Assembly: GCA_902570155.1 (NCBI GenBank) | Contig: CACFXU010000006.1 | Span: 7,215 to 71,214, forward strand | From: an uncultured Alphaproteobacteria bacterium | GTDB lineage: Bacteria > Pseudomonadota > Alphaproteobacteria > HIMB59 > GCA-002718135 | Length of the DNA: 64,000 nt | Direction of reading: 5' to 3' | Notes under the pieces: model-generated | The model's database searches: none | Told to the model about the DNA's origin: nothing | The model's input: the letters and a program-made list of their open reading frames with translations, nothing else | Shown: one piece after another, positions 1-64,000 of the stretch | How positions within the stretch are numbered: position 1 is the stretch's first letter | Layout of the letters: each line of letters opens with the position of its first letter | Made by a program: the position numbers and the translations under genes

Positions 1-366
1 AGCCCTATTTCGATTACTACTTTTGCTACATTATTTGGAGCGATAATATCATTACCTTTTTTATTCTATGATTTTATTAATTATGAGAATAATATTAATA
101 ATATTTCTTTAATTTCTATTATTTATTTAGGTGTTTTTCCAACAGCTATTGCATTTCATATGCGCTATCATATAGTTAAACAATCTGGTCCGGTTTTCTT
201 GTCTTATGTTGCCTATTTAATTCCTGTTTTTGCATTAATATGGGGATTCATATTTCTTTCTGAACAAATAGTATTTAGTTCTGTAGTCGGAATTATTTTA
301 GTTTTTATTGGTCTGTTTGTTGGGCAAAAAAGATCAATGAGTAAAATATCCGTAAAAAACATATAA
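1..366 (+). CDS. EamA/DMT-family transporter, C-terminal part (5' end lies outside the window)
   Basis: Frame 1 is open from nt 1 with no stop before 366. The translation is hydrophobic (LGVFPTAIAFHMRYHIVKQSGPVFLSYVAYLIPVFALIWGFIFLSE), typical of the second EamA repeat. Confidence 0.7.
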   Translation, partial: SPISITTFATLFGAIISLPFLFYDFINYENNINNISLISIIYLGVFPTAIAFHMRYHIVKQSGPVFLSYVAYLIPVFALIWGFIFLSEQIVFSSVVGIILVFIGLFVGQKRSMSKISVKNI

Positions 367-464
367 TACTAATAAAACAGCAATAAAAATTGACACATTT
401 TTGAAGTTAAAGTATTTCATTTATGGTTGAAATTTAATTTTTTATAGTCCAATATACTTTTATT

Positions 465-1829
465 ATGAGCGACTCAATTAAATACTTACTTGAAGAAAAT
501 AAAGCACCAAAGTTTTGGTATAATATTAATGCAGACTTACCAAGTCCACCACCACCACCATTACACCCTGGAACTAAACAACCAGCTGGTCCTGATGACT
601 TTGCTCCTTTATTTCCAATGAGTTTAATTATGCAAGAAGTTTCTACCGAAAGAGAAATAGAAATTCCTGAGCCAGTAAGAGAAGTATACAAACAATGGAG
701 ACCTTCTCCTTTATTTAGGGCAAGAAGGTTAGAAAAGTTTTTAGATACACCAGCTAAAATTTATTACAAATATGAAGGTGTTAGTCCTACAGGAAGTCAC
801 AAACCAAATACTGCAGTTCCGCAAGCATTTTTTAATAAAGAAGAAGGAATTAGTAAAATTTTTACTGAAACGGGCGCAGGTCAGTGGGGAAGTTCACTAG
901 CTTTTGCAGGTCAGATCTTTGGTATAGATATAGAAGTTTTCATGGTTAAGGTTAGTTTTGATCATAAACCTTACAGAAAATTAATGATGCAATCGTTCGG
1001 TGCTAACTGTCATGCTAGTCCATCTAATTTAACTGACTTTGGTAACAAGTTATTATCAGAAAATCCTGATAACCCTGGTAGTTTGGGAATAGCTATATCA
1101 GAAGCAATAGAAGCAACTGTTAAAAGTGGAGGTAAAGCAAAATACTCACTTGGAAGTGTTTTAGGCCACGTTCTAATGCATCAAACTATAAATGGTAATG
1201 AAGCTATTATGCAAATGGAGATGGCTGGAGATTATCCTGATATTATTGTTGGCTGTACAGGTGGTGGTAGTAATCTTTCTGGATTAATGTTTCCATTTTT
1301 AGGACAACAGTTAAGAGGTGGTCAAAAAATTGATATAATTGGTTGCGAGCCTGCATCATGTCCTTCATTTACTAAGGGTAAGTATGCTTATGATCATGGT
1401 GATATGGCAAAAATGACTCCATTAATTAAAATGCATACTCTTGGATCTGATTTCTTACCGCCTGCTAATCACTCTGGTGGATTAAGATACCATGGCATGT
1501 CTTATCATTTAAGCCACTTATATGAGTTAGGTCTGATGAGAGCAAAGGCTTACGGTCAAAAAGAATGTTTTGAAGCTGGTTTAACCTTTGCAAAACAAGA
1601 AGGAATTATTCCTGCTCCAGAAGGAAACCATGCAATCAAAGGCGCTATTGATGCAGCTTTAGAATGTAAAGAAAATGGCGAGTCAAAAACTATTCTCTTT
1701 AATTTATGTGGTCATGGATATTTTGATATGTCAGCTTATGATGATTATCTAAATGGATCAATGGCTGATGATGTTATTGATGATGATGGAATAGGTAAAT
1801 CTATTTCTCAAATACCAGAAGTAGCGTAA
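465..1829 (+). CDS. trpB2: TrpB-like PLP-dependent enzyme, TrpB2 subfamily (tryptophan synthase beta chain 2)
   Basis: 454 aa. N-terminal TrpB2-type extension (FWYNINADLPSPPPPPLHPG), PLP-lysine motif GSHKPNTA (Lys codon at 801-803) and GGGSN loop. Confidence 0.85.
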   Translation: MSDSIKYLLEENKAPKFWYNINADLPSPPPPPLHPGTKQPAGPDDFAPLFPMSLIMQEVSTEREIEIPEPVREVYKQWRPSPLFRARRLEKFLDTPAKIYYKYEGVSPTGSHKPNTAVPQAFFNKEEGISKIFTETGAGQWGSSLAFAGQIFGIDIEVFMVKVSFDHKPYRKLMMQSFGANCHASPSNLTDFGNKLLSENPDNPGSLGIAISEAIEATVKSGGKAKYSLGSVLGHVLMHQTINGNEAIMQMEMAGDYPDIIVGCTGGGSNLSGLMFPFLGQQLRGGQKIDIIGCEPASCPSFTKGKYAYDHGDMAKMTPLIKMHTLGSDFLPPANHSGGLRYHGMSYHLSHLYELGLMRAKAYGQKECFEAGLTFAKQEGIIPAPEGNHAIKGAIDAALECKENGESKTILFNLCGHGYFDMSAYDDYLNGSMADDVIDDDGIGKSISQIPEVA

Positions 1830-1875
1830 TTTAAGTTTAAATTTTTTTTTATTTAATTAAAGGTGTTTCTTGATT

Positions 1876-3090
1876 ATGGTTGAAATTAAACCTTTTAAAG
1901 GAACACGTCCTTACAACGAAGATGCAAAAAATTTAATTGCTCCCTCTACTGATCATTTAAGTATTGAAAATATAGAAATATTTAAAAAAAATAATTATTG
2001 GAATTATTTAAAAATTTTGAATCCTGTTGGGCAATTAAAAGAAGCAGATACTCTCTTAGAAGCTAAATCACATTTTAATGAAATGAAAGAAAATGACGTA
2101 ATTAAAAAAGATAAAGAATTATTTTATTACATTTATCAAATTGAATTTAAAGGCCATACTCAACTTGGTTTTTTATCTCTTTCTAAAATATCAGATTTCG
2201 TAGAAGAAAAAATTAAAGCGCATGAAAAAATTTATGAAACAAGGATGAGAGAAAGAGCAGAGCAAATGTTAAATATAAAAACACAAATTGGTCCTATTTA
2301 TGTGGTATATAACAAAAACAATAAGATAAAAGATTTATTATCCTCTATAACATCAAATACTCCAGACTATGATTTTGAAAGTTTTGATAAATCTGTTCAT
2401 AAACTTTGGTGTGTCTCTGATGAATCTTTCATCAAAAAGCTATCTTCTTTGTTTTTAAATGAGGTAGATAATTTTTATATTGCTGATGGACATCATAGAA
2501 TGGGTGCAATGAAAATTATTGGTGAATTAAATTATAATAAAAATATTTTACAAGAAGATTTTATGATAGCGGCGTTTCCAAGTGATGAGGCTAAAATATT
2601 TGATTATAATAGAGTTGTTAAAGATTTAAATGGTTTGAGTGAAGAAAATTTTTTAGACATTCTTTCTGAAAACTTCGAAATAAAAAAAGAAAAAAATCCT
2701 TTCAAACCTCAATCTAATAAACAATTTGGAATGTATCATGAAAAAAATTGGTATTCATTACATTTTAAAACTGAATTAAAAACTGATAATTTTGTTGATA
2801 CGCTAGATATTAATATTTTAAATAATTTTATTTTCAAAAAACATTTAAATATATCTGATGTTAACAATGATGAAAGAATAAGATTTATTGCCGGATGTCA
2901 TGGTTTGGAAGCTTTAGAAAAAAAAGTTGATGAAAATAATGATAGTGTGGCATTTTCTATCTTCCCATCTTCAATAAGTGATGTTATTACAGTCGCGAAT
3001 AAAAATTTGACTATGCCCCCTAAATCAACATGGTTTGATCCAAAACCTTTAGACGGCTTAGTAGTTTATGAGTTTGAAAAAAATGTATGA
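1876..3090 (+). CDS. DUF1015 family protein (function unknown)
   Basis: Begins MVEIKPFKGTRP and contains the ADGHHR motif (2482-2499), both as I remember for DUF1015. I prefer the ATG at 1876 over the TTG at 1870 because an AAAGGTG Shine-Dalgarno-like motif sits at 1859-1865. Confidence 0.75.
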   Translation: MVEIKPFKGTRPYNEDAKNLIAPSTDHLSIENIEIFKKNNYWNYLKILNPVGQLKEADTLLEAKSHFNEMKENDVIKKDKELFYYIYQIEFKGHTQLGFLSLSKISDFVEEKIKAHEKIYETRMRERAEQMLNIKTQIGPIYVVYNKNNKIKDLLSSITSNTPDYDFESFDKSVHKLWCVSDESFIKKLSSLFLNEVDNFYIADGHHRMGAMKIIGELNYNKNILQEDFMIAAFPSDEAKIFDYNRVVKDLNGLSEENFLDILSENFEIKKEKNPFKPQSNKQFGMYHEKNWYSLHFKTELKTDNFVDTLDINILNNFIFKKHLNISDVNNDERIRFIAGCHGLEALEKKVDENNDSVAFSIFPSSISDVITVANKNLTMPPKSTWFDPKPLDGLVVYEFEKNV

Positions 3091-4250
3091 ATAAACCTAA
3101 TAGTAAACCTAACAATCCAAATTTTTCAAGTGGACCAACTTCAAAAAGACCAGGCTGGGAAATATCTGTTTTGAGTAATGCTTTAACTGGTAGGTCTCAC
3201 AGATCTGTTGAATGTAAAGCTAGATTAAAAGAAGCAATAGATAAATCTAAAGATATTCTTAAATTACCTGATGATTATTTATTGGGTATCATGCCTGGAT
3301 CAAACACAGGTGCTTTAGAAGCTGCTATGTGGTGCCTTTTAGGTAAAACAGGAGTCGATATTCTTGCATGGGAAAATTTTGGTAAAGATTGGGTAATCGA
3401 TGCAATCAGTGAATTAAAATTAGATAATTTAAATATTCATGAAGAAGATTATGGGAAACTACCTGACCTAAGCAAAGTCAATTTTGATAATGACGTTATT
3501 TTTACTTGGAATGGAACAACATCTGGTGTCAAAGTTCCAAATGGAGATTGGATACCTGATGACAGAAAAGGTCTAACAATTTGTGATGCAACTTCAGCAA
3601 TTTTTGGCATGCCTATAGATTATAATAAATGTGATGTTATAACTTGGTCTTGGCAAAAAATACTTGGAGGAGAGGCCGCTCATGGAATGATTGCAATTTC
3701 TCCACGCGTTGTTGAAAGATTAGAAAGTTTTACACCTAGCTGGCCAGTACCAAAATTATTTAGATTGGCTGAAAAACAAAAATTAATAAAAGGTATTTTT
3801 GAAGGAAATACAATTAACACACCATCAATGATATGTGTTGAGGATATTATTGATTCTTTAAACTGGGTTTCTTCTCAAGGAGGATTAAATTCATTAATCT
3901 CCAAATCTCAGAATTCTTTACAAAAAATCCGAGAATGGATTAATGAAAGAGATTGGGTTACTTTTTTATCTGAAATTGAAGATGAGAATTATATTTCAAA
4001 CACTGGGATAACTTTTAAAATTATTGAAGATTGGTTTACTAATAAAGATGAAAGTGGTCAAAGAGCTGTAATGGCTGACATTTGCAAATTACTCTCTGAT
4101 AATAATGTTGGATTTGATTGTAATGGATATCCAAAAGCGCCGCCTTCTTTTAGAATATGGGCTGGAGGCACGGTTCAAACTTCAGATGTAGAATTAGTTT
4201 TACCTTGGATAGATTGGGCCTATTCAGAGATTAAATCAAAACATGCCTAA
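3087..4250 (+). CDS. serC: Phosphoserine aminotransferase (alphaproteobacterial/archaeal-type SerC)
   Basis: 387 aa class-V aminotransferase fold (FSSGPTSKRPGW, GIMPGSNTGALEAAMW, SWQKILGGE with the PLP Lys). ATGA overlap with the upstream gene. Confidence 0.85.
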   Translation: MNKPNSKPNNPNFSSGPTSKRPGWEISVLSNALTGRSHRSVECKARLKEAIDKSKDILKLPDDYLLGIMPGSNTGALEAAMWCLLGKTGVDILAWENFGKDWVIDAISELKLDNLNIHEEDYGKLPDLSKVNFDNDVIFTWNGTTSGVKVPNGDWIPDDRKGLTICDATSAIFGMPIDYNKCDVITWSWQKILGGEAAHGMIAISPRVVERLESFTPSWPVPKLFRLAEKQKLIKGIFEGNTINTPSMICVEDIIDSLNWVSSQGGLNSLISKSQNSLQKIREWINERDWVTFLSEIEDENYISNTGITFKIIEDWFTNKDESGQRAVMADICKLLSDNNVGFDCNGYPKAPPSFRIWAGGTVQTSDVELVLPWIDWAYSEIKSKHA

Positions 4251-5181
4251 AGTACTAATATCAGATTCACTAGATAACATAGCATCTGAAATTTTAATAA
4301 AGAATAACATTTCAGTTGATACAAAAACAAACTTATCTCCTGAAGAATTAAAAAAAATAATTGATAACTATGATGGTTTAATCATTCGTTCTGCAACTAA
4401 AGTGCGAAATGATTTAATTGATTCTCTTTCAAATTTAAAAATTATAGGTAGGGCAGGGGCAGGAGTAGATAATGTTGATGTGGAAGCAGCTAAAAATAAA
4501 AATATTATCGTAATGAATACTCCAGGAGGAAATACAAATGCTACAGCAGAACACACAATTGGTTTAATTTTTGCATTACAAAGAAAAATTACTATTGCCA
4601 ATGAGACAACTCATAAGGGTCTTTGGGAAAAAAAGCAATTAAAAGGAAATGAAATTAAAGGCAAGAAAATTGGTATCTTAGGTTTTGGTAATGTAGGCAA
4701 AAGAGTTGCAGAAATATCAAATGTATTGGGAATGCACGTTTCAATATTTTCTTCATACTTTGAGACAATTAAGGATAACTATCCTGAATATAATTCTCGT
4801 TCTATCGATGAGATTATCAAAGAATCAGATATAATTTCTTTTCACTGTAAGCCCAACAAGGATGGAGGCCCGATTATTAATAAAAATCATCTATCACTAA
4901 TGAAAAAAAATTGTATTATTATCAATACCGCTAGAGGTAACTTAGTTGATGAAGATGATCTTAAAAATGCTCTAGAAAAAAAAGAAATCAAAGGTGCTGC
5001 ATTAGATGTTTTTAAAAATGAGCCTTTAGAAGAAAGTGGGTTTTATAATCTAGATAATATAATTTTAACTCCACATATTGCTGCTTCTACTGATGAAGCA
5101 CAAATAGTTGTAGCAGAAATGGTTGCTAACCAGTTTGTTGAATTTTTTAATAATAATAAAATTATAAATTCAGTTACTTAA
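4243..5181 (+). CDS. serA: D-3-phosphoglycerate dehydrogenase, short form without ACT domain (D-isomer 2-hydroxyacid dehydrogenase family)
   Basis: 312 aa. Rossmann motif GILGFGNVGKRVA, catalytic segment ARG...D and LTPHIAAST. Context directly after serC with an 8-nt overlap. Confidence 0.7.
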   Translation: MPKVLISDSLDNIASEILIKNNISVDTKTNLSPEELKKIIDNYDGLIIRSATKVRNDLIDSLSNLKIIGRAGAGVDNVDVEAAKNKNIIVMNTPGGNTNATAEHTIGLIFALQRKITIANETTHKGLWEKKQLKGNEIKGKKIGILGFGNVGKRVAEISNVLGMHVSIFSSYFETIKDNYPEYNSRSIDEIIKESDIISFHCKPNKDGGPIINKNHLSLMKKNCIIINTARGNLVDEDDLKNALEKKEIKGAALDVFKNEPLEESGFYNLDNIILTPHIAASTDEAQIVVAEMVANQFVEFFNNNKIINSVT

Positions 5182-7033
5182 TAAAAATTTCAGTTAAATT
5201 TTCTAAGTAAGCAGATGGATTTGAGAGAATATTACCATCTAATATATTAGCTTGATCTAAAATTAAATTTGAAGCTTTTTTATGGTCAATTTTTGTTAAA
5301 TTTTGAGATAAATTTACAATCATCGGATGGTTTGGATTAATTTCAAGTATCTTTTTTGAAACAGGAGTTTTTTGATTATGCATTTTCATTAGTTTTTCCA
5401 TATTTATATCCATCCCAGATTCTTCTGCAACAAGCAGAATTGGGCTTTTGGTTAATCTCTTAGATACAATAACATCAGATATAGTCTCTTTAAGCTCTGT
5501 TTTAAGTATGTTAATTAAATCATTGATTTTACTATCTATTTCTTTTTTATCTTCATCTTTCTTACTTGATTTTTCACCAACTTTTGAAACATCAACTTTA
5601 CCTTTGGTTATTGATTTAAATTCTAAATCTTTAAATTTATTTACATTTTGTATCCAAAACTCATCTACTGCATCAATCATAAACAAAACTGGTATCTTTT
5701 TATCAGTAAAAACTTCTAATTGAGGGGAGTTTTTAATATGATCTTTATCAGTATTAGCAAAATAATAAATTTCTTTTTGATCTTTAGCCATTAATTTAGT
5801 GTACTCTTCAAGAGATATTTTTTTATCATTTAAAGAATTTTCAAACCTCAATAGCGGTAAGATTTTTTCATGATGATCATTATGTTCGTATAACCCTTCT
5901 TTTAGTACAGGACCAAAATTATTCCAAAATGTTTCAAATTTATCCTTTTCTTTCTTAGCCAAGCTATCAATTTCACTTAAAATTTTATTTGTAATACCTT
6001 TTTTTATTTTTGTAATAATTGGATTATTTTGAAGCATTTCCCTACTTATATTTAGAGAAATATCTTGTGAGTCGACTACCCCTGGAATAAAACGTAACCA
6101 ATTAGGAATTATATCTTCACAATCATCAGTAATAAAAACTTTTTGAACATATAATTTTATTTTATTTTTCCTATCAGCATTGAATAAATCCATAGGTTGA
6201 TTTGTTGGAAAATACAGTAAAGCCTTATAACTAATAACACCCTCAGCATTATAATGAATAGTTTTTAAGGGATCATCAAAGTTAAATGAAATATTATTAT
6301 AAAATTGCTTATAGTCTTCCTCTTTTATATCTTTTTTATCTTTTAACCATAATGGACTACCTTCATTTATTTTTTCTTCTTTTTCTTTATCGTCAAGATC
6401 TTTAAGATAAATTGGGAAAGGAATATAATTTGAGTATTTTGTTATAATTGATCTTAAACGAAATGAATCTAAAAATTCATCAGCATCTTTCTTTATATTT
6501 AGTGTTATACAAGTGCCTCTTTTATCTTTTTTTGCATCTTCTATGGTATAATTTTCTTTTCCATTGGAAGACCAAAGATTTGTTTCTTCATTTTCAGCAT
6601 CTTTAGAAAGCACTTCAACATTGTCCGCAACCATATATGAGGAATAAAAACCAACACCAAACTGTCCAATTGCAGAAATATCATTACTTTTTTTATTTTT
6701 CATTGCTTCAATAAATTTACTAGTTCCTGATCTCGCTATAGTTCCTAAATTATCAATCAGTTCATTTTTAGACATTCCAATTCCATTATCTTCAATTTCT
6801 ATAATTTTTTTCTTTTTTGAAACTCTGATATTTATTTTTAAATCCTTTTCATCTTTTAGAAGATTTTTTTTGGAGAGTGATTGATATCTTAATTTTTCGC
6901 AGGCATCTGCAGAATTAGATATTAATTCTCTTAAAAATATTTCTCTTTCGCTATAAAGAGAATTAGCAACAAGATCTAAAAGCTTACTGACTTCAGCTTG
7001 AAATGTTAAATTTTCTTTAGTTTTTTCTGCCAT
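5174..7033 (-). CDS. htpG: Molecular chaperone HtpG (Hsp90)
   Basis: 619 aa. N-terminal GHKL ATPase motifs (LRELISNSADA, DNGIGM, IGQFGVGFYS). Confidence 0.95.
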   Translation of the reverse strand: MAEKTKENLTFQAEVSKLLDLVANSLYSEREIFLRELISNSADACEKLRYQSLSKKNLLKDEKDLKINIRVSKKKKIIEIEDNGIGMSKNELIDNLGTIARSGTSKFIEAMKNKKSNDISAIGQFGVGFYSSYMVADNVEVLSKDAENEETNLWSSNGKENYTIEDAKKDKRGTCITLNIKKDADEFLDSFRLRSIITKYSNYIPFPIYLKDLDDKEKEEKINEGSPLWLKDKKDIKEEDYKQFYNNISFNFDDPLKTIHYNAEGVISYKALLYFPTNQPMDLFNADRKNKIKLYVQKVFITDDCEDIIPNWLRFIPGVVDSQDISLNISREMLQNNPIITKIKKGITNKILSEIDSLAKKEKDKFETFWNNFGPVLKEGLYEHNDHHEKILPLLRFENSLNDKKISLEEYTKLMAKDQKEIYYFANTDKDHIKNSPQLEVFTDKKIPVLFMIDAVDEFWIQNVNKFKDLEFKSITKGKVDVSKVGEKSSKKDEDKKEIDSKINDLINILKTELKETISDVIVSKRLTKSPILLVAEESGMDINMEKLMKMHNQKTPVSKKILEINPNHPMIVNLSQNLTKIDHKKASNLILDQANILDGNILSNPSAYLENLTEIFIK

Positions 7034-7116
7034 TTTTGAAATTTAAGCATTCATATCTATAATTCAATAGTAAGCAATAATTTTTTGCCATATTTAAGAC
7101 TATATAAGTAAAAGTT

Positions 7117-7749
7117 ATGGTATTCAGATTTATAATGAAATTTGATAATTTTTTTAAATTATTATATATTGCGTTGTTATTTTTATATGCATGCACTTCA
7201 AATCAGTTAACAAATACTGCTGATAGTTGCATAATTTTTGATGAAAAGAAAAGCTGGTATAAAGCAACTAAAAATTCTTATGACAAATGGAATACCCCAA
7301 TTGCGTTCCAATTAGCAGTTATAAAACAAGAATCATCTTTTACTCAATTTGCAAAACCAAAAAGAAAAAAATTTTTGGGTTTTATACCAACATCTAGACC
7401 ATCAACTGCTTTTGGTTATGCACAAATAACAAATCCTACATGGGATTGGTATAAGAATAAAACTGGAAATCAAAATGCATCAAGGGCAAATTTTAAAGAT
7501 GTAACTGATTTTATTGGATGGTACACAACGCAGTCTGAAAATATGATTGGAATTTCAAAAAATGATTACTATAATCAATATTTAGCATACCATGAAGGTC
7601 AAAACGGATGGTCGAAAGAGTCATTTAAAAGTAAAGATTGGTTGATTGATGTTGCTAAAAATGTAGAAAGAAATACTAAGATGTTTAATAAACAACTAAA
7701 ACAATGCGAAGAAAAACTAAATAAAAAAGGTTTCTTCGGAATACTATAA
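7117..7749 (+). CDS. Putative lipoprotein with lytic-transglycosylase-like (SLT-like) core
   Basis: Signal peptide with a lipobox-like LYAC. VIKQESSF (candidate catalytic Glu-Ser), FGYAQIT and YLAYHEG resemble SLT motifs. An alternative start ATG lies at 7135. Confidence 0.5.
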   Translation: MVFRFIMKFDNFFKLLYIALLFLYACTSNQLTNTADSCIIFDEKKSWYKATKNSYDKWNTPIAFQLAVIKQESSFTQFAKPKRKKFLGFIPTSRPSTAFGYAQITNPTWDWYKNKTGNQNASRANFKDVTDFIGWYTTQSENMIGISKNDYYNQYLAYHEGQNGWSKESFKSKDWLIDVAKNVERNTKMFNKQLKQCEEKLNKKGFFGIL

Positions 7750-8927
7750 TGCCAATTTTAAACAGCATAAATCAAATGCAAGGTCAGATGACAGAATGGC
7801 GTCAGGATTTACATAAAATTCCTGAGATAGGCCTTCAAGAATTTGAAACATCAAAATATATCAAAAATAAGTTAAGTGAATTTAATATTAAATTTAAAGA
7901 TGGTTACGCTAATACAGGTGTTGTGGCTTGGGTAGATGGTAATGAGGTTACTAATGATAAGACAATTGGTTTAAGAGCAGATTTTGACGCTCTTCCTATG
8001 CCAGAACAAAATGAATTTAATCATAAATCTAAAAATAAAGGTATGATGCATGGTTGTGGTCACGATGGTCATACCACAATGCTTCTTGGAGCAGCGAAAT
8101 ATCTAAGTGAAAATAATAATTTTGATGGAAGAGTATATTTTATTTTTCAACCAGGAGAAGAGGGTTTTGCTGGAGGAGAAAAAATGATTCAAGATGGTAT
8201 GTTTAATGATTTTAAAATTGATGAAGTGTATGCACTTCATAATTGGCCTGAGTTACCTCTAGGTACGTTTGGTGTAAATAGTGGGCCAATGATGGCAGCA
8301 GTTGATGAGTTTGATATTACTGTAAAAGGTAAGGGTGGTCATGCTGCATCACCTCATCTAGCAATTGATCCCGTAGTGATTTCTGCACAAGTTATTTCTG
8401 CTGTTCAAACAATTATAAGTAGATCCACAGATCCTGTTGATAAAGCTCTTATAAGTATTACAAAAATTAATGCTGGCACAGCGTATAATGTAATTGACGA
8501 TCAAGTTAAAATGGGTGGGACCATTAGAACTTTTAGAAGAGAAACACGAGCATATATAGAGAAAAGATTAAATGAATTATGTAAAGGTATAGCCGATGCA
8601 CATGGCGCAGAAATAAAAATTGAGTTTGATTTAGTAAATAAATATCCACCTACTATTAATTCTAAAGAAGAAACAAAATTTGCTGCAAATGTAGCTAAAG
8701 ATTTAGTCGGTGATGATAAAGTTATTACTGATATTGACCCGTCAATGGGAGGAGAAGATTTTTCATATTTGTTAGAAAAAAAACCTGGTTCTTATCTTTA
8801 TCTTGGTCAAGGAGATGCAGAACATAGCGCTCATTTACATACAACAAAGTATGATTTTAATGATAATTTATTACCTATTGGTGTAAATTTTTGGGTGGAT
8901 CTTGTTCAAAAATACTTTTCTAAGTAA
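7749..8927 (+). CDS. M20-family amidohydrolase (hippurate hydrolase / N-acyl-amino-acid amidohydrolase type)
   Basis: 392 aa. MHGCGHDGH, GEEGFAGG and GGEDFSY motifs of the M20D group. Confidence 0.85.
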   Translation: MPILNSINQMQGQMTEWRQDLHKIPEIGLQEFETSKYIKNKLSEFNIKFKDGYANTGVVAWVDGNEVTNDKTIGLRADFDALPMPEQNEFNHKSKNKGMMHGCGHDGHTTMLLGAAKYLSENNNFDGRVYFIFQPGEEGFAGGEKMIQDGMFNDFKIDEVYALHNWPELPLGTFGVNSGPMMAAVDEFDITVKGKGGHAASPHLAIDPVVISAQVISAVQTIISRSTDPVDKALISITKINAGTAYNVIDDQVKMGGTIRTFRRETRAYIEKRLNELCKGIADAHGAEIKIEFDLVNKYPPTINSKEETKFAANVAKDLVGDDKVITDIDPSMGGEDFSYLLEKKPGSYLYLGQGDAEHSAHLHTTKYDFNDNLLPIGVNFWVDLVQKYFSK

Positions 8928-8933
8928 TCTTAA

Positions 8934-9698
8934 TTGATGTTAAATTTTAGTGCGATTTATTCAATAATCGCATTTAGAATAAAAGAATTTCTACAAGAGT
9001 ATCATTATTCTTTATTAGCCCCCGTAACTACAAATCTTCTATTTATATTAGTTTTTATAACAGTAGAAAATTATTACTCACTTTCTATGGATTCAGGTTC
9101 TTTCGTTGAATTTATTGCTCCTGGATTAATCATTATGATTGTTGCTCAGGAAAGTTACGATAATTCGTCTGCTACTTTAATTCATATGAAACAAATTGGT
9201 TCTTTAGATGATTGGTTAATGGCACCTATCTATAGGATTGAAATATTAATATCGTTAATATTCACATCTCTTATTATTGGAATTATTTTAGCACTGTTTA
9301 ATTTTTTTATATTTACTTTTTTAATAGATATTGAAATTTATAATTTTTTTTATTTTTTTTACTACTTATTTTTAGTTATAATATTTTTCTCATGTTTAGG
9401 ATGTTTCGTAGGAATAATTTTTAATTCATGGGATTCACAAAGTACATTCTCGAGCTTTTTTGTTGCGCCAATTAATTTTTTATCCGGAACCTTTTTTTCA
9501 ATAAATTATCTTCCTGATAATTTGAAGGCTATACTTTTATATAATCCTTACTATTATGTTGTAAGCTTTTTTAGGAATTCATTTAATAATGAATTTTCAT
9601 TTAATTTACTTGAAAATATCTTTATAATATTTTTTATTTTATTAACTTTGATTATTACATCATTTATTTTTTTTAAAGGTTTTAAAATTATTAAATGA
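8934..9698 (+). CDS. ABC-2 type transporter permease (no cognate ATPase adjacent)
   Basis: 254 aa with 6 predicted TM segments and a YadH/NodJ-like layout. TTG at 8934 is followed by ATG at 8937; either could be the start. Confidence 0.65.
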   Translation: MMLNFSAIYSIIAFRIKEFLQEYHYSLLAPVTTNLLFILVFITVENYYSLSMDSGSFVEFIAPGLIIMIVAQESYDNSSATLIHMKQIGSLDDWLMAPIYRIEILISLIFTSLIIGIILALFNFFIFTFLIDIEIYNFFYFFYYLFLVIIFFSCLGCFVGIIFNSWDSQSTFSSFFVAPINFLSGTFFSINYLPDNLKAILLYNPYYYVVSFFRNSFNNEFSFNLLENIFIIFFILLTLIITSFIFFKGFKIIK

Positions 9699-10288
9699 TT
9701 GATTTAATTTTAAATTTTTTAATTCAATTTGATTTATTAATTAAAAACAATTTTGAATTATCTTTAATTTTATATTTTTTATTTTCATTATTATATTTTA
9801 CCTTTTCATTACCTGGGAGTTTAATTATTATACTTACATCAAGTTTCTTTTTTGGGTTTGTTATAGGTTATATAATAAATATTACCAATATAGTTTTGGG
9901 TAGTTTATGTTTTTTTCTTTTTTTTCAAAATATATTTAAAAAATATTTTAATAAACAAATTGAAAAATTTAGTATTAAACTAAATAAAATTATTAAAAAA
10001 TCATCTTTTGAATACTTAGTTTTATTACGACTTGTCTTTGGAGTGCCATTATTTGTTCAAAATTTATTTTTATCAACATTAAATATTTCTAAAACTAAAT
10101 TTATAATTTCATCTTTTATTGGTTTTACTCCTTATTTTCTTTTTTTTTCATTTATTGGTAATCAATTTTCTGATCTTATTGAAGTTAAAGAATTTCAACT
10201 TAGTAATATATTATCATTTGAATTAATTTTAATTTTTTTACTATTAATTATTTTTTTATTACTTAGAATTTTTTTTAAATTTAAATAA
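9695..10288 (+). CDS. DedA/VTT (TVP38/TMEM64-like) membrane protein
   Basis: 197 aa polytopic protein. LRLVFGVPLFVQNLFLSTLNIS resembles the VTT-domain core. 4-nt overlap with the permease gene. Confidence 0.6.
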   Translation: MIDLILNFLIQFDLLIKNNFELSLILYFLFSLLYFTFSLPGSLIIILTSSFFFGFVIGYIINITNIVLGSLCFFLFFQNIFKKYFNKQIEKFSIKLNKIIKKSSFEYLVLLRLVFGVPLFVQNLFLSTLNISKTKFIISSFIGFTPYFLFFSFIGNQFSDLIEVKEFQLSNILSFELILIFLLLIIFLLLRIFFKFK

Positions 10289-10664
10289 ACAGTTTTTTAA
10301 ATCTAATTGAAATGAATAATAAATAAATAGTAACAATTATTGCGGCATAAATAGTTATATCAATAATTATTAAATTATTTGCAGAAAATTCATTTGCTAT
10401 TCTTGAATATATCAAAGCTGAAGTCTGTATTATGGATGTAATAATAATAACATTAAGTAATCTGATTGAGCCCTTTGTATTTAAGTAAATCATTAAAAGA
10501 CCAATAAATAAAAGACCCGTTATAGCTCCGCCAAGATTTCTTAGCCATGCTATATTGGTATTTTCAGCAACAGTTAAATTCACAAAACTATATGGAAAAA
10601 TTAAAAAAAAAATTCCATAAATTAAAGAAAAAATTGATAAAAATAATATGCTTAATCTGATCAT
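10281..10664 (-). CDS. Hypothetical 4-TM membrane protein
   Basis: 127-aa ORF with four hydrophobic segments. No recognisable motif. Confidence 0.5.
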   Translation of the reverse strand: MIRLSILFLSIFSLIYGIFFLIFPYSFVNLTVAENTNIAWLRNLGGAITGLLFIGLLMIYLNTKGSIRLLNVIIITSIIQTSALIYSRIANEFSANNLIIIDITIYAAIIVTIYLLFISIRFKKLFI

Positions 10665-10732
10665 TTACTAAAAACTATTTATTAAGATATAATTAGTATT
10701 GCAAATTAATTATTACTAAATATAGAAAATAT

Positions 10733-10966
10733 ATGATCCGATTGTTAATAGTTTTAATTGTTATAGTAATTATATTATTTATTTTGAGATCAAGAGCCAA
10801 ATCACAATATAATAATTATGGAAACTTTTATAGAAATTTAATTTTAATAGTCATAATTGGAGGTATTGTCTTCTTTCTTGCAACAACTGGAAAATTCTTG
10901 ATACCACAGTTATTAAATCTTATTAAAGTTGGTTTACCATTCTTAACAAAATTAATAGGGATATAA
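10733..10966 (+). CDS. Hypothetical small membrane protein
   Basis: 77-aa ORF with 2-3 hydrophobic segments. Its stop overlaps the next gene's start by 1 nt. Confidence 0.45.
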   Translation: MIRLLIVLIVIVIILFILRSRAKSQYNNYGNFYRNLILIVIIGGIVFFLATTGKFLIPQLLNLIKVGLPFLTKLIGI

Positions 10967-11829
10967 TGAAATATTTCTCAACAAATGATCTACCCTTAAA
11001 CAATGAAATGATTAATTTTTGGAATAATAACGGATATTTGGTTATAGAAAATTTCAACACAGATAAAGAATGTGATGAATTAATGGAACGATCATCATAT
11101 CTTATCGAACATAATAATTTTAATAATCAAAAATCTATTTTTGATACAGTCAATCAAGCTCATAATGATGATAGTTATTTTTTAGAATCAGGAGATAAAA
11201 TTCGTTTCTTCTTTGAAGAAAAAGCTAATTTAAATGATGGTAACATAGAAGAAAATAAACATTTTATTGTAAATAAAATCGGTCATGCGTTGCATGACTT
11301 AGATGAAGTTTTTCATAAATTTTCTCATAAACAAAAACTTCAAGATATTGCTTTATCACTTGGTTTTTCAAAACCAAAATTACTTCAGTCAATGTATATT
11401 TTTAAGCAACCTAAAATAGGTGGTGAAGTAGTTTGTCATCAAGATTCTACTTTTTTATATACTCAGCCAGAAAGCACTATCGGTTTCTGGTTTGCATTAG
11501 AAGACGCAAATAAAACAAACGGATGTTTACAAGTTGCAAGTGGAGGTCATAAAGGCCCATTAAGAAAACTTTTTAAAAAAGTAGATGGTAAAATGCAAAT
11601 GATAGATCTAAATGATGAACCATTTCCTGAAACTGATACTTTTGTAGAAGTAAAAAAAGGATCACTTGTTTTATTGCATGGTAGACTTCCTCATTATTCA
11701 TGTGAGAATACAAGTTTAAAATCAAGACATGCTTACACAATTCATGTAATTGATAATAACAACGATTATCCTGAATGGAATTGGTTACAAAGATCTTCAA
11801 TACCTCTTAAAAGTTTCATTAATGACTAA
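10966..11829 (+). CDS. Phytanoyl-CoA dioxygenase (PhyH) family Fe(II)/2-oxoglutarate oxygenase
   Basis: 287 aa. HQD facial-triad start (VVCHQDSTF), downstream His in RHAYTIH, and the typical N-terminal W..NGY(L/V)V motif. Confidence 0.8.
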   Translation: MKYFSTNDLPLNNEMINFWNNNGYLVIENFNTDKECDELMERSSYLIEHNNFNNQKSIFDTVNQAHNDDSYFLESGDKIRFFFEEKANLNDGNIEENKHFIVNKIGHALHDLDEVFHKFSHKQKLQDIALSLGFSKPKLLQSMYIFKQPKIGGEVVCHQDSTFLYTQPESTIGFWFALEDANKTNGCLQVASGGHKGPLRKLFKKVDGKMQMIDLNDEPFPETDTFVEVKKGSLVLLHGRLPHYSCENTSLKSRHAYTIHVIDNNNDYPEWNWLQRSSIPLKSFIND

Positions 11830-12766
11830 AAAAATAATTTTAGATTGTGATCCAGGTCATGATGATGCTGTAGCAATAATGTTAGCTGCTTCTTCTAAAG
11901 AGATTGACTTACTGGGTATCACTTGTGTTGGTGGAAATAGTGGTTTAAATAACACAGTAAATAATGCTCTTAAAGTTTGTACGTTAATTGAAAGAACGGA
12001 CATCAAAGTTTACTCTGGTGCAAATAAACCTATTCATTATGAATTATTTACAGCTGAATATGTTCATGGAAAAACTGGATTAGATAAAAAAGGTGATCCT
12101 ATAATAATAGATACAAATTATAAACCTCAAGAAAAACATGCAGTTGATTTCATAGTAGAAACTTGTAAATCTTCAATAGAGCGAATTTATTTATGTCCAA
12201 CAGGACCTCTTACAAATATTGCCTTAAGTTTAAAAAAAGATCCGTCTATTAAAGAAAATATAAAAGAAATAGTTTTTATGGGTGGGGCTGCTATGTGCTT
12301 AGGAAATACTACACCTTCAGCTGAATTTAATATTTATGTGGATCCACATGCAGCTAATATTGTTTTAGAATCAGGCATTCCTTTAACAATGATGGGTTTA
12401 GATGTTACTCATCAGGTCAATGTAAATTCAAAAATTATCAAATCAATGAATGAAAATAAAAATAAAAGTTCTAAGTTTTTTGGAGAACTAATGGAATTTT
12501 ATACAATATTTCATAAAGAATTGTACGAAACTGAGGAAACGCCTTTGCATGACCCATGTGTCATTGCATATTTATTAGATCCATCAATTTTTAGTGGAAA
12601 AGAAGTTAATGTCACAGTTGAAGAAAATTCTGAATTAACAAGAGGGGAGACCGTTGTTGATTGGCTTGGTGTTACCAAAAGACCAGTAAATTGTTTTGTA
12701 ATGAATGAAGCTAATGATGAAAAATTTTTTCAATTACTTAAAACTAAATTATCGTTATTACCTTAA
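11822..12766 (+). CDS. Nucleoside hydrolase (inosine/uridine-preferring family)
   Basis: MTKKIILDCDPGHDDAVAI carries the DxDxxxDD fingerprint. The start is placed at ATG 11822 (ATGACTAA overlap with the PhyH stop) rather than at the longer 11750 ORF. Confidence 0.85.
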   Translation: MTKKIILDCDPGHDDAVAIMLAASSKEIDLLGITCVGGNSGLNNTVNNALKVCTLIERTDIKVYSGANKPIHYELFTAEYVHGKTGLDKKGDPIIIDTNYKPQEKHAVDFIVETCKSSIERIYLCPTGPLTNIALSLKKDPSIKENIKEIVFMGGAAMCLGNTTPSAEFNIYVDPHAANIVLESGIPLTMMGLDVTHQVNVNSKIIKSMNENKNKSSKFFGELMEFYTIFHKELYETEETPLHDPCVIAYLLDPSIFSGKEVNVTVEENSELTRGETVVDWLGVTKRPVNCFVMNEANDEKFFQLLKTKLSLLP

Positions 12767-13683
12767 GTATAAAAACTCTTTGCAATCTTTGCAGCTAAAT
12801 TTGCATTATTAATTATTAAAGATACATTAGCATTTAGAGTTTGATTTTTTGATTGTTCGTTAATTTCTTTTATAAGAAATGGTGTTAATTCTTTTCCACT
12901 AATATTATTTCTATAAGCTTTTATTGTTGCATTATTTATCCATTTTTCTACATCATTTTTATTAAGCGCTTTTTCAAATGGAACTTTATTAAATATGAGA
13001 ATTGATTTTTTATTTTCTATATTTTCATTAAGTTTTAAAAAAGAAGAAATTTCATGAATTTCATCAAATTTATTATCGACTTTATTTTCTGTTTCTTCAT
13101 ACCAAAAACCAGGCATATAATTTGTTTGATAACCAATTCTTGTAATTCCTAAAGTTTCAAGAAGTTCATTTGTTTTACTTAAATCTAAAATAGATTTAGC
13201 ACCACTACAGATTACAAAATTTGAATTCTCAGAAAGTGCATATAGATCTGCAGATACATCATTGGTATTTTCAGCATTTAGATGCACACCACCAATTCCT
13301 CCTGTTGCAAAAAATCTTATTTGAAATTTAGAAGCTATAGAAATCGTACTTGCTACTGTCGTAGCAGCATTTTCTTTATTAAATATTGATAAATTTATGT
13401 TGTGGTTTGAAACTTTTTGTACATTTTTCTCTTTTGCTAATATTTGAATATCTTTTTGCGATAATCCTATTTTAACCTTACCTCTAATTATTCCTATTGT
13501 TGCAGCAATTGCACCGTTATCTTCAACAGCCTTTATAGACTCATTTGCGACTTTAATATTTTCTGGATAGGGCAATCCATGACTAATCAATGTACTTTCT
13601 AAAGCTACTATTGGTTTTTTTCTATTTATTGCTTCTTGAACTTTTTTACTTATCTCAAATATTTCATGCATACTATTGTACAC
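12763..13683 (-). CDS. psuG: Pseudouridine-5'-phosphate glycosidase
   Basis: 306 aa. IVALESTLISHGLPYPEN and GGIGGVH motifs of the indigoidine-synthase-A-like/PsuG family. Confidence 0.9.
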   Translation of the reverse strand: MYNSMHEIFEISKKVQEAINRKKPIVALESTLISHGLPYPENIKVANESIKAVEDNGAIAATIGIIRGKVKIGLSQKDIQILAKEKNVQKVSNHNINLSIFNKENAATTVASTISIASKFQIRFFATGGIGGVHLNAENTNDVSADLYALSENSNFVICSGAKSILDLSKTNELLETLGITRIGYQTNYMPGFWYEETENKVDNKFDEIHEISSFLKLNENIENKKSILIFNKVPFEKALNKNDVEKWINNATIKAYRNNISGKELTPFLIKEINEQSKNQTLNANVSLIINNANLAAKIAKSFYT

Positions 13684-14560
13684 TCACTTTCTTAGAAAGA
13701 TTTATAATTTTTAAAAAATCACTATTAGTTTTTAGACTTTTACCACTAGCATAATAAGATCCGCATGCTACAGAAGTTTTCAGAATATAATTCATTTTTT
13801 CATTTATACTGAACAAATACAGCATCATAGCTGCTAGTGCATCTCCAGCTCCATTTTCGTTTACTACTTTGATTGATGGGGGTTTTATTCTTTTTATAAA
13901 TTCATTACTTCCAAAGATTACATTATTTTTTGAATTAGTAGTAATTATTTTTATTTTTTTATTTTGTTTTAATATTTTTTTTACACCTACTATTATATTT
14001 GAAGAATTTGTAAGTTTAAGTAACTCTGCTTTATTTAAGAATATAAAATCAATTTTATTTATAATCCTTTTAATTTTAATTACTTTATGCACTGATGTTG
14101 CGCACACTATAATTTTATTTTTTTTTGATAGTTTATTTATTGATTTTTCCAAATAGGTTTTAGAAAAATTTAGATCAAATATTATATTTTTATTCTTGAT
14201 GTTTGGTATTTTTAAAGATTTATTATTTTCATATTCATCTGTGTTAGCTAATCCTAATAAAAATTTATTATTTTTATCTGATAAAGCTAAATAGTATCTA
14301 TCTGCATAACTTTTATTCACTTGATGAAAATATATTTTTTTTGAGATTTTTTTTCTAATCTCTTCATTGATAGCTAAACTATAAAAGTTTACATCAACAA
14401 AATTCGAAAGCAATTCTGCAATATTGTAGGCTACTCCACCAATTCTGCTTTTTTGTGTAATTTGATTAGATCTAAAATTAATAATATTTTTTTTAAGATT
14501 TAATAAATAATCGTGATGAATTGCCCCAATACAAACAAAAATGTTTTTAGATTTCAGCAT
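13673..14560 (-). CDS. psuK: PfkB-family carbohydrate kinase, probable pseudouridine kinase
   Basis: 295 aa. C-terminal NENGAGDALAA (the PfkB GAGD motif). 11-nt overlap with psuG immediately downstream. Confidence 0.7.
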   Translation of the reverse strand: MLKSKNIFVCIGAIHHDYLLNLKKNIINFRSNQITQKSRIGGVAYNIAELLSNFVDVNFYSLAINEEIRKKISKKIYFHQVNKSYADRYYLALSDKNNKFLLGLANTDEYENNKSLKIPNIKNKNIIFDLNFSKTYLEKSINKLSKKNKIIVCATSVHKVIKIKRIINKIDFIFLNKAELLKLTNSSNIIVGVKKILKQNKKIKIITTNSKNNVIFGSNEFIKRIKPPSIKVVNENGAGDALAAMMLYLFSINEKMNYILKTSVACGSYYASGKSLKTNSDFLKIINLSKKVSVQ

Positions 14561-17500
14561 TATGAACTATACACCTTTTATGTCAGTTTTTGATGTTGAT
14601 CCACCTATTATTGATAATAAACATTTAATTAAATGGTTAAAGATTAATTTTTCTTTCTTAAGAAATAAATTACTCAAAATTAAACAACTTGATAGTGAAA
14701 GGGACATAAATTTTATTATATTCATAAATAATAAAAAAAAATATGTATTAAAAATTTCAAACCCATCAGAAAAAATAAATATACTAAAATACCAAGATAG
14801 ATTAATTAATTATTTACGAAGTGATCTAAGTCTTAAATCTTTTATACCCAAAATATACCATACAAAGATTGTAAAATATTTAGATACAAAAAATAGAGAA
14901 TGCTTTGTTAGGATCTTATCTTATATTGAAGGGCGAATGTATGGAGATACCAAAAGTAACGATAAAATTGAAAATTCTTTAGGTAAGTTACTTGGAAAAG
15001 TATCAACTAAATTGCAAGCATTTAACCATATAGATGCTCATAGAAATTTTATTTGGGATCCATCAAATATAAAATGGATTAAAAAAGATATTAATATTTT
15101 TACAGGTTCAAAAAAATTAATTTTATTAAAATGTTTTTCAGAATATGAAAAATTTGTAAAAAATAATTTAAATAAATTAAGATATTCAATTACTCATTCA
15201 GATCCAAATAATTATAATATTGTTATTAAAAAAAATAATGTTTGTGGTTTACTAGATTATGGAGATTCTATTTATTCTCCAACAATAAATGATTTAGCTA
15301 TATGTCTTTCCTATGCATTAATGAATAATAATAATATTTATCTTACACTTAAAAATATAATCACAGAGTACAATAAACAGTTTTCTATTAATGAGGATGA
15401 AATTAATTCATTAATATCATTATGTAAGTCAAGACTTATGATTACTGTAGTAATGGCAAAAAAACAAAGAATTAAATATCCATCAAATCAATATTTAAGT
15501 ATTAGTGAGAAAGATGCCTGGTCTTTATTAGAAAAATTAGACAAAATTCCTATCAATTTTTTAATATATATTGTTCGCGAAATATGCGGCTTTGATATTA
15601 TTCACCACCATAATGAAACTATAAATTATATAAATAAATTCAACTTTGGTAATATTTTTAATTTTAATTTACTTGATAAAAATAAATCTATCTTAAAATT
15701 AAGTTCTGATTCACCTTTATTAAAAGGTAACCCAGATAATAGTTTGCTTAAGAAAAGAGTTAATAAAATATTTAAGGAAGATAATTCTCGTATAGGAATA
15801 GGTTTATACAATGAAAAAAGAAAAGTTTATAAGGGACCTAACTTTATTTCTGAATTAAATGCGAATGAAAGACGTAATATTCATTTAGGCGTAGATATCT
15901 TTATTGATCAAGGAACAGATTTATTTGCGCCAATAGATGGCAAAATTATAATTTTAAAAAATAATAATTTTAAATATGACTATGGTCCCACTCTAGTTTT
16001 GGAACATAGTTTTAAAAAATATAAATTTTATACTTTATACGGGCATTTATCCAAAATAATGTTTCAAAAACTAAAAATTGGAAAAAAAATTAAGAAAGGT
16101 GAATGGATTGGTAAAATTGGTAATTCTAATGAAAATGGAAAATGGTTACCACATTTACATTTTCAAATTATTTTAGATTTATTAGGACATGATAAGAATT
16201 TTCCAGGAGTAGGTGAAGAATTTTTATTCAATATTTGGAATAAAATTTCACCTGATCCAAATTTAATTCTACGAATTCCAAAATCTTTTTATTCTAATAA
16301 TAATAATTTTAAAGATACTTTAAAAAAAAGAAGAAAAAATATTTCTGATAATTTATCAATTTCTTATAAGGAACCTCTTCATATGCTTGAAGCTAAAGAT
16401 CAGTATTTTTTTGATAGATATGGCAGGAGATACTTAGATTGTGTAAATAATATTTCCCATGTTGGGCATTCAAATTCCTATGTACATGAAGCTATGACTA
16501 AGCAAAATTTAAAACTTAATACTAATACGAGATATCTATACGATACAATTAACGATTATAGTGAATTACTTTTAAGTAAGTTTCCAAAGAAATTAAATAA
16601 GATATTTTTCGTATGTACAGGATCTGAAGCTAATGATTTAGCTTATAGAATAGCTCAAACTTATACTAGTGCAAAAGATGTCTTTGTGATGGACAATGCT
16701 TATCATGGGCATACCAATGCTTTAATTGATCTAAGTCCATACAAATTTAATAGTAAGGGTGGTTTAGGTAAAAAAGATTATGTTCACGTATTAGATATGC
16801 CTGATCCTTTAAGAGGTAAGTGGAGATATCAAAATTCAAATTGGATTCAAAAATATATAGATGAAGCTAAAACAGTAATTAGAAATAAAATTAAAGAAAC
16901 AAAAATTGCATGTTTTTTTTCTGAAAGTATACTTGGTTGTGGTGGTCAAGTAATTCTTCCAAAAAATTATTTAAAAGAAATATTTTCAGAAATTAGAAAA
17001 AACAATGCATTATGTATTGTTGATGAAGTACAAACTGGTTTTGGACGCGTTGGAAGAAATTTTTGGTCATTTGAAGAGCATGATGTCGTTCCTGATATAG
17101 TAACCTTGGGAAAACCTATGGGTAATGGTCATCCTATAGCTGCTGTTATAACTACAGATAAAATAGCTTCAACTTTTAATAATGGGATGGAATATTTTAA
17201 TTCATTCGGTGGTAATCCCGTTTCCTGCGCTATCGGTAAAGCAGTATTAGAGACAATTGATAATAATAAATTACAAAAAAATGCTTTGTTAGTTGGTAAT
17301 TATTTTTTAAAAAAATTAAAAAAAATTCAACTTAAATATAAAAAATATATTAGTGAAGTTAGAGGTAGGGGGCTTTTTTTAGGAATAGATATTATTCAAA
17401 ATAGTAATGTGTCTAAACCAAACAAAAAATTAGCTAAATTGCTTATTAATTATATGAGAAATCAAGGTATTTTGTTGAGCACTGATGGCCCTTATGACAA

Positions 17501-17591
17501 TGTTATTAAAATAAAACCACCTCTTGTATTTACAAAATTAAATGTTGATCAGGTATGTAAAAACTTAGAAACCTTCTTTAAAAAATTATAA
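14541..17591 (+). CDS. Tri-domain protein: APH/hydroxylysine-kinase-like kinase + M23 peptidase + class-III aminotransferase-fold (phospho-lyase-like) domain
   Basis: 1016 aa. Kinase loop HSDPNNYN and DYGD. M23 motifs HLGVD, YGHLS and PHLHFQ. PLP domain with DEVQTGFGRVG and GKPMGNGHP. Alternative starts at ATG 14562 or 14580 would remove the 5' overlap with psuK. Confidence 0.85.
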   Translation: MFLDFSIMNYTPFMSVFDVDPPIIDNKHLIKWLKINFSFLRNKLLKIKQLDSERDINFIIFINNKKKYVLKISNPSEKINILKYQDRLINYLRSDLSLKSFIPKIYHTKIVKYLDTKNRECFVRILSYIEGRMYGDTKSNDKIENSLGKLLGKVSTKLQAFNHIDAHRNFIWDPSNIKWIKKDINIFTGSKKLILLKCFSEYEKFVKNNLNKLRYSITHSDPNNYNIVIKKNNVCGLLDYGDSIYSPTINDLAICLSYALMNNNNIYLTLKNIITEYNKQFSINEDEINSLISLCKSRLMITVVMAKKQRIKYPSNQYLSISEKDAWSLLEKLDKIPINFLIYIVREICGFDIIHHHNETINYINKFNFGNIFNFNLLDKNKSILKLSSDSPLLKGNPDNSLLKKRVNKIFKEDNSRIGIGLYNEKRKVYKGPNFISELNANERRNIHLGVDIFIDQGTDLFAPIDGKIIILKNNNFKYDYGPTLVLEHSFKKYKFYTLYGHLSKIMFQKLKIGKKIKKGEWIGKIGNSNENGKWLPHLHFQIILDLLGHDKNFPGVGEEFLFNIWNKISPDPNLILRIPKSFYSNNNNFKDTLKKRRKNISDNLSISYKEPLHMLEAKDQYFFDRYGRRYLDCVNNISHVGHSNSYVHEAMTKQNLKLNTNTRYLYDTINDYSELLLSKFPKKLNKIFFVCTGSEANDLAYRIAQTYTSAKDVFVMDNAYHGHTNALIDLSPYKFNSKGGLGKKDYVHVLDMPDPLRGKWRYQNSNWIQKYIDEAKTVIRNKIKETKIACFFSESILGCGGQVILPKNYLKEIFSEIRKNNALCIVDEVQTGFGRVGRNFWSFEEHDVVPDIVTLGKPMGNGHPIAAVITTDKIASTFNNGMEYFNSFGGNPVSCAIGKAVLETIDNNKLQKNALLVGNYFLKKLKKIQLKYKKYISEVRGRGLFLGIDIIQNSNVSKPNKKLAKLLINYMRNQGILLSTDGPYDNVIKIKPPLVFTKLNVDQVCKNLETFFKKL

Positions 17592-18177
17592 AATATATTC
17601 CATAACTAATCATTAGCATGCCAATGGTTAGATCAATCCAAAACCAAGTTTTATTTGAATAAATATATTTTGATAAGAACTTTGACATATATCCTAAAGA
17701 AAAGAAAAACAAAAAACTAGCTGAAATTGCTCCAATGCCAAATGAAAATTGATCATTAAAATTTGTTGATAATGATCCCAGCAAAATAATTGTATCTAGA
17801 TAAACATGAGGATTTGCGTATGTAATGAGGAGTAAGGTAATTAGTATTTTACCGAATTCGTTGATTATATTTAATTCTTTATTTATATCTTTGAATTTAT
17901 TTAATTTTATAACTTTATTTAATCCATAAAATATAAGCCAAATTCCTCCTAATACTTTTATTATTCCTATAATACTTGGATTAATTTGAACAATATAATT
18001 AGATAGATATATTCCGATTATAATTAGTAAACTGTCTGATAGACTGCAAAATAAAGTAACTGTAAAAACATAAGATTTTTTAAGCCCTTGCTGTATTACA
18101 AATAAATTTTGAGGTCCTATAGCTATAATTAATGTTCCTCCAATTATTAATCCTTGGATAAAATCATAAATATACAT
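17578..18177 (-). CDS. LysE/ArgO-family amino-acid exporter
   Basis: 199 aa, 6 TM. N-terminal GPQNLFVIQQG motif typical of LysE/ArgO. Confidence 0.8.
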   Translation of the reverse strand: MYIYDFIQGLIIGGTLIIAIGPQNLFVIQQGLKKSYVFTVTLFCSLSDSLLIIIGIYLSNYIVQINPSIIGIIKVLGGIWLIFYGLNKVIKLNKFKDINKELNIINEFGKILITLLLITYANPHVYLDTIILLGSLSTNFNDQFSFGIGAISASFLFFFSLGYMSKFLSKYIYSNKTWFWIDLTIGMLMISYGIYFIIF

Positions 18178-18212
18178 ATTGCCTTAAATTGTAATTACAC
18201 TATTTTAAAAAT

Positions 18213-18671
18213 ATGCACAAAATTATATTGTTTAGTTTGTTTATTTTATTATCAAAAAATGTTTATGGAGAAATGATAAAACCAGACCCTTCAATTGGCC
18301 CTAAAGAAGTTATTTCAATTCAATTAAAAGCACTACAAAAAAATAATTTACCTTTTGACGATGCTGGTATTGAACAAACTTGGGAATTTGCACATCCAAA
18401 TAATAGAATGTACACAGGTCCTCTAGACAATTTTATTAGGATGATTAAAAATCCATCTTACGCAATGATGATTGATCACTTAGAACACAATATAATTCCT
18501 GTTAAGGAACAAGAAAAAAGTTCATATTACTTTGTAGAGCTTACAGATAGTAATGGAAAAAAATTTGGTTTCGAATGGACAGTAGAAAAAGTAGAGCAAA
18601 ACGGTGTGTTTAAAGATTGCTGGATGACTGTCGGTGTTTCTAGACCAATGCCTTTATCACAAGCATCATAG
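18213..18671 (+). CDS. Secreted hypothetical protein, DUF4864-like
   Basis: 152 aa with an N-terminal signal peptide. IQLKALQKNN...AFEFAHPNN... resembles my recollection of DUF4864. Confidence 0.5.
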   Translation: MHKIILFSLFILLSKNVYGEMIKPDPSIGPKEVISIQLKALQKNNLPFDDAGIEQTWEFAHPNNRMYTGPLDNFIRMIKNPSYAMMIDHLEHNIIPVKEQEKSSYYFVELTDSNGKKFGFEWTVEKVEQNGVFKDCWMTVGVSRPMPLSQAS

Positions 18672-19327
18672 TGTGCGGAAGATTTACAAGCACTGAAGAT
18701 AAAGAAAAAATTACAAAACTATTTCCTAACTCAGAAGTTTTAAATTACGCACATAAGTCTTACAATATATCACCTTCTAATATCGTTAATATTATTTATG
18801 AAAATAATCATAAACTTTTAATAGATACTTTTATTTGGAGTTATAGTTTTTTTAGTAAACAAAATAATGTTACTCAATTTGTTATTAATGCAAGAATTGA
18901 AACGATTAATGATAAATATTTATTTAAAGAATCATTTACTAAAAGAAAATGTCTTATTATTGCAAATGGATATTATGAATGGAAAAATATAAATAATCAA
19001 AAACAACCCTATTTAATATCAATTCCTAGAAATGAATTATTATTTTTTGGTGGAATTTGGAGGGAAGAAGTAAGAGATAATAAAAAAATGAATGTTTTCT
19101 GTATCATTACTAAGGAGGCCAATGAAAATCTTTCCCATATACATAATAGAATGCCTCTTATTATGTCTCATAATGAGGGTCTTGATTTTCTTAATGATAA
19201 TGAAAATGAATTTCTACATAAAAACAAAAGTGTTATCGAGGATGATTTAGACTTTTATCCAGTATCAAAAATTGTAAATAATCCAAAAAATAATGATGAA
19301 AATTGCCTTAAAGAAATATCTTTATAA
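18671..19327 (+). CDS. SOS-response-associated peptidase (SRAP/YedK, abasic-site processing protein)
   Basis: Begins MCGRF. The catalytic Cys must be residue 2, which fixes the GTG start at 18671. YYEW and HNRMP motifs are present. Confidence 0.85.
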   Translation: MCGRFTSTEDKEKITKLFPNSEVLNYAHKSYNISPSNIVNIIYENNHKLLIDTFIWSYSFFSKQNNVTQFVINARIETINDKYLFKESFTKRKCLIIANGYYEWKNINNQKQPYLISIPRNELLFFGGIWREEVRDNKKMNVFCIITKEANENLSHIHNRMPLIMSHNEGLDFLNDNENEFLHKNKSVIEDDLDFYPVSKIVNNPKNNDENCLKEISL

Positions 19328-19383
19328 TATTTAAATTTTTTTATCGCTTTTATAATATTAATCAAATATATAATTTTTTTTTA

Positions 19384-20322
19384 ATGAGCCATTTATTTTA
19401 TAAACCTGCAAAATCTAGATTACACAGAAGTGAATTGGCAGTTCCAGGCTCTAATACAAAGATGTTTGAAAAAGCATTAAAATCAAATGCCGATTATATT
19501 TTTTTAGATTTAGAAGATGCAGTATCTCCAAATGATAAAATTGATGCAAGAAAAAATGTTATAAATGCAATAAAAGAATACAATTGGAGAGAAGAAGGTA
19601 AAACAATCTCTATAAGAATTAACGGCTTGGATACACACTATATGTATCGTGATGTGATTGAAATTATAGAAGAGGTCGGTGATAAGATTGATACATTATT
19701 AATTCCAAAAGTAGGCTCATCATCTGATGTATATATGGTTGATTGTATGCTCAATCAAATTGAACAAAATAAAAAATTTAAAAATAGAATAGGTTTAGAA
19801 TGTTTAATTGAAACAGCACTAGGAATGTCTAACATCCAATCAATTGCAACATCAAGTTCTAGACTAGAAGCATTACACTTTGGAGTTGCAGATTATGCTG
19901 CAAGTATGCGAGCAAGAACTGTTGTCATAGGAGGTTTAAATCCTGATTATCCTGGTGATCAATGGCATCATGGCTTATCAACTTTAGTAATGACTTGTAG
20001 ATCATATGGCTTAAGAGCAATAGACGGACCTTTTGGAGACTTTAATGACAAACAAGGATATCTTGATGCAGCAAAAAGAGCGGCAGCAATTGGTTTTGAG
20101 GGTAAATGGGCAATACATCCATCGCAAATAGATTTAGCTAATGAAGTTTTTTCTCCGCCCAAAGCAGAAATAGATAAAGCAAAAAGAATATTATTAGAAT
20201 TAGAAAAAGCAGCTGCTGAAGGAAAGGGTGCTGCTCAGCTTGATGGAAGAATGATCGATGCTGCATCTGCAAGAATGGCTGAAAATATTGTAAATATTAA
20301 TAAGTTAATTGAAAGTAAGTAA
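19384..20322 (+). CDS. mcl: L-malyl-CoA/beta-methylmalyl-CoA lyase (HpcH/HpaI-CitE family)
   Basis: 312 aa. LDLEDAVSP, SIRINGLDT, IDGPFGDFND and GKWAIHPSQ match remembered Mcl1 sequences. Confidence 0.85.
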   Translation: MSHLFYKPAKSRLHRSELAVPGSNTKMFEKALKSNADYIFLDLEDAVSPNDKIDARKNVINAIKEYNWREEGKTISIRINGLDTHYMYRDVIEIIEEVGDKIDTLLIPKVGSSSDVYMVDCMLNQIEQNKKFKNRIGLECLIETALGMSNIQSIATSSSRLEALHFGVADYAASMRARTVVIGGLNPDYPGDQWHHGLSTLVMTCRSYGLRAIDGPFGDFNDKQGYLDAAKRAAAIGFEGKWAIHPSQIDLANEVFSPPKAEIDKAKRILLELEKAAAEGKGAAQLDGRMIDAASARMAENIVNINKLIESK

Positions 20323-21482
20323 TGGATATACACGAATATCAAGCAAAAAAAATATTGTCAGATTTTGGTGTTAAAATTCCCACTGGCGGTATTGTTTATA
20401 GTCCAGAAAATGCAGAAAATAAAGCTAGAGAAATTGGTGGTTCTAAATGGGTTGTAAAAGCGCAAGTTCACTCTGGTGCTAGAGGTAAAGCAGGAGGAAT
20501 TATAATATGTAATTCTCCGTTAGAAGTTGCCGATGCAACTGATAAATTGTTAGGTAAAAAATTAATTACAAAACAAACTGGTCCAGAGGGTAAGATAATA
20601 AATAGAATTTATATTGAAGAAGCAACTGATATCAAACATGAATTATATTTAGGTTTAGTGTTTGATAGATCTTCAGAAAGTATAATGGTTGTAGCCTCAA
20701 CAGAAGGTGGAATGAGTGTCGAAGAAATTTCAAAAGAAAAACCTGAAACAATTATACGATCTAAAATAGAAGTAGCAGTTGGTATTCAACAATTTCAAGC
20801 AAGAGAAATAGCTTTTGGTTTAGGAATTGAATCCAAATTGATCTCAAGAGCTGCAAATACAATTATTGGTTGTTATAAAGCTTTTAGTGAGCTTGATGCA
20901 ACAATGGTTGAAGTTAACCCATTAGTTGTATCACACCAAGATGAAATACTAGCATTAGATTGTAAAATGAGTTTTGATAATAATGCAATGTTTAGAAGAG
21001 ATGAAATTGCAGAACTTAGAGATAAAACACAAGAAAATATAAATGAAGTTTATGCTTCTGACAGAGGTATGAATTATGTAAGCTTAGATGGGAATATTGG
21101 TAATATTATTAATGGTGCAGGCTTAGCAATGGCTTCAATGGATATGATAAAACTTGCTGGTGGTGAACCTGCAAATTTTTTAGATGTTGGCGGAGGTGCA
21201 ACACCTGAAAAAATAGTTAAAGCTTTTAAATTAATATCGATGGACACAAAAGTTAAGGTAATATTAGTTAATATATTTGCGGGGATTAACAGATGTGATT
21301 GGGTTGCAGAAGGAATTGTTCAAGCTTTATCAAAAATTGACATTAAACATCCTTTAGTTATACGTTTAGCTGGAACTAACGTCGAAAAGGGAAATGAAAT
21401 ACTTAAAAAAAGCAATATAAATTACATTGAAGCATCAACTTTAGAAGATGCAGCAAATAAAGCAGTGAAGGCTCTTGGATAA
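20322..21482 (+). CDS. mtkA: Malate--CoA ligase (malate thiokinase) beta subunit; SucC paralogue
   Basis: 386 aa ATP-grasp. QQFQAREIAF, KMSFDNNAMFRR and NIFAGINRCDWVAEG (21270-21314) match my memory of MtkA rather than SucC (NIFGGIVRCD). Context directly after mcl. Confidence 0.8.
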   Translation: MDIHEYQAKKILSDFGVKIPTGGIVYSPENAENKAREIGGSKWVVKAQVHSGARGKAGGIIICNSPLEVADATDKLLGKKLITKQTGPEGKIINRIYIEEATDIKHELYLGLVFDRSSESIMVVASTEGGMSVEEISKEKPETIIRSKIEVAVGIQQFQAREIAFGLGIESKLISRAANTIIGCYKAFSELDATMVEVNPLVVSHQDEILALDCKMSFDNNAMFRRDEIAELRDKTQENINEVYASDRGMNYVSLDGNIGNIINGAGLAMASMDMIKLAGGEPANFLDVGGGATPEKIVKAFKLISMDTKVKVILVNIFAGINRCDWVAEGIVQALSKIDIKHPLVIRLAGTNVEKGNEILKKSNINYIEASTLEDAANKAVKALG

Positions 21483-21484
21483 TC

Positions 21485-22381
21485 ATGTCTATAATCATTC
21501 ACAAAAATACAAAGATTTTAGTCCAAGGTTTCACTGGAAAAATTGGAAGTTTTCATGCTGAAGAAATGATTAAGTATGGTTCTAACGTTGTTGGCGGGGT
21601 AACACCTGGTAAGGGTGGCATGACTCATTTAAATCTTCCTGTTTTTAATACTGTTAAAGAAGCTGTAGATCAAACTGGAGCATCAACATCAATTTTATTT
21701 GTCCCACCAGCCTTTGCAGCTGACTCAGCAATGGAAGCTGCTGATGCAGGTATTAAGACCTGTGTGGCTATTACTGACGGTATTCCATCTCATGATATGG
21801 TTAAAATAAAAAGATACATGAGAAGATATCCAAAAGATAAAAAAATGGGATTAGTAGGTCCAAATTGTGCAGGAATAATTAGTCCTGGTAAATCTATGTT
21901 AGGTATTATGCCTGGCCACATTTACAAAGAAGGTAAAATAGGAATAGTTAGTAGATCTGGCACTTTGGGATATGAAGCTGCACAACAACTTAAAGATTTG
22001 GAAATTGGTGTTTCAACAAGTGTGGGTATAGGAGGTGATCCAATAAATGGAAGTTCTTTTAGAGATATAATTGAAAAGTTTGAAAATGATGATGAAACTA
22101 TTGCAGTTTTAATGATAGGTGAAATAGGTGGCCCACAAGAAGTTGAAGCTGGACAATTTGCTAAAGAAAATATGAATAAACCAGTAATTGCGTATATAGC
22201 AGGACTAACTGCACCTAAAGGTCGTGTCATGGGGCATGCTGGCGCAATTGTTTCTGCTTATGGTGAAAGCGCAATAGAAAAAGTAGAACTTCTTAAAGAG
22301 TGTGGAGTTACAATTTCCAAAAACCCTTCTGTAATGGGTGAAACTGTAAAAAAAGTATTAGTAGAAAATAATTTGAATTAA
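21485..22381 (+). CDS. mtkB: Malate--CoA ligase alpha subunit; SucD paralogue
   Basis: 298 aa. CoA-binding GFTGK, SRSGTLGYE and the phospho-His loop GHAGA. Confidence 0.8.
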   Translation: MSIIIHKNTKILVQGFTGKIGSFHAEEMIKYGSNVVGGVTPGKGGMTHLNLPVFNTVKEAVDQTGASTSILFVPPAFAADSAMEAADAGIKTCVAITDGIPSHDMVKIKRYMRRYPKDKKMGLVGPNCAGIISPGKSMLGIMPGHIYKEGKIGIVSRSGTLGYEAAQQLKDLEIGVSTSVGIGGDPINGSSFRDIIEKFENDDETIAVLMIGEIGGPQEVEAGQFAKENMNKPVIAYIAGLTAPKGRVMGHAGAIVSAYGESAIEKVELLKECGVTISKNPSVMGETVKKVLVENNLN

Positions 22382-22396
22382 TATAATTAAAAAATA

Positions 22397-22534
22397 ATGA
22401 AATTTTTATATAAAAATGAATTCTGGATGTTAATATTTTCTCTAGGTGTTCTTTATTGGTTATTTAATCCATCAGTCTTAACAACTTTAGTTATGATTGT
22501 GCCATTGCTATTGGCCGTTTCTTCCCGTAAATAA
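22397..22534 (+). CDS. Possible 45-aa small membrane protein (not in the supplied ORF track)
   Basis: ATG 22397 to TAA 22534 translates to MKFLYKNEFWMLIFSLGVLYWLFNPSVLTTLVMIVPLLLAVSSRK, with two hydrophobic segments. It fills an otherwise unusual 208-nt gap. Confidence 0.3.
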   Translation: MKFLYKNEFWMLIFSLGVLYWLFNPSVLTTLVMIVPLLLAVSSRK

Positions 22535-22589
22535 AGCTAAGTTTTATACTTACTGATGCAATAACGTTTATCGTATTTATAGTAAAAAA

Positions 22590-23153
22590 ATGAAATTATA
22601 TCTTATTAGACATGCAGAGTCAGAAGCCAATGCAGCATCAGATTTAGATAATCCAACTTATTATTATGATGCAAGAATTACTCAAAGAGGAATTGAGCAA
22701 GCAAAAAAATTAAATAATAGAATTAAAAATCTCAAATTTGATAATTATTTTTGTTCCCCCTTAACAAGAACATTGGAAACATTCTCTATTGTTTTTCCAT
22801 CTAATAAACCTGTAATTGAACCATTAATAAGAGAACATTTGTATCACTCATGTGATGTAGGAAGACAACCAAAAAAATTAAAAAAAGAATTTAATGATTT
22901 TGATTTTAATAATTTAAATGATTTTTGGTGGAATAATAACAAACCCATAAATGAAAAAAAAATTATACAAGAGTCTCACAATGATATTAAAATGAGATTA
23001 AGGTCTTTTCTGCTATCTATCAAAAAACTTAATTTACAAAAAATTGTATTGGTCAGTCATGGTACATTCTTAAGTCAAATAACTGAATATATGCTGGATA
23101 ACTGTGAGGTATATGATTGTGAGTACAACGAGGTATATGAAAAATTTTTTTAA
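22590..23153 (+). CDS. Histidine phosphatase family protein (phosphoglycerate mutase/CobC-like superfamily)
   Basis: 187 aa. LIRHAESEAN (the RHG-type motif), SPLTRTLET and VSHGTFL. Confidence 0.8.
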   Translation: MKLYLIRHAESEANAASDLDNPTYYYDARITQRGIEQAKKLNNRIKNLKFDNYFCSPLTRTLETFSIVFPSNKPVIEPLIREHLYHSCDVGRQPKKLKKEFNDFDFNNLNDFWWNNNKPINEKKIIQESHNDIKMRLRSFLLSIKKLNLQKIVLVSHGTFLSQITEYMLDNCEVYDCEYNEVYEKFF

Positions 23154-23176
23154 TTTAATTCTTAATAAATAAAAAT

Positions 23177-23944
23177 CTAAAACATCTCATTTATTATTTT
23201 ATTTAATTTTTGTGTTACTATATCAATTATTTTTTTTCCTATCTGTGCATTGGATTTTCTAGGATCTCCAATAATTCCACTTTTACTTAATTCTTTAGTT
23301 ACCCAAGCTTTCTTAATATTTTTCTCATAAGAAATGGTTTTAGATGATAAATAATCGGGAGATAATCTATGTTTTGAAATTTTAGATTGCCTAACTAGGT
23401 TTGGAAATAAATATAACATAATAGATGTTTCAAATTCTCCACCGTGATAACCAAAGTCTTTTTCTTTACTTGATATAATCCCTTTAAATTGATCAAATAA
23501 AAAATATGTGCCTTTTACTATGTTTATCTTAAATTCTGATTTTAATTCTTTAGCAATAATATCTATATGACTAATTTGTCCACCATGACTATTTAAAAGT
23601 AATATATTTTTAAATTTCAATTTACATACATTTTCTAAAATTGACAAAGAGTGAGATATAAATTCAAATGAATCAATACTTATAGTTCCATCAAAATCTG
23701 TATGTTCAGCAGCTGAACCAAAATATATTTCAGGCATAATTAAATATTTATTTGAATTATATTTTTTATTGAATTCTAATAATATTCCTTCAAGAATTTT
23801 TTTATCAGTATTTAATGGAAGGTGCGGACCATGTTGTTCTATTGATGAAAATGGGAAAATTAAAACTGTTTTTCTATTTATTTTTTTAATTTCACTTGTT
23901 GTTAATTCTTCCCAAAAGTTTGTTAGCATTTTTTTATTATACAT
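23177..23944 (-). CDS. Creatininase-fold amidohydrolase family protein
   Basis: 255 aa. SSIEQHGPHLPLNTD, NSHGGQ and GGEFETS motifs of the creatininase/ArfB/MftE family. Confidence 0.8.
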   Translation of the reverse strand: MYNKKMLTNFWEELTTSEIKKINRKTVLIFPFSSIEQHGPHLPLNTDKKILEGILLEFNKKYNSNKYLIMPEIYFGSAAEHTDFDGTISIDSFEFISHSLSILENVCKLKFKNILLLNSHGGQISHIDIIAKELKSEFKINIVKGTYFLFDQFKGIISSKEKDFGYHGGEFETSIMLYLFPNLVRQSKISKHRLSPDYLSSKTISYEKNIKKAWVTKELSKSGIIGDPRKSNAQIGKKIIDIVTQKLNKIINEMF

Positions 23945-23957
23945 TTATAAGTAAATT

Positions 23958-24917
23958 ATGAAATCTTATTCTTTATGGATTGATAAAAAAAAACAAGCTA
24001 AAATTTATCAAAAAAAACTTGTTTACAATAAAAACAACAAAACAGTTTTAGTTAAAACTATTTATTCAGGTATTAGCAAGGGAACTGAAAAATTAGTTTC
24101 ATCTAAAAACGTAAGTAAGGATCAATTTGAATTAATGAAAGCTCCATTTCAAGAGGGTTCTTTTAACTTACCTATAAAATACGGCTATATAAATGTTGGG
24201 AATATTATCGATGGCCCAAGGAAATATATAAATAAAAAAATATTTAGTCTTTATCCTCATCAAGATTTATATGAAATTTCTATTCAAAATTTAATTTTTC
24301 TACCAAAAGGAAATTTGAGAAAATATATTCTTACTGCAAATATGGAAACAGCAATTAATATCTTTTGGGACGCTCAATCTAAAAGTAATCACAAAATTCT
24401 AATTGTAGGGCTTGGCTCTGTAGGATTATTAACTGCATTTTTTTTTAAAATTAATGGATATAAAGATGTTTATGTTTTTGATAATAATAAAAATAAAAGA
24501 AAAATTGCTAATTATTTAGGATTAAATTTTATTGACATAAGAAAGATTGAGAAAATAGATGTAGCAATAAACACTACGGCTAATTATAAAGTTTTAAATG
24601 CTTTAATGGAAAAATTATCTATCGAAGGAAAAATAGTAGAAGCTAGTTGGTATGGTAAAAATAAAGGAGAAGTTTCCTTAGGCGGGTATTTTCATTCTAA
24701 AAGATTAAAAATAATTAGCTCACAGGTATCTAAAATACCAAAATACATGAAAAATAAATATGATTTTGAGCGGAGATTAAAATTAGCAATTAAATCTTTA
24801 AAAAATTCAAAATTAGAAAAATTAATTACTAGTGAAAGTAATTTTTTTGATTTAGAAAAAGATTACTATAAAATCCTTCAAAATAAGGATACAATAATGC
24901 ATCTAATTAAATATTAA
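23958..24917 (+). CDS. MDR-superfamily dehydrogenase-like protein lacking the catalytic-zinc cysteine
   Basis: 319 aa. GroES-like N-terminus with SGISKGTE where zinc ADHs have GICGSD. Rossmann motif IVGLGSVGLL. Confidence 0.6.
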   Translation: MKSYSLWIDKKKQAKIYQKKLVYNKNNKTVLVKTIYSGISKGTEKLVSSKNVSKDQFELMKAPFQEGSFNLPIKYGYINVGNIIDGPRKYINKKIFSLYPHQDLYEISIQNLIFLPKGNLRKYILTANMETAINIFWDAQSKSNHKILIVGLGSVGLLTAFFFKINGYKDVYVFDNNKNKRKIANYLGLNFIDIRKIEKIDVAINTTANYKVLNALMEKLSIEGKIVEASWYGKNKGEVSLGGYFHSKRLKIISSQVSKIPKYMKNKYDFERRLKLAIKSLKNSKLEKLITSESNFFDLEKDYYKILQNKDTIMHLIKY

Positions 24918-24919
24918 TT

Positions 24920-25318
24920 ATGTATTCTATAAAAGTAAGAGAAAATATTCTAATAGCTCATTCTTTACCTGGAGAAGTATTTGGACCAGCCCAAAATATG
25001 CATGGAGCTACATATTTAGTAGATGCAGAATTTTTCACTGATAAACTTAATAAATACAATATAATTATGGATTTAGGAATAGTGTCCACGACTTTAAAAG
25101 ATATTCTTAAAATATATAATTATCAAAATTTAGATGAAATTGGTGAATTTAAGGGTAAAATTACCTCAACAGAGTTTTTAGCAGAGGATATCTGCAATAA
25201 GATCTTGAATAGACTAAGAAATGAATTCTCTGAAGATTATAAATCTTTAAAAAAAATTAAAATAACCTTGCAAGAATCAAATGTTGCATGGGCATCATAT
25301 GAAAAAGAGGTTATCTAA
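24920..25318 (+). CDS. Divergent 6-pyruvoyl-tetrahydropterin synthase/QueD-fold (T-fold) protein
   Basis: 132 aa. IAHSL...MHGATYLVD aligns with the PTPS pattern A-H-x-L...H-G-H-x-Y, but the second His of HGH is Ala and no catalytic Cys is evident. Confidence 0.65.
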   Translation: MYSIKVRENILIAHSLPGEVFGPAQNMHGATYLVDAEFFTDKLNKYNIIMDLGIVSTTLKDILKIYNYQNLDEIGEFKGKITSTEFLAEDICNKILNRLRNEFSEDYKSLKKIKITLQESNVAWASYEKEVI

Positions 25319-26345
25319 AAATAAATCTGATATTTATTTTGTTTATCCAGGAAATATTAATGCAAAAACTGGAGGATATATTTATGAAAAAAATATCCTA
25401 GAATATGCAAAGATAAGAGATATAAATATTAGACCAATTGCTCTAAGTGAAAATTATCCTTTTCCTACAAATAACGATATAAAATATTTTCTAAAAATTT
25501 TAGATAAAATTGATTCTGACTCTCAAATTATCATAGATGGATTAGCTTTAGAAGGAATGTATTCAATTTTTAAAAAATTACTTACTTATAATGTCATTGC
25601 ACTGATACATCATCCTTTATATCTTGAATTTAAAAGTCATAGGTCAAAAAAATTCTTACGATTAGAAAAAGAAAATTTCAAAAAAATAAATAAATTTATT
25701 GTGACTTCTAAAAATACAAAAAATTTATTAATAAATGAATTTAAGGTACTAAATAATAAAATTTCTGTAGTTGAACCTGGTATAGAAAGACTTGCAAAAT
25801 ATAATTTTAAAAATAATAGTAAAATTCATTTTTTAACATGTGGAAGTATAATAAATAGAAAAAATTATCTTTTTTTATTAAAAGTTTTAAAGCCTTTAGA
25901 TAATTTTATATTAGAAATTGTTGGTGATACTACAAGAGATATAAGTTATTACAAAAAACTCAAAAAATTTATTTCTAAAAATTCAATGAACAGAAAAATA
26001 ATATTCCATGGTACTATTTCAGATACAAAATTAGCTAAATTATATTCTAAAACAGATTGTTACATTTCAGTAAGTAAATATGAAGGTTTTGGTATGTCTT
26101 TAGCAAATGCATTAATAATTAAAAAGCCAATTATAACCTTTTTTACTAATACCATCTTAAATACACTAGGAAAAAAGGGTGTTATTTATTTCAAAAAATT
26201 TGAAGTAAATGATCTTAGAAATATAATTATTAAAAATATATTAAATAAAAAAAATTTTAAAAAACTAAATATTGATATTCAAAAAAATAAAAGATATCTT
26301 CTTACTCCTCTAGAGTCAGCAAAGAAATTTGTTAAATTAATTTAA
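25299..26345 (+). CDS. Glycosyltransferase, group 1 (GT-B fold)
   Basis: C-terminal YEGFGMSLANALIIKKPII (the E-x7-E-type motif). The last available ATG (25299) still overlaps the upstream gene by 20 nt; the longer ORF starts at 25281. Confidence 0.7.
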   Translation: MKKRLSKNKSDIYFVYPGNINAKTGGYIYEKNILEYAKIRDINIRPIALSENYPFPTNNDIKYFLKILDKIDSDSQIIIDGLALEGMYSIFKKLLTYNVIALIHHPLYLEFKSHRSKKFLRLEKENFKKINKFIVTSKNTKNLLINEFKVLNNKISVVEPGIERLAKYNFKNNSKIHFLTCGSIINRKNYLFLLKVLKPLDNFILEIVGDTTRDISYYKKLKKFISKNSMNRKIIFHGTISDTKLAKLYSKTDCYISVSKYEGFGMSLANALIIKKPIITFFTNTILNTLGKKGVIYFKKFEVNDLRNIIIKNILNKKNFKKLNIDIQKNKRYLLTPLESAKKFVKLI

Positions 26346-26346
26346 T

Positions 26347-27135
26347 ATGCATGAATTTCAAAATAAATGGTTAAATCTTAGAGAAACTGTCGATAGAAAG
26401 TCAAGAAACAAAAGAATACTATATTTAATTAATAAATTTTTTAAAAATAAAAAAAATATTAGAATAATTGACTTAGGTTCAGGTGCTGGATCTAATTATA
26501 GATTTCTTAAGTCACAATTATTAAATAATCAATATTGGTCTTTTGTAGACATATCACATCAATCAACAAATTATTTTAAAAAAAATATAAAATTATCATC
26601 TAAAATAAAAAAAACTAATTTTAAAATTGTTGATGTAATTAATAATCTAGAAAAAATAAATTTTAATAATTATAATTTAGTCACTGGTTCTGCTTTTTTA
26701 GATATTCTTCCAAAAACATGGTTTAAAAATTTTCATAAATTAAATGTTGATACAGAAATTGTCTACTTTGCCTTAAATTATAACGGTAATTTCAAATTTT
26801 TTCCCAAACACAAGGATGATAAAAAAATTCTTAATATTTTTAATAAAGATCAAAAATCTGACAAAGGAATAGGGGAAGTGGCCGTTGGACCAGATTGCAC
26901 TGAATTAATAAATAATGTATTTGAAAGAACCCACAAAACATATGTTTTAGACTCTACATGGGATGTTAGTAAAAATTATGAATTTCAAATTTATTTCTTA
27001 AATTTTTGTAGAGAAATTATTCAAAAAAATAAACTTAACTTTGATGATTGGTTAAAATTTCGTTTAAAATGTATTAAACAAAAAAATTCTAAATTTATTT
27101 TAAATAATACAGATTTTTTAGCTATTAAGAAATAA
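26347..27135 (+). CDS. Class I SAM-dependent methyltransferase
   Basis: 262 aa. Motif I IIDLGSGAGSN. Confidence 0.65.
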   Translation: MHEFQNKWLNLRETVDRKSRNKRILYLINKFFKNKKNIRIIDLGSGAGSNYRFLKSQLLNNQYWSFVDISHQSTNYFKKNIKLSSKIKKTNFKIVDVINNLEKINFNNYNLVTGSAFLDILPKTWFKNFHKLNVDTEIVYFALNYNGNFKFFPKHKDDKKILNIFNKDQKSDKGIGEVAVGPDCTELINNVFERTHKTYVLDSTWDVSKNYEFQIYFLNFCREIIQKNKLNFDDWLKFRLKCIKQKNSKFILNNTDFLAIKK

Positions 27136-27951
27136 ATTAACTATAATTTCATTTTCTAATTCATTAAAATTATGTTTTGGTCTGATAGCTTTATTGAGAT
27201 TTGAGATTTCTTTTAAATTTAATGAATTAATTCCGGAACCTATTAATATTGGGGCAATCATAAATTGAAGAATATCAATATATTTATTATTTATTAATTC
27301 TGAAATAGTTTTTGACCCTCCCTCTACTAAAATATTTTTATATTTAAGTTTTTTTATTTGCGTAATTAAGTTTTTAGTAAAATTTTTTTCTTTTAATCTT
27401 ATTATTGTTGAATTATTCAATCTAATTTTTTTATTACTTTTTGTAAAAATTATATTTTCATTACCGTCATTAAATATTTTATATTTATTATTTAGCGAAA
27501 GACTACCATCGATAATAATTCTTTTTGGATTTGTGCCCTTTATTTTTCTTGTTGTTAATAGGGGATCGTCTTTTTTAATGGTATTTGAACCTACAATAAT
27601 TGCATCACTGATACTTCGTAAACAATGTAGATAAATAATACTCTTGGGGTTATTTATGTAATGTGAATTACCATTATTTAACGCAATTCTACCATCAATA
27701 CTTTGTCCTATCTGAGCTATTACTAATTTTTCGTTTTTTCTTAGTATTGGGACAAGGATATTTAAGATTGATTGATAAAATTTACTTATATTAATTTTAG
27801 TTTCCAGATTATTATTTACTATGTAAAAGTTACTATTTCTTTTTGATGATAAAGAAATACTATTCTTTTTAACCAATAAATATAGATCACTATTCTTTTT
27901 AGAATTTTTTATAAAATCCAGTAAAATTCCTATATTTTTTGATGTAATCAT
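27118..27951 (-). CDS. RibD C-terminal-domain (pyrimidine reductase-like) protein without deaminase domain
   Basis: 277 aa. AQIGQSIDGRIA, AIIVGSNTIKKDDPLLT, RIIIDGSL and LVEGGSKT match the RibD_C/DHFR-like reductase fold. The roughly 75-aa N-terminal extension has no HAE...PCxxC deaminase motif. Confidence 0.75.
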   Translation of the reverse strand: MITSKNIGILLDFIKNSKKNSDLYLLVKKNSISLSSKRNSNFYIVNNNLETKINISKFYQSILNILVPILRKNEKLVIAQIGQSIDGRIALNNGNSHYINNPKSIIYLHCLRSISDAIIVGSNTIKKDDPLLTTRKIKGTNPKRIIIDGSLSLNNKYKIFNDGNENIIFTKSNKKIRLNNSTIIRLKEKNFTKNLITQIKKLKYKNILVEGGSKTISELINNKYIDILQFMIAPILIGSGINSLNLKEISNLNKAIRPKHNFNELENEIIVNLFLNS

Positions 27952-27987
27952 TTGTTTTTATTACAATTATATCTATATAAAGTCTTC

Positions 27988-29109
27988 ATGAGTTTCAAAT
28001 CTAATACAGGAACTATAATAGATAGGGCAATTAATGAACTCAGGACCGGAAGACCCTTAATAATTCAGAATAACAAGGAATATTGGATATTCTTTAATAT
28101 AGAGCATTCCCAAAGTAAAATTTTTAACCAATTCAATAAGCACTTAATTGATGAAAAATATCTACTTATTACTAAACAAAAAGCTCAATCAATTTTTAAT
28201 AAGAATATTAAAAGTAATGTTTATTTTGAGATAAACCCTAAAACAGATGTAAATCAAATAATAAATTTATTTGTTAATCCTCTTAGTAATAATAAAGTAA
28301 TTAAATTTACCAATATTAAAAAATTCAAAGCTAAAAATTTTCATAATGTTTGTATTGATCTTTCCAAAAATGCTAAAATGATACCATCGCTAGTTTTTAA
28401 AAAAATTAATAAAAAATATTACAAAAATATAAATGAATTTGGATTTAAGAATGGAATTTTAATATTCGATTACAAAGATTTATTGAAGCAAAATGAATTA
28501 ATTTGTGAAAGTATCAAATTAGTTTCTAGTGCAAAAGTTCCACTACCAAAAAATGAAAATTCTAATTTTAAAATATTCAAATCATATATTGGATCTGATA
28601 AACATGTAGCGATAATTGTTAATCCAAAAAAAATAAATAAAAAATCTGTTAATTTAAGAATACATTCAGCTTGTTTTACAGGTGATATTTTTCATTCTTT
28701 AAAATGTGATTGTGGTGAACAGTTAAATCAATCAATCAATTACATGGTTAGAAATAATGGTGGAATTATATTATATTTAGAACAAGAAGGTAGGGGAATA
28801 GGATTAGCTAATAAAATGAGGGCTTATTCTCTTCAAGCAAGGGGAATGGATACAATAGACGCCGATCATAATATTGGTTTTTTAGATGATGAAAGAGATT
28901 TTAATATTGCAGCTAGAATACTGAAATTATTAAAAATAAATAAAGTTAATCTTATTACAAATAATAAAAATAAAATAAATTCTATTAAGAAAGCTGGAAT
29001 TAAAGTCGAAAATCAAATAAATACAAAGCCAACATTGAATAAATTTAATAAAAATTATTTTAAAACAAGAGTTAAAAAAGCTGGGTACGGTCTTAAACTA
29101 GTAGTATAA
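27988..29109 (+). CDS. GTP cyclohydrolase II with an additional degenerate N-terminal domain
   Basis: The C-terminal half matches RibA: HSACFTGDIFHSLKCDCG (Cys codons at 28672, 28705, 28711), EQEGRGIGLANKMRAYSLQ (Tyr codon at 28825) and DERDF. The start is set at ATG 27988; the track ORF starts at TTG 27952. Confidence 0.85.
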   Translation: MSFKSNTGTIIDRAINELRTGRPLIIQNNKEYWIFFNIEHSQSKIFNQFNKHLIDEKYLLITKQKAQSIFNKNIKSNVYFEINPKTDVNQIINLFVNPLSNNKVIKFTNIKKFKAKNFHNVCIDLSKNAKMIPSLVFKKINKKYYKNINEFGFKNGILIFDYKDLLKQNELICESIKLVSSAKVPLPKNENSNFKIFKSYIGSDKHVAIIVNPKKINKKSVNLRIHSACFTGDIFHSLKCDCGEQLNQSINYMVRNNGGIILYLEQEGRGIGLANKMRAYSLQARGMDTIDADHNIGFLDDERDFNIAARILKLLKINKVNLITNNKNKINSIKKAGIKVENQINTKPTLNKFNKNYFKTRVKKAGYGLKLVV

Positions 29110-29111
29110 TT

Positions 29112-29555
29112 ATGAAAAAAATTCCTAAGATAAAACTTCAATTAACAAACGATAATGAGTTTGATTCATCTAAATTAAATAATAAAACAGTTTTATTCTT
29201 TTACCCTAAGGCGTTAACTGGCGGATGCTCAGTAGAAGTTGCAGATTTTCAGAAATATTTAACAAAATTTAATAAAATTGGCTTTGATGTAATAGGAGCT
29301 TCTAAAGATCCTGTTGATCGGAATAAAAAATTTTTAGATAAGTATAAATTGAAATACCCACTTGGTTCGGATGAAGGAAAAAATTGTGATAAACTTGGTA
29401 TTTGGATAGAAAAATCTATGTATGGTAGGAAATATTTTGGGATAGATAGATCTACATTTGTAATCGATAAAAATGGAAAAATTCTAAATTCTTGGAATAA
29501 AGTTAAAGTTAAAGGTCATGTTGAAGAAGTTTATAATTTTTGTAAGGATCAGTAA
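29112..29555 (+). CDS. bcp: Thiol peroxidase Bcp (peroxiredoxin)
   Basis: 147 aa. FFYPKALTGGCSVE carries the peroxidatic Cys, with GASKD following. Confidence 0.85.
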   Translation: MKKIPKIKLQLTNDNEFDSSKLNNKTVLFFYPKALTGGCSVEVADFQKYLTKFNKIGFDVIGASKDPVDRNKKFLDKYKLKYPLGSDEGKNCDKLGIWIEKSMYGRKYFGIDRSTFVIDKNGKILNSWNKVKVKGHVEEVYNFCKDQ

Positions 29556-29559
29556 ATTT

Positions 29560-30453
29560 TTATTTAATTTTACCTATTTCTTTTTCTCTTTTGATTACAA
29601 ATAAACCGCTTAATGTAATAATTATTGCACCAATAATCATGTTATAAGTTGGAGTTTCACCTAGTATTAAATACCCAAAAATCATACCAAATATAATTAC
29701 ACTGTATCTTGCAGAGGCTGTTAATGAGAGTGGTGCATAAAAAACTGTTAACACTGAAAATAAATATCCGAATAAAACAAATATACTAGAAGCAAGAATA
29801 TAATTTACGTCTTCACTGCTTACTTGATAACCAAAAATAATTGAACCCAACCCTGCAAACCCAGTAATTAATAATGCTGTCACAAATGTAATTTCAACAC
29901 TATTTGATTTAGTTGCTAAACTTTTTGTAGCAATATCTCTAATAGTTAAAAAAATAGCAGCTAAAATTGGTAACACTAAAAGATAATTAAATTGAAAATT
30001 TTGTGGATTTACAACTACTAGCACCCCTAAGAAACCAATAATAACTGCACACCATCTTCTTATACCAACTTTCTCTCCCAAAAAAAGAAAAGCAAATATT
30101 GTGACAAAGAAAGGATTAGTCATTAAAAGTGTATAAACCTCAGATATTGGAAGTAATATTAATCCAACCAAAAAAAATAATGCCGTTAAAACTTCATACA
30201 AACCTCTTATATGAAAACTTTTGATTGATAATATTTTAATTAAATTCTTTTTTTCGAAAAAAATTAAATATAAACCTAATAGACTTGATGTAACTAAACC
30301 TCTTAAAAAAATTACAGAATATAATGAATTGTCATCACCTATATTTTTTACAACAAGTTTGACATAACTATCATTTATAGAGAATGATAATTGGCCCGCC
30401 ATCATAAAAAGTACACCTATCGTCCCAACTGAAAATAAAATCTTGCTTTTCAT
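29560..30453 (-). CDS. EamA/DMT-family transporter
   Basis: 297 aa with 10 TM segments in two EamA repeats. Confidence 0.8.
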   Translation of the reverse strand: MKSKILFSVGTIGVLFMMAGQLSFSINDSYVKLVVKNIGDDNSLYSVIFLRGLVTSSLLGLYLIFFEKKNLIKILSIKSFHIRGLYEVLTALFFLVGLILLPISEVYTLLMTNPFFVTIFAFLFLGEKVGIRRWCAVIIGFLGVLVVVNPQNFQFNYLLVLPILAAIFLTIRDIATKSLATKSNSVEITFVTALLITGFAGLGSIIFGYQVSSEDVNYILASSIFVLFGYLFSVLTVFYAPLSLTASARYSVIIFGMIFGYLILGETPTYNMIIGAIIITLSGLFVIKREKEIGKIK

Positions 30454-30477
30454 AATAAAAAAAAATATTTAACTGGT

Positions 30478-31812
30478 ATGTTACAAAGAAATACTTCCAG
30501 CCATTTATATGGATTTACTGACTTGAAGTCATTAAATGAAAGAGGCCCTTTAGTTATTTCTTATGGAAAAGGAATATATGTTTACGATACTAAAGGTAAT
30601 AAATATCTAGATGGGAATTCTGGTCTATGGAATCAGTGTGCTGGTTTTGACCATCCTGGATTAATTGAAGTTGCAAAAAAACAGTATGAAAAATTTGCTG
30701 GTTATCATTCTTTATTTGGAAGATTGTCTGAAGAAACGTTGCAGCTATCTGAAAAAATTATTGAAGTATCACCTTTTGATCAAGGTCGTGTATTCTTTTG
30801 TAATTCAGGATCCGAAGCAAATGACACCATGGTCAAAATGTTATGGATGTTAAATGCAAGAATTGGAAAGCCAAATAGACGAAAAATTATAACAAGAATT
30901 AATGGATATCATGGCGTTACTTTAGGAGCTTCTTCAATGACTGCCAAACCATACAATAAAGAGTTTGGATTACCATCAAAGGAATTTATTCATATTGAAT
31001 GTCCTCATTTTTGGAAATATGGATTAGAGAATGAAACGGAAGAAGAATTTTCTCTTAGGATGGCCAAAAATTTAGAAGAAAAAATTATCAAAGAGGATCC
31101 AGAAACTATTGCAGGTTTTGTTGCAGAGCCTGTTCAAGGTGCAGGAGGTTGTATACCTCCTTCAAAATCGTATTTTGATTTAGTTCAACCTATATTAAAA
31201 AAATATAATATTCCTTTTATCGCAGATGAAGTAATTTGCGGATTTGGTAGAACTGGAAATTTATGGGGTTGTAAAACCTACAATATCAAACCAGATATAA
31301 TTATCTCATCTAAATGTTTAACTGCTGGGTATTTTCCTATGGGTGCAGTTATAGTTAATAAAGAATTTTCAGATAAATTTGTTGAAGTATCAGAAGAAGC
31401 AGAAGAATTTCCACATGGTTTTACAGCTGGTGGTCATCCTGTTGGATGTGCAATTGCTTTGAAAGCAATAGATGTAATTATGAATGAGGGTTTATTAGAT
31501 AATGTAAAGTTGATGGAACCCTATTTTTTTGAAAGATTAAATGAATTTAATGATTATGAACACATTGGAGAAACTAGAGGTATAGGTCTTATGGCTGCAT
31601 TAGAGATGGTAAAAAATAAAGATACAAAAGAACCATTTGAAGGTCATCTTAATATGGGAGATAAAGTTGCTAATTTATCAATTGATAATGGATTAATTTG
31701 CAGACCTTTAGGTCCTGCAATCGTTTTGTGTCCTCAGTTTATAATTACTAAATATCAGATTGATGAAATATTTGACTCACTTCATAAAACTATAAAACAA
31801 GTTTTTAATTAA
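30478..31812 (+). CDS. Class-III omega-amine:pyruvate aminotransferase
   Basis: 444 aa. NSGSEANDTMVKMLW, DEVICGFGRTGNLWGC, SSKCLTAGYFPMGAV and EFPHGFTAGGHPVGCAIALKAIDVIMNEGL. From memory it aligns closely along its whole length with the Vibrio fluvialis amine:pyruvate transaminase. Confidence 0.9.
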   Translation: MLQRNTSSHLYGFTDLKSLNERGPLVISYGKGIYVYDTKGNKYLDGNSGLWNQCAGFDHPGLIEVAKKQYEKFAGYHSLFGRLSEETLQLSEKIIEVSPFDQGRVFFCNSGSEANDTMVKMLWMLNARIGKPNRRKIITRINGYHGVTLGASSMTAKPYNKEFGLPSKEFIHIECPHFWKYGLENETEEEFSLRMAKNLEEKIIKEDPETIAGFVAEPVQGAGGCIPPSKSYFDLVQPILKKYNIPFIADEVICGFGRTGNLWGCKTYNIKPDIIISSKCLTAGYFPMGAVIVNKEFSDKFVEVSEEAEEFPHGFTAGGHPVGCAIALKAIDVIMNEGLLDNVKLMEPYFFERLNEFNDYEHIGETRGIGLMAALEMVKNKDTKEPFEGHLNMGDKVANLSIDNGLICRPLGPAIVLCPQFIITKYQIDEIFDSLHKTIKQVFN

Positions 31813-32108
31813 GTTTCGTATTTAACTATAAAACCTGAATACTTAACATTACTAATGATACTATTTGGAATAACTCCTTCAACTAGAGCCAGTGATGGAC
31901 CATCTTTCGCTTTTTCAGTAATAGACAGTATACTTTGCATATCTCCTTGAATAATAGCCTCAACCTCATCTTTACTTTCTTTATTTTGAATATAACCGTT
32001 TAATCCTAAAGAGATTGCTAAATCACTAAACCAATGTCTGAATCCTACTCCTTGAACTTTACCTTTAATTATTAAGCGATAAGTTTTTATTTCATTTGTA
32101 TTCATCAT
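31809..32108 (-). CDS. Acylphosphatase
   Basis: 99 aa. IKGKVQGVGFRHW is the acylphosphatase signature. Confidence 0.85.
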   Translation of the reverse strand: MMNTNEIKTYRLIIKGKVQGVGFRHWFSDLAISLGLNGYIQNKESKDEVEAIIQGDMQSILSITEKAKDGPSLALVEGVIPNSIISNVKYSGFIVKYET

Positions 32109-32161
32109 ATTAACAATATAAGTAATTTTTTATACATACAATCCTAATTTTAATTTAAAAT

Positions 32162-33037
32162 ATGTTGAATAAGCAAATAATATACTGCTCATCAGGAATA
32201 ATTTGTGGCGGTTTATTTTTTGTTATTCATGATGCAATTATTGATCATTTATCTTATTTAAATTTTAAATTTTATCATCATGTTGTTTTTGGGAGTCCAT
32301 TATTATTTCTATTATTTATATATTTAATCTTATCAGGAAATTTTAAAAAATATCTTTCATCATCAAATTATACAATCTTAATTATAAGAGGTATAATTTT
32401 TTTACCTATACCATTTATATTATTTGTAAGTTTACAAAATATTTCTTTAGCAGAATGGACAACACTAAATATGCTATCACCAATTTTAGGAATGATTTTG
32501 GCTATAATTTTTTTGAAAGAAAAAATTAATTTATTCACGGTTATTTCGATAACATTAGGGTTTATAGGTGTTTTATTTATTCTTCAGCCAGGATTTAGTA
32601 ATTTTAATATATATTACTTAGGTCCATTGTTTGGAGCTTTTACTTTGGCTTTACAAAGTTTCTTAGCCAACAAATTTTATAATATATGTTCTACTTTGGG
32701 TTTTTTTATATACGGAGTATTACCCGTTAACTTATTGTCCTTTATATTATTTTACTATGATCCTTTAATTGATTTTGAATTAATTAAATTATCTTTGTTT
32801 GCTAATTTTATTGTATTTATTGGATTTTATTGTTTTACTTATGCTCTTCAAAATTCACAGAAACATTTTTCATCTGTTTTTGGCCTATTATATTTACAAA
32901 TATTTTGGTCTTTTATAATTAGTATATTTATTTTTAATGAACATCAAAATATAATTGTAATTTTTGGAGCGTTATTCATTATTATTAGCGGTTTATTATC
33001 TCTTCAAGCTCAAAAGAAACAATTAAATGATTATTAA
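32162..33037 (+). CDS. EamA/DMT-family transporter (tandem paralogue 1)
   Basis: 291 aa, 10 TM. Alignable along its length with the next gene. Confidence 0.7.
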   Translation: MLNKQIIYCSSGIICGGLFFVIHDAIIDHLSYLNFKFYHHVVFGSPLLFLLFIYLILSGNFKKYLSSSNYTILIIRGIIFLPIPFILFVSLQNISLAEWTTLNMLSPILGMILAIIFLKEKINLFTVISITLGFIGVLFILQPGFSNFNIYYLGPLFGAFTLALQSFLANKFYNICSTLGFFIYGVLPVNLLSFILFYYDPLIDFELIKLSLFANFIVFIGFYCFTYALQNSQKHFSSVFGLLYLQIFWSFIISIFIFNEHQNIIVIFGALFIIISGLLSLQAQKKQLNDY

Positions 33038-33067
33038 TGATATTATCTAATTTAAATTATTAATTTA

Positions 33068-33946
33068 ATGAAAAAAAGTATTGTTTATTCATCGTTTTTA
33101 TTATTTTTTGCAGGGATATTTTTTGTTACAAATGATGCAATAATAAATTATTTATCTCAAACAGATGTAAAATTTTATCATTTCATTTTTTATGGAATAC
33201 CCATTTTTTTATGTTTTCCGTTTTATTTTTTAATTAATAGATCTTTAAAAAAACATATAAAATGTACTAATTATTTTCCACCTATTATTAGAGGTCTTTT
33301 AAATATACCCCTACCGTTCATAGCTTTTATAACACTTGAACAAATTAAACTTCCAGAATTTACAACCTTAAATATGACTGCACCATTAATGGGAACAATA
33401 TTTGCAATTTTTTTATTAAATGAAAAATTAAATTTTTTGACCTATGTATCTTTGTTTATTGGTTTTTTAGGAGTTTTATTTGTTATCCAACCTGGATTTG
33501 AAAGTTTTAATATTTATTATTTAATTGTCCTTATTGGAGTATTCCTAATCACCGTTACAACTTTTATTGTAAATAAATATAGTTATGTAACAACAAATGT
33601 TGGTTATTTCTTATATGGTGGTTTTTTTGTTCACTTTGTTTCAATACCCTTGTTTTTAATGAATCCATTAAAAGTAACTTTTTTTGAGTTTTTTTTAATA
33701 TCAACTGCTGCATTATTTATTAATTCAGCAATGTTTTTTGCAACAACTGCATTTAAGATTGCACAAAAACATTATGCGTCAGTATTTAGTTTAGTTTATC
33801 TTCAGGTATTGTGGTCATCATTAGTTGGAATATTTATATTTAACGAATATATGAATTTATATGCTTACATTGGAGCAGTTTTTATTGTTTTTAGTGGAAT
33901 TGTTTCATTACCATCACAAATTAAACAATTAAAGGAAGCAAATTAA
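33068..33946 (+). CDS. EamA/DMT-family transporter (tandem paralogue 2)
   Basis: 292 aa, 10 TM. Shares blocks with the previous gene (FFV.NDAII..LS....KFYH, L.EFTTLNM, GVLF(I/V)(L/I)QPGF..FNIYYL). Confidence 0.7.
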   Translation: MKKSIVYSSFLLFFAGIFFVTNDAIINYLSQTDVKFYHFIFYGIPIFLCFPFYFLINRSLKKHIKCTNYFPPIIRGLLNIPLPFIAFITLEQIKLPEFTTLNMTAPLMGTIFAIFLLNEKLNFLTYVSLFIGFLGVLFVIQPGFESFNIYYLIVLIGVFLITVTTFIVNKYSYVTTNVGYFLYGGFFVHFVSIPLFLMNPLKVTFFEFFLISTAALFINSAMFFATTAFKIAQKHYASVFSLVYLQVLWSSLVGIFIFNEYMNLYAYIGAVFIVFSGIVSLPSQIKQLKEAN

Positions 33947-34668
33947 TGTATAAAATATTTCTATTTTTATTTCTTTTCTTTTTTAGCTATAAATCTTTTT
34001 CTAACGAAGTTAAAATCTTAAATGAAACTATTGGTAATGGTTTAGAAGTAAAAAATCATTCAAAACTATCTGTTCATTACATTGGTAGACTAGAAGATAA
34101 TACTATTTTTGATAGTTCTTACGATAGAGGGCAATTTTTTGATTTTCAAATAGGCGTAAGAAAAGTAATCCTAGGTTGGGAAACTGGGTTACTTGGTATG
34201 AGAGAAGGTGGAAAAAGAACAATATTTATTCCTTATCAATTGGCTTATGGAGAAAGTGGTGCAGGTAATTTAATTCCTCCAAAATCAAATCTTATTTTTG
34301 ATATTGAAGTAATAAAAGTAATTCCCCCTGGTTATAAAGAGATAGATGGTTATCAATTAAAATTAGCGATGACTGATGATTTTAAAATTATAGATATTAG
34401 AAATGAAGATCAAGTAACTAATAAAAATATAATTCAAGGTGCCATTCAGATAGCAGCATTTGATAATAATGGGAATTTTATTCCTGATTTTTTTGAAAAG
34501 TACAAAGAAAATGTGCAAATAGGAGAGAAGGTTATTTTTATAAGTCAAAATGGAGACATATCTTCAATATTAGCTAATGGATTTGTCGAACAACTAAATC
34601 AAACAAATATTTATCACTTAAAGGGCGGTGTATCAGGTTTAGAAAAAATAAATTTTGATTTTGAGTAA
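33946..34668 (+). CDS. Secreted FKBP-type peptidyl-prolyl isomerase fused to a Cys-less rhodanese-like domain
   Basis: Signal peptide. FKBP core (VHYIGRLEDNTIFDSSYDRG, GWETGLLGMREGGKR, IPPKSNLIFDIEV). C-terminal rhodanese-like IIDIRNEDQ...VIFISQNGDISS...HLKGGV. Confidence 0.75.
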   Translation: MYKIFLFLFLFFFSYKSFSNEVKILNETIGNGLEVKNHSKLSVHYIGRLEDNTIFDSSYDRGQFFDFQIGVRKVILGWETGLLGMREGGKRTIFIPYQLAYGESGAGNLIPPKSNLIFDIEVIKVIPPGYKEIDGYQLKLAMTDDFKIIDIRNEDQVTNKNIIQGAIQIAAFDNNGNFIPDFFEKYKENVQIGEKVIFISQNGDISSILANGFVEQLNQTNIYHLKGGVSGLEKINFDFE

Positions 34669-34669
34669 A

Positions 34670-35473
34670 TTAAAAATCTATTTTTTTGTTATTTTCAGCT
34701 GCATAATTAATAATAAATTGCCATGCTGATCTACCAGTTCTATTACCTCTTTGTAAACTCCATTTAATTGCTTCTTTTTCAGTCTTTTCATTAAAAGGAA
34801 GTTTAAATTTTTCACAATACTTAAAAATTATTTTAACAAAATCATTTTGAGAAATATTATGAAAGCCAATCCATAGACCAAAACGATCACTCAAACTTAT
34901 TTTTTCTTCAACACTCTCATCCGTATGAATTGCAGATGACCTTTCATTTTCTATCATATCTCTTGGCATTAAATGTCTTCTATTAGAAGTTACATAAAGA
35001 ACAATATTTTTAGGCTGATTTTGTATACTCCCATCTAATGTTGATTTAATTATTTTGTAATCACTGTCTATTTTTTCAAATGATAAATCATCAATAAAAA
35101 TTATAAAATTATAATTCTTTAAATTTGCATATTTTTCATAAATAATTTCAATATCAAAAATATTATTTTTATTTAATTGTATTAATTTTAAATTCTTATT
35201 TTTTTTATTTATTTCATTAAAAACTGCTTTAATTAGGGAGCTTTTACCATTACCCCTAGATCCCCATAGCAAGGCATTATTTGTAAAATTTCCTTGAGCA
35301 AAATTTATCGTATTATCATAAATAGTTTTCTTCTGTCTTTCTATTCCAATTAAAAGATCAAGATTTATAAATCTAAAATATGTGATTTTTTTAAGATTTT
35401 TTATTTTACTATCCCAAATAAATGCATTTCCTCTTGTGAGTGTAAGATTTGATAAAAAATTGCTTAAAAACAT
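34670..35473 (-). CDS. DUF815/COG2607 AAA-type ATPase
   Basis: 267 aa. Walker A LWGSRGNGKSS and Walker B FIIFIDDLSF. Confidence 0.7.
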   Translation of the reverse strand: MFLSNFLSNLTLTRGNAFIWDSKIKNLKKITYFRFINLDLLIGIERQKKTIYDNTINFAQGNFTNNALLWGSRGNGKSSLIKAVFNEINKKNKNLKLIQLNKNNIFDIEIIYEKYANLKNYNFIIFIDDLSFEKIDSDYKIIKSTLDGSIQNQPKNIVLYVTSNRRHLMPRDMIENERSSAIHTDESVEEKISLSDRFGLWIGFHNISQNDFVKIIFKYCEKFKLPFNEKTEKEAIKWSLQRGNRTGRSAWQFIINYAAENNKKIDF

Positions 35474-35548
35474 TATAAATACTTTATTTGATTTTTCTTA
35501 TTACACAGTATAATAAATCTCTCAAATTAAATCATCATAGGCACAATT

Positions 35549-35890
35549 ATGGAAGCATTTGGAACATTTTTACCACTTATATTAATATTTGTAGTTTTTT
35601 ATTTTTTATTAATTAGACCACAACAAAGAAAAGTTAAACAGCATAAAGAAATGCTATCCAATCTCAAAAGAGGTGATAAAATAGTAACTTCAGGTGGAAT
35701 TATAGGAACTATAAATAAGGTAGCTGATAATAGGGAATTAACCTTAGAGGTTGCTGAAAATGTTGAAATAAAAATCGCATCTGGAATGGTTGCAGATTTA
35801 TATGCAATGCCAGAAGTTCAAAAGAAAGAACCACCAAAAGAAGAGATTAAAAGTAAATCTGGCTTCTCTTTATTTTCTAGAAAAAAATAA
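35549..35890 (+). CDS. yajC: Preprotein translocase subunit YajC
   Basis: 113 aa. FYFLLIRPQQRK...LKRGDKIVTSGGIIGTI. Confidence 0.9.
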   Translation: MEAFGTFLPLILIFVVFYFLLIRPQQRKVKQHKEMLSNLKRGDKIVTSGGIIGTINKVADNRELTLEVAENVEIKIASGMVADLYAMPEVQKKEPPKEEIKSKSGFSLFSRKK

Positions 35891-35902
35891 ATTTTTTTAT
35901 TA

Positions 35903-37453
35903 ATGAAAAATTATCCCATCTGGAAATCATTTACAGTAATATCATTAGTCTTATTAGGAATAATTTTTGCAATTCCTTCAATTATTTATGATGAAAATTC
36001 AGAAAATTGGTTTTTAAAAAATAAGATTAATTTAGGTTTAGACTTACAAGGTGGATCATATTTATTATTAGAAGTTCAACTAGATGTTTTATATAAAGAA
36101 GAATTAGATAATTTTGTCGATAGTGTTCGTTTGATTTCTAGAGATCAAGGTATAAAAATTGACAAAATTGATATTCAAGAAAATGAGGTTGTTGTTTTTT
36201 TTGGCAATAAAGAGAAGATAAAAGATTTTAGAGATAGTTTTTTTCAAATGTACAGAGGGGTTACTTTACAAATTAATAACAATAAACTCATTATAAAGTT
36301 AAATGATGAATACAGAAAAATTATTCAAGACTCAGCAATTAAGCAATCACTTGAAATTGTTAGAAAAAGAATTGATGAATCTGGAACTAAAGAACCTCTA
36401 ATCCAAAGATCTGGTAAAAAGAGAATACTTTTACAATTACCAGGTGTAAAAGACCCAGAAAGAATTAAAGATTTATTAGGTAAAACAGCCAAACTTACTT
36501 TTCACATTGTTGATAATGATAATACTTCTGCTCTTCAAAATAACCTAGCTCCTTTTGGAAAAATTATTGTTCCAGACATGTATGATGAAAATACAAAATA
36601 TCTATTAGATAAAAGAGCAGTTGTTGGTGGTGAAAATTTAGTAGATGCCAAAGGTTCTTTTGATCAAACAGAAGGTCATGCAGTATCATTCCGTTTTGAT
36701 ACAGAAGGTGCACAAAAATTTGGTAAAGTCACCACAAACAATATTGGGAAAAATCTTGCAGTTGTATTAGATGGTGTAGTCATCACAGCCCCTAGAATTA
36801 GTAGTGCTATTACAGGAGGCTCAGGTATTATAACTGGTAATTTTAATGCTCAAGAAGCATCTGATTTAGCAGTTTTATTAAGAGCTGGTGCTTTACCTGC
36901 GCCTTTAGAAATAGTTGAAGAAAGATCAGTAGGCGCTGGTTTAGGAGCAGACTCAATAGCTGCAGGTCAAATAGCTGCTATCATTGGTATGGTCTTAGTG
37001 TGTGTATTTATGATACTCATCTATGGAACATTTGGCGGTCTTGCTAACGTTTCGTTAATAGTAAATTTATTTATAATTATTTCATTATTAGGAACAATTG
37101 GAGCAACATTGACGTTACCTGGAATAGCCGGAATAGTATTAACAATTGGAATGGCAGTAGACGCAAATGTTCTAATTTTTGAAAGAATTAAAGAAGAAAG
37201 TCTAAAACAAACAAAAGTTTTTCAGATTGTAAAAAATGGTTTCGACAGAGCCATGTCAACTATACTTGATGCCAATATTACAACTCTTATTGCTGCCGTG
37301 TTACTATTTGCATTTGGCTCTGGCCCAATAAGAGGTTTTTCAATTACACTATCTTTAGGTGTAATAGCATCAATGTTCACAGCTTTAATGCTTACAAATT
37401 TTTTAGTATATATGTACTTATCATTTGCAAATAAAAAGGAATTAAAACTATAA
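35903..37453 (+). CDS. secD: Protein translocase subunit SecD
   Basis: 516 aa. LGLDLQGG start, periplasmic domain and a C-terminal 6-TM block (DANVLIFERIKEE). Confidence 0.95.
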   Translation: MKNYPIWKSFTVISLVLLGIIFAIPSIIYDENSENWFLKNKINLGLDLQGGSYLLLEVQLDVLYKEELDNFVDSVRLISRDQGIKIDKIDIQENEVVVFFGNKEKIKDFRDSFFQMYRGVTLQINNNKLIIKLNDEYRKIIQDSAIKQSLEIVRKRIDESGTKEPLIQRSGKKRILLQLPGVKDPERIKDLLGKTAKLTFHIVDNDNTSALQNNLAPFGKIIVPDMYDENTKYLLDKRAVVGGENLVDAKGSFDQTEGHAVSFRFDTEGAQKFGKVTTNNIGKNLAVVLDGVVITAPRISSAITGGSGIITGNFNAQEASDLAVLLRAGALPAPLEIVEERSVGAGLGADSIAAGQIAAIIGMVLVCVFMILIYGTFGGLANVSLIVNLFIIISLLGTIGATLTLPGIAGIVLTIGMAVDANVLIFERIKEESLKQTKVFQIVKNGFDRAMSTILDANITTLIAAVLLFAFGSGPIRGFSITLSLGVIASMFTALMLTNFLVYMYLSFANKKELKL

Positions 37454-38352
37454 TGTTTGGTTTAAATAAAATTATTCCTGTTGAGCCTAATATTAATTTT
37501 TTAGGTTTAAGAAGAAATTTTTTAATTTTTTCTATTTTAGCAATGCTAATTTCAATTATTTTATTAAGTATAAAAGGTTTAAATCTAGGTATTGATTTTA
37601 AAGGAGGTACTTTAATAGAGGTTAGTACAAAAAATACTTCAATTGGAGAATTGAGAGAAATTTTATCTTCTTCTTATAGTGATGTATCTTTACAAGAATT
37701 TGGTAATGAAAATATTATTTTGATTAGACTTCAAAATAAAAGTAATCAAGAAAGCATTGAAACTGTTAATTCTGTTAAAAATTTAATTCAAGATAAAGTT
37801 GTTGAATTTAGGAGATCTGAATTCGTAGGACCCACAATTAGTTCTGAGCTATTGTTTCGAGGTTTTCAAGCAGTCTCTTTTGCATTAATTGCTATTTTAA
37901 TTTACATTTGGTTGCGTTTTGAATGGCAATTTGGTTTTGGGGCAGTTGTAGCATTAACTCATGATGTATTATTTACTCTTGGATTGCTCTCTATTTTAAA
38001 TGTAGAATTTTCTCTAGCAACAATAGCTGCAATTCTAACAATTGCTGGTTATTCCATTAATGATACAGTTGTAATATTTGATAGAGTACGTGAAAATTTG
38101 AGAAAATATAAAAAGTTAGAGCTAGTAGATCTATTTAATTTATCAGTTAATAATACTTTATCCAGAACTATAATGACAAGTTTAACTACACTTCTTGCTT
38201 TAGTATCTTTATTTATTTTTGGAGGAGAGGTTATTAGGCCCTTCGCTTTAACAATGATTATAGGTGTAATAATTGGAACATATTCATCTGTTTTTATTGC
38301 GGTCCCAACTTTATTAATCTTTAAGTTTAGACCGCAAGATGAAGATGATTAA
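37453..38352 (+). CDS. secF: Protein translocase subunit SecF
   Basis: 299 aa. GIDFKGGT and SINDTVVIFDRVRE. Confidence 0.95.
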   Translation: MFGLNKIIPVEPNINFLGLRRNFLIFSILAMLISIILLSIKGLNLGIDFKGGTLIEVSTKNTSIGELREILSSSYSDVSLQEFGNENIILIRLQNKSNQESIETVNSVKNLIQDKVVEFRRSEFVGPTISSELLFRGFQAVSFALIAILIYIWLRFEWQFGFGAVVALTHDVLFTLGLLSILNVEFSLATIAAILTIAGYSINDTVVIFDRVRENLRKYKKLELVDLFNLSVNNTLSRTIMTSLTTLLALVSLFIFGGEVIRPFALTMIIGVIIGTYSSVFIAVPTLLIFKFRPQDEDD

Positions 38353-38945
38353 GCGTTATTTAAGTTTTCTGTAACTTTTTCCCAATTAACTAAATTATCA
38401 ATAAAAGCTTTTAAATAATCAGGTCTTCTGTTTCTATAATCAACATAATATGAGTGTTCCCATACATCACATCCAAGTAGAGGAGTGTGACCATATACGA
38501 TTGGGTTTTCTCCATTTGGTGTTTTAGTAATTTCTAATTTTCCATTATTTAGAACTAACCAACACCAACCTGATCCAAATTGACCAATACCTGCATTTAT
38601 AAAATCTTCTTTCATCTTCTCAACTGAACCAATGTCTGAATTTATTTTATTTTCGAGCTCAGAGGGAATTTTACCATTTGGATTATTTTTCATTACTTCC
38701 CAAAAATGAACATGATTGATATGTTGTGCCACATTGTTGAATACTGGAGCATTTTTTTGATAAGAGTTGATTACAATATCATTAACATTGTCATCTTCTA
38801 TATTTTGTTCTTTAATAAACTTATTTCCATTAGTAATGTAAGCCATGTGATGCTTATCATGATGCAACTCTAAAGTTTCAGCCGACATATACGGCATTAG
38901 AGCATCTTTACTGTAGGGTAGATCTGGTAACTCTAGATTTATCAT
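38349..38945 (-). CDS. sodB: Fe/Mn superoxide dismutase
   Basis: 198 aa. LPDLPY, HHDKHH and DVWEHSYY. Confidence 0.95.
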   Translation of the reverse strand: MINLELPDLPYSKDALMPYMSAETLELHHDKHHMAYITNGNKFIKEQNIEDDNVNDIVINSYQKNAPVFNNVAQHINHVHFWEVMKNNPNGKIPSELENKINSDIGSVEKMKEDFINAGIGQFGSGWCWLVLNNGKLEITKTPNGENPIVYGHTPLLGCDVWEHSYYVDYRNRRPDYLKAFIDNLVNWEKVTENLNNA

Positions 38946-38960
38946 TTTATTTCCTTTGAT

Positions 38961-41765
38961 TTATAAAATTTTCTTTAAAAATTTACCTGTATAGCTTTTT
39001 TTATTATTTGCAATATCTTCAGGTGTTCCTGTTCCAACAATTTGACCACCATTAACACCTCCCAGAGGACCAAGATCAATTATATGATCAGCTGTTTTAA
39101 TAACATCAAGATTGTGCTCAATAACGATTACAGTGTTTCCTTCATCAACAAGCGTATGAAGAATTTTAAGTAATTTTTTAACATCATCAAAATGAAGACC
39201 AGTTGTTGGCTCATCAAGAATATATAATGTTTTTCCTGTAGATCTTTTTGATAATTCTTTTGATAATTTTATTCTTTGAGCCTCGCCACCAGATAAAGTA
39301 GTAGCTGATTGACCTATTTTTATATAATCTAATCCAACATCCATTAGGGTTTGTAATTTTTGCTTTATTGCCGGAATTTTATCGAAAAATTTATAACCCT
39401 CCTCAACAGTCATTTCTAAAACATCTGAAATCGATTTATCTTTATATTTTACTTCTAAAGTTTCTCTATTATACCTCTTCCCTTTGCAAATATCACACTC
39501 GACATAAACATCAGCTAAAAAATGCATTTCTATTTTTTTTACTCCATCGCCCTCGCATGATTCACATCTTCCACCCTTAACGTTAAATGAAAAACGACCT
39601 GGTTTATAACCCCTAGCACTAGATTCATTTAAGTTTGCAAACCAATCTCTAATAGGAGTAAAACATCCTGTATATGTTGCTGGGTTTGATCTTGGTGTTC
39701 TTCCAATTGGAGATTGATCAATATCAATTACTTTATCGATATGATTGATACCTTTAAAGTTAAAACGACTTTCATCTTTATTTAAAGATTTATTGAAATA
39801 GTCATCTAACCTTTGATACAATGTATCAATAATTAACGAAGATTTACCACTTCCAGATACACCTGTCACAGTAATAAAATTACCTAAAGGTAAAGTGATA
39901 TTAAGATTATCTAAGTTGTTTGTTTTTATTTTATTAAGTTTAAAAACTTTATTTTTATTAAATTTTCTTCTATTTTTTGGAACTTCTATTTCTAAGGATT
40001 TATTCAAATATTTTGCTGTCAAACTTTTATTGTTTTTTAGTATTTTTTTAAGTCCTCCCTCAGCAATTATGTGACCTCCATTAACGCCAGCCTTAACACC
40101 TATATCAATTATATGATCAGATTGTCTAATTGCATCCTCATCATGCTCAACAACAATTACTGTATTACCTAAATCTCTTAATCTAAATAAAGTTTCAATT
40201 AGTTGTTGATTATCTTTTTGATGTAGCCCAATAGAGGGTTCGTCTAAAACATACAAAACTCCTGTTAACCCAGAACCAATTTGACTTGCCAATCTAATTC
40301 TTTGACTTTCACCTCCAGATAAAGTTTTACTAGCCCTTGCTAATGATAAATAATCTAGGCCAACTCTATTTAAAAAAACTAATCTATCTTTTATTTCTTT
40401 AATTACTCCCTCAGCAATTTTTTTATTATTTTTATCAAGTTTACTATCAAGTGATGAAAACCAGTCTAGGCACTCACTAATTGATTTTTTAGTAATATTA
40501 CCAATATGATTTTCATCAATTCTTACAGCTAAAGCTTTCTCATTAAGACGGTAACCATTACAAACTTCACAGTCTCTTTCAGATAAATATTTTTCTAATT
40601 CATACTGAAGCCACCATCTCTCAGTTTCCTCATATTTTCGATCAATAAAGTTTATTATTCCTTCAAAATCATATAAAAAATTTAATTCGCCATTTTCATC
40701 TCCATAAAGAATAATATTCTTTACCTTTTTTGGAATTTTACTCCATGGATCATTTTTTTTTACTTTAAATTGCTTTAAAATTTTATCTATTGTTTCAACA
40801 AAATATTTTTTTTGATAACCAAATACTTTAGTTTCCCATGGTTTAATAGCTCCATCAGAAATTGATCTAGTCTCATCGGGTACAATTTTATATTCATCAA
40901 AATATTTTTCGACCCCTAGTCCATCACATTCAGAACATGCACCCTGCGGTGCATTAAAACTAAATAATCTAGGCTCAATCTCTTCAATACTAAATCCAGA
41001 AACAGGACATGCAAATTTTGATGAAAATATCGATATTTTATTCGTATCTAGATTTTCTAAATATAACAAACCATCAGAGAGTGTTAACGCAACTTCTATA
41101 CTTTCACTCAATCTTTGTCGGATATTTTTTTTTACAACAAGTCGATCAATAACAACATCAATATTGTGTTTAAAATTCTTTTTAAGTGAAGGCACTTCAT
41201 CAATATCATAGACAACATTATCTACTTTAAGTCTTTGATAACCTCTTTTTTTTAAATCTTCGATTTCTTTTCGATATTCACCTTTTCTATCTCTAACTAT
41301 TGGAGATAAAATATAAATTCTTTTATCAATATTATTTTTAATTATAAGATCAGTCATTTCACTTACTGATTGTGATTTAATTGGCTTGCCTGTTGTTGGA
41401 GAGTAGGGAACTCCGACTCTAGCATAAAGAACTCTTAAGTAGTCATAAATTTCAGTAACGGTTCCAACTGTACTACGAGGATTTTTTTGTGTTGTTTTTT
41501 GTTCAATAGAAATAGCAGGTGATAAACCGTCAATACTATCTACATCAGGCTTGTTCATCATTTGGAGAAATTGTCTTGCATATGCTGATAGACTCTCAAC
41601 ATATTTTCTTTGTCCCTCAGAATAAATTGTATCAAATGCTAAAGTTGATTTGCCTGATCCACTTACTCCTGTAATTACAACAAGTTTATTTTTTGGTATT
41701 TCTAAGTTGATATTTTTAAGATTGTGCTCTCTTGCACCTTTTATAACAATTTTATCTAAATTCAT
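38961..41765 (-). CDS. uvrA: Excinuclease ABC subunit A
   Basis: 934 aa. Two ABC modules (GVSGSGKS twice, LSGGE twice) and zinc-finger CxxC pairs. Confidence 0.97.
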   Translation of the reverse strand: MNLDKIVIKGAREHNLKNINLEIPKNKLVVITGVSGSGKSTLAFDTIYSEGQRKYVESLSAYARQFLQMMNKPDVDSIDGLSPAISIEQKTTQKNPRSTVGTVTEIYDYLRVLYARVGVPYSPTTGKPIKSQSVSEMTDLIIKNNIDKRIYILSPIVRDRKGEYRKEIEDLKKRGYQRLKVDNVVYDIDEVPSLKKNFKHNIDVVIDRLVVKKNIRQRLSESIEVALTLSDGLLYLENLDTNKISIFSSKFACPVSGFSIEEIEPRLFSFNAPQGACSECDGLGVEKYFDEYKIVPDETRSISDGAIKPWETKVFGYQKKYFVETIDKILKQFKVKKNDPWSKIPKKVKNIILYGDENGELNFLYDFEGIINFIDRKYEETERWWLQYELEKYLSERDCEVCNGYRLNEKALAVRIDENHIGNITKKSISECLDWFSSLDSKLDKNNKKIAEGVIKEIKDRLVFLNRVGLDYLSLARASKTLSGGESQRIRLASQIGSGLTGVLYVLDEPSIGLHQKDNQQLIETLFRLRDLGNTVIVVEHDEDAIRQSDHIIDIGVKAGVNGGHIIAEGGLKKILKNNKSLTAKYLNKSLEIEVPKNRRKFNKNKVFKLNKIKTNNLDNLNITLPLGNFITVTGVSGSGKSSLIIDTLYQRLDDYFNKSLNKDESRFNFKGINHIDKVIDIDQSPIGRTPRSNPATYTGCFTPIRDWFANLNESSARGYKPGRFSFNVKGGRCESCEGDGVKKIEMHFLADVYVECDICKGKRYNRETLEVKYKDKSISDVLEMTVEEGYKFFDKIPAIKQKLQTLMDVGLDYIKIGQSATTLSGGEAQRIKLSKELSKRSTGKTLYILDEPTTGLHFDDVKKLLKILHTLVDEGNTVIVIEHNLDVIKTADHIIDLGPLGGVNGGQIVGTGTPEDIANNKKSYTGKFLKKIL

Positions 41766-41822
41766 GAATATTAGTGTTATTTAATAACGTTAATATGTTA
41801 TATGGATATATATAGAAATATT

Positions 41823-42296
41823 ATGGTTGGTAGTGTTAATAAAACAATTTTACTAGGAAACTTGGGAAGAGATCCTGAAATTCGCTCTATGCAATCAGGG
41901 GCTAAAATGGCATCATTTTCAATAGCAACTTCAAAGAGATGGAAAGATAGGAATACTCAAGAACAAAAAGAAAAAACATCTTGGCATAACATTGTTGTTT
42001 TTGGAGATGGCCTTGTTGATATAGTAGAAAAATATGTAAAAAAGGGCTCTAAAATTTATGTTGAAGGAGAGCTTCAAACAAGGAAATGGCAAGATAAAGA
42101 TGGTAATGATAGATATACCACAGAGGTCATTTTACAGGGCTATAATTGTAATTTAACTCTTTTAGACAGTAGAAATAATAATTCTCAGGTATCTGATAAT
42201 TCTCAAGAAATGGATCAATCTAAGCAAATTGAAGACAATTCTTTTGGAAATCAATCAAGTGATTCTGATGATTTAGATGAAGATATCCCTTTTTAA
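41823..42296 (+). CDS. ssb: Single-stranded DNA-binding protein
   Basis: MVGSVNKTILLGNLGRDPE OB-fold start and an acidic tail ending DEDIPF. The track ORF begins 21 nt earlier, at 41802. Confidence 0.9.
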   Translation: MVGSVNKTILLGNLGRDPEIRSMQSGAKMASFSIATSKRWKDRNTQEQKEKTSWHNIVVFGDGLVDIVEKYVKKGSKIYVEGELQTRKWQDKDGNDRYTTEVILQGYNCNLTLLDSRNNNSQVSDNSQEMDQSKQIEDNSFGNQSSDSDDLDEDIPF

Positions 42297-42437
42297 TTTT
42301 TTACATTAGATAATTATATTTAATTACTGAAAAATATAGTTTTTTAAATATTATTTAATCATTTATTTATATTGGTTTAAATTGTGCTTTTTGATATAAA
42401 AAATTCTTAATTTTCTTGGAAAACTTGGATTTTTTTA

Positions 42438-45116
42438 GTGCCTGACGATATAAATACATCAAATAACGAAAATCAAGAGCCTGCTAATATACCTTCAGTA
42501 AGTTTAGAGCAAGAAATGCAAAAATCCTACCTGGATTATGCAATGTCTGTAATAGTTAGTAGAGCACTGCCAGACTGTAGAGATGGCTTAAAACCAGTTC
42601 ATAGAAGAATATTGTATTCTATGAGTGAGTCAGGTTACAATTTTAATAAACCATACAAAAAATCTGCAAGAATAGTTGGTGATGTTATGGGTAAATATCA
42701 TCCTCACGGAGACTCAGCTATTTATAACTCTATGGTAAGAATGGCACAAGATTTCTCTATGCGCTTAGAATTAATCGACGGTCAAGGGAATTTTGGATCT
42801 TTAGATGGCGATCCTCCTGCTGCAATGAGATACACAGAAGCTCGTCTTGCCAAAGTATCTGAGAGGTTAGTTGAAGATATTGATAAAAATACAATTACCT
42901 TTCAACCTAATTATGATGATACAACAAAAGAACCTTCAGTTCTGCCATCACAATTTCCAAATCTTTTAGTTAATGGTGCATCAGGAATTGCAGTTGGAAT
43001 GGCAACCAATATTGCTCCGCACAATTTAGGAGAAGTAATAGATGCATCGTTATTTCTTATTAAAAATCCAGATTGCAATATAAATGATCTTCAAAAATAT
43101 ATTTTTGGCCCTGATTTTCCAACTGGCGGACAAATAATTGGAAAAAAAGGCATAAACGAAGCATTTGAAACAGGAAAAGGTAGTTGTGTTGTAAGATCAA
43201 AGACTAGCATTGAAAATTTTAAAAAAGATCGAGAAGCAATAATTCTTCATGAGATTCCTTATCAGGTGAATAAATCTAAATTACTAGAAAGAATTGCTGA
43301 AATTGTAAAAAATGGAATTGTAGAAGGTATATCAGATTTAAGAGATGAGTCAGACAGAAATGGCGTTAGAGTAGTTATTGAATTAAAAAAAGATGTAGAT
43401 TCAAATATTATTCTCAATCAATTGTATAAACATACATTAATCCAAACAACATTTAATTCTAATATGCTTGCTTTAAATAAAGGTAAGCCGGAACAAATGA
43501 ATTTAAAAGAAATTTTATCTTCATTTTTAGATTTTAGAGAAGAAGTAATAATAAAAAGAACATTATTTGATCTTAATAAAGCTAGAGAAAAAGCTCATAT
43601 TTTAGTTGGATTGGTTGTTACTAATGAACATATTGATGAAATTATAGAATTAATAAAAAGTTCAAAAGATACGAAAGAAGCAAAAGAAAAATTAATTAAA
43701 AAGAAATGGAGAGTATCTAAACAAAATCTTAATTTTATTAAATCAGTTGAGGATGATACTGTAGAGTTAAAAAACAACACTTTCAATTTTTCTGACGCAC
43801 AGGCTAAAGCTATTTTAGAATTAAGGTTACAAAAATTAACTGCTTTAGAAAGAGAAGATATACAAAAAGATTTAGAAAGTTTAATTTTAGAAATTAAAAA
43901 TTACCTATCTATACTAAATTCTAGGGATATTCTTCTAAAGGAAATAGAAAATGAATTAGCTGAAATTAAAAAAGAATTTGCAACTGAAAGACGTAGTGAG
44001 ATTATTGATCAAGAATATGAGCAAGTAGATGATTTAAGATATATTCAACAAGAAGATATAGTTTTAACTATTTCTAATAATGGATACATTAAAAGATCAC
44101 TATTATCTAATTATCGTTCTCAAAATAGAGGAGGGAAAGGTAAAACTGGTATGTCAACAAGAGAAGAAGATTTTGTTAAAGAAATTCACTTTGCAGATAC
44201 TCATACTAAACTTTTAGTTTTTTCTTCATTAGGAAAGGTTTATTCTCTAAAATCTCATGATGTTCCTGAAGCTAGTTTAAAGGCAAGAGGTAAGCCTATC
44301 GTAAATTTATTGCCATTTAAAAATTCTGAAAAAATATCAACTTTTCTACCATTACCCCTAGATGAAAATCAGTGGGAAAAATTTTATGTTATTTTTACAA
44401 CTAAAAATGGAATGGTTAGAAAAAATAAATTAATTGATGTTGCTAAGAGTGGAAAAAGAGAATTGAGGGACTCAGGCAAAGTATCTATTAAGCTTGATGA
44501 AAAAGATGCATTAATTGGTGTTAAGCTTTGTACTGTAGATGATGATATTTTACTTTCTTCATCAAATGGAAAATGTTTACGTTTTCCAGTTGAAAAATTA
44601 AGATTATTTTCTGGTTTAAATTCTTCAGGTGTAAGGGGTATAAAATTAGATAAGGGCAATACAATCATTTCTTTAGCAATTTTAAAACATTCAGTGATTG
44701 ATATGAACATTCGTCAAGAATATTTAAGGGCAGCATCTGAAAGTAGAAAAGAAACTTCATCACTCAAAAATGGATTTGAAGAATTAAATAATAATGAGGA
44801 ATTTCTTTTAGCTATAACATCAAAAGGTTTTGGAAAAAGATCATCCGCCTATGAATATAGAATTTCAAATAGAGGAGGAAAAGGTATAACTGGTATAATT
44901 ACATCAGAAAGAAATGGTGAAGTTGTTGATTGTTTTGTTGTTAAGGACAACGATGAAATTATTCTTGTTAGTGACAAGGGTCAAATAATTAGAGTTAATG
45001 TAAACCAAATTAGAATAGCTGGAAGATCAACAAAAGGTGTAAGTATTTTTAAGATTCCTGAAAGTGATAGAATTGTTTCTGTTTCTAGAATACAAGAATT
45101 CGAAAATGATGAATAA
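42438..45116 (+). CDS. gyrA: DNA gyrase subunit A
   Basis: 892 aa. [24 protein letters not shown] (the active-site Tyr region) and a C-terminal beta-pinwheel with the GyrA box QNRGGKG. GTG start. Confidence 0.97.
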
Positions 45117-45600
45117 AATTGGAGTATATCCGGGTACTTTTGATCCTATGACTGCAGGTCATATGGACATAATTAAAAGATCGTTAAGAATAGTAGATAA
45201 TTTAGTAATAGCTGTCGCTAATAATATTAACAAAGATTCATTATTTAGTGTTCAAGAAAGAATTAATATTATCAAAAGTGATATCAGTTCAGTAAGTGAG
45301 CTAAATTCAAAAATTAATGTTATGGAATTATCAGGATTACTTACAACTTTTGCTAAAGATCAAAATGCCACATGTATAATACGTGGTTTAAGAGCTGTAT
45401 CTGATTTTGAGTATGAATTCCAAATGACAGGTATGAACTACCAACTTAATCCTCATATTGAGACAATTTTTCTTATGACTTCAGAAAAAAACTCATTCAT
45501 TTCATCTAATTTTGTTAAAGAAGTCCACAAACTAGGTGGTGATGTTTCAAATTTTGTTTCTAAAAATACTTTAGAGCTGCTTAATAAAAAAAACTCTTAG
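45106..45600 (+). CDS. coaD: Phosphopantetheine adenylyltransferase
   Basis: [23 protein letters not shown] carries the T/HxGH motif. The start at ATG 45106 (or 45109) overlaps the gyrA stop. Confidence 0.9.
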
Positions 45601-45650
45601 TTAATCACTTGCGCTTACAATATTTGAACTATATAGAATACAAATTCGAT

Positions 45651-45726
<76 letters not shown>

Positions 45727-45732
45727 TCCAAA

Positions 45733-45915
45733 ATGAAAAAAGCAAAAATTAAAAATATTGCATCAGGAATTGAAAAAAATTGTGATATTTTAAGAAAAAA
45801 TGATAGCATTCTTGAAGTAGTTCTTGAAGGAACAACAATAAAAATATTACTAAAAAAAAAGACTAATAAATATATCGGATATTTTAAAGAAATGGAATTT
45901 GAGTCTGATGGTTAA
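45733..45915 (+). CDS. Hypothetical 60-aa protein
   Basis: ORF only, lysine-rich, with no recognisable motif. It starts 7 nt after the tRNA. Confidence 0.35.
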   Translation: MKKAKIKNIASGIEKNCDILRKNDSILEVVLEGTTIKILLKKKTNKYIGYFKEMEFESDG

Positions 45916-46349
45916 TTTTTATTCCTAATATTTAATTCGTTTTCATAATCAATTTGTACTTGCTTTAAAATTTCTTTCTTTGTTTTTACTTTACCTTTAC
46001 CTACACCAGGGCAATTTTTAGCAATATCGTTATTCCAAGTTTTTGTATTCATATTTTCAGGCCAAAAAGGCCAAGTTCTACATTGTATTGGTCTCGACTT
46101 ATAAACAGTGCATTTGTTATCTTTTAAAAATATACAATTTCCATTATTTTTTTTAAGTTCCTTTAAGTGAATGAAACCATCAGTTTTTTTACAATAGTTT
46201 TTTACAAAGTTTTGTTCTGTTATTTTAAATCCATCTGACAATTTTTTAATATCTTTCTTACTTAAATAAACAAAACCATAGGTACCTCTTGAAACACAAC
46301 AATTTCCAGAACCCTGGCATTCAAATCTAATACCTTTTTCTATATCCAT
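45912..46349 (-). CDS. YkgJ-family (UPF0153) cysteine-cluster protein
   Basis: 145 aa. N-terminal CQGSGNCC and further CxxxC/C pairs typical of the family. Confidence 0.7.
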   Translation of the reverse strand: MDIEKGIRFECQGSGNCCVSRGTYGFVYLSKKDIKKLSDGFKITEQNFVKNYCKKTDGFIHLKELKKNNGNCIFLKDNKCTVYKSRPIQCRTWPFWPENMNTKTWNNDIAKNCPGVGKGKVKTKKEILKQVQIDYENELNIRNKN

Positions 46350-46354
46350 AACTA

Positions 46355-48436
46355 TTATCCAGCAGTCAGTGTTAAAATTGCTGCATCTCTTTCTTGAAGA
46401 TACAATAAGTTTCGAAGATTTTCTCCTTCAATGTTTTCCAATTTTGGATTTTTGGATAATATATCTTCTACCATAATTTTAGCATCTTCTAATAGATCGT
46501 AATCAAAACTAAGATCAGCTACATAAAAAGATGGGCTGCCAGATTGTTTTTTTCCTAAAATTTCTCCTGGACCCCTTATTTTTAGGTCCTCTTCAGCGAT
46601 TTTAAAACCATCATTTGTTTGTTTCATTATATCAATTCTTTGTTTTGAAATTTCCCCAATATTATCTTTATGTAAAAGTATACAATATGATTGAATGTCA
46701 TTTCTACCAACACGACCCCTCAATTGATGAAGTTGAGCTAAACCGAATCTTTCTGCATGTTCAATTACAATTGTTGTTGCAGATGGAATATCTACACCAA
46801 CTTCAATAACAGTTGTTGAAACTAAAATTTTATAATCCTCATTTTTAAACTTTGTCATTATTTCTTCTTTTTCTATTTCACTTAAACGTCCATGCATTAA
46901 AAGAACTTTATTTTTGAAATATTTTTTTAAAATTTTGTATCTTTCCTCTGCAGCTTTTAGATCTAATTCTTCAGATTCTTCTATTAATGGGCATACCCAG
47001 TAAAATTTAGATGATGAATTTTTAATTTTTGCTTTTATTCTATCAATAAGTTGATTTTCTTTTTTTAATGACAAAGAGCTAGTTATAATTGGTTTACGAC
47101 CTAAAGGTTTTTCAATTAATTTACTCTCTTTCATATCTCCATATGCTGCTAAAGTTAATGTTCTTGGAATGGGAGTCGCACTCATTACTAAAATATTTGG
47201 TTTATGATTTTTATGATTAAATACCATTCTTTGATAAACTCCAAATCTATGTTGCTCATCAATAACTGCTAAACCTAAATTATTAAATTTTACAGTATCT
47301 TGTATTAAAGCATGTGTCCCAATTATAATATCTGCTTTTCCCTTTGCAATTTGATCTAATTTTTCTTTCCTTTCCTTACCCTTATCCTTTCCTGTAAGAA
47401 CAAGCACATTTATTTTTGAATTTTTTAATAAATTTATAATATTTTCATAATGCTGAAATGCAAGAATTGTAGTAGGTACCATTAAAGCAGATTGAAAATT
47501 ACTTTCAAATACATTTATCATTGATATTAAAGCAACAATAGTTTTTCCAGACCCAACATCTCCTTGCAACAATCTGATCATTTGATTAGAGCTTCCTAGG
47601 TCCTGAAGTATTTCTTTGATTACATTATTTTGTGAATTTGTGAGTTGAAAATCTAAATTACTATAAAATTTATTTAATGTTTTATTTTCACTAGTAATTT
47701 TAAGACCTTTTTTCTTTTGATTAAAATTTCTCATAATGCCTATAGCTAATTGATGAGATAATAATTCATCAAATGCTAGTCTTCTTCTGAGCAAATTTTT
47801 ATTTTTTATATTATTATCACTTGGATTATGAAGATTTTTAACTACTTCACTCCATCGTTTAAATTTATATTTATTTAATATTGAATTTTCTATCCATTCA
47901 TTAAAATTTGGTAAATTATTTAATATTTGATCGGTTAATTTATTCATTATTTTTTGATTGAGGCCACTAGTTAAACTGTAAACTGCCTCTTTACTTTTGA
48001 TTATTTTATTATTGTTTAAAGCACTTACATGAGTAGGGTGCGTTATTTGAAATGTGTTTCTAAAATACTCTAATTTTCCAGATATTAATCTATTTTCATT
48101 TGTTGGAAGCATTTGTCTCAACATAGGATGTCTTGCATTAAAATACACTAAATCAATATTTGTATCTCCACAGATACATTTAATTTTGTAGGGTTGCCTT
48201 TTAAACCTTGAAGGTTCATGTTTAATTATTTTTAAATTTAATGTTACTAAAGAATTAATCTCAGCGTCATGAATATTTTCATAGAATTTTCTTTCAAGAA
48301 TATTATTTGGTATATTCCAAACAAAATGAATATTCTTATATATACCTAATTTATTAATAATTTGTTCTAACTTTGGGCCAACTCCTTTGAGAGAAGATAT
48401 TGAAGATAATAAGTAGTTTAATTTTTCTGGTCGCAT
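46355..48436 (-). CDS. recG: ATP-dependent DNA helicase RecG
   Basis: 693 aa. Wedge domain plus SF2 motifs GDVGSGKT, DEQHRFG, SATPIPRT and QLRGRVGR. Confidence 0.95.
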   Translation of the reverse strand: MRPEKLNYLLSSISSLKGVGPKLEQIINKLGIYKNIHFVWNIPNNILERKFYENIHDAEINSLVTLNLKIIKHEPSRFKRQPYKIKCICGDTNIDLVYFNARHPMLRQMLPTNENRLISGKLEYFRNTFQITHPTHVSALNNNKIIKSKEAVYSLTSGLNQKIMNKLTDQILNNLPNFNEWIENSILNKYKFKRWSEVVKNLHNPSDNNIKNKNLLRRRLAFDELLSHQLAIGIMRNFNQKKKGLKITSENKTLNKFYSNLDFQLTNSQNNVIKEILQDLGSSNQMIRLLQGDVGSGKTIVALISMINVFESNFQSALMVPTTILAFQHYENIINLLKNSKINVLVLTGKDKGKERKEKLDQIAKGKADIIIGTHALIQDTVKFNNLGLAVIDEQHRFGVYQRMVFNHKNHKPNILVMSATPIPRTLTLAAYGDMKESKLIEKPLGRKPIITSSLSLKKENQLIDRIKAKIKNSSSKFYWVCPLIEESEELDLKAAEERYKILKKYFKNKVLLMHGRLSEIEKEEIMTKFKNEDYKILVSTTVIEVGVDIPSATTIVIEHAERFGLAQLHQLRGRVGRNDIQSYCILLHKDNIGEISKQRIDIMKQTNDGFKIAEEDLKIRGPGEILGKKQSGSPSFYVADLSFDYDLLEDAKIMVEDILSKNPKLENIEGENLRNLLYLQERDAAILTLTAG

Positions 48437-48479
48437 AGATTTTTATAAAATTATAAACTATATTCTATATTCAATTTTT

Positions 48480-48728
48480 ATGTCATTCAATTCACTTAAA
48501 AAAACAATAAAATATAGGGTTTCTTACTCTGGAACAAAAGAGACAGATATTTTATACAAAAGATATTTTATAAATCAGTTAGATAAATTTACTGAAAAAG
48601 ATCTTGAGGATATTAAATCGATATTTAATCAATTCTCCGATAATGAAATTTATGATTTTCTTACTTCTAAGGTAGCTATCCCATTAGAATTTAAGGAAAT
48701 ATTTAATAAAATACTTAATGAAGAATAA
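48480..48728 (+). CDS. sdhE: Succinate dehydrogenase flavinylation factor SdhE (DUF339)-like protein
   Basis: 82 aa. SGTKETDILYKRYF...FTEKDLEDI...DNEIYDF resembles the SdhE pattern. Its position between recG and mfd is typical of alphaproteobacteria. Confidence 0.7.
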   Translation: MSFNSLKKTIKYRVSYSGTKETDILYKRYFINQLDKFTEKDLEDIKSIFNQFSDNEIYDFLTSKVAIPLEFKEIFNKILNEE

Positions 48729-51700
48729 AAATACAATCGGTCCATCAATTCACAATGTTGAGCCCTTTTTCATTTCTCAGTTCTATCAAAATTCTAATAA
48801 ATCAATTTTATATATTGGAAAAGATGAGAGAGAAATATCATCCATGGAACAAAAAATTAAATGGTTATTACCTGATGTTGAAATTTTATTATTTAAATCT
48901 TGGGATCAAATACCATACGATAATGTCTCTCCTTCAAAAGAAGTTCAAATAGAAAGATTAAAAACACTTAAAATTTTATCAAATTCTAATGCAAAAAGAA
49001 TAATACTCACTACAATTAATTCAATAACTCAAAAAATAATTCCTAAATCAATTATTAATTCACAACTTTTTAAAATTTCAAAAAATCAAAAATTTAAATT
49101 TGAGGATCTTATTAATAACCTTGTCCTCTTAGGCTTCCAAAGAACATCTTTAGTGCGTGATAAATCAGAATTTTCTGTAAGAGGGTCAATTCTGGATATT
49201 TTTCCAAATGATAGATCTAAGCCAATAAGAATAGATTTTTTTGACAAAGAAATAGAGACGATTTTTGAATTTGATCCAACTACTCAAAAAAGATTAAAAG
49301 AAATAAATAGTGATTTAGAGTTTAATATTATTAATGAATTAATTCTTAATGAAAATAATCTTAACTTATTTAAAAAAAATTTTAGGGAAATATTTCCAGA
49401 GTATAGAAATAGTCAAGTTTATAATCTTTTTTCTGAAAATATTATTCCATCTGGTGGTGAACAGTTTTTGCCTTTATTCTATGATAATCTCGAAACATTG
49501 TTTGATTATGTTAAAGACTATAAAATACTATTAAATGACGAATTTAAAAATATATTTGAAAATAGATTAGAAAATATAAATGATTTTTATTTAGCCAGAA
49601 AAAATAATAAAGAAAATTTTTTTTTATCACCTGAATTTTTTTACTTAAATAAAGAAATTTTCCAAAAATATTTAGATAACAATGAGCATTTTTACTTTAA
49701 TACATTTGATAAAAATAATCATATCAATATTGATGTAAATATTATTCATAATTTATCATCAATTAAAAAAGAAATTGATTTTAGTTTTATAAATCAATTT
49801 TTTACAACTAATTCTAAAGAAAATTTTATATATATATGTTGCCGTAGTAAAGGAAATTTAGAAAGAGTATCTAAAATATTACAGAATAATTTAAGTTTAA
49901 ATTTAAATAATGTAACTAACTTTAATCATTCACTTTCAGATAATATTCTTTTAACTATTCTAGATATTGAAGAGTCATTTAAATTTAATAAATATATTTT
50001 TATTAATGAAAAATCCTTGTTTGGTTATTTTTTAAATACGCAAATATCTAAATCACGTAAACAAACTATTTTTTTTGAAGAATTAAATAAATTATCTATT
50101 GATTCTATTCTGGTTCATTCTGAGTACGGTCTTTGTAAGTTTAATAATATTAGAAAAATTGAATTAAATGACTCAATTCATGAGTGTTTAGAATTAGAAT
50201 TTTTTGAAAATCAAAAACTTTTTTTACCAGTTGAAAATTTAAGTTATGTATCAAAATACAGTGATGATACTGATGGAAATATTATTTTAGATAAACTTGG
50301 TGCCTCTCATTGGCAAAAAAGAAAAGCAGACGCAAAAAAGAAAATTAGAGATGCTGCAAAAAAACTTATTTCAATAGCTTCTAAGAGACTTCAATCTCAA
50401 TCTTATGAAATTAATACAAATATTCCTGAATACGATAAATTTGTAAGTACGTTCCCATATGTTGAAACTGATGATCAATTAAATGCAATTCAAGATGTAA
50501 TTAATGATTTTTCTAAGATGATACCTTCTGATAGATTAATTGTAGGTGATGTTGCATTTGGAAAAACAGAAGTAATTTTAAGGGCTATTTTTCTAGCTGC
50601 AAAATCAAATTTACAATCTGTTGTTTTAGTGCCAACTACAATTTTATCTAGGCAGCATTTTATAAATTTTAAAAAAAGGTTATCTATTTTTGGAATTAAT
50701 ATTGCAGAAATCTCTAGATTAGTATCATTAAAAGATAAAAAAGAAATTTTTGAAAAATGTAATACTGGTAAAATAGATGTTTTAGTTGGAACTCATGCTT
50801 TATTAAACGATAAATTAAAATTTAACAGGCTTGGTCTAATAGTTTACGATGAAGAGCAAAAACTGGGAACAATTCAAAAAGAAAAATTCAAAGAAATTGC
50901 ACCAAAAGCTCATTGTATCTCACTTAGTGCAACACCTATTCCAAGAACTTTAAGTATGTCTCTTTCAGGAATAAGAGATCTAAGTCTGATTCTTACAGCT
51001 CCATTTGAAAGGATGGCAGTTAGAACTTATGTTTCACCTTTTGACTCTTTAACTATCACAGAAGCTATAAAGAGAGAGATATATGGCAGAAAGAATGGGG
51101 TTTACTTTGTAGTGCCAAGAAAAAAAGACTTACCTTTTATAGAACAATTTTTAAATGATAATTTACCAGAAATAAAATATGTAATCACTCACGGTCAACT
51201 TAGTCCTAAATTATTAGAAAGTAGAATATCAAAATTTTATAACCAAGAAGTACCTTTAATGTTAAGCACAAATATTATTGAAAATGGTTTAGATTTACCT
51301 CATGTAAATACAATTATTGTTTACCGATCAAATATATTTTCATTAGCCGCACTATATCAATTGAAAGGAAGGGTAGGTCGATCTTCCAAACGTGGATACG
51401 CATACATTACATATAAAGAAAATGAGTTAAAGGATAATGGGAGAAAAAGATTATCAATAATAAACTCTTCCGATCATCTTGGTGCAGGTTTTAATATAGC
51501 ATCTCAAGATTTAGACCTTCGAGGTGGTGGTTCTATTATTGGTGAGGAACAAAGTGGTTTTATTAAGGAAATTGGAACTGAGCTTTATCATCAAATGCTT
51601 GAAGAAGAAATAAATTTACAAAAAAGTAAAATTAATTCAGATTTTATAAAAAAAGATAATTTTCAACCAATTATTAAAATCCCTGTTGAAATTTATATAC

Positions 51701-52095
51701 CTGAAGATTTTATTAACGATGTTGATCTAAGGCTTTCTATTTATAAAAGAATCTCAAATATAAATAACAAAAAAGAAATTGAAGAGATTAAAATAGAATT
51801 AATTGATAGGTTTGGTAAATTGCCTAAACAATTAATTAATTTACTAAAATTAGTAGAAATAAAAATTGTTTGTTTAAAAAATAATATTGAAAAGTTTGAA
51901 TTTAGTAGAAAGGGTATATTAATTAGTTTTTTTCAAAATAAACCAAAAAATCCAGAAAAATTATTAGAACTTTCATTATCAAAAAATAGTTCTTTAATAT
52001 TAAGACCTGATCAAAAAATTTTTTATGATTTTGGTGGTAATTTAATTGATGACAGATTTGAATTATCTAAAAATGTAATTAATTTGATTAAATAA
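48718..52095 (+). CDS. mfd: Transcription-repair coupling factor
   Basis: 1125 aa. UvrB-homology N-terminus, CarD-like domain, SF2 motifs GDVAFGKT, DEEQKLG, SATPIPRT and QLKGRVGRS, plus a TRG motif region. Confidence 0.95.
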   Translation: MKNKNTIGPSIHNVEPFFISQFYQNSNKSILYIGKDEREISSMEQKIKWLLPDVEILLFKSWDQIPYDNVSPSKEVQIERLKTLKILSNSNAKRIILTTINSITQKIIPKSIINSQLFKISKNQKFKFEDLINNLVLLGFQRTSLVRDKSEFSVRGSILDIFPNDRSKPIRIDFFDKEIETIFEFDPTTQKRLKEINSDLEFNIINELILNENNLNLFKKNFREIFPEYRNSQVYNLFSENIIPSGGEQFLPLFYDNLETLFDYVKDYKILLNDEFKNIFENRLENINDFYLARKNNKENFFLSPEFFYLNKEIFQKYLDNNEHFYFNTFDKNNHINIDVNIIHNLSSIKKEIDFSFINQFFTTNSKENFIYICCRSKGNLERVSKILQNNLSLNLNNVTNFNHSLSDNILLTILDIEESFKFNKYIFINEKSLFGYFLNTQISKSRKQTIFFEELNKLSIDSILVHSEYGLCKFNNIRKIELNDSIHECLELEFFENQKLFLPVENLSYVSKYSDDTDGNIILDKLGASHWQKRKADAKKKIRDAAKKLISIASKRLQSQSYEINTNIPEYDKFVSTFPYVETDDQLNAIQDVINDFSKMIPSDRLIVGDVAFGKTEVILRAIFLAAKSNLQSVVLVPTTILSRQHFINFKKRLSIFGINIAEISRLVSLKDKKEIFEKCNTGKIDVLVGTHALLNDKLKFNRLGLIVYDEEQKLGTIQKEKFKEIAPKAHCISLSATPIPRTLSMSLSGIRDLSLILTAPFERMAVRTYVSPFDSLTITEAIKREIYGRKNGVYFVVPRKKDLPFIEQFLNDNLPEIKYVITHGQLSPKLLESRISKFYNQEVPLMLSTNIIENGLDLPHVNTIIVYRSNIFSLAALYQLKGRVGRSSKRGYAYITYKENELKDNGRKRLSIINSSDHLGAGFNIASQDLDLRGGGSIIGEEQSGFIKEIGTELYHQMLEEEINLQKSKINSDFIKKDNFQPIIKIPVEIYIPEDFINDVDLRLSIYKRISNINNKKEIEEIKIELIDRFGKLPKQLINLLKLVEIKIVCLKNNIEKFEFSRKGILISFFQNKPKNPEKLLELSLSKNSSLILRPDQKIFYDFGGNLIDDRFELSKNVINLIK

Positions 52096-53189
52096 TGGTT
52101 AAATTTATTATCATATTTAATTTTTTTGTTTTTTTATTATTTGGTAAAAATGTTTTGTCTTTAGATAACAAATATAAGCTTGCAATTTTAAAATCAAACT
52201 TAAGTTCTCCTTGGAGTTTAACATTTATAAATAATAATCAGATTTTAATTAGTGAAAAAACAGGAAAAATTAAGTTATATAATATTCAAAATAATAAGAT
52301 TACTGCAATAGATCACAATTTAAATTTTATTAGAGATAAAAATTCGCAAGGAGGTCTATTAGATGTTTATTTTTATAATGATCAGATTTTTATATCCTAC
52401 TCCGAAAAGATTGGTGGAAAATTATTTAGCCCTTCGACCACCTCTATTGCAAAAGCTGATTTAGATTTAAATTTCTTAGATTTTGAAAATATTTTCAGGG
52501 CTAATCCACCCATAAGATCTCCTTATCACTTTGGTTCTAGAATAGCTATTCATGATGATTATTTATATGCATCTGTGGGTGAAAGAGGGAAAGGAATGAT
52601 ATCTCAGGATGCAAAACAACATCCTGGGAGTATCATTCGAATTAAATTAGACGGAACTTCACCTAAAGATAACCCTCATTACGTTTCAAAAGAAACGTGG
52701 TTACCAGAAATATATCAAATCGGTGTAAGAAATCCTCAAGGAATGTCAGTCTCACCTTTTGATAATAAAATTTATATTAGTAATCACGGAGCAAAAGGTG
52801 GTGATTGGTTTGGTGAAGTAAAAAAAGGTGAAAATTATGGTTGGAAAATTTTAGGTTGGGGAGGAACTAATTATGATAATTCCAACATTGGCCCCAAATG
52901 GTTACCGGGTTATACTAAAGCTATTCATTACTGGGTGCCTTCAATTGCTGTTAGTGCAATTACAATATATGATGGAGAAGAATTTCCAGAATTTAAAGGA
53001 TTAGCACTTATAACATCTTTAAAAGATCAATCTTTACGCTCATTAGATTTTTCAAATTTAGATAATGTAAAAGAAAATATTATTTTTAAAAAAGAAATAG
53101 GAAGAATAAGGGATATTAAAATTCATCCAGATAATGGTAAAATATTTTTTTTAGCTCAAGATAAATTATGGCTATTTGAAAAAAAATAA
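52095..53189 (+). CDS. PQQ-dependent soluble sugar dehydrogenase (YliI/sorbosone dehydrogenase family)
   Basis: 364 aa with a signal peptide. Beta-propeller motifs (PWSLTF, GGLLDV, HFGSRIA, RNPQGM, HGAKGGDW, NYGW). Confidence 0.8.
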   Translation: MVKFIIIFNFFVFLLFGKNVLSLDNKYKLAILKSNLSSPWSLTFINNNQILISEKTGKIKLYNIQNNKITAIDHNLNFIRDKNSQGGLLDVYFYNDQIFISYSEKIGGKLFSPSTTSIAKADLDLNFLDFENIFRANPPIRSPYHFGSRIAIHDDYLYASVGERGKGMISQDAKQHPGSIIRIKLDGTSPKDNPHYVSKETWLPEIYQIGVRNPQGMSVSPFDNKIYISNHGAKGGDWFGEVKKGENYGWKILGWGGTNYDNSNIGPKWLPGYTKAIHYWVPSIAVSAITIYDGEEFPEFKGLALITSLKDQSLRSLDFSNLDNVKENIIFKKEIGRIRDIKIHPDNGKIFFLAQDKLWLFEKK

Positions 53190-53234
53190 TTTTGTGTCTA
53201 TTGAGAAAATTTCTTTTTAATTTATAATATTAAT

Positions 53235-53351
53235 ATGTTTGAATTTTTAGCCTTTTTAGTTGGAGTCATGATTATGGGGCCAATTGTCTATATTTATTTT
53301 TTAGTTCAAGATTTAAAAAAAAGAGTGGATAAACTTGAAGATAAAAATTAA
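53235..53351 (+). CDS. Possible 38-aa single-TM micro-protein (not in the supplied ORF track)
   Basis: ATG 53235 to TAA 53351 translates to MFEFLAFLVGVMIMGPIVYIYFLVQDLKKRVDKLEDKN, one hydrophobic helix followed by a charged tail. Confidence 0.25.
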   Translation: MFEFLAFLVGVMIMGPIVYIYFLVQDLKKRVDKLEDKN

Positions 53352-53382
53352 TTTTTTTAAATATTAAATCTTTTATTAACAG

Positions 53383-53472
53383 TGGCGGAGAGAGTGAGAT
53401 TCGAACTCACGAACGAGTTGCCCCGTTGCCGGTTTTCAAGACCGGTGCTTTCAACCGCTCAGCCATCTCTCC
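53383..53472 (-). tRNA. tRNA-Ser (anticodon TGA)
   Basis: The reverse complement reads GGAGAGATGGCTGAGCGGTTGAAAGCACCGGTCTTGAAAACCGGCAACGGGGCAACTCGTTCGTGAGTTCGAATCTCACTCTCTCCGCCA. Anticodon stem CCGGT/ACCGG with loop CTTGAAA, a long variable arm and an encoded CCA. Confidence 0.9.
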
Positions 53473-53565
53473 TTTTAAGAGCTTACTATAGTTTCAACAT
53501 AAAAATGTCAAAATATTAAGTATATATCATTTCCTAATTAACGATAGTTTTGGTATTTTTGTATA

Positions 53566-54603
53566 ATGATTTTTAGATTTGTAATATTATTTTTATTTAT
53601 ATCATTTAATCTTCACTCAGCAGATTGTGAAAAACCAAAAATGCCAACTGATGAAGAATGGAATAGTTGGCTTTCAAATATTAAAAAAGAGGCCTTAGAT
53701 ATAGGCATAAGCCAAAATACTATCTCAAAACAATTAAATAATGTTAAACCACAAAGTAAAATAATTATGCGTGATCGATGCCAACCAGCATCAACAATGA
53801 CTCTAGATGAGTATTTATTTTATACAATTACAAAAGATAAAATATTTGTGGGAAAAAATTTTTTAAAAAAACATGAAGATTTACTAAATCAAATTGGAGC
53901 ACATTTTAAAATACAACCTAGATTTATAGTAGCAGTTTTAGGTATGGAAAGTTATTATGGAAGAAATCAAGGAAAAATTAATTCTATAATTGCAATAACA
54001 ACTCTTGCATTTGATAGAAGAAGAAGTGATTTTTATAAAAAACAATTATTTTCAGCTCTTGAAATTTTAGACAAAAATCTTGTTCCTAGTGGAGAATTAA
54101 AAGGAAGTTGGGGTGGGGCAGTTGGTATGACTCAAATGATACCGACAACGTTTTTAGAAACAGCATACGATTGGGATGGTGATGGAATAGATATATGGAA
54201 TAGTTATGCAGATGCTTTTGCTAGTACTGCAAATTATTTAACATCATTAGATAAAAATCCATGGTCTAATGATAGTACTTGGGGAAGAGAAGTACTCCCT
54301 CCAAAAAACATTTCTTCATCATTTTTTGATTCTATAAAGCAAATTAATCCGAAAGGTTGTGGAGCAGTCAAACGTAGATCTACTCCAAAAACTCTATCTG
54401 AATGGTCAAAATTAGGATTTACAAAAATAAATGGAGATCCTTTACCAATAAGAGATGATTTAGAAGCTAGATTAATAATGCCAGATGGGATAGATGGAAG
54501 AATGTTCATAGTATATCCAAATTATAAAAATATTCTTTATTATAATTGTTCATCATATTATGCTGTATCAGTGGGCCTCCTAAGTGATAAAATATCTAAT
54601 TAG
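53566..54603 (+). CDS. Lytic murein transglycosylase (MltB/SLT_2 family)
   Basis: 345 aa with a signal peptide. MESYYGRN and GGAVGMTQMIPTTF motifs. Confidence 0.8.
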   Translation: MIFRFVILFLFISFNLHSADCEKPKMPTDEEWNSWLSNIKKEALDIGISQNTISKQLNNVKPQSKIIMRDRCQPASTMTLDEYLFYTITKDKIFVGKNFLKKHEDLLNQIGAHFKIQPRFIVAVLGMESYYGRNQGKINSIIAITTLAFDRRRSDFYKKQLFSALEILDKNLVPSGELKGSWGGAVGMTQMIPTTFLETAYDWDGDGIDIWNSYADAFASTANYLTSLDKNPWSNDSTWGREVLPPKNISSSFFDSIKQINPKGCGAVKRRSTPKTLSEWSKLGFTKINGDPLPIRDDLEARLIMPDGIDGRMFIVYPNYKNILYYNCSSYYAVSVGLLSDKISN

Positions 54604-55519
54604 TCTTATAATTATTTTATTTATATTTTCTTGTAATGAATTAAATCTTAATAATGTTTCTGATGTTGTAGAAAATAGCACAAGTAAAATAGAAGAAATA
54701 ATTGATAATAAAATAGAAAATAAAAAAGAAAAAATACAATCAACCAATAAACAAACAAAAGATAATATTTTTTATTATGTTGGTGAGCCTTATTTTATTG
54801 AAGGGGTTAGTTACATTCCAGAAGAAAATTACAATTATTCGGAAATCGGACTTTCTTCTTTTTATGGTAAGGAATTACACAATATTAAAACTGTAAACAA
54901 TGATACAAATAAAGTTACAGAGTTACTTGGTAGACATAAAACATTACCTATACCAAGTATGGTCAAAGTAACTAACTTGGATAATGGACTTTCTATAAAT
55001 GTAAAAATAATAGATAGACACGATGATAATGCAGTTATTATTCAGGTTTCAAGAAAAGTTGCACAACTTCTTGGATTTTATAAATCTAAAATAGCTACTG
55101 TAAAAGTAGAAATACTTTCTGATGCTAGTAAACAATGGAAGAGTGTTGCCAATTCATTAAATGAAGAAAATTTTGATGAAACCATCTCGTCTGCACCAAC
55201 AGATATTGTATCTATTGAAGAAATTGATGAAAATATGGTTTCTAATGATGAATCTACTACAATTACAGAAGAACCAATTGAACTTAAATCAGAAAAAATA
55301 ACTGATTTTAAATTGTATTTAAGAGTTAATGGGTTTGAAAACTATGAGAGTATTCGATCAGTATTAGATAATTATGATAATAATCTAAAATATACTTCTG
55401 AAAAAAATAATTCCAAATATGATGTAATTATTGGTCCTTTAGAAAATACAGAAGCAAATAATTTGGTTTCATACTTTATCTCAAAAGGTTATAAGGATAC
55501 TGAAATTCTTATTGAATAA
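54584..55519 (+). CDS. rlpA: Septal-ring lytic transglycosylase RlpA-family lipoprotein with C-terminal SPOR-like domain
   Basis: GTG start. Lipobox IFSC, DPBB core (GLSSFYGKELHN...VKVTNLDNG...VKIIDR) and a C-terminal roughly 70 aa that look SPOR-like. Confidence 0.8.
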   Translation: MIKYLISLIIILFIFSCNELNLNNVSDVVENSTSKIEEIIDNKIENKKEKIQSTNKQTKDNIFYYVGEPYFIEGVSYIPEENYNYSEIGLSSFYGKELHNIKTVNNDTNKVTELLGRHKTLPIPSMVKVTNLDNGLSINVKIIDRHDDNAVIIQVSRKVAQLLGFYKSKIATVKVEILSDASKQWKSVANSLNEENFDETISSAPTDIVSIEEIDENMVSNDESTTITEEPIELKSEKITDFKLYLRVNGFENYESIRSVLDNYDNNLKYTSEKNNSKYDVIIGPLENTEANNLVSYFISKGYKDTEILIE

Positions 55520-55554
55520 CAAACAAAGGTCATAATTAAGAATTATTAATATTT

Positions 55555-56688
55555 ATGGTAAAAATTTTTAGCTTTTTTTTATTTTTTATTATTTCTTTAA
55601 AACTTTACGCCATTGATACAAAGGCAGAGCAAGCAGTTGTTATTGATTTTGATACAAATGAAGTTCTTTTTGAAAAAAATTCTAATGCAAAAGTTATACC
55701 AGCTTCAATGACTAAGATTATGACTGTTTATGTTGCATTTGATAGAATAAAGAATACCAATTTTGCAATTTCTAATGAATGTAGAGTGTCCCCTAAAGCA
55801 TATAAAAAGGGAGGTTCCAGAACATTTTTAGAGATAGATGATAATGTAACAGTTGATGATTTATTAAAAGGTATAATTGTTCAATCTGGTAATGATGCTT
55901 CTATAGCTTTAGCAGAATGTTTAGGTGGTACTGAAGAAGATTTTGCTAAACTTATGAACGTTTATGCAGAACGTTTAGGAATGATAAATACAAATTTTGT
56001 TAATTCATCTGGCTGGCCTGATGATAATCACTATTCCTCTGTTTATGATCTTGGAATTCTTTCAAATGCAATAATTAGAGATTTTCCGAATCTTTATACA
56101 TATTTCAAAATGGAAGAGTTTACTTATAATGATATTACACAGCCAAATAGAAATAAACTTTTATATCAAGTTCAAGGAGCAGATGGATTAAAAACAGGTT
56201 TTACAAAAGAATCTGGGTGGGGAATAGCTGCTACAGCATTAAGAAATGATAGAAGGATTACAGTTGTTATCAATGGTACCAATAGCTCTAGATCAAGATT
56301 AAATGAATCTTCTAATTTAATAAACTGGGCATTTAATCAAACTTCGCAACAAACATTAGTTGAAAAAGATCAATTTATTAAAGAAGTTGATGTATGGCTG
56401 GGTAGTGAGAGTAGTATTAATTTAATTAGTGCACAAAAATTAGTATCAACATTATCATTTGATCAAATTCAATTAATGAATTCATCTATTACATATACAA
56501 AACCAATATCTGCCCCAATTAAAAAAGGTGATGAATTAGGAAAATTAAATATAAATATAGAAGGAAAACCAAAAATAGAAGTACCACTTATTGCTGAAAA
56601 AGATGTATCTGAAATTAACCCTTTATTTAAAATATTTGCTGCTGCAAAATATTTAATTTTTGGAAGAAGTTTGGATGAAATCAAATAA
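55555..56688 (+). CDS. D-alanyl-D-alanine carboxypeptidase (PBP5/6 class, S11)
   Basis: 377 aa with a signal peptide. SMTK, SGND and KTGFT active-site motifs. Confidence 0.9.
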   Translation: MVKIFSFFLFFIISLKLYAIDTKAEQAVVIDFDTNEVLFEKNSNAKVIPASMTKIMTVYVAFDRIKNTNFAISNECRVSPKAYKKGGSRTFLEIDDNVTVDDLLKGIIVQSGNDASIALAECLGGTEEDFAKLMNVYAERLGMINTNFVNSSGWPDDNHYSSVYDLGILSNAIIRDFPNLYTYFKMEEFTYNDITQPNRNKLLYQVQGADGLKTGFTKESGWGIAATALRNDRRITVVINGTNSSRSRLNESSNLINWAFNQTSQQTLVEKDQFIKEVDVWLGSESSINLISAQKLVSTLSFDQIQLMNSSITYTKPISAPIKKGDELGKLNINIEGKPKIEVPLIAEKDVSEINPLFKIFAAAKYLIFGRSLDEIK

Positions 56689-57286
56689 AGGTTTATTCAT
56701 TACTTTTGAAGGACCTGAAGCTAGCGGAAAATCATCTCAAATATTACTTTTATCAAAATATTTAAAAAAAAATAAAATTCCTTTTATTATCACTAGAGAA
56801 CCTGGAGGTACTAATTTTGCAGAAAAGTTAAGAAAATTAATTTTGGATAATAAATCTACAATTAATAATTTAGAAGAATTGCTTCTTCTAATGGCAGCTA
56901 GATCAAATCATATAAATAAAGTAATTATTCCTAATCTTAAAAAAGGAAAGATTGTTATTTCAGATCGATATGCAGATTCATCTTTTGTTTATCAAGGATA
57001 TTTAAATAAATTTGGAATTAAAAGAACTCAAAAACTTCACAAAGAACTTCTAAACAATTTTTTTCCTGACTACACTTTTATTTTTAAAATCAATCCAAAA
57101 GAAATAATTAAAAGATTAAAACAGAGGAAGGTTAAAAACAAGTACGATAAATCTAACTTATTATTTCATCAAAAAGTAATTCAAGGATATAAAAAAATAG
57201 CAAATCCAAAAAGATATATAATGGTTGATGCTTCTGTATCTAAAGATATAATTCACAAAAATATTATTAAAAAATTAAATTTATAA
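56675..57286 (+). CDS. tmk: Thymidylate kinase
   Basis: MKSNKGLFITFEGPEASGKSSQ carries the P-loop, followed by TREPGGT and DRYADSS. The start at ATG 56675 overlaps the upstream stop. Confidence 0.9.
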   Translation: MKSNKGLFITFEGPEASGKSSQILLLSKYLKKNKIPFIITREPGGTNFAEKLRKLILDNKSTINNLEELLLLMAARSNHINKVIIPNLKKGKIVISDRYADSSFVYQGYLNKFGIKRTQKLHKELLNNFFPDYTFIFKINPKEIIKRLKQRKVKNKYDKSNLLFHQKVIQGYKKIANPKRYIMVDASVSKDIIHKNIIKKLNL

Positions 57287-57289
57287 TTA

Positions 57290-58273
57290 ATGATTGAATT
57301 AATAGGTTTTGAAAAAGAGTATAGTGATCTCCTTAAAAGATATAAATCAAATAATCTTCCAAATTCAATTTTAATTCATGGATTGAGTGGTATAGGTAAA
57401 AGAACTTTTCTCAACAAATTAGTAAAAAATATTTTAAATATAGAATTTAAAGATAGTAATGTGGACCATCATTTAAATTTATTTAAAAATAATACACATC
57501 CAAATATAAAAATAATTGAAAAAGAGATTGATAGCAAAACTGGAAAAATTAAATCTAATATTACAATTGAACAAATTAGAAGATTAAAAACATTTTTAAA
57601 TTCAACAACAACAATTCAAAATTCTTCTAAAATAGTTATTGTTGATTCTGCTGATTATTTAAATATTAGTTCTGCAAATAGTATGCTCAAGATCTTAGAA
57701 GAACCAAAGGTAAATACCTATATTTTTTTAATATCAAATCAAATTTCATTACTTTTACCAACAATTAGGTCAAGATGTTTAAAAATTAAATTAAATACTC
57801 ATAATTTAACTAATTTTACTAATATTATTAAAGATAATATTGATGAAATATCTAATGAAGAAATAAATTTTTACTTTGAATTAACGTATGGATCACCAGG
57901 AACTACTATTCTATATTATAACAATGATTTCTTGGATATTTTCCAATTATCAATTAAATGTCTTTTATCAAATGATCTAGATGATGATAAAATAAATTTA
58001 TCTAATATTTTATCAAAACTTACTAATGATGAATTTAATAATTATTTATCAATGCTTAAATTTATTCTAATTGTTGCAAATAAGTTAAAAGTAAACAGAG
58101 ATGATAAAAGCTTGATTAATATACCAAATTATCTAGAGTTAGAGTCTTTATCGACAAATCTTACCAAAAAAAATCTTATTGATAGATTTGATTATTTAAC
58201 TAATAACCAAAAAGAATTATTTAGTTTAAATCTTGATAAAAAAATATTTATATTAAATTTTTTAACTCAATAA
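57290..58273 (+). CDS. holB: DNA polymerase III delta-prime subunit
   Basis: 327 aa. HGLSGIGKRTF, KILEEP and TIRSRC motifs. Confidence 0.8.
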   Translation: MIELIGFEKEYSDLLKRYKSNNLPNSILIHGLSGIGKRTFLNKLVKNILNIEFKDSNVDHHLNLFKNNTHPNIKIIEKEIDSKTGKIKSNITIEQIRRLKTFLNSTTTIQNSSKIVIVDSADYLNISSANSMLKILEEPKVNTYIFLISNQISLLLPTIRSRCLKIKLNTHNLTNFTNIIKDNIDEISNEEINFYFELTYGSPGTTILYYNNDFLDIFQLSIKCLLSNDLDDDKINLSNILSKLTNDEFNNYLSMLKFILIVANKLKVNRDDKSLINIPNYLELESLSTNLTKKNLIDRFDYLTNNQKELFSLNLDKKIFILNFLTQ

Positions 58274-58274
58274 A

Positions 58275-59795
58275 ATGAATTTTTATATAACTACTCCAAT
58301 TTACTACACTAATGATATACCTCATATAGGTCATGCTTATACAAGTATAGCTTGCGATATTATTGCGCGATATAATAAATTATTAGGAAACAAAGTATTC
58401 TTTTTAACAGGTACAGACGAGCATGGGCAAAAAGTAGAAAAAGCTGCTATTAATTCAAACTTAAAACCTAAAGAATTCGTCGATAAACTTTCAGTTAATT
58501 TTATTAATTTAATACCTTTTTTAGGATGTGAAATAGATGATTTTATAAGAACTACTGAAGAAAGACATATTAAAGCCTCACAAGAACTTTGGAAGCAATT
58601 AGAAAAAAATAATCAAATATATCTTTCAAATTATGAAGGTTGGTACTCAGTTAGAGATGAAGCATTTTATTTGGAAAATGAATTAAAAAAGATTGATGGT
58701 AAATATGTGACGGATAATGGATCGCCTGTAGAGTGGGTAAAGGAGGAGAGTTATTTTTTTAAACTTTCAGAATGGCAAGATAAGTTAATCGACTATTATG
58801 AAAAAAATCCAGAATCAATCTTGCCAAAAACAAGATACAATGAAGTATTAAGTTTCATTAAAGGTGGATTAAAAGATCTGTCTATTTCAAGAACAACTTT
58901 TAATTGGGGAGTGCCAGTTCCAAATAATTCTAAGCATGTGATGTATGTTTGGATTGATGCATTATGTAATTACCTAACCGCAATTGGTTATCCAGATACA
59001 AATAATAATAATTATAAGAAATTTTGGCCCGCAACACATATTGTGGGGAAAGATATATTAAGATTTCATGCAGTTTATTGGCCAGCTTTTTTAATGGCTG
59101 CGGGTATCGAGCCCCCTAAAAGAATATTTGCACATGGATGGTGGACTAATGAAGGACAAAAAATTTCTAAATCACTTGGTAATGTCATTGATCCTTACGA
59201 AATTATTAATGAATATGGGTTGGATCAAATTAGGTTTTTTTTATTTAGAGAAGTACCATTTGGAAATGATGGAGATTTTTCAAAAAAAGCAATCGCAAAT
59301 AGAATTAACGCAGATTTATCGAATAATTTTGGTAATTTAGTACAAAGGATTTCATCATTTGCTGTAAAAAATAATGATTCTATACTAAAGCCAACAGAAA
59401 ATTTAACTAATGATGATCAGGATTTAATTAAAACTCTTCAAAATAAATTTGATGAATATTGTAAATTTATGAACAATCAACAAATTGATAGAGCAATCAA
59501 GTCTGTCTTAGAATTAATATCTGCTGGTAACGCATATGTTGACACTCAAGCACCATGGACATTGAAAAAAACAAATAAAATTAGAATGGAAGAAGTTTTA
59601 TATATTATTACAAATATAATTATTAAATCAGCTATAATGCTCTATCCAATAATACCAACTAGTTCAAAAAAAATACTTAATATTTTTAATTATAATATGG
59701 ACAATAATAAATTTGAGAATTTAACTCAACTAATCAATCAAAATATAAAAATAAATAATCCAGAACCAATATTTCCAAGAATATTGAATGATTGA
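58275..59795 (+). CDS. metG: Methionyl-tRNA synthetase (short form without C-terminal tRNA-binding domain)
   Basis: 506 aa. HIGH motif (PHIGHAYT) and KMSKS motif (KISKSLGN). Confidence 0.95.
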   Translation: MNFYITTPIYYTNDIPHIGHAYTSIACDIIARYNKLLGNKVFFLTGTDEHGQKVEKAAINSNLKPKEFVDKLSVNFINLIPFLGCEIDDFIRTTEERHIKASQELWKQLEKNNQIYLSNYEGWYSVRDEAFYLENELKKIDGKYVTDNGSPVEWVKEESYFFKLSEWQDKLIDYYEKNPESILPKTRYNEVLSFIKGGLKDLSISRTTFNWGVPVPNNSKHVMYVWIDALCNYLTAIGYPDTNNNNYKKFWPATHIVGKDILRFHAVYWPAFLMAAGIEPPKRIFAHGWWTNEGQKISKSLGNVIDPYEIINEYGLDQIRFFLFREVPFGNDGDFSKKAIANRINADLSNNFGNLVQRISSFAVKNNDSILKPTENLTNDDQDLIKTLQNKFDEYCKFMNNQQIDRAIKSVLELISAGNAYVDTQAPWTLKKTNKIRMEEVLYIITNIIIKSAIMLYPIIPTSSKKILNIFNYNMDNNKFENLTQLINQNIKINNPEPIFPRILND

Positions 59796-60570
59796 CTCAC
59801 ATTGTCACCTCAATTTTAATGAATTAGCAGAAAATTTTCATAATATTATTAATAATTCAAAACTAAATAATATAACTTCAATATTATCAATAAATACTGA
59901 TCCTGAAGACTTTGAAGACCATCTTAATTTAATAAAAAACTATAACTCTGTTTATCTTTCATATGGTCTTCATCCTGATAAGGTTGATACATTTAATCAA
60001 ATTCAATTACAAAATTTTGATATTGCTTGTAAAAATGAAAAAGTTATAGGAATAGGAGAGACAGGTATTGATTTATATCATAGCCAAAACCACCTCAAAG
60101 AACAAACACAAGTATTTGAAACCCATATTGAAGCATCAATAAAACATTCATTACCATTAATCATACATCAGAGAAATTCTGAAAAAGAAATTGTAGATAT
60201 TTTAAAAAATTATAAATCAAATAATTTAAAACTAATTTTTCACTGTTTTACAGGTTCAAAACAACTACTAAATTTTTGTCTAGAGAATAACTACTACATT
60301 TCTATTTCTGGAATAATAACATTTAAAAATGCATCAAATTTAAGAGATATAATTAAGGACGCTCCTTTAGATTCTATACTTATAGAAACTGATAGTCCTT
60401 TTTTAGCACCCGAGCCAATGAGAGGTAAAGTAAATGAGCCATCTTTTGTAAAATACACAGCTGAATATCTGGCAAAATTTTTTAAATTATCCTTAGAAGA
60501 ATTTGAAAAAATCACTGATAATAATTTTTTTAATTTGTTTACAAAAGCTAAAAGAGATAATTATCTATAA
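59788..60570 (+). CDS. tatD: TatD-family metal-dependent hydrolase/DNase
   Basis: 260 aa. MIDSHCHLN, IGETGIDLY, IHQR, FHCFTG and ETDSPFL. Confidence 0.9.
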   Translation: MIDSHCHLNFNELAENFHNIINNSKLNNITSILSINTDPEDFEDHLNLIKNYNSVYLSYGLHPDKVDTFNQIQLQNFDIACKNEKVIGIGETGIDLYHSQNHLKEQTQVFETHIEASIKHSLPLIIHQRNSEKEIVDILKNYKSNNLKLIFHCFTGSKQLLNFCLENNYYISISGIITFKNASNLRDIIKDAPLDSILIETDSPFLAPEPMRGKVNEPSFVKYTAEYLAKFFKLSLEEFEKITDNNFFNLFTKAKRDNYL

Positions 60571-61322
60571 TGAAAATAACAATTTTAGGCTGTGGAGGAT
60601 CTTTCGGATCGCCTTTAGCATGGAATAGACATGGTAATATTGATCTTAATAATAAAAGAAATTTTCGAACAAGATCATCTGTACTTATTGAGTATAAAAA
60701 TACAAATATTCTAATTGATACTAGTCCAGACCTTAGACAGCAACTTTATAATGCTAAATGTACAAATATTGATGCTGTACTTTATACTCATATTCATTCC
60801 GATCATACATCAGGAGTACCAGATATGAGAGCAATGTCTTTAATAAATAAAAAAATTATTCCTGCATATATGCCAAAAGAAATGATTCCTGAGATGGAGA
60901 CAAATTATAAATATATTTTTAAAGGAGAAAAAGATTATTTGCCATTTATGGAAATTAAAGAATTAGAAACTAGTATAAATTTTAAAAATATAAATATTGA
61001 AACATTTAAACATAATCACGGATCAATTGATGTTCAAACATACAAGATTGGAAATTTTGCTTATTCTACAGATTTAAAAAAATTTTATAATCAAGATATT
61101 GATAAATTAAAAAATCTAGATTTATGGATTGTTGGTTTGTTAAGAGAAGATACTCATCCCGCTCATGCTGGATTTGATCAAATAATGGATTTCATTTCAT
61201 ATATTAAACCAAAACAAACTATTTTTACTCATATGACAGCTTTACTAGACGAAAAAGAATTAATAACAAAGTGCCCACCAAATGTTAAACCTGGATATGA
61301 TGGTATGATTATTGATTTATGA
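60570..61322 (+). CDS. MBL-fold metallo-hydrolase (PhnP-like)
   Basis: 250 aa. THIHSDHTSG carries the HxHxDH motif. Conserved position after tatD in alphaproteobacteria. Confidence 0.8.
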   Translation: MKITILGCGGSFGSPLAWNRHGNIDLNNKRNFRTRSSVLIEYKNTNILIDTSPDLRQQLYNAKCTNIDAVLYTHIHSDHTSGVPDMRAMSLINKKIIPAYMPKEMIPEMETNYKYIFKGEKDYLPFMEIKELETSINFKNINIETFKHNHGSIDVQTYKIGNFAYSTDLKKFYNQDIDKLKNLDLWIVGLLREDTHPAHAGFDQIMDFISYIKPKQTIFTHMTALLDEKELITKCPPNVKPGYDGMIIDL

Positions 61323-62254
61323 AGCCAGTATCTATTGGTTTCATAGGAATTGGTAATGTTGGATCAAATCTTGCAAATAATTTATTAAAATCAAATAATA
61401 ATGTATTTGTGTATGATAAAAATAATCAATCTTATTCAAGATTAAAAAATTTAAAAAATGAGCCTTGTAAAAATTTAAAAGAATTAACTGAAAAGAGTGA
61501 TATTATAATTACATGTTTACCTTCACCAAAGGCTGTAAGCAAAGTTTTTAAAAACATATTAAAATATTTAACTAAAAAACATACCTGGATTGAGATGAGC
61601 ACTACAGATAAAAATGATATGATTAGTTTATCAAAAAAAGTAAGTTCTAAAGGTGGTGGAGTATTAGAATGCCCAATTACTGGAGGGGAGCATAGAGCTA
61701 AATCAGGCAATATATCTATTTTAGCTGCTGGAAAAAAATCAACTTTCAAAAAATGCTTCCCAATATTATCATTGCTTGGTCATGAAATTTTATACTGTGG
61801 AAAAATTGGAAATGCCTCAATATTAAAAGTAATTACAAATTTTTTAGCATCATTACATTTAGTGGGTATCGGTGAAGCACTGAGTGTTGCAAAAAAAAAT
61901 AAAATTGATTTAGGTTTAACGTATAAAGCTATAAAAATAAGCTCTGGAAATAGTTTTGTTAATGAAACTGAAACACAAGTCATACTTGGAGGCAGTTATG
62001 ATGTTGGATTTACAATGGATCTAGTCAATAAAGATATAAATCTTTTTAATAGACTTGGAAAAAATATGAAATTAGAACTAGGGAATTATCTAAGTAAAAA
62101 ATTTAAACTTGGTATGAAAATTTTAGGTAAAAGGTCATTTAGCACGAGTATTACTAAATTAATTGAAAAAGATGCTAAAATTAAATTAAGAGCAAAAAAT
62201 TTCCCAAAACAATTAATTGATAAACAAAAAAAACAAAAAGGTGTAGAAGTATAA
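61319..62254 (+). CDS. NAD(P)-dependent oxidoreductase, 3-hydroxyisobutyrate/6-phosphogluconate dehydrogenase-like family
   Basis: 311 aa. IGFIGIGNVGSNLA dinucleotide-binding motif, PITGGE and the ASILKVITNF helix domain. Confidence 0.8.
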   Translation: MKPVSIGFIGIGNVGSNLANNLLKSNNNVFVYDKNNQSYSRLKNLKNEPCKNLKELTEKSDIIITCLPSPKAVSKVFKNILKYLTKKHTWIEMSTTDKNDMISLSKKVSSKGGGVLECPITGGEHRAKSGNISILAAGKKSTFKKCFPILSLLGHEILYCGKIGNASILKVITNFLASLHLVGIGEALSVAKKNKIDLGLTYKAIKISSGNSFVNETETQVILGGSYDVGFTMDLVNKDINLFNRLGKNMKLELGNYLSKKFKLGMKILGKRSFSTSITKLIEKDAKIKLRAKNFPKQLIDKQKKQKGVEV

Positions 62255-62255
62255 T

Positions 62256-63209
62256 ATGTCAGAAAAAAAATTACTACCTGCTGATTTAGATCCAAGAAAT
62301 CCAAGTTTTGCTTACAAAAATAAATATAATGAACATGTAGAAAATACTGATCAATTTAATAATTATATAAAGTCTACTGAAGTTAAAAAAGTTTTTTCGG
62401 GAATGTTATGGGGAGAAGGGCCAGCTTATATTCCTCATTTAGATACATTAGTCTGGAGCGATATACCAAATAACAGAATGTTAAAGTTAACAAATGGTTT
62501 AGTATCTGAATATAAAAATCCCTCAAATTATTGTAATGGAAATACTATTGATAAAGAAGAGAATGTAATTTCTTGTTCACATGGAGGGAGATGTATTTAT
62601 AAAACTAATGATAATTTAGAAGTGGAAGTTTTAGTTGATAGTTATAATGGTAAGAAGCTTAACTCTCCAAACGACTTATTTGTTAAATCGGATGATACAA
62701 TTTGGTTTACAGATCCACCTTACGGTATTTTATCAGATTATGAGGGATATCCTGGCGAACAAGAATATGGTGGCTGTAATGTGTTTTCTTTTGAACCTAA
62801 ATCAAACACTTTAAATGTTATGATAGACGATCTTGATAGACCTAATGGCATTGCAATTTCTCCAAACGAAAAAAAATTATATGTTGCTGATACTGGAGAA
62901 AATATCAAACATTTGTATGTTTATGATATGATTGATGGAATGCCCATGAATAGAAAATTAGTTTATGATTTTAAACCCTTTTTTTCTGATGGTTTTAGAT
63001 GCGATAAAGATGGAAATGTTTGGACTAGTGCAGGAAAAGCAATTAAATGTTTTAATCCTAAAAGTGAATTAATTGGACAACTTATAGTTCCAGAACTAGT
63101 ATCAAATTTAGAATTTGGAGGAACGGAGGGAAATATCTTATATATAACTGCTACAACTAGTTTATATTCCATTGAATTAAATCAACAAGGCGCCAGATTT
63201 TATGAATAA
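62256..63209 (+). CDS. SMP-30/gluconolactonase/LRE-family protein
   Basis: 317 aa. EGPAY, NSPNDL, WFTDP, RPNGIA, YVAD and DGFRCD six-blade propeller motifs. Confidence 0.8.
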   Translation: MSEKKLLPADLDPRNPSFAYKNKYNEHVENTDQFNNYIKSTEVKKVFSGMLWGEGPAYIPHLDTLVWSDIPNNRMLKLTNGLVSEYKNPSNYCNGNTIDKEENVISCSHGGRCIYKTNDNLEVEVLVDSYNGKKLNSPNDLFVKSDDTIWFTDPPYGILSDYEGYPGEQEYGGCNVFSFEPKSNTLNVMIDDLDRPNGIAISPNEKKLYVADTGENIKHLYVYDMIDGMPMNRKLVYDFKPFFSDGFRCDKDGNVWTSAGKAIKCFNPKSELIGQLIVPELVSNLEFGGTEGNILYITATTSLYSIELNQQGARFYE

Positions 63210-63546
63210 TACTCTATCTTCAGGAAAGTGCGAGCCATGCAATGGGAATACCCCTAAATTGGATTTTCAAGAAATTAGCAAATTTTTATCAGAACTTAAT
63301 GAGTGGTCAGTTAATGATAATCAAGAAATGATTTTCAAAAAATTTAAATTTAGTAATTTTAAAAAAGCCATATCATTTGCAAATGAAGTTGGTGAAATTG
63401 CAGAAACAGAAGGTCATCACCCTGATATATCTATTGGTTGGGGATATTGCTTAGTAATGGTCCATACACATGCTATAAATGGATTATCAATAAATGATTT
63501 TATTTTAGCAGCAAAAATAGATAATATTAAAAATAATGAAACATAG
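63202..63546 (+). CDS. phhB: Pterin-4a-carbinolamine dehydratase (COG2154)
   Basis: 114 aa. EGHHPDI motif and CxxC near the N-terminus (KCEPC). 8-nt overlap with the upstream gene. Confidence 0.85.
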   Translation: MNNTLSSGKCEPCNGNTPKLDFQEISKFLSELNEWSVNDNQEMIFKKFKFSNFKKAISFANEVGEIAETEGHHPDISIGWGYCLVMVHTHAINGLSINDFILAAKIDNIKNNET

Positions 63547-64000
63547 AGAGCAATTTAATAATTACAGTAAGTCCATTCTTAATTTGCTATTAAATACTGA
63601 TGACAAATTATTTAAAAAATCAATTAATTTGATAAAAAAAACACAAAAACAAAAAGGAAAAGTTTATATAGTTGGTAATGGCGGTAGCTCTTCAATAGCT
63701 AGCCATGTTAGTGTAGATTTTGCAAAAGTAGCTAGAGTTAATTCATCCACTTTTAATAATGCAAATTTAATAACATGTTTTGCAAATGATTATGGTTATG
63801 AAAATTGGGTAGTAGAAGCAATAAAAGCTTACCTAAATAAAAATGATATGATGATCTTAATTAGTAGTAGTGGAACTTCAAAAAACATTGTTAATGCAGC
63901 AAAATATTGTAAAAAAAATTCAATTCAATTGATTACTTTGAGTGGTTTCAAAAAAAATAACCCACTATCAAAATATGGAAATGTTAATTTTCATATAAAT
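63536..64000 (+). CDS. SIS-domain sugar-phosphate isomerase (GmhA-like), N-terminal part (3' end outside the window)
   Basis: Frame 2 is open from ATG 63536 to the window end. VGNGGSSSIASHVSVDF and ILISSSGTSKN are SIS motifs. It is absent from the ORF track because no stop lies inside the window. Confidence 0.7.
   Translation, partial: MKHREQFNNYSKSILNLLLNTDDKLFKKSINLIKKTQKQKGKVYIVGNGGSSSIASHVSVDFAKVARVNSSTFNNANLITCFANDYGYENWVVEAIKAYLNKNDMMILISSSGTSKNIVNAAKYCKKNSIQLITLSGFKKNNPLSKYGNVNFHIN

Follow-up and report, generated by a model that had tools for sequence, protein, structure and literature searches.

Proteins of the DUF1015 family (PF06245) have been named SerBK (Price et al., GapMind 2026; bioRxiv 10.1101/2024.10.14.618325; PLoS Genet, PMC13759103). 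Earlier, the DUF1015 protein encoded in the serA-serC operon of C. difficile had been proposed as the missing phosphoserine phosphatase (Hofmann 2018, as cited in PMC13759103). Among 50 genomes with close homologues near serA, 47 are devoid of SerB, and CBO1128 of C. botulinum restores the growth of an E. coli serB::kan strain in minimal medium (PMC13759103). The closest predicted fold of SerBK is that of SbnI, a serine kinase, and the AlphaFold3 pose of SerBK with ATP is confident (ipTM 0.91), while BT1151 of B. thetaiotaomicron is required for growth with serine as the nitrogen source (PMC13759103). Price et al. left the chemistry open, noting that the reverse kinase reaction is unfavourable (Keq ~4e-4; PMC13759103).

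Here we describe a DUF1015 gene in a stretch of 64,000 nt from an uncultured alphaproteobacterium (lineage HIMB59; GCA-002718135), the whole of which is hereafter called the window. The initial annotation of the window had proposed a role of this gene at the phosphoserine node and suggested, for example, a non-canonical phosphoserine phosphatase or transferase, which matches SerBK as described above. It had also allowed that the family might already have a characterised but unrelated function; a function has indeed been characterised, but it is the related one. The phosphoserine-node hypothesis is thus supported but already in the literature, since Hofmann proposed it in 2018 and Price et al. 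named the family and reported the complementation. What is added here is modest, namely a divergent marine copy of SerBK in a lineage that is probably capable of producing serine itself, a SerB anticorrelation that reaches beyond serA-linked copies and an association with TrpB2.

Results

Organization and transcription of the gene cluster

Four tightly packed genes lie on the + strand of the window in the order trpB2, DUF1015, serC and a short serA. The first gene of the cluster, trpB2 (465..1829), encodes a TrpB-like PLP enzyme that scored above the cut-offs of both NF009057 (701.7 bits) and TIGR01415 (608.6 bits). It is separated by a gap of 46 nt from the DUF1015 gene (1876..3090, + strand), which starts with the ATG at 1876 and ends with the stop codon at 3088-3090. 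Direct reading of the gap found a Shine-Dalgarno-like AAAGGTG at 1861..1867, 8 nt 5′ of this ATG; an alternative TTG start of the same reading frame is located at 1870. The initial annotation had given these gene coordinates correctly and a length of 405 aa, which counts the stop codon; the protein has 404 aa.

The next gene, serC (3087..4250, + strand), encodes a phosphoserine transaminase of the serC_2 type, with scores above cut-off for NF002841 (585.3 bits) and TIGR01365 (520.3 bits). The placement of DUF1015 between trpB2 and serC is therefore confirmed by the family matches on either side, as is, by the sequence itself, the ATGA at 3087-3090 that the annotation had pointed out, in which the DUF1015 stop and the serC start overlap by 4 nt. 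The overlap of serC with the following gene is 8 nt. This last gene (4243..5181, + strand) encodes a serA-like D-3-phosphoglycerate dehydrogenase of 312 aa with matches to PF02826 and PF00389 and no ACT/ASB domain. TIGR01327, matched over positions 1-308 of its 525, gives 322 bits, which falls below the cut-off because the C-terminal half is absent. The convergent htpG gene comes next. No terminator-like site was found inside the cluster, including the trpB2-DUF1015 gap, a promoter scan was uninformative with 44 sites against 42.7 expected, and there was no Rfam element or riboswitch in 1-9000. With this layout, DUF1015, serC and serA are translationally coupled behind trpB2.

In six metatranscriptome runs from seawater, 40-44% of the words sampled from the stretch are present. 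We examined four runs from four studies, in which contigs from the RNA libraries cover all four genes. One contig in each of the four bridges the trpB2-DUF1015 gap, and serC-serA is bridged in one run. None of the contigs listed bridges the DUF1015-serC junction, and X15 has zero depth over 2523-3035; both observations are uninformative since they come from contigs. These data are compatible with co-transcription of the cluster.

Invariant residues and predicted fold of the DUF1015 protein

The DUF1015 gene of the window is the only copy in its genome. Its product matched PF06245 over residues 4-311 (E 1.8e-67; 228 bits against a cut-off of 25.8), spanning positions 1-323 of the 325 in the profile, and an NCBIfam scan assigned no family to it, including no TIGR00338. 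The ADGHHR motif (GCTGATGGACATCATAGA; A203-D-G-H-H-R208), which the initial annotation had placed at exactly 2482..2499 (+ strand) and regarded as seemingly invariant, was compared in two sets of homologues. Among 130 aligned cluster representatives (28-63% identity to the query), D204, G205, H207 and R208 never vary, and conservation is at least 90% for A203 and H206. In the 107 homologues annotated for gene context, D-G-H-H-R is invariant throughout (107/107).

Conservation is not limited to this motif. E117, K383, T385, P389 and K390 are also invariant among the 130 representatives. All 107 homologues, whatever their gene context, retain H116, E117 and R246, each of which is present in the window protein, as well as M380, P381, K383, T385, W386, P389 and K390. 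In the window, H116-E117, which is invariant in the 107 homologues and in the 130-sequence alignment, is encoded at 2221..2226 and the C-terminal motif M380-P-P-K-S-T-W...P389-K390 at 3013..3045, both on the + strand.

The initial annotation had proposed a structure prediction. An AlphaFold2 model built from the 130-sequence alignment reached a pLDDT of 95.2 and a pTM of 0.92. When this model was searched against the PDB by Foldseek, the only matches at E <= 1e-5 were SerK (5x0k, 2.6e-8), the SerK homologue 1VK1 of P. furiosus, and SbnI. In VIA-align comparisons, SerK (5x0b) gave a Z of 13.4 with 227 of 241 residues aligned and SbnI (5uje) a Z of 12.3, the range for the serine-kinase set (SerK, 1VK1 and SbnI) being 11.4-13.4. 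The next best structures were sulfiredoxin (Z 5.2) and ParB/Noc proteins (Z 4.5-4.8), and everything other than SerK/SbnI stayed at or below 5.2. According to the model, the DUF1015 protein is predicted to comprise the whole two-domain SerK/SbnI architecture (residues ~82-402) together with ~170 extra residues.

The similarity to SerK/SbnI was not detected by phmmer, which had no match among PDB sequences at E up to 1, and a profile search against the PDB gave only non-significant matches, with 1VK1 at E 0.19. The profile aligns YIADGHHR to LIVDGHHR and MPPKST to FSPKTT of 1VK1, an alignment that makes sense at the level of the motifs but is non-significant on its own. In the ParB-CTPase fold, the GxxR 'P motif' (Box II) binds nucleotide phosphates (PMC12704722). 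Since G-H-H-R fits this GxxR pattern, ADGHHR corresponds to the P motif (Box II) and thus to the nucleotide-phosphate loop of a ParB/Srx-type enzyme. E117 may be the counterpart of the catalytic glutamate E30 of SerK. Separately, a weak match to DndB (E 6e-4, below the cut-off) reflects the shared ParB-type DGxHR region only, and a DNA-sulfur function was rejected.

These residues bear on whether the protein is a true hydrolase, namely a phosphoserine phosphatase that releases inorganic phosphate, with the ParB/Srx pocket holding the phosphate of OPS (O-phosphoserine) and no nucleotide acceptor. A phosphatase is what Hofmann (2018) had first proposed; hydrolysis would remove the thermodynamic problem of Price et al., it fits the anticorrelation with SerB described below, and ParB-fold proteins are able to hydrolyse phosphoanhydrides. 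The GxxR P motif and the other residues are, however, exactly as in the kinases, the AlphaFold3 ATP pose is confident, and a phosphatase would leave the serine-utilisation phenotype unexplained (PMC13759103). We therefore regard simple hydrolysis as rather improbable and favour a SerK/SbnI-type nucleotide-binding enzyme acting on the pair of serine and OPS.

Gene neighbourhoods across phyla

The initial annotation had stated that DUF1015 genes adjoin serC or serA in unrelated phyla and would, if confirmed, take this as a sign of a conserved functional link. We scanned 80 loci with 8-kb flanks, one genome per species, from Pseudomonadota, Bacillota, Bacteroidota, Acidobacteriota, Gemmatimonadota, Myxococcota, Elusimicrobiota and other phyla. 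Thirty of the 80 loci have serA and/or serC within 8 kb of DUF1015 and 20 have both, whereas ~0.5 of the 80 loci would be expected by chance for any one single-copy gene. This adjacency holds in Bacteroidota, Bacillota, Gemmatimonadota and Elusimicrobiota, and the conserved link to the phosphoserine node is borne out. Other recurrent neighbours (EAL/GGDEF, TPR, RelA/SpoT, miaA, glgB and DegP) are lineage-specific and offer no alternative functional link. Fusions of DUF1015 to a SerA-type dehydrogenase are rare; the two that we found are singletons and therefore lend weak support.

In a FastTree phylogeny of 107 DUF1015 homologues, the serA/serC-linked copies concentrate in two places, a clade of Bacillota and Bacteroidota and the order of the window, whereas most members of a large clade of proteobacteria are without serA or serC neighbours.

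Absence of SerB and anticorrelation with DUF1015

The source genome (1.495 Mb in 47 contigs, 88.9% complete) contains no match to TIGR00338 or PF12710, that is, no SerB was detected by these models. It encodes five HAD, three histidine-phosphatase and three IMPase-family proteins, among which there could be a promiscuous phosphoserine phosphatase. None of these candidates reached a phosphoserine phosphatase cut-off (SerB, PspA), and none is linked to serA or serC. For PspA (NF045917), the scores were 78 and 51 bits where 350 are required.

If one of these HAD, histidine-phosphatase or IMPase-family proteins dephosphorylated OPS, the DUF1015 protein might bind nucleotides and merely regulate SerA/SerC or serve them as a scaffold. 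Many proteins with the ParB fold act as switches and not as enzymes, the 11 phosphatase-family proteins of the genome are unassigned or generic, and Rhodanobacter is known to have a phosphoserine phosphatase of the IMPase type. Yet E. coli serB::kan was rescued by one DUF1015 gene alone, in the absence of its partner genes, the candidate catalytic residues are invariant in the 107 homologues, and the candidates show neither the linkage nor the scores expected of the missing phosphatase. A purely regulatory role is thus very improbable, and an enzyme at the SerB step remains the preferred reading.

The relationship between DUF1015 and SerB, for which the initial annotation had suggested a test of anticorrelation, was examined in three sets of genomes. 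In the order to which the source genome belongs, DUF1015 was found in 119 of 147 genomes and SerB above the cut-off in two; when the 22 high-quality genomes are taken by themselves, the counts are 22/22 for DUF1015 and 0/22 for SerB. The 80 diverse DUF1015 genomes include only four with SerB above the cut-off, all titled Bacteroidales or Bacteroidia. The 251 genomes of Pseudomonadota divide into 38 with DUF1015 alone, 15 with both, 178 with SerB alone and 20 with neither, which corresponds to an odds ratio of 0.044 among relatives that are not independent of each other. The genomes with DUF1015 and without SerB in this sample come from 13 families. The two anticorrelate, and the published relationship extends to proteobacteria whose DUF1015 gene does not adjoin serA.

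All 15 double positives belong to one proteobacterial family. In six of them serB lies a few kb from DUF1015, and in one annotated locus the two genes are convergent. Because DUF1015 and SerB coexist, and even adjoin each other, in this family, DUF1015 is not always a replacement for SerB.

A separate lineage in a marine order

The proteins nearest to the window copy are labelled Pelagibacteraceae or Alphaproteobacteria and come from marine samples. The order most likely corresponds to HIMB59/AEGEAN-169 ('SAR11 subclade V'). The DUF1015-serC-serA arrangement is kept in both families of the order (14 of 14 relatives examined, from eight genera). Identity between the two families is 30% for DUF1015, 57% for serC and 48% for serA, and a T119I change is specific to the order and common to both families. 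In the FastTree phylogeny, the copies of the window's family group in a clade of their own that lies outside that of Bacillota and Bacteroidota, and a very long branch leads to the sister family. When compared with serA/serC-linked members from Bacillota and Bacteroidota, the window protein shows 33-37% identity. On these sequence comparisons, the window copy is a separate, divergent lineage of SerBK.

In a published gene table, HIMB59 is listed with serA, and serB and serC are not listed (PMC5069961). An AEGEAN-169 comparative-genomics paper makes no mention of serine, glycine or tryptophan. With standard pathway tools, serine synthesis counts as incomplete in any genome that is devoid of SerB. 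Since the DUF1015-serC-serA cluster was recognised in 22/22 high-quality genomes, a full phosphorylated pathway to serine is implied for the order. If so, serine self-synthesis would truly set the metabolism of this order apart from that of Pelagibacter, a genus described as relying on glycine or serine from outside the cell.

Association with TrpB2

Tryptophan synthases of the TrpB2 class reportedly depend on O-phosphoserine (Busch et al. 2014, as cited in PMC11917138). A canonical trpB-trpA pair is present elsewhere in the source genome, so that TrpB2 is an extra enzyme. In the nine genomes of the window's family that were examined, trpB2 is directly upstream of DUF1015 in all nine. In the sister family, trpB2 is not beside DUF1015 and is 137 kb away in one genome. 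The direct upstream position recurs in an unrelated MAG of the Rhodospirillaceae.

The two genes also co-occur irrespective of their position. TrpB2 was found in 25 of 53 DUF1015-positive and 8 of 198 DUF1015-negative genomes of Pseudomonadota (47% vs 4%; odds ratio 21). At the family level, 7 of 14 families with DUF1015 and 7 of 57 without it have TrpB2 (p 0.004). TrpB2 is present in 26 of the 80 diverse DUF1015 genomes and in all 22 high-quality genomes of the window's own order. Of the named controls, B. thetaiotaomicron, T. maritima and M. acetivorans have DUF1015, and all three are among the four with TrpB2. We did not find this association in the literature examined.

The cluster may be viewed as centred on OPS, because serBK, serC and serA follow trpB2, the product of which reportedly uses OPS. 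We tentatively suggest that in organisms with SerBK, OPS is a standing hub and not just a passing intermediate, the pool of which is kept by a reversible serine kinase for the users of OPS, above all TrpB2. The co-occurrence of TrpB2 and DUF1015 in Pseudomonadota and in the named controls would then follow, as would their having become direct neighbours at least twice. If this holds, trpB2-serBK-serC-serA would be an OPS operon and an abundant marine group would be self-sufficient for serine. The TrpB2 association gives a tangible lead as to why the enzyme at the OPS step resembles a kinase.

If the enzyme worked mainly as a kinase, imported serine would be converted into OPS, which would feed TrpB2 (indole + OPS to tryptophan) and, through SerC and SerA in reverse, 3-phosphoglycerate. 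The cluster would then be a module for serine assimilation and OPS supply, and the cell would obtain serine by uptake or from glycine via GlyA. This is the thermodynamically favoured direction. The nearest folds are those of kinases with serine as substrate and OPS as product, SerK of T. kodakarensis serves serine assimilation, and BT1151 is needed for serine as a nitrogen source. The SerA encoded here has no ACT domain, which is typically present in biosynthetic enzymes under feedback control, and trpB2 heads the cluster, in line with the co-occurrence of TrpB2 and DUF1015. On the other hand, DUF1015 is strongly anticorrelated with SerB and CBO1128 complements serB::kan, both of which point to conversion of OPS into serine in vivo, and a non-exhaustive search identified no other central-carbon route to serine in the source genome. 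The two directions are also compatible with each other. Taken together, a role mainly in the kinase direction seems unlikely, and net formation of serine is preferred.

Discussion

Probable function of the DUF1015 protein at the phosphoserine node

The evidence is best explained if the DUF1015 protein is a divergent SerBK built on a SerK/SbnI-type nucleotide-binding fold, which probably acts on the serine/OPS pair and converts OPS into serine without SerB. SerA and SerC would take 3-phosphoglycerate to OPS in an organism lacking SerB, and the DUF1015 protein would then form serine from OPS; the most likely mechanism is a nucleotide-dependent phosphotransfer in reverse. The protein may also be able to run forward, from serine to OPS. 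That the window protein acts like CBO1128 is inferred, as is the chemistry by which the step proceeds.

The unfavourable reverse kinase reaction (Keq ~4e-4) is a point against this explanation. Also counted against it were the 88.9% completeness of the source genome, its 11 phosphatase-family proteins, the coexistence of DUF1015 with SerB in one proteobacterial family and the position of the window's clade outside the Bacillota/Bacteroidota clade, which is expected to hold the assayed proteins.

Comparison with known systems

SerB (TIGR00338) catalyses the step from OPS to serine that DUF1015 appears to cover and is nearly mutually exclusive with DUF1015 across genomes. SerB is a HAD Rossmannoid hydrolase that forms an aspartyl-phosphate intermediate, whereas DUF1015 has a predicted ParB/Srx fold, and no homology between them was detected. 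The gap left by SerB is also filled by PspA, which is of the histidine-phosphatase type, and by the IMPase-type enzyme of Rhodanobacter; the folds of both are unrelated to that of DUF1015.

SerK of T. kodakarensis (5X0B and others) and SbnI of Staphylococcus (5UJE, 6NR6) have the two-domain ParB/Srx-type fold in common with the predicted structure of DUF1015, with 213-227 of ~240 residues aligned. They also share DGHHR and the PK(S/T)T-type C-terminal motif, and the pair of serine and OPS is likewise the predicted substrate of DUF1015. In contrast, identity is 12-16%, and DUF1015 is ~170 residues longer, being extended at the N terminus and carrying insertions. The reaction of SerK and SbnI runs towards OPS, and neither enzyme is known to replace SerB.

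The closest systems are the SerBK proteins CDIF630erm_01132 of C. difficile, CBO1128 and BT1151, which belong to the same Pfam family and share the invariant motifs and the predicted SerK/SbnI-like fold. In C. difficile, C. botulinum and B. thetaiotaomicron, the gene is likewise clustered with serA and serC in a genome without SerB. The arrangement is different: in the window DUF1015 comes first, followed by serC and then serA, but it lies behind serA in B. thetaiotaomicron and in most of the Bacillota and Bacteroidota loci examined. The window locus is further distinguished by its serC of the serC_2 type, its short serA and the trpB2 gene directly upstream.

Association of DUF1015 with trpB2 and serB

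The trpB2 gene upstream of DUF1015 (465-1829, plus strand) belongs to a family, scored here by TIGR01415, that strongly co-occurs with DUF1015. In the Pseudomonadota sample, TrpB2 was detected in 25 of the 53 genomes with DUF1015 versus 8 of the 198 without it. It was likewise found in 26/80 diverse genomes having DUF1015 and in all three control organisms carrying the gene. The two genes directly adjoin each other in the window's family and also at locus L078 of a Rhodospirillaceae MAG, the latter arrangement being independent of the window's family.

One proteobacterial family with genomes of 2-2.5 Mb carries both DUF1015 and a bona fide serB (232 bits), and is the sole group in the Pseudomonadota sample to hold both. 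In the annotated locus of genome G235 (L148, 7924-10799), the two genes are convergent, with a 149-aa ORF between them and mfd alongside; DUF1015 and serB also coexist in genomes G243, G251, G271, G351 and G385. A weak alternative candidate for a phosphoserine phosphatase in the window is a 187-aa protein of the histidine phosphatase family (22590-23153), whose gene sits a short way upstream of the cluster for GTP cyclohydrolase II. Its top NCBIfam matches scored 50-54 bits, far under the cut-offs, and allowed no function to be assigned.

Sequence divergence and fusions of DUF1015

Within the window's family, in a comparison drawn from the relatives' loci L034-L047, DUF1015 diverges much faster than trpB2 (44-70% versus 78-88% protein identity); relative to serC (60-66%) and htpG (64-80%) its divergence is somewhat faster. 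Residue 119, encoded at 2230-2232 on the plus strand in the window and located two residues past the invariant H116-E117, is a nearly invariant Thr (T119) in the protein family, being replaced by Ile in 14 of the 107 homologues. Ile occupies this position in all inspected members of both families of the window's order, and the replacement looks like a lineage-specific change near the putative active site.

Long DUF1015 fusion proteins are rare (P0273, P0275, P0271 and P0272). The partner is a SerA-type 2-hydroxyacid dehydrogenase in two cases, and further partners are acetate kinase and a Glu/Leu/Phe/Val dehydrogenase. As each fusion forms a single-member cluster, these proteins could be gene-calling or assembly artefacts.

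serA and serC of the window

The serA homologue (4243-5181, plus strand) encodes a short form of 312 aa without the ASB/ACT regulatory domain, and this short form is kept throughout the order. At the 3′ end, the gene shares 8 nt with htpG, which is convergent to it. The preceding serC (3087-4250, plus strand) belongs to the serC_2 type (TIGR01365/NF002841). With the E. coli-type SerC model it reaches just 64 bits, which may be the reason why HIMB59 was entered without serC in a published orthologue table (PMC5069961).

Follow-up and report, generated by a model that had tools for sequence, protein, structure and literature searches.

The breakdown of amino alcohols by a kinase followed by a phospho-lyase is a two-step route whose logic has been published for HYKK with PHYKPL and for ETNPPL. 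The substrate of animal ETNPPL is supplied by an ethanolamine kinase of the choline-kinase family and not by an APH-type kinase. Bacterial bi- and trifunctional fusions reportedly served as the clue to the functions of HYKK, PHYKPL and ETNPPL in the 2012 work of Veiga-da-Cunha et al. (J Biol Chem 287:7246), which is also said to have described the fusion architecture. Passages in PMC12138971 and PMC5714238 cite that work as a gene-fusion or comparative-genomics route to these functions. No measurement of enzymatic activity was found in the open literature searched for any bacterial fusion.

The gene analyzed here lies in a 64,000-nt stretch of DNA (the window) from an uncultured alphaproteobacterium of the HIMB59 lineage, and it encodes an APH-fold kinase domain, an M23 peptidase module and a class-III-fold PLP domain in a single polypeptide. 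Judged from its sequence, the protein is likely a cytoplasmic multifunctional enzyme for the two-step breakdown of an amino alcohol, with the kinase and the lyase as its core and the M23 module as an accessory.

Open reading frame and transcription

A sequence-only reading had placed the gene at 14541-17591, with a product of 1016 aa. These are the limits of the maximal open reading frame (plus strand), which is intact on translation, with no internal stop and one stop at its end; 1016 stop-free codons have a chance probability of ~1e-41 at 26.7% GC. Position 14541 is probably not the start. On the minus strand, a divergent PfkB-like gene begins at 14560, and its 5' end overlaps the first codons from 14541; M14 (14580) is the sole start common to all 26 homologues compared (59-96% identity), with M8 (14562) being the start called in closer relatives. 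The true start is probably 14580 (M14), or 14562 (M8), which makes a protein of 1003 or 1009 aa likely. The translation contains MEYFNSFGGNPVSC, and inspection of the N-terminal sequence MSVFDVDPPIIDNKH... revealed no hydrophobic signal segment.

A marine metatranscriptome contig of 2081 nt, ~97% identical to the gene, covers positions 14820-16900 of the window and runs uninterrupted from the kinase domain through the M23 module into the PLP domain, so the fusion is not an artefact of assembly or of a frameshift. The gene appears to be transcribed, with DNA carry-over into the library as a possible alternative source of this contig. More than one marine metatranscriptome contig matches the gene.

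Architecture and distribution of the family

Pfam recovers APH, Peptidase_M23 and Aminotran_3 in this one open reading frame, all above their gathering scores, in agreement with the three domains originally proposed. The architecture is not new, being modelled in NCBIfam PRK06148, to which residues 46-1014 align end to end (model positions 29-1009 of 1015). The score of 1021.4 bits narrowly misses the curated cut-off of 1128, probably because of the extreme AT-driven composition. A second model, PRK06149, matches the kinase and PLP parts and barely the M23 region. Neither model carries a functional name, PRK06148 being called 'hypothetical protein' and PRK06149 'aminotransferase'.

Relatives of the fusion are encoded in at least 548 species genomes and on at least 589 metagenome contigs, and full-length fusions occur in at least eight phyla among the best loci. 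The same fusion is found in Chloroflexota, Acidobacteriota, Bacteroidota, Actinomycetota and other phyla, with many of the samples being non-marine; this spread lends no support to the suggestion, made in the sequence-only reading, of a specifically marine substrate. The catalytic residues of both the kinase and the PLP domain show ~100% retention across 123 divergent full-length relatives. Forms of about 750-800 aa that consist of kinase and lyase without M23 also exist, which marks this pair as the functional unit.

Kinase domain

The kinase domain spans residues about 40-360 (14658-15620, plus strand) and is modelled with a pLDDT of ~90. Pfam APH (PF01636) matches residues 64-260 (E 3.8e-10, 40.4 bits against a gathering cut-off of 23.2), and the same family is matched by all 29 relatives taken from several phyla, with a best E-value of 5e-27. 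The beta3 lysine K71 (14751-14753) is kept in 119 of the 123 divergent relatives. The catalytic loop HSDPNNYN, of the form HxDxxxxN (H219, D221, N226), lies at 15195-15218 exactly as had been read from the translation, and the DYGD metal-binding motif that had been named with it, the equivalent of DFG (D239, G241, D242), is present at 15255-15266. D221 and N226, the predicted catalytic base and metal ligand, are kept in 123/123 divergent full-length relatives, as is D239; D242 is kept in 122/123. The best solved matches to the kinase-domain profile are the homoserine kinase II 2ppq, 6ef6 (6.4e-6) and the amicoumacin kinase 6sum, each at ~5e-6. By profile comparison, then, the domain is closest, among solved structures, to kinases that phosphorylate hydroxyls of small molecules.

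M23 module

The kinase domain is followed by an inter-domain segment of low model confidence (15621-15872, plus strand), which includes a family-specific lead-in to the M23 module. This lead-in, GIGLYNEKRKVY, lies at 15795-15830, and 29 sequences from several phyla all have its residues G421, E425, R427 and Y430. The LytM-type zinc-peptidase core occupies 15873-16175 (plus strand), with a Pfam Peptidase_M23 match over residues 447-544 (E 4.1e-17, 62.6 bits against a cut-off of 28.7). Its catalytic set is complete, as had been claimed, and comprises H448-x3-D452 (15882-15896, within the motif HLGVD at the same positions), H502 (16044-16046, in YGHL at 16038-16049) and H538-x-H540 (16152-16160, in PHLHFQ at 16149-16166). 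In alignments of the module to 6jmx and 2hsi, every motif finds its counterpart. All 29 sequences carry the pentad without change, and it is complete in 104 of 123 representatives that share <=50% mutual identity (85%), and from these residues the module is predicted to be catalytically intact here and in most lineages. An extracytoplasmic location with access to peptidoglycan or secreted peptides, which typifies M23 enzymes without strictly defining them, was not apparent on inspection of the sequence, in which a cytoplasmic enzyme domain flanks the module on either side. The sequence-only reading had assigned the module no role.

PLP domain

The C-terminal domain (16311-17579, plus strand) matches Pfam Aminotran_3 (PF00202) over residues 613-1011 (E 7.3e-77, 259 bits against a cut-off of 30.5). 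K858 (17112-17114) and D828 (17022-17024) are the Schiff-base lysine and the PLP-N1 aspartate, and they are kept in 121/123 and 122/123 relatives, respectively. The conserved motifs are DEVQ (17022-17033), TLGKPMGNGHP (17103-17135) and IKIKPP (17505-17522). Such blocks had been judged closest to those of AGXT2L1/ETNPPL-type phospho-lyases, and comparison with solved structures bears this out: human ETNPPL (6tor; 5e-124, 418 bits) and Arthrobacter A1RDF1 (5g4i; 6e-87) are by far the best relatives, with the best non-lyase structure at 4e-44. Foldseek likewise places 6tor first (target-normalised TM 0.82), followed by 5g4i. The segment NNISHVGH (residues 636-643) fits a clade signature NN[IV]xHVGH that is present in 6tor (NNVAHVGH) and 5g4i (NNVPHVGH) and absent from the transaminase and racemase matches 9wrf and 7vno; 29 fusions all retain N636, N637, H640, G642 and H643.

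A phylogeny of the domain with ETNPPL, PHYKPL and the mycobacterial lyase had been proposed as a check on whether it groups with true transaminases. In a neighbor-joining tree with ETNPPL and A1RDF1 as the characterized lyases, the lyase clade containing the fusion is split from three non-lyases (a racemase, a GABA-transaminase-like enzyme and the omega-transaminase of the same genome) in 100/100 bootstraps. No replicate (0/100) recovers the fusion PLP domains as a group of their own, which places human ETNPPL among them; the placement of A1RDF1 relative to the fusions is supported in 20/100. Identity to the domain is 48% for ETNPPL over trimmed columns and 38% for A1RDF1. The separate omega-transaminase, also encoded in the window, matches pyruvate transaminases at 2e-193 and scores above the PRK06105 cut-off, which makes the contrast between lyase and transaminase visible within one genome. 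On sequence and fold comparison, the PLP domain belongs to the ETNPPL/A1RDF1 phospho-lyase clade, and lyase activity is predicted for it.

Gene context

A convergent LysE/ArgO-family translocator gene (17578-18177, minus strand; Pfam LysE) overlaps the 3' end of the fusion by 14 nt. It matches the NCBIfam models for an L-lysine exporter (137 bits) and ArgO (126 bits), in both cases below cut-off. A LysE-family gene stands at position +1 in the four HIMB59-type loci, among which identity of the fusion falls to 61%, and a functional link between the two genes is a weak possibility. Among 88 non-redundant loci, polar amino-acid ABC transporter genes (SBP_bac_3, permeases) adjoin the fusion or are operonic with it in about five, and Lrp/AsnC regulators adjoin it in five. 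Saccharopine-pathway genes overlap the stop codon of the fusion in one locus (L076), and OCD/mu-crystallin genes, with or without a Pro_racemase-family gene, occur in three (L054, L073 and L068). Nothing recurrent surrounds the fusion in roughly 75 of the 88. The recurrent neighbors of the fusion loci include neither an ethanolamine transporter nor a eut gene nor an aldehyde dehydrogenase, and no microcompartment shell genes were seen at this locus.

Proposed function and alternatives

What the enzyme does, in which order its steps run, on which substrate, and what, if anything, M23 contributes are inferred from the features described above. The N-terminal kinase would phosphorylate the hydroxyl of a vicinal (1,2-) amino alcohol. 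The C-terminal PLP domain would then hold the amine as an external aldimine while phosphate is eliminated, and the resulting enamine/imine would be hydrolyzed to an aldehyde and ammonium. The net reaction would convert amino alcohol and NTP to aldehyde, NH4+, Pi and NDP. The M23 module may cleave a small peptide or amide to set the substrate free; some lineages have dispensed with the module. If this is correct, the cell obtains nitrogen and a carbon skeleton with neither an amino acceptor nor vitamin B12. The pairing of kinase with phospho-lyase, put forward in the sequence-only reading as an established route, agrees with the published logic of HYKK/PHYKPL and ETNPPL. Its further idea that a single polypeptide would channel the phospho-intermediate draws no backing from the AlphaFold2 model, which has a pTM of 0.45 and low-confidence linkers.

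Of the candidate substrates, we slightly prefer an amino alcohol of the amino-acid type, for example 5-hydroxy-L-lysine (expected product 2-aminoadipate semialdehyde), to ethanolamine (expected product acetaldehyde). The sparse gene context, with its amino-acid ABC transporters, Lrp/AsnC regulators, saccharopine genes and LysE neighbor, favors the former. The same mechanism could instead serve a B12-independent catabolism of ethanolamine, with O-phosphoethanolamine as the kinase product and acetaldehyde, ammonium and phosphate as the products of the lyase. This reading is favored over hydroxylysine by the 48% identity to human ETNPPL, the closest solved relative, which is PEtn-specific and nested among the fusion domains, together with the PEtn phospho-lyase activity of the stand-alone bacterial A1RDF1 (structure entry titles; PMC6750192). 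In marine Alphaproteobacteria, Pelagibacterales among them, the ethanolamine transporter etoX is both abundant and expressed (PMC10132767), which makes ethanolamine ecologically plausible, and a streamlined oligotroph could gain from a route with no cofactor-heavy pathway or microcompartment. However, the kinase is of the Pfam APH family, with 0/29 kinase domains matching choline/ethanolamine kinase (PF01633) at E <= 0.01, the genes expected for ethanolamine use are missing from the recurrent neighbors, and what informative neighbors there are encode transporters and regulators of the amino-acid type or enzymes related to lysine or proline. The two animal paralogues are, moreover, reportedly similarly related to the bacterial proteins in the 2012 work, in which case identity to ETNPPL cannot tell the two apart. 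On balance, ethanolamine seems plausible but the less likely substrate. It is very improbable that the PLP domain is an ordinary omega-aminotransferase with the kinase and M23 parts as unrelated passengers. Transaminases do have the same fold and PLP-binding residues, and public names for such proteins include '5-aminovalerate aminotransferase DavT' and 'aminotransferase class III-fold PLP-dependent enzyme', but all NCBIfam transaminase models fall far under their cut-offs on the fusion, the lyase structures lead the transaminase structures by 40-80 orders of magnitude in E-value, the lyase clade has full bootstrap support, and the three domains remain fused across several phyla.

At least one M23 catalytic residue is lost in 19 of the 123 full-length representatives, in which kinase residues are kept in 123/123 and PLP residues in at least 121/123, and the middle domain is absent from about 18 of 149 representatives. 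This difference, ~100% retention against 85% with degenerate or missing modules elsewhere, points to a kinase-lyase core with M23 as an accessory. It would also fit a module that is no peptidase at all and acts as a structural, oligomerization or regulatory spacer joining a monomeric kinase to a dimeric PLP enzyme, with zinc serving stability only, in the manner of degenerate LytM-domain factors. The weak match of PRK06149 to this region agrees with a spacer, as does the lack of a signal peptide on inspection, which puts peptidoglycan out of reach. Against it, the M23 core, at 47% identity to distant relatives, is conserved no less than the PLP domain at 48%, and a pentad so widely kept is not expected of a pure spacer. 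A spacer role is possible but less likely, and an accessory peptidase in a kinase-lyase enzyme is the reading we prefer.

Comparison with known systems

The PLP domain has the PLP lysine, the aspartate and the NNxxHVGH signature in common with human ETNPPL/AGXT2L1 (6TOR), which differs in being a stand-alone enzyme with neither a fused kinase nor an M23 module. From bacteria, the lyase clade includes Arthrobacter aurescens A1RDF1 (5G4I), which has these signature motifs as well but is likewise a stand-alone protein, further from the fusion PLP domain than ETNPPL. Human HYKK/AGPHD1 and PHYKPL/AGXT2L2 resemble the fusion in that an APH-type kinase is followed by a class-III-fold ammonio-phospho-lyase; they are encoded by separate animal genes without M23, and the comparison is one of two-step logic, not of sequence. 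Among the three best solved kinase matches, 6ef6 is presumably the mycobacterial aminopropanol kinase, which together with its partner lyase follows the same kinase-then-lyase route for an amino alcohol. That relationship is remote, and the mycobacterial pair differs in consisting of separate proteins encapsulated in an aminoacetone microcompartment. The M23 module has the fold and the HxxxD...H...HxH set of M23/LytM enzymes (Pgp3/Csd3-type 6JMX, ShyA, LytM and lysostaphin), and some members of the fusion family have degenerate M23 sites, as do the LytM factors EnvC and NlpD. The substrates of canonical M23 enzymes, which are secreted, are peptidoglycan or glycine-rich peptides. The module of the fusion must have a different substrate, since it sits inside a protein that lacks a signal peptide.

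Gene structure and transcription

The fusion gene lies at 14541-17591 on the forward strand, and its translation runs through 1016 codons without interruption to a sole, terminal stop. At the base composition of the window (26.7% GC), an open frame of 1016 codons would arise by chance with a probability of about 1e-41. Pfam matches above the gathering scores are found for APH (residues 64-260), Peptidase_M23 (residues 447-544) and Aminotran_3 (residues 613-1011), which bears out the three domains described in the sequence-only reading, and a check of the translation recovered every motif quoted there in its place. The start at 14541 was not retained, as M14 (14580) is the only start common to all 26 homologues (59-96% identity). 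The first 13 codons of the maximal ORF overlap the 5' end of a divergent gene for a PfkB-family kinase (13673-14560, reverse strand), so that each promoter must fall within the other gene.

A marine metatranscriptome contig of 2081 nt, about 97% identical, covers 14820-16900 and thus spans the kinase domain and the M23 module and enters the PLP domain, and pieces of the gene occur in three other metatranscriptomes. The fusion thus exists in natural populations, where it is probably transcribed, although DNA carried over into the libraries may account for some of this signal. The closest copies (95-98% identical) come from single-cell genomes labelled 'uncultured Alphaproteobacteria bacterium AG-...'. 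A copy in a MAG named HIMB59 is 62% identical, and proteins named MarineAlpha5 and Pelagibacteraceae are 60-74% identical. These matches place the window in a streamlined marine alphaproteobacterium of the HIMB59/SAR11 type.

The PfkB-family gene belongs to a nucleoside-salvage cluster (11750-14560) divergent from the fusion gene, together with genes for an Indigoidine_A/PsuG-like protein (12763-13683, reverse strand) and an inosine-uridine nucleoside hydrolase (11750-12766, forward strand). The PfkB-family and PsuG-like products are a predicted pseudouridine kinase/glycosidase-type pair. Within the PfkB-like gene, an AT-rich, low-complexity segment with poly-T runs (13904-14137) shows a spike in contig depth in four marine metatranscriptomes (26-212 vs about 1-30 in the flanks). 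A small RNA at this position was rejected on account of the low complexity and the lack of an Rfam match for the segment, and cross-mapping is the most likely origin of the spike.

Assignment of the PLP and kinase domains

Compared with all PDB sequences, the PLP domain best matches two phospho-lyases, human ETNPPL (6tor, 5e-124) and Arthrobacter A1RDF1 (5g4i, 6e-87), while the best match with any other activity reaches 4e-44. A Foldseek search with an AlphaFold2 model also places 6tor and 5g4i at the top, the top 50 being PLP-domain matches only, and none of the NCBIfam transaminase models comes near its cut-off for the fusion. A neighbour-joining tree set 40 fusion PLP domains and the window domain, together with 6tor and 5g4i, against three outgroups, namely the omega-transaminase encoded in the window itself, a GABA-transaminase-like enzyme and a racemase. 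All 100 bootstraps recover the lyase clade and none makes the fusions alone monophyletic, so human ETNPPL falls among the fusion PLP domains. The motif NN[IV]xHVGH is common to the fusion, 6tor and 5g4i and is missing from the transaminase and racemase alignments. These PDB scores, the Foldseek result, the NCBIfam models, the tree and the motif all agree with the earlier proposal of a phospho-lyase-like domain, and the grouping with true transaminases that would speak against it was looked for and did not appear. The PLP domain is thus placed in the phospho-lyase clade, with the activity itself predicted. In the tree the window domain groups with bi-functional forms, a position left uninterpreted because its lineage is represented by a single sequence and compositional attraction is likely.

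The window provides an internal contrast in a second class-III PLP gene (30478-31812, forward strand, 444 aa). Its product matches the Vibrio-type pyruvate transaminases 4e3q and 3nui at 2e-193 and scores 537 bits with NCBIfam PRK06105, above the cut-off of 517, which identifies it as a bona fide omega-amine:pyruvate transaminase.

The kinase domain has an intact catalytic loop (D221, N226), DxGD metal site (D239, D242) and beta3 lysine (K71), residues that recur in 119-123 of the 123 full-length, divergent relatives compared. Since a single-sequence search of the PDB with this domain returned no solved relative, a 29-sequence profile was used, which retrieved 2ppq (homoserine kinase II), 6ef6 (the mycobacterial aminopropanol kinase) and 6sum (amicoumacin kinase), each at about 5e-6. 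The nearest named NCBIfam family is homoserine kinase, and none of the 29 kinase domains matches the choline/ethanolamine-kinase Pfam family. The domain is a predicted kinase of small-molecule hydroxyl groups, belonging to the same type as the amino-alcohol kinases.

In the proposed mechanism, the kinase would phosphorylate a vicinal amino alcohol and the PLP domain would then eliminate phosphate from the aldimine, after which hydrolysis of the enamine/imine would yield an aldehyde and ammonium. The M23 module, where intact, may liberate this amino alcohol from an amide or a small peptide. Channelling of the intermediate, proposed in the earlier reading, is unsupported by the full-length AlphaFold2 model, as is any domain packing. 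The model has a pTM of 0.45, its linkers (377-450 and 548-644) fall below 50 pLDDT and its alignment was shallow, comprising close relatives only, so it says nothing on either point.

Relation to known families

The three-domain architecture is modelled end to end by NCBIfam PRK06148 ('hypothetical protein'), with which the fusion scores 1021 bits against a cut-off of 1128, and PRK06149 is a sister model. A relative is encoded in no fewer than 548 species genomes and at least 589 metagenome contigs, and when clustered at 50% identity the full-length fusions make up more than 100 clusters. Veiga-da-Cunha et al. 2012 reportedly were led to identify human HYKK, PHYKPL and ETNPPL by bacterial bi- or tri-functional fusions of AGXT2L homologues with an APH-type kinase, and this fusion logic has served since 2012 for assigning the human enzymes. 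Given the NCBIfam models, the wide distribution and this earlier work, the window gene is a further member of a known family, and the fusion itself is not a discovery. Two reviews cite the 2012 study as a success of gene-fusion or comparative-genomics analysis (PMC12138971, PMC5714238). In the open literature searched, no experiments with a bacterial fusion or with its M23 module came to light.

Names given to family members in public records are 'aminotransferase class III', 'DavT', 'Peptidase M23' or 'hypothetical', and the present evidence supports renaming them kinase/phospho-lyase fusions. For many soil phyla and for the abundant HIMB59/SAR11-type bacteria of the sea, renaming would alter the reconstructed metabolism by adding an ATP-driven route from amino alcohol to ammonium that needs neither an amino acceptor nor B12. 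What keeps the family of interest is its choice of amino alcohol, be it hydroxylysine, ethanolamine or another, and the function of an M23 module that is both cytoplasmic and catalytically intact.

Gene neighbourhood and candidate substrates

Flanking ORFs were clustered all-against-all in 30 and then 106 loci (88 non-redundant). The idea of a conserved neighbourhood was dropped, as no partner gene common to the phyla was found among the 88 non-redundant loci, which show synteny within lineages and, as a minority, neighbours related to amino acids. Among upstream genes, the one that recurs most often encodes a secreted NGP[IL]S/T-repeat protein of about 380 aa with no Pfam match, located at position -1 on the same strand in eight non-redundant metagenomic lineages (loci L106, L108, L111, L114, L116-L118, L122, L126, L127 and L133), four of which carry a DUF4953 Met-zincin protease gene further upstream. 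Because this arrangement is probably lineage synteny, the gene was set aside as a functional partner and left out of the substrate argument.

Near the window fusion, a PhyH-family Fe/2-oxoglutarate dioxygenase gene (10966-11829, forward strand, no NCBIfam name) and an SRAP (SOS-response-associated peptidase) gene (18671-19327, forward strand) flank the region, and no link of either to the fusion was found. Further along, 19384-22381 (forward strand) holds a gene that is HpcH/HpaI aldolase- or citrate-lyase-beta-like by Pfam, followed by two genes whose translations resemble the succinyl-CoA synthetase beta and alpha subunits, possibly a malyl-CoA lyase plus malate/succinate thiokinase arrangement.

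Where gene context is informative, in a minority of loci, it suggests a substrate resembling an amino acid. ABC transporters for polar amino acids (SBP_bac_3) adjoin the fusion or share its operon in about five groups, and Lrp/AsnC regulators adjoin it in five. In the window, a gene for a LysE/ArgO-family translocator, a homologue of basic-amino-acid exporters (17578-18177, reverse strand), is convergent with the fusion and overlaps its 3' end by 14 nt, a position kept in relatives down to 61% fusion identity. In a Verrucomicrobiota MAG (L076, 11000-13224, forward strand), the start of an AlaDh_PNT_N gene of the lysine-ketoglutarate-reductase type overlaps the fusion stop codon and is followed by a saccharopine dehydrogenase gene. 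This looks like an operon tying the fusion to lysine catabolism via 2-aminoadipate semialdehyde, the product of both the saccharopine pathway and 5-phosphohydroxylysine phospho-lyase. Two other loci have an OCD/mu-crystallin-family gene directly upstream of the fusion (L073, 5712-7929, and L054, 6806-7795, both forward strand), beside which L073 carries a proline-racemase-family gene of the hydroxyproline epimerase/dehydratase type, a pairing that resembles hydroxyproline and cyclic-imine catabolism.

On balance, 5-hydroxylysine or a similar hydroxy-amino acid is tentatively put forward as the substrate, at somewhat less than even chances. Ethanolamine, given a slightly lower chance, is favoured by the 48% identity of the PLP domain to human ETNPPL, which is specific for O-phosphoethanolamine (PEtn), by the action of A1RDF1 on PEtn (PMC6750192) and by the abundance of ethanolamine uptake genes in marine Alphaproteobacteria (PMC10132767). 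A substrate other than these is judged about as likely as ethanolamine.

Conservation and role of the M23 module

The M23 module has a complete catalytic set, made up of H448 and D452 as zinc ligands, H502 as the catalytic residue and the pair H538-x-H540, which aligns residue for residue with solved M23 peptidases. This pentad is invariant in 29 fusions from Alphaproteobacteria, Chloroflexota, Acidobacteriota, Bacteroidota, Actinomycetota, Desulfobacterota-type, Verrucomicrobiota and Deinococcota. In a panel of 123 representatives (at least 900 aa, mutual identity at most 50%), the full pentad is kept in 104 and one or more of its residues are gone in 19, while the kinase catalytic residues are kept in all 123 and those of the PLP domain in at least 121. 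About 18 of 149 representatives, at 750-800 aa, consist of the kinase and lyase domains only. This near-total residue retention and the forms without M23 argue that the kinase-lyase pair is the obligatory core, with the M23 module under strong, though not universal, selection.

In most lineages the M23 zinc peptidase enclosed in this cytoplasmic catabolic enzyme is catalytically intact. The fusion carries no signal peptide, so peptidoglycan cannot be the M23 target. The module could be an active cytoplasmic zinc amidase/peptidase performing the first step of a three-step machine (hydrolyse, phosphorylate, eliminate) in which a small glycine-rich peptide or amide would give up its amino alcohol. 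Candidate sources are di- or tripeptides that contain hydroxylysine and derive from collagen-like proteins or the cell-wall proteins of diatoms. This reading is improbable as it stands; if true, no M23 domain before this one would have had a role in metabolism without a tie to the cell wall. Alternatively, the module may be a structural spacer, an explanation to be weighed against the intact pentad of most representatives and alongside members of about 960-1000 aa that keep a middle domain of M23 length with the HxxxD/HxH residues substituted (P0198, P0201, P0206, P0219, P0228, P0245, P0250, P0256 and P0265). PRK06149 seems to describe this degenerate type, and in the replacement of HxxxD/HxH these fusion members resemble degenerate LytM factors.

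Follow-up and report, generated by a model that had tools for sequence, protein, structure and literature searches.

A SAR11 member of the SCO6650/PTPS-IV gene cluster with a possible role in forming a glycosylated, methylated pterin- or pyrimidine-type compound

Gene content and organization of the locus

The window, a 64,000-nt stretch of DNA from an uncultured alphaproteobacterium, contains seven closely packed genes (Table 1). An ORF check of the window sequence located all seven ORFs at the coordinates and on the strands given in the initial annotation, and Pfam searches confirmed the domain types, with one correction: the glycosyltransferase (GT) described there as GT1-type matches Glycos_transf_1, which we take to be CAZy family GT4. 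The creatininase and MDR genes are divergent with 13 nt between them, the PTPS and GT ORFs overlap by 20 or 38 nt depending on the GT start, the methyltransferase (MT) and RibD_C ORFs are convergent with an 18-nt overlap, and a 36-nt gap separates RibD_C from GTP cyclohydrolase II (GCH II). Searches of the whole 64-kb window found no deaminase, lumazine synthase, riboflavin synthase or GCH I, and the cluster has no intact DHBP synthase, consistent with the earlier reading.

Table 1. Genes and domains at the cluster and its borders
Feature	Position	Strand	Evidence
Histidine-phosphatase family protein	22590..23153	+	Pfam His_Phos_1, E 6e-23
Creatininase-fold metal amidohydrolase	23177..23944	-	Pfam Creatininase, E 8e-55
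Cys-less MDR-superfamily NAD(P) dehydrogenase/reductase	23958..24917	+	Weak Pfam ADH_zinc_N + Glu_dehyd_C
PTPS-IV (SCO6650-type) T-fold protein	24920..25318	+	Pfam PTPS, E 2e-20
GT4-family glycosyltransferase	25281..26345 (in-frame ATG also at 25299)	+	Pfam Glycos_transf_1, E 9e-19
Class-I SAM-dependent methyltransferase, cluster-specific family	26347..27135	+	Weak generic methyltransferase Pfam matches
Deaminase-less RibD_C pyrimidine reductase paralog	27118..27951	-	Pfam RibD_C, E 2.5e-31
GCH II protein, N-terminal putatively degenerate DHBP synthase (RibB)-like domain	27988..28560	+	hhalign vs E. coli RibB
GCH II protein, catalytic GTP cyclohydrolase II domain	28561..29109	+	Pfam GTP_cyclohydro2, E 1.5e-48
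BCP/PrxQ-type peroxiredoxin	29112..29555	+	Pfam AhpC-TSA, E 3e-26

The GCH II protein and riboflavin synthesis

Translation of GCH II could start at a TTG (27952), giving a 385-aa form, or at the ATG at 27988, the start from which its relatives are called (373 aa). Pfam GTP_cyclohydro2 covers residues 193-356 of the 385-aa form and the N-terminal domain is about 190 aa. That this domain is an addition to GCH II had been recognized previously; by hhalign, with an 8-sequence profile, it matches E. coli RibB (probability 83.7%, E 8e-6, 144 columns). The acidic DDEDRENEGD loop is missing, and the domain is presumably a degenerate, inactive DHBP synthase, an identity that is new here. Over its full length the protein aligns with NCBIfam PRK08815 'GTP cyclohydrolase II RibA', where its 267 bits fall short of the cut-off of 464, and the catalytic domain exceeds the cut-off of NF001591 (218 vs 148 bits). 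Equivalents of E. coli R49, C54, C65, C67, E92, R94, K101, Y105, D126, R128 and K154 are all present.

SAR11-type rib operons, organized as ribD-ribE-ribB-ribH, encode a complete RibD (above the TIGR00326 cut-off) and a live RibB (above the TIGR00506 cut-off) that is fused to a GCH II domain. None of the three Zn-binding Cys of this GCH II domain is left in any of the ~116 homologs checked. Live RibB joined to dead GCH II is the mirror image of the cluster protein, in which RibB is apparently dead and GCH II live, and this arrangement is also new here. As the rib-operon GCH II domain is dead, the cluster GCH II is probably a housekeeping RibA too; judging from these residues, it is probably the only active GCH II of SAR11 cells and would also feed riboflavin synthesis, with rib operon and cluster not seen in one assembly. 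The concern that these might be simply the only ribA/ribD-type genes in the genome is thus half borne out, in that RibD and RibB are encoded elsewhere and a functional GCH II domain probably is not. Streptomyces presumably have separate canonical GCH II genes besides the cluster copy.

The product-switch residue is Tyr in the SAR11 and other proteobacterial GCH II copies and is replaced in the actinobacterial cluster GCH II, by Met in 26, His in 4 and Ile in 1. Tyr at this position in canonical GCH II results in an already deformylated product. With Met there, S. coelicolor SCO6655 reportedly makes the formylated product (work attributed to Spoonamore et al. 2006).

Only 2 nt separate the GCH II stop codon from the peroxiredoxin ORF, which is probably co-transcribed with GCH II. 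Its adjacency is limited to the closest SAR11 loci; the loci L008-L010 and all other phyla lack it, and it is not a conserved cluster member. Its position directly 3' of GCH II in SAR11, and that of the cluster at the source of chemically reactive aminopyrimidines, would fit damage control or salvage, in which reactive riboflavin intermediates are detoxified by reduction, methylation and glycosylation. This seems highly improbable, as known repair systems make do with fewer than seven dedicated genes, the peroxiredoxin link is restricted to the closest SAR11 relatives, and a neofunctionalised, dedicated GCH II in Actinomycetota argues for synthesis, not clean-up.

The creatininase-fold hydrolase and the RibD_C paralog

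The hydrolase reaches no NCBIfam cut-off (MftE 104 bits, creatininase 77, ArfB 30), retains the EQHG-H...D, SHGG and HGGEFETS motifs when aligned to Pseudomonas creatininase, and is nearly identical to a database protein named 'creatininase family protein [Pelagibacteraceae bacterium]'. The enzyme may act as a formamidase on a formylated GCH II product, or may hydrolyse a cyclic amide instead. The creatininase-fold BrbF of S. meliloti and Brucella deformylates the formylated GCH II product and is essential for riboflavin (PMC9478397) and, by analogy, the cluster gene could encode a BrbF-type riboflavin formamidase. Two observations count against deformylation: a Methylobacterium creatininase homolog, not necessarily an ortholog of the cluster protein, failed to complement a brbF mutant, and the Tyr kept in SAR11 and other proteobacterial GCH II would leave the hydrolase without its proposed formylated substrate.

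The RibD_C paralog begins with an extension of about 75 aa that is poorly conserved, has no Pfam deaminase domain and scores below the NCBIfam cut-offs for bacterial and archaeal reductase models alike. It has Gln where B. subtilis RibG has Lys151 and T. maritima RibD likewise has Lys, and all 18 aligned cluster orthologs have Gln or His. Replacement of this substrate-discriminating Lys of bacterial RibD has not, we believe, been described before. Retention of the 2-amino group, as first suggested, agrees with the missing deaminase domain and stays conjectural, since deamination could be the work of the T-fold protein or of the amidohydrolase.

The T-fold protein and the tailoring enzymes

The T-fold protein is the ortholog of Streptomyces coelicolor SCO6650 (PDB 3D7J, 'Uncharacterized protein'; E 1e-33) and carries the FGPAQ signature that the literature assigns to the PTPS-IV subfamily. 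Relative to E. coli QueD (hhalign), Cys27 and His33 are both Ala, and Asp70/His71 are Asn/Tyr. By this alignment, the catalytic Cys, the Asp-His dyad and one of the Zn-binding His are gone. The protein is Zn-less and, with its catalytic residues missing, might bind a ligand without acting as an enzyme. It retains the T-x-E Glu, which anchors a 2-amino-4-oxopyrimidine, and this makes the pterin-like or diaminopyrimidine-derived, glycosylated and methylated product of the initial annotation a fair guess, as an inference from the retained residue.

The PTPS-IV subfamily has been linked to F420 synthesis in a 2016 review, on the basis of unpublished work, and S. meliloti lacking ribBA is still prototrophic through alternative enzymes according to the literature. 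An archaeal-style upper riboflavin/deazaflavin-precursor pathway, with a reaction order that would match ArfA, ArfB and ArfC, could therefore be envisaged, in which PTPS-IV is the missing pyrimidine 2-deaminase that generates 5-amino-6-ribitylaminouracil phosphate, and the MDR, GT and MT act on this compound or a derived lumazine. We consider this improbable. SAR11-type genomes already have a complete RibD, deaminase domain included, riboflavin needs neither GT nor MT, and no FMN riboswitch was found at the window cluster or at four other cluster loci. We also know of no T-fold deaminase.

The MDR protein has no Cys anywhere; the sequence GISRGTE presumably occupies the place of the classical MDR Zn-Cys motif. 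It carries a GxGxxG motif, and many of its residues are invariant and specific to the family. A profile of 26 orthologs matches L-iditol, sorbitol, butanediol and galactitol-1-P dehydrogenases (E 1e-10 to 1e-8), so that by sequence the MDR resembles polyol dehydrogenases most. The best NCBIfam match of the Streptomyces GT ortholog is the MshA model, far below cut-off. The MT family alignment has DxGxGxG and many specific invariant residues; a structure search found no close solved structure (best E-value 2e-4).

A pterin could also be made without GCH I, with the diaminopyrimidine converted through a 2'-keto (Amadori-type) form into a dihydroneopterin-phosphate-like pterin and then a methylated pterin glycoside. 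The 2'-keto form would arise by reduction and then MDR oxidation of the ribosyl/ribityl compound, or directly on the T-fold protein. The polyol-dehydrogenase resemblance of the MDR, the T-fold scaffold with its anchoring Glu, and the recurrence of phosphatase-type genes nearby are consistent with this route, as is a GT of the Glycos_transf_1 family, to which cyanobacterial pteridine glycosyltransferases belong. It is nevertheless unlikely: reducing a side chain and re-oxidising it is roundabout, the PTPS catalytic residues are gone, the cluster has no pterin reductase, and we know of no precedent for a GCH II product closing into a pterin ring.

Distribution and co-conservation

The seven genes are the SAR11 (Pelagibacterales) member of the SCO6650/PTPS-IV cluster. 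The identical gene set and order is present in SAR11 single-cell genomes (protein identity 50-99%), and the core order MDR - PTPS-like T-fold - GT4 - SAM methyltransferase recurs in at least 600 bacterial species among the Alpha- and Gammaproteobacteria, Actinomycetota, Gemmatimonadota and Bacteroidota, usually flanked by a deaminase-less RibD_C reductase, GCH II and a creatininase-fold hydrolase. Searches for the PTPS-like gene turned up at least 600 genome stretches that carry it, 599 of them confirmed. Neighbours were counted in 62 loci with enough flanking DNA, from six taxonomic groups. MDR is present, adjoining the PTPS gene, in 61, MT in 55, GT in at least 40, GCH II and creatininase in 40 each and RibD_C in 28; 39 of the 40 loci with GCH II have the creatininase gene nearby. 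The GT gene directly follows PTPS in proteobacterial, Gemmatimonadota, Bacteroidota and Streptomyces loci, the Streptomyces and Bacteroidota cases being confirmed by Pfam search. Protein fusions also link the core genes: P0256 is a single chain of PTPS-IV and the cluster MT (domain E 1.5e-12) and MDR (domain E 1e-62) families, and P0140 has three PTPS-IV domains fused to MT. Recurrence in SAR11 and of the core across phyla indicates more than a chance assembly and supports the seven genes as a co-conserved unit, in line with the initial annotation. In 12 non-SAR11 alphaproteobacterial loci, GCH II adjoins the core once and the creatininase gene never.

The description of the cluster as orphan stands insofar as the literature searched contained no characterised pathway for it and no specific NCBIfam curated model matched the MDR, PTPS, GT or MT. 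However, the SCO6650/PTPS-IV cluster and structure 3D7J were already known, and the PF00925 + PF01872 neighbourhood of PTPS-IV was published in 2017; the cluster has been on record since about 2006 as an unsolved case, a known unknown.

The histidine-phosphatase gene is syntenic only in the closer SAR11 loci and possibly encodes an accessory phosphatase, a putative pathway member. Phosphatase-type genes of other kinds accompany the cluster outside SAR11: an IMPase-family gene lies in or beside it in a Roseovarius locus (L012), and by eye a HAD-like DMDGVL motif is visible in the P0256 fusion. Of 82 loci, 43 have a flippase-like LPG_synthase_TM gene, and a PEMT-like membrane methyltransferase is encoded in the Marinoscillum cluster. 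With these additions in other phyla, of which the flippase-like protein is newly recognized here, the end product is likely membrane-associated or exported.

A proposed pathway and its relation to known systems

From homology, residue states, gene order and co-conservation we infer, substrates and products included, a cluster of two modules, riboflavin-type supply and tailoring, that would yield a glycosylated, methylated pterin- or pyrimidine-type compound, with GCH II also serving riboflavin; we give this reading an even chance, and the initial interpretation overall is partly supported. For supply, GCH II would open GTP to 2,5-diamino-6-ribosylamino-4(3H)-pyrimidinone 5'-phosphate or its N5-formyl form, the creatininase-fold hydrolase would take off the formyl group, like ArfB/BrbF, and the RibD_C paralog would reduce ribosyl to ribityl with the 2-amino group still there. 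For tailoring, in whichever order, the Zn-less T-fold protein would bind the 2-amino-4-oxopyrimidine moiety and, with the polyol-dehydrogenase-like MDR, rearrange or oxidise the phosphorylated C5 side chain, possibly with pterin ring closure; a phosphatase would remove the phosphate, and the MT and GT4 enzymes would add methyl and sugar. In SAR11, the cluster GCH II would in addition supply the RibD-RibE-RibB-RibH enzymes encoded elsewhere.

The core without GCH II and creatininase in non-SAR11 Alphaproteobacteria counts against two linked modules. Two unrelated units may instead adjoin, a housekeeping module for entry into riboflavin synthesis (GCH II as RibA, a formamidase like BrbF, possibly also the reductase) and an operon for glycosylation and methylation of envelope or lipid (MDR, T-fold, GT and MT, with a flippase elsewhere) that uses no GTP-derived intermediates. 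What is probably the only active GCH II of SAR11 and a hydrolase with the fold of BrbF, essential in S. meliloti and Brucella (PMC9478397), would suit the first, and a GT accompanied by flippase-like and PEMT-like membrane proteins the second. We hold this separation possible but rather doubtful, because GCH II and creatininase genes adjoin the core in SAR11, Gammaproteobacteria, Gemmatimonadota and 28 of 30 Actinomycetota loci, and the RibD_C paralog with its Lys to Gln/His change accompanies the core in 6 of the 12 non-SAR11 Alphaproteobacteria, even where GCH II is missing. The purine/pterin-anchoring Glu of the T-fold protein, the altered switch residue of actinobacterial GCH II and the separate GCH II genes that Streptomyces presumably have also argue against it.

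The cluster proteins resemble known systems at several points. The hydrolase shares its fold with ArfB and BrbF, and the T-fold scaffold is shared with GCH I, PTPS and QueD, all of which act on pterins. The Gln of the RibD_C paralog corresponds to Asn in 2AZN and 6P8C, both archaeal 2,5-diamino-pyrimidinone reductases, and reduction before 2-deamination, as proposed for the cluster enzyme, is the habit of archaeal and fungal reductases.

Cluster content and annotation

All seven ORFs placed by the initial annotation are present, and Pfam agrees with its domain calls for the encoded proteins, with E-values of 8e-55 (Creatininase), 2e-20 (PTPS), 9e-19 (Glycos_transf_1, which is family GT4 in CAZy), 2.5e-31 (RibD_C) and 1.5e-48 (GTP_cyclohydro2, which fills the C-terminal half of the protein, 373/385 aa). 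The Pfam signals for the MDR-type dehydrogenase (ADH_zinc_N), which contains no Cys, and for the SAM methyltransferase (MT; class-I methyltransferases) are weak. None of the seven proteins reached the cut-off of a specific NCBIfam model (June 2026), the one exception being generic, as the GTP cyclohydrolase II (GCH II) exceeded the cut-off of the subfamily model NF001591, 'GTP cyclohydrolase II RibA'. The G+C content is 26.7% in the window and 22.3% in the cluster, and the names attached to near-identical cluster proteins in NCBI nr are Pelagibacterales or Pelagibacteraceae. The genes are extremely tightly packed. Only 13 nt separate the divergent creatininase and MDR genes, whose promoters must therefore sit within coding sequence, and the MT and RibD_C genes converge with an 18-nt overlap. 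Promoter and terminator scans of this AT-rich DNA were uninformative, with 58 promoter-like sites where 68 were expected and no terminators.

The remaining genes of the window are ordinary housekeeping genes (htpG, uvrA, ssb, gyrA, recG, mfd, metG, tmk, secD and others). A domain search of the 64 kb found no GCH I, lumazine synthase, riboflavin synthase or deaminase, and no DMRL_synthase or Lum_binding proteins. The FMN riboswitch, a frequent though not universal control element of bacterial riboflavin operons, is absent from the window, in which the Rfam matches are tRNAs only, and from four other loci with the cluster. Two ORFs had no Pfam match at E ≤ 1e-5, a third has an ortholog with an unusual domain fusion, and a group of three adjacent genes points to the catabolism of pseudouridine or nucleosides (Table).

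Table. Features in the window and in other loci with the cluster or with riboflavin genes
Feature	Location or loci	Remarks
ORF, 387 aa	window 3087-4250	no Pfam match
ORF, 311 aa	window 54584-55519	no Pfam match
Inosine-uridine nucleoside hydrolase, Indigoidine_A protein, PfkB kinase	window 11750-14560	adjacent; Indigoidine_A is the pseudouridine-5'-phosphate glycosidase family
ORF, 1016 aa	window 14541-17591	ortholog in locus L001: APH (aminoglycoside/choline-kinase-like), Peptidase_M23 and class-III aminotransferase (Pfam)
HpcH/HpaI-family C-C lyase and two-subunit ATP-grasp/CoA-ligase	window 19384-22381	three co-directional, tightly packed genes
Creatininase/MDR divergent gap	window 23944-23958	
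MT/RibD_C convergent overlap	window 27118-27135	
MDR	61/62 loci	tblastn
MT	55/62 loci	tblastn
GT	40/62 loci	tblastn, an underestimate
GCH II	40/62 loci	tblastn
Creatininase	40/62 loci, 39 also with GCH II	tblastn
RibD_C	28/62 loci	tblastn
GCH II switch residue Tyr	13 loci	SAR11, Gammaproteobacteria, Gemmatimonadota, Agaricicola
GCH II switch residue Met	26 loci	actinobacterial
GCH II switch residue His	4 loci	actinobacterial
GCH II switch residue Ile	L066 14207-15400	Halomonas halmophila
ribD-ribE-ribB(A)-ribH-nusB operon	L181 1131-4183; L203 4356-7909; L207 4353-7913	AT-rich marine (SAR11-type) contigs
Extra membrane, methyltransferase or cytochrome genes	L025 11534-12475; L044 12272-13372; L017 12743-14302; L055 11255-11842; L038 12281-12949	outside SAR11

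Conservation beyond SAR11

The closest matches to the PTPS-like protein are all from SAR11. With an E-value limit of 0.001, an exhaustive HMMER search with this protein matched 1042 cluster representatives, mostly proteins ~130 aa long with 40-50% identity. Patterns built from a 12-sequence alignment, a 39-sequence alignment being too diverse, were used to scan one genome per species and located at least 600 matching stretches, of which 599 were confirmed. The best 80 of these at least 600 loci are from SAR11 single-cell genomes, Rhizobiales, Rhodobacterales, Halomonas, Salinicola, Marinobacter, Wenzhouxiangella, Hydrogenophaga, Gemmatimonadota, Bacteroidota, many Streptomyces and other actinobacteria. 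The cluster ranges over at least 600 species and at least five bacterial phyla, with, in addition, eukaryote-like fusion proteins.

The genes were counted by tblastn with the seven window proteins in the 62 loci that have sufficient flanking DNA (Table). The glycosyltransferase (GT) genes of Streptomyces and Marinoscillum were confirmed by Pfam where tblastn was weak or failed. The gene order MDR-PTPS-GT-MT is nearly invariant across loci. The genes that accompany GCH II and RibD_C, on whose co-conservation the original proposal depended, are co-conserved across phyla. Streptomyces loci have MDR, PTPS, GT, MT, creatininase and GCH II genes, some with RibD_C; alphaproteobacteria other than SAR11 have the core alone or with RibD_C only. 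Chance adjacency of the cluster genes is excluded.

Fusion proteins among the HMMER representatives provide further support for a functional link between the core genes. The 1032-aa protein P0256 combines a PTPS-IV domain (the T-fold subfamily to which the window protein belongs) with domains of the cluster MT and MDR families, the latter with an E-value of 1e-62; it also has a HAD-like DMDGVL stretch, recognized by eye only, and an N-terminus that resembles a transit peptide. P0140 has three PTPS-IV domains and an MT domain. Long fusions that contain PTPS-IV were also found as P0144, P0125 and P0123, the organisms being possibly eukaryotic, and the three tandem PTPS-IV domains present in some would form a single-chain T-fold trimer.

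GCH II and riboflavin synthesis in SAR11

All 11 of the catalytic residues checked are conserved in the window GCH II, including the three Cys and Tyr105, and from this alignment the enzyme is predicted to be catalytically competent. The residue equivalent to E. coli Tyr105 is the switch that decides between a formylated and a deformylated product, and it seems to have changed on several independent occasions (Table). A direct PDB sequence search with the N-terminal domain gave no credible match; with the family profile, hhalign (83.7%, E 8e-6) identified this domain, which proteobacterial copies have, as a degenerate form of DHBP synthase from which the acidic catalytic loop of RibB is gone.

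Metagenome contigs were searched with the DHBP-synthase motif DEDRENEGD, back-translated with a bias towards AT, and contigs of 25-28% G+C were found to carry an operon, glyA-nrdR-ribD-ribE-ribB(A)-ribH-nusB. The RibD encoded is complete, with the deaminase motifs HAE and PCxxC and a TIGR00326 score above the cut-off, and the RibB domain is intact (TIGR00506 above the cut-off). The GCH II-like C-terminal domain that follows has lost most of its catalytic residues and all three Zn-binding Cys, as have all of the ~116 homologs examined; the JGI/IMG annotation is still DHBP synthase/GTP cyclohydrolase II. Marine metagenomes contain this RibB(A) family in very great abundance, with at least 8000 candidates, and it is present in single-cell genomes from the same accession series as genomes with the cluster. 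We infer with high confidence that this is the rib operon of SAR11; among the contigs and cluster loci looked up, no SAR11 assembly matched with both the operon and the cluster.

If this assignment is correct, then SAR11 has two complementary, half-dead RibBA descendants and the cluster GCH II would be the only active one in the cell. It probably also serves as the housekeeping RibA. The concern raised with the initial annotation, that these could be the only ribA- and ribD-type genes in the genome and so simply housekeeping genes, is therefore probably justified for GCH II, the rib-operon copy being dead, and unfounded for RibD. The cluster is not reducible to housekeeping because its other genes are co-conserved across phyla.

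T-fold protein, reductase and remaining enzymes

The only solved structure matched by the T-fold protein is PDB 3D7J, 'Uncharacterized protein SCO6650' from Streptomyces coelicolor, to which it is orthologous (phmmer E 1.2e-33 over residues 1-129, ~47% identity). The family consensus is FGPAQ-x-HGA in place of the CxxxHGH of QueD/PTPS; in the family alignment F21, G22 and A24 are invariant, P23 is nearly so, and H28-G29-A30 stand where HGH is expected. An hhalign comparison with E. coli QueD showed replacement of Cys27 by Ala, His33 by Ala and Asp70-His71 by Asn-Tyr, and retention of two His and of the T-x-E motif Glu. In T-fold enzymes this Glu is the anchor of the 2-amino-4-oxopyrimidine ring, so the ligand is probably guanine-, pterin- or diaminopyrimidinone-like, with a chemistry that is not that of PTPS. 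SCO6650 is said to lack both Zn and PTPS activity (Spoonamore, Bandarian et al., 2006, 2008), and SCO6655, a GCH II homolog encoded near SCO6650, reportedly gives an N5-formyl product because Met replaces Tyr (same authors and years). In a 2017 paper, FGPAQ is given as the signature of PTPS-IV, and PF00925 (GTP_cyclohydro2) and PF01872 (RibD_C) as the neighbourhood of this subfamily (PMC5445326). In the window, genes with both domains lie <3 kb from the PTPS gene.

The RibD_C protein has no deaminase domain and scores below the cut-offs of both TIGR00326 (113.8 versus 156.35 bits) and TIGR01508, the archaeal-type reductase (92.6 versus 186.45 bits). The position of Lys151 in B. subtilis RibG, also Lys in T. 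maritima RibD (2HXV), is Gln in the window protein, Gln or His in 18 of 18 aligned cluster orthologs, and Asn in the archaeal 2,5-diaminopyrimidinone reductases 2AZN and 6P8C. As the Lys in RibD selects the deaminated substrate, its replacement would fit a reduction that occurs before, or without, deamination.

The creatininase gene adjoins the GCH II gene in 39 of 40 loci, and the majority of the metal and catalytic motifs are retained in the protein alignment. The fold is shared with ArfB, although the score of 29.7 bits with the ArfB model NF033501 is far from its 180-bit cut-off. The bacterial creatininase-fold enzyme BrbF deformylates the formylated product of GCH II/III, and S. meliloti and Brucella cannot make riboflavin without it (PMC9478397). 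For the MDR protein, a direct PDB sequence search gave no match; its family profile is nearest to sorbitol, iditol and galactitol-1-phosphate dehydrogenases, which suggests that it may act on a polyol side chain, for example ribityl. MT and GT are family-specific with no informative relatives, and the MT profile found only generic weak matches in the PDB.

Additional members and neighbours

Extra members in other lineages were sought by targeted tblastn, because all-versus-all clustering of the neighbouring ORFs gave a single component, given the over-extended ORFs of GC-rich genomes. In 43 of 82 loci, from Actinomycetota, Gammaproteobacteria, Gemmatimonadota and some Rhizobiales, the MT gene is followed by one encoding a flippase-like LPG_synthase_TM membrane protein. 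An FkbM-type methyltransferase gene is present in 15 loci and cytochrome b561 in 7; in Marinoscillum, the order RibD_C-MDR-PTPS-GT is followed by a PEMT-like membrane methyltransferase gene and two more methyltransferase genes. None of the LPG_synthase_TM, cytochrome b561, FkbM and PEMT-like genes was detected within 10 kb of the cluster in SAR11. These additional membrane-type members point to a product located in or beyond the membrane, and it is likely that the product is membrane-associated or exported. An IMPase-family phosphatase is encoded in two Rhodobacterales loci, a PAP2 protein in one locus and, in SAR11 only, the gene next to the cluster on its upstream side encodes a histidine phosphatase; such an enzyme is probably required for a phosphorylated intermediate.

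Further upstream in the window, the lyase encoded at 19384-22381 is malyl-CoA or citryl-CoA lyase-like and the ligase succinyl-CoA synthetase or malate thiokinase-like. In the SAR11 loci closest to the window these genes are conserved with 92-100% identity; they are not beside the cluster in the comparison loci L008-L010. They raised the possibility of methanopterin (H4MPT) biosynthesis, which was rejected: the synteny is confined to SAR11, and Streptomyces, Halomonas and other bacteria with the cluster are not known to have an H4MPT pathway.

Proposed function and significance

The mechanism that we favour, and to which we give an even chance, is a supply module that feeds a tailoring module; we infer all of its substrates and products. 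GCH II, a formamidase and the reductase would form the supply module, acting on a 2-amino intermediate, and the T-fold protein, polyol-type dehydrogenase, phosphatase, methyltransferase and glycosyltransferase would then tailor a product that would retain a 2-amino-4-oxopyrimidine or pterin-like ring. More tentatively, and with somewhat less than an even chance, the cluster may direct synthesis of an undescribed GTP-derived molecule. This would be a 2-amino-pteridine or ribitylaminopyrimidine that carries a sugar and a methyl group; it may be associated with the membrane or exported, and may act as a cofactor or redox mediator. It would follow that the RibB-dead GCH II, together with the hydrolase of the creatininase fold, provides the 'missing' two-step BrbG/BrbF entry to riboflavin in Alphaproteobacteria.

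The original interpretation is partly supported: the cluster is a real, dedicated pathway, and it is also the SAR11 representative of a family of clusters noticed in Streptomyces. The description of the cluster as an orphan with no named pathway stands in that no published characterisation, and no characterised pathway, was found in the full-text literature searched; it needs qualification in that the family had already been noticed in Streptomyces. SAR11 is the most abundant ocean bacterium and, with its streamlined genome, keeps almost nothing dispensable, so retention of the cluster argues for a real physiological role. If the proposal is correct, then a pathway of seven genes branches off at the outset of vitamin B2 synthesis and yields an undescribed compound in aerobic bacteria of very many kinds, and metabolic models of SAR11 need corrected riboflavin calls, the cyclohydrolase of 'RibBA' being dead and the real RibA encoded in the cluster. 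Solving the cluster would provide a function for the PTPS-IV subfamily, possibly the missing cyclohydrolase of the BrbF route, and would close a gap first noticed in ~2006.

Comparison with known systems

The S. coelicolor SCO6650/SCO6655 cluster is one of the most similar systems, with an orthologous T-fold protein and the same gene set in Streptomyces loci. The actinobacterial GCH II is, however, short, without a RibB-like domain and with Met or His at the switch residue, and actinobacterial clusters have the flippase-like membrane protein not seen in SAR11. Their genomes presumably have separate canonical GCH II genes. In the upper part of the archaeal riboflavin/F420 pathway, ArfA, the creatininase-fold formamidase ArfB and the diaminopyrimidinone reductase ArfC resemble the window enzymes in the proposed order of reactions, the hydrolase fold and a RibD_C-family reductase without the bacterial Lys, but the archaeal pathway begins with GCH III (ArfA) rather than a GCH II-family enzyme, the window hydrolase and reductase are far below the ArfB and archaeal-reductase cut-offs, and the archaeal arf genes are not known to be linked to MDR, T-fold, GT or MT genes.

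The BrbF route of Rhizobiales (S. meliloti SMc02977, Brucella Bab2_0247) shares the creatininase fold with the window hydrolase. BrbF acts directly after opening of the GTP ring, and its cyclohydrolase partner, 'BrbG', is the 'missing' enzyme of the route (PMC9478397). A RibB-dead GCH II of the kind found in the window is an obvious BrbG candidate. The neighbours of brbF are marR and cobW (PMC9478397), whereas the window creatininase gene accompanies the PTPS-IV core.

Toxoflavin synthesis, like the pathway proposed here, diverts riboflavin intermediates to a secondary product by means of a GCH II of its own, an enzyme of the RibD family and SAM-dependent methylation. In the Burkholderia tox pathway these are ToxB, ToxE (RibD-type) and ToxA, respectively; ToxE carries a deaminase domain, absent from the window protein. 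Genes for a T-fold protein, an MDR, a GT or a creatininase are not known from the tox pathway, and with all seven window ORFs assigned elsewhere none is left for ToxC or ToxD. The pterin glycosides of cyanobacteria and Chlorobium are made by pteridine glycosyltransferases of the Glycos_transf_1 family, so that the GT family is shared with the window, as is the participation of a PTPS-family protein. The first enzymes there are GCH I and a PTPS that contains Zn and is catalytically complete, whereas the 64 kb searched has no GCH I and the PTPS catalytic residues are lost. Diverted GCH II-derived or 2,5-diamino-6-ribitylaminopyrimidinone intermediates also give rise to the pyrimidine glucosides vicine and convicine in faba bean and to the fungal russupteridines, which are 2-amino-8-ribityl-pteridines. 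These are eukaryotic systems for which no homologous gene set is known, and the likeness to the cluster is chemical only; they establish that the type of chemistry predicted exists in nature.
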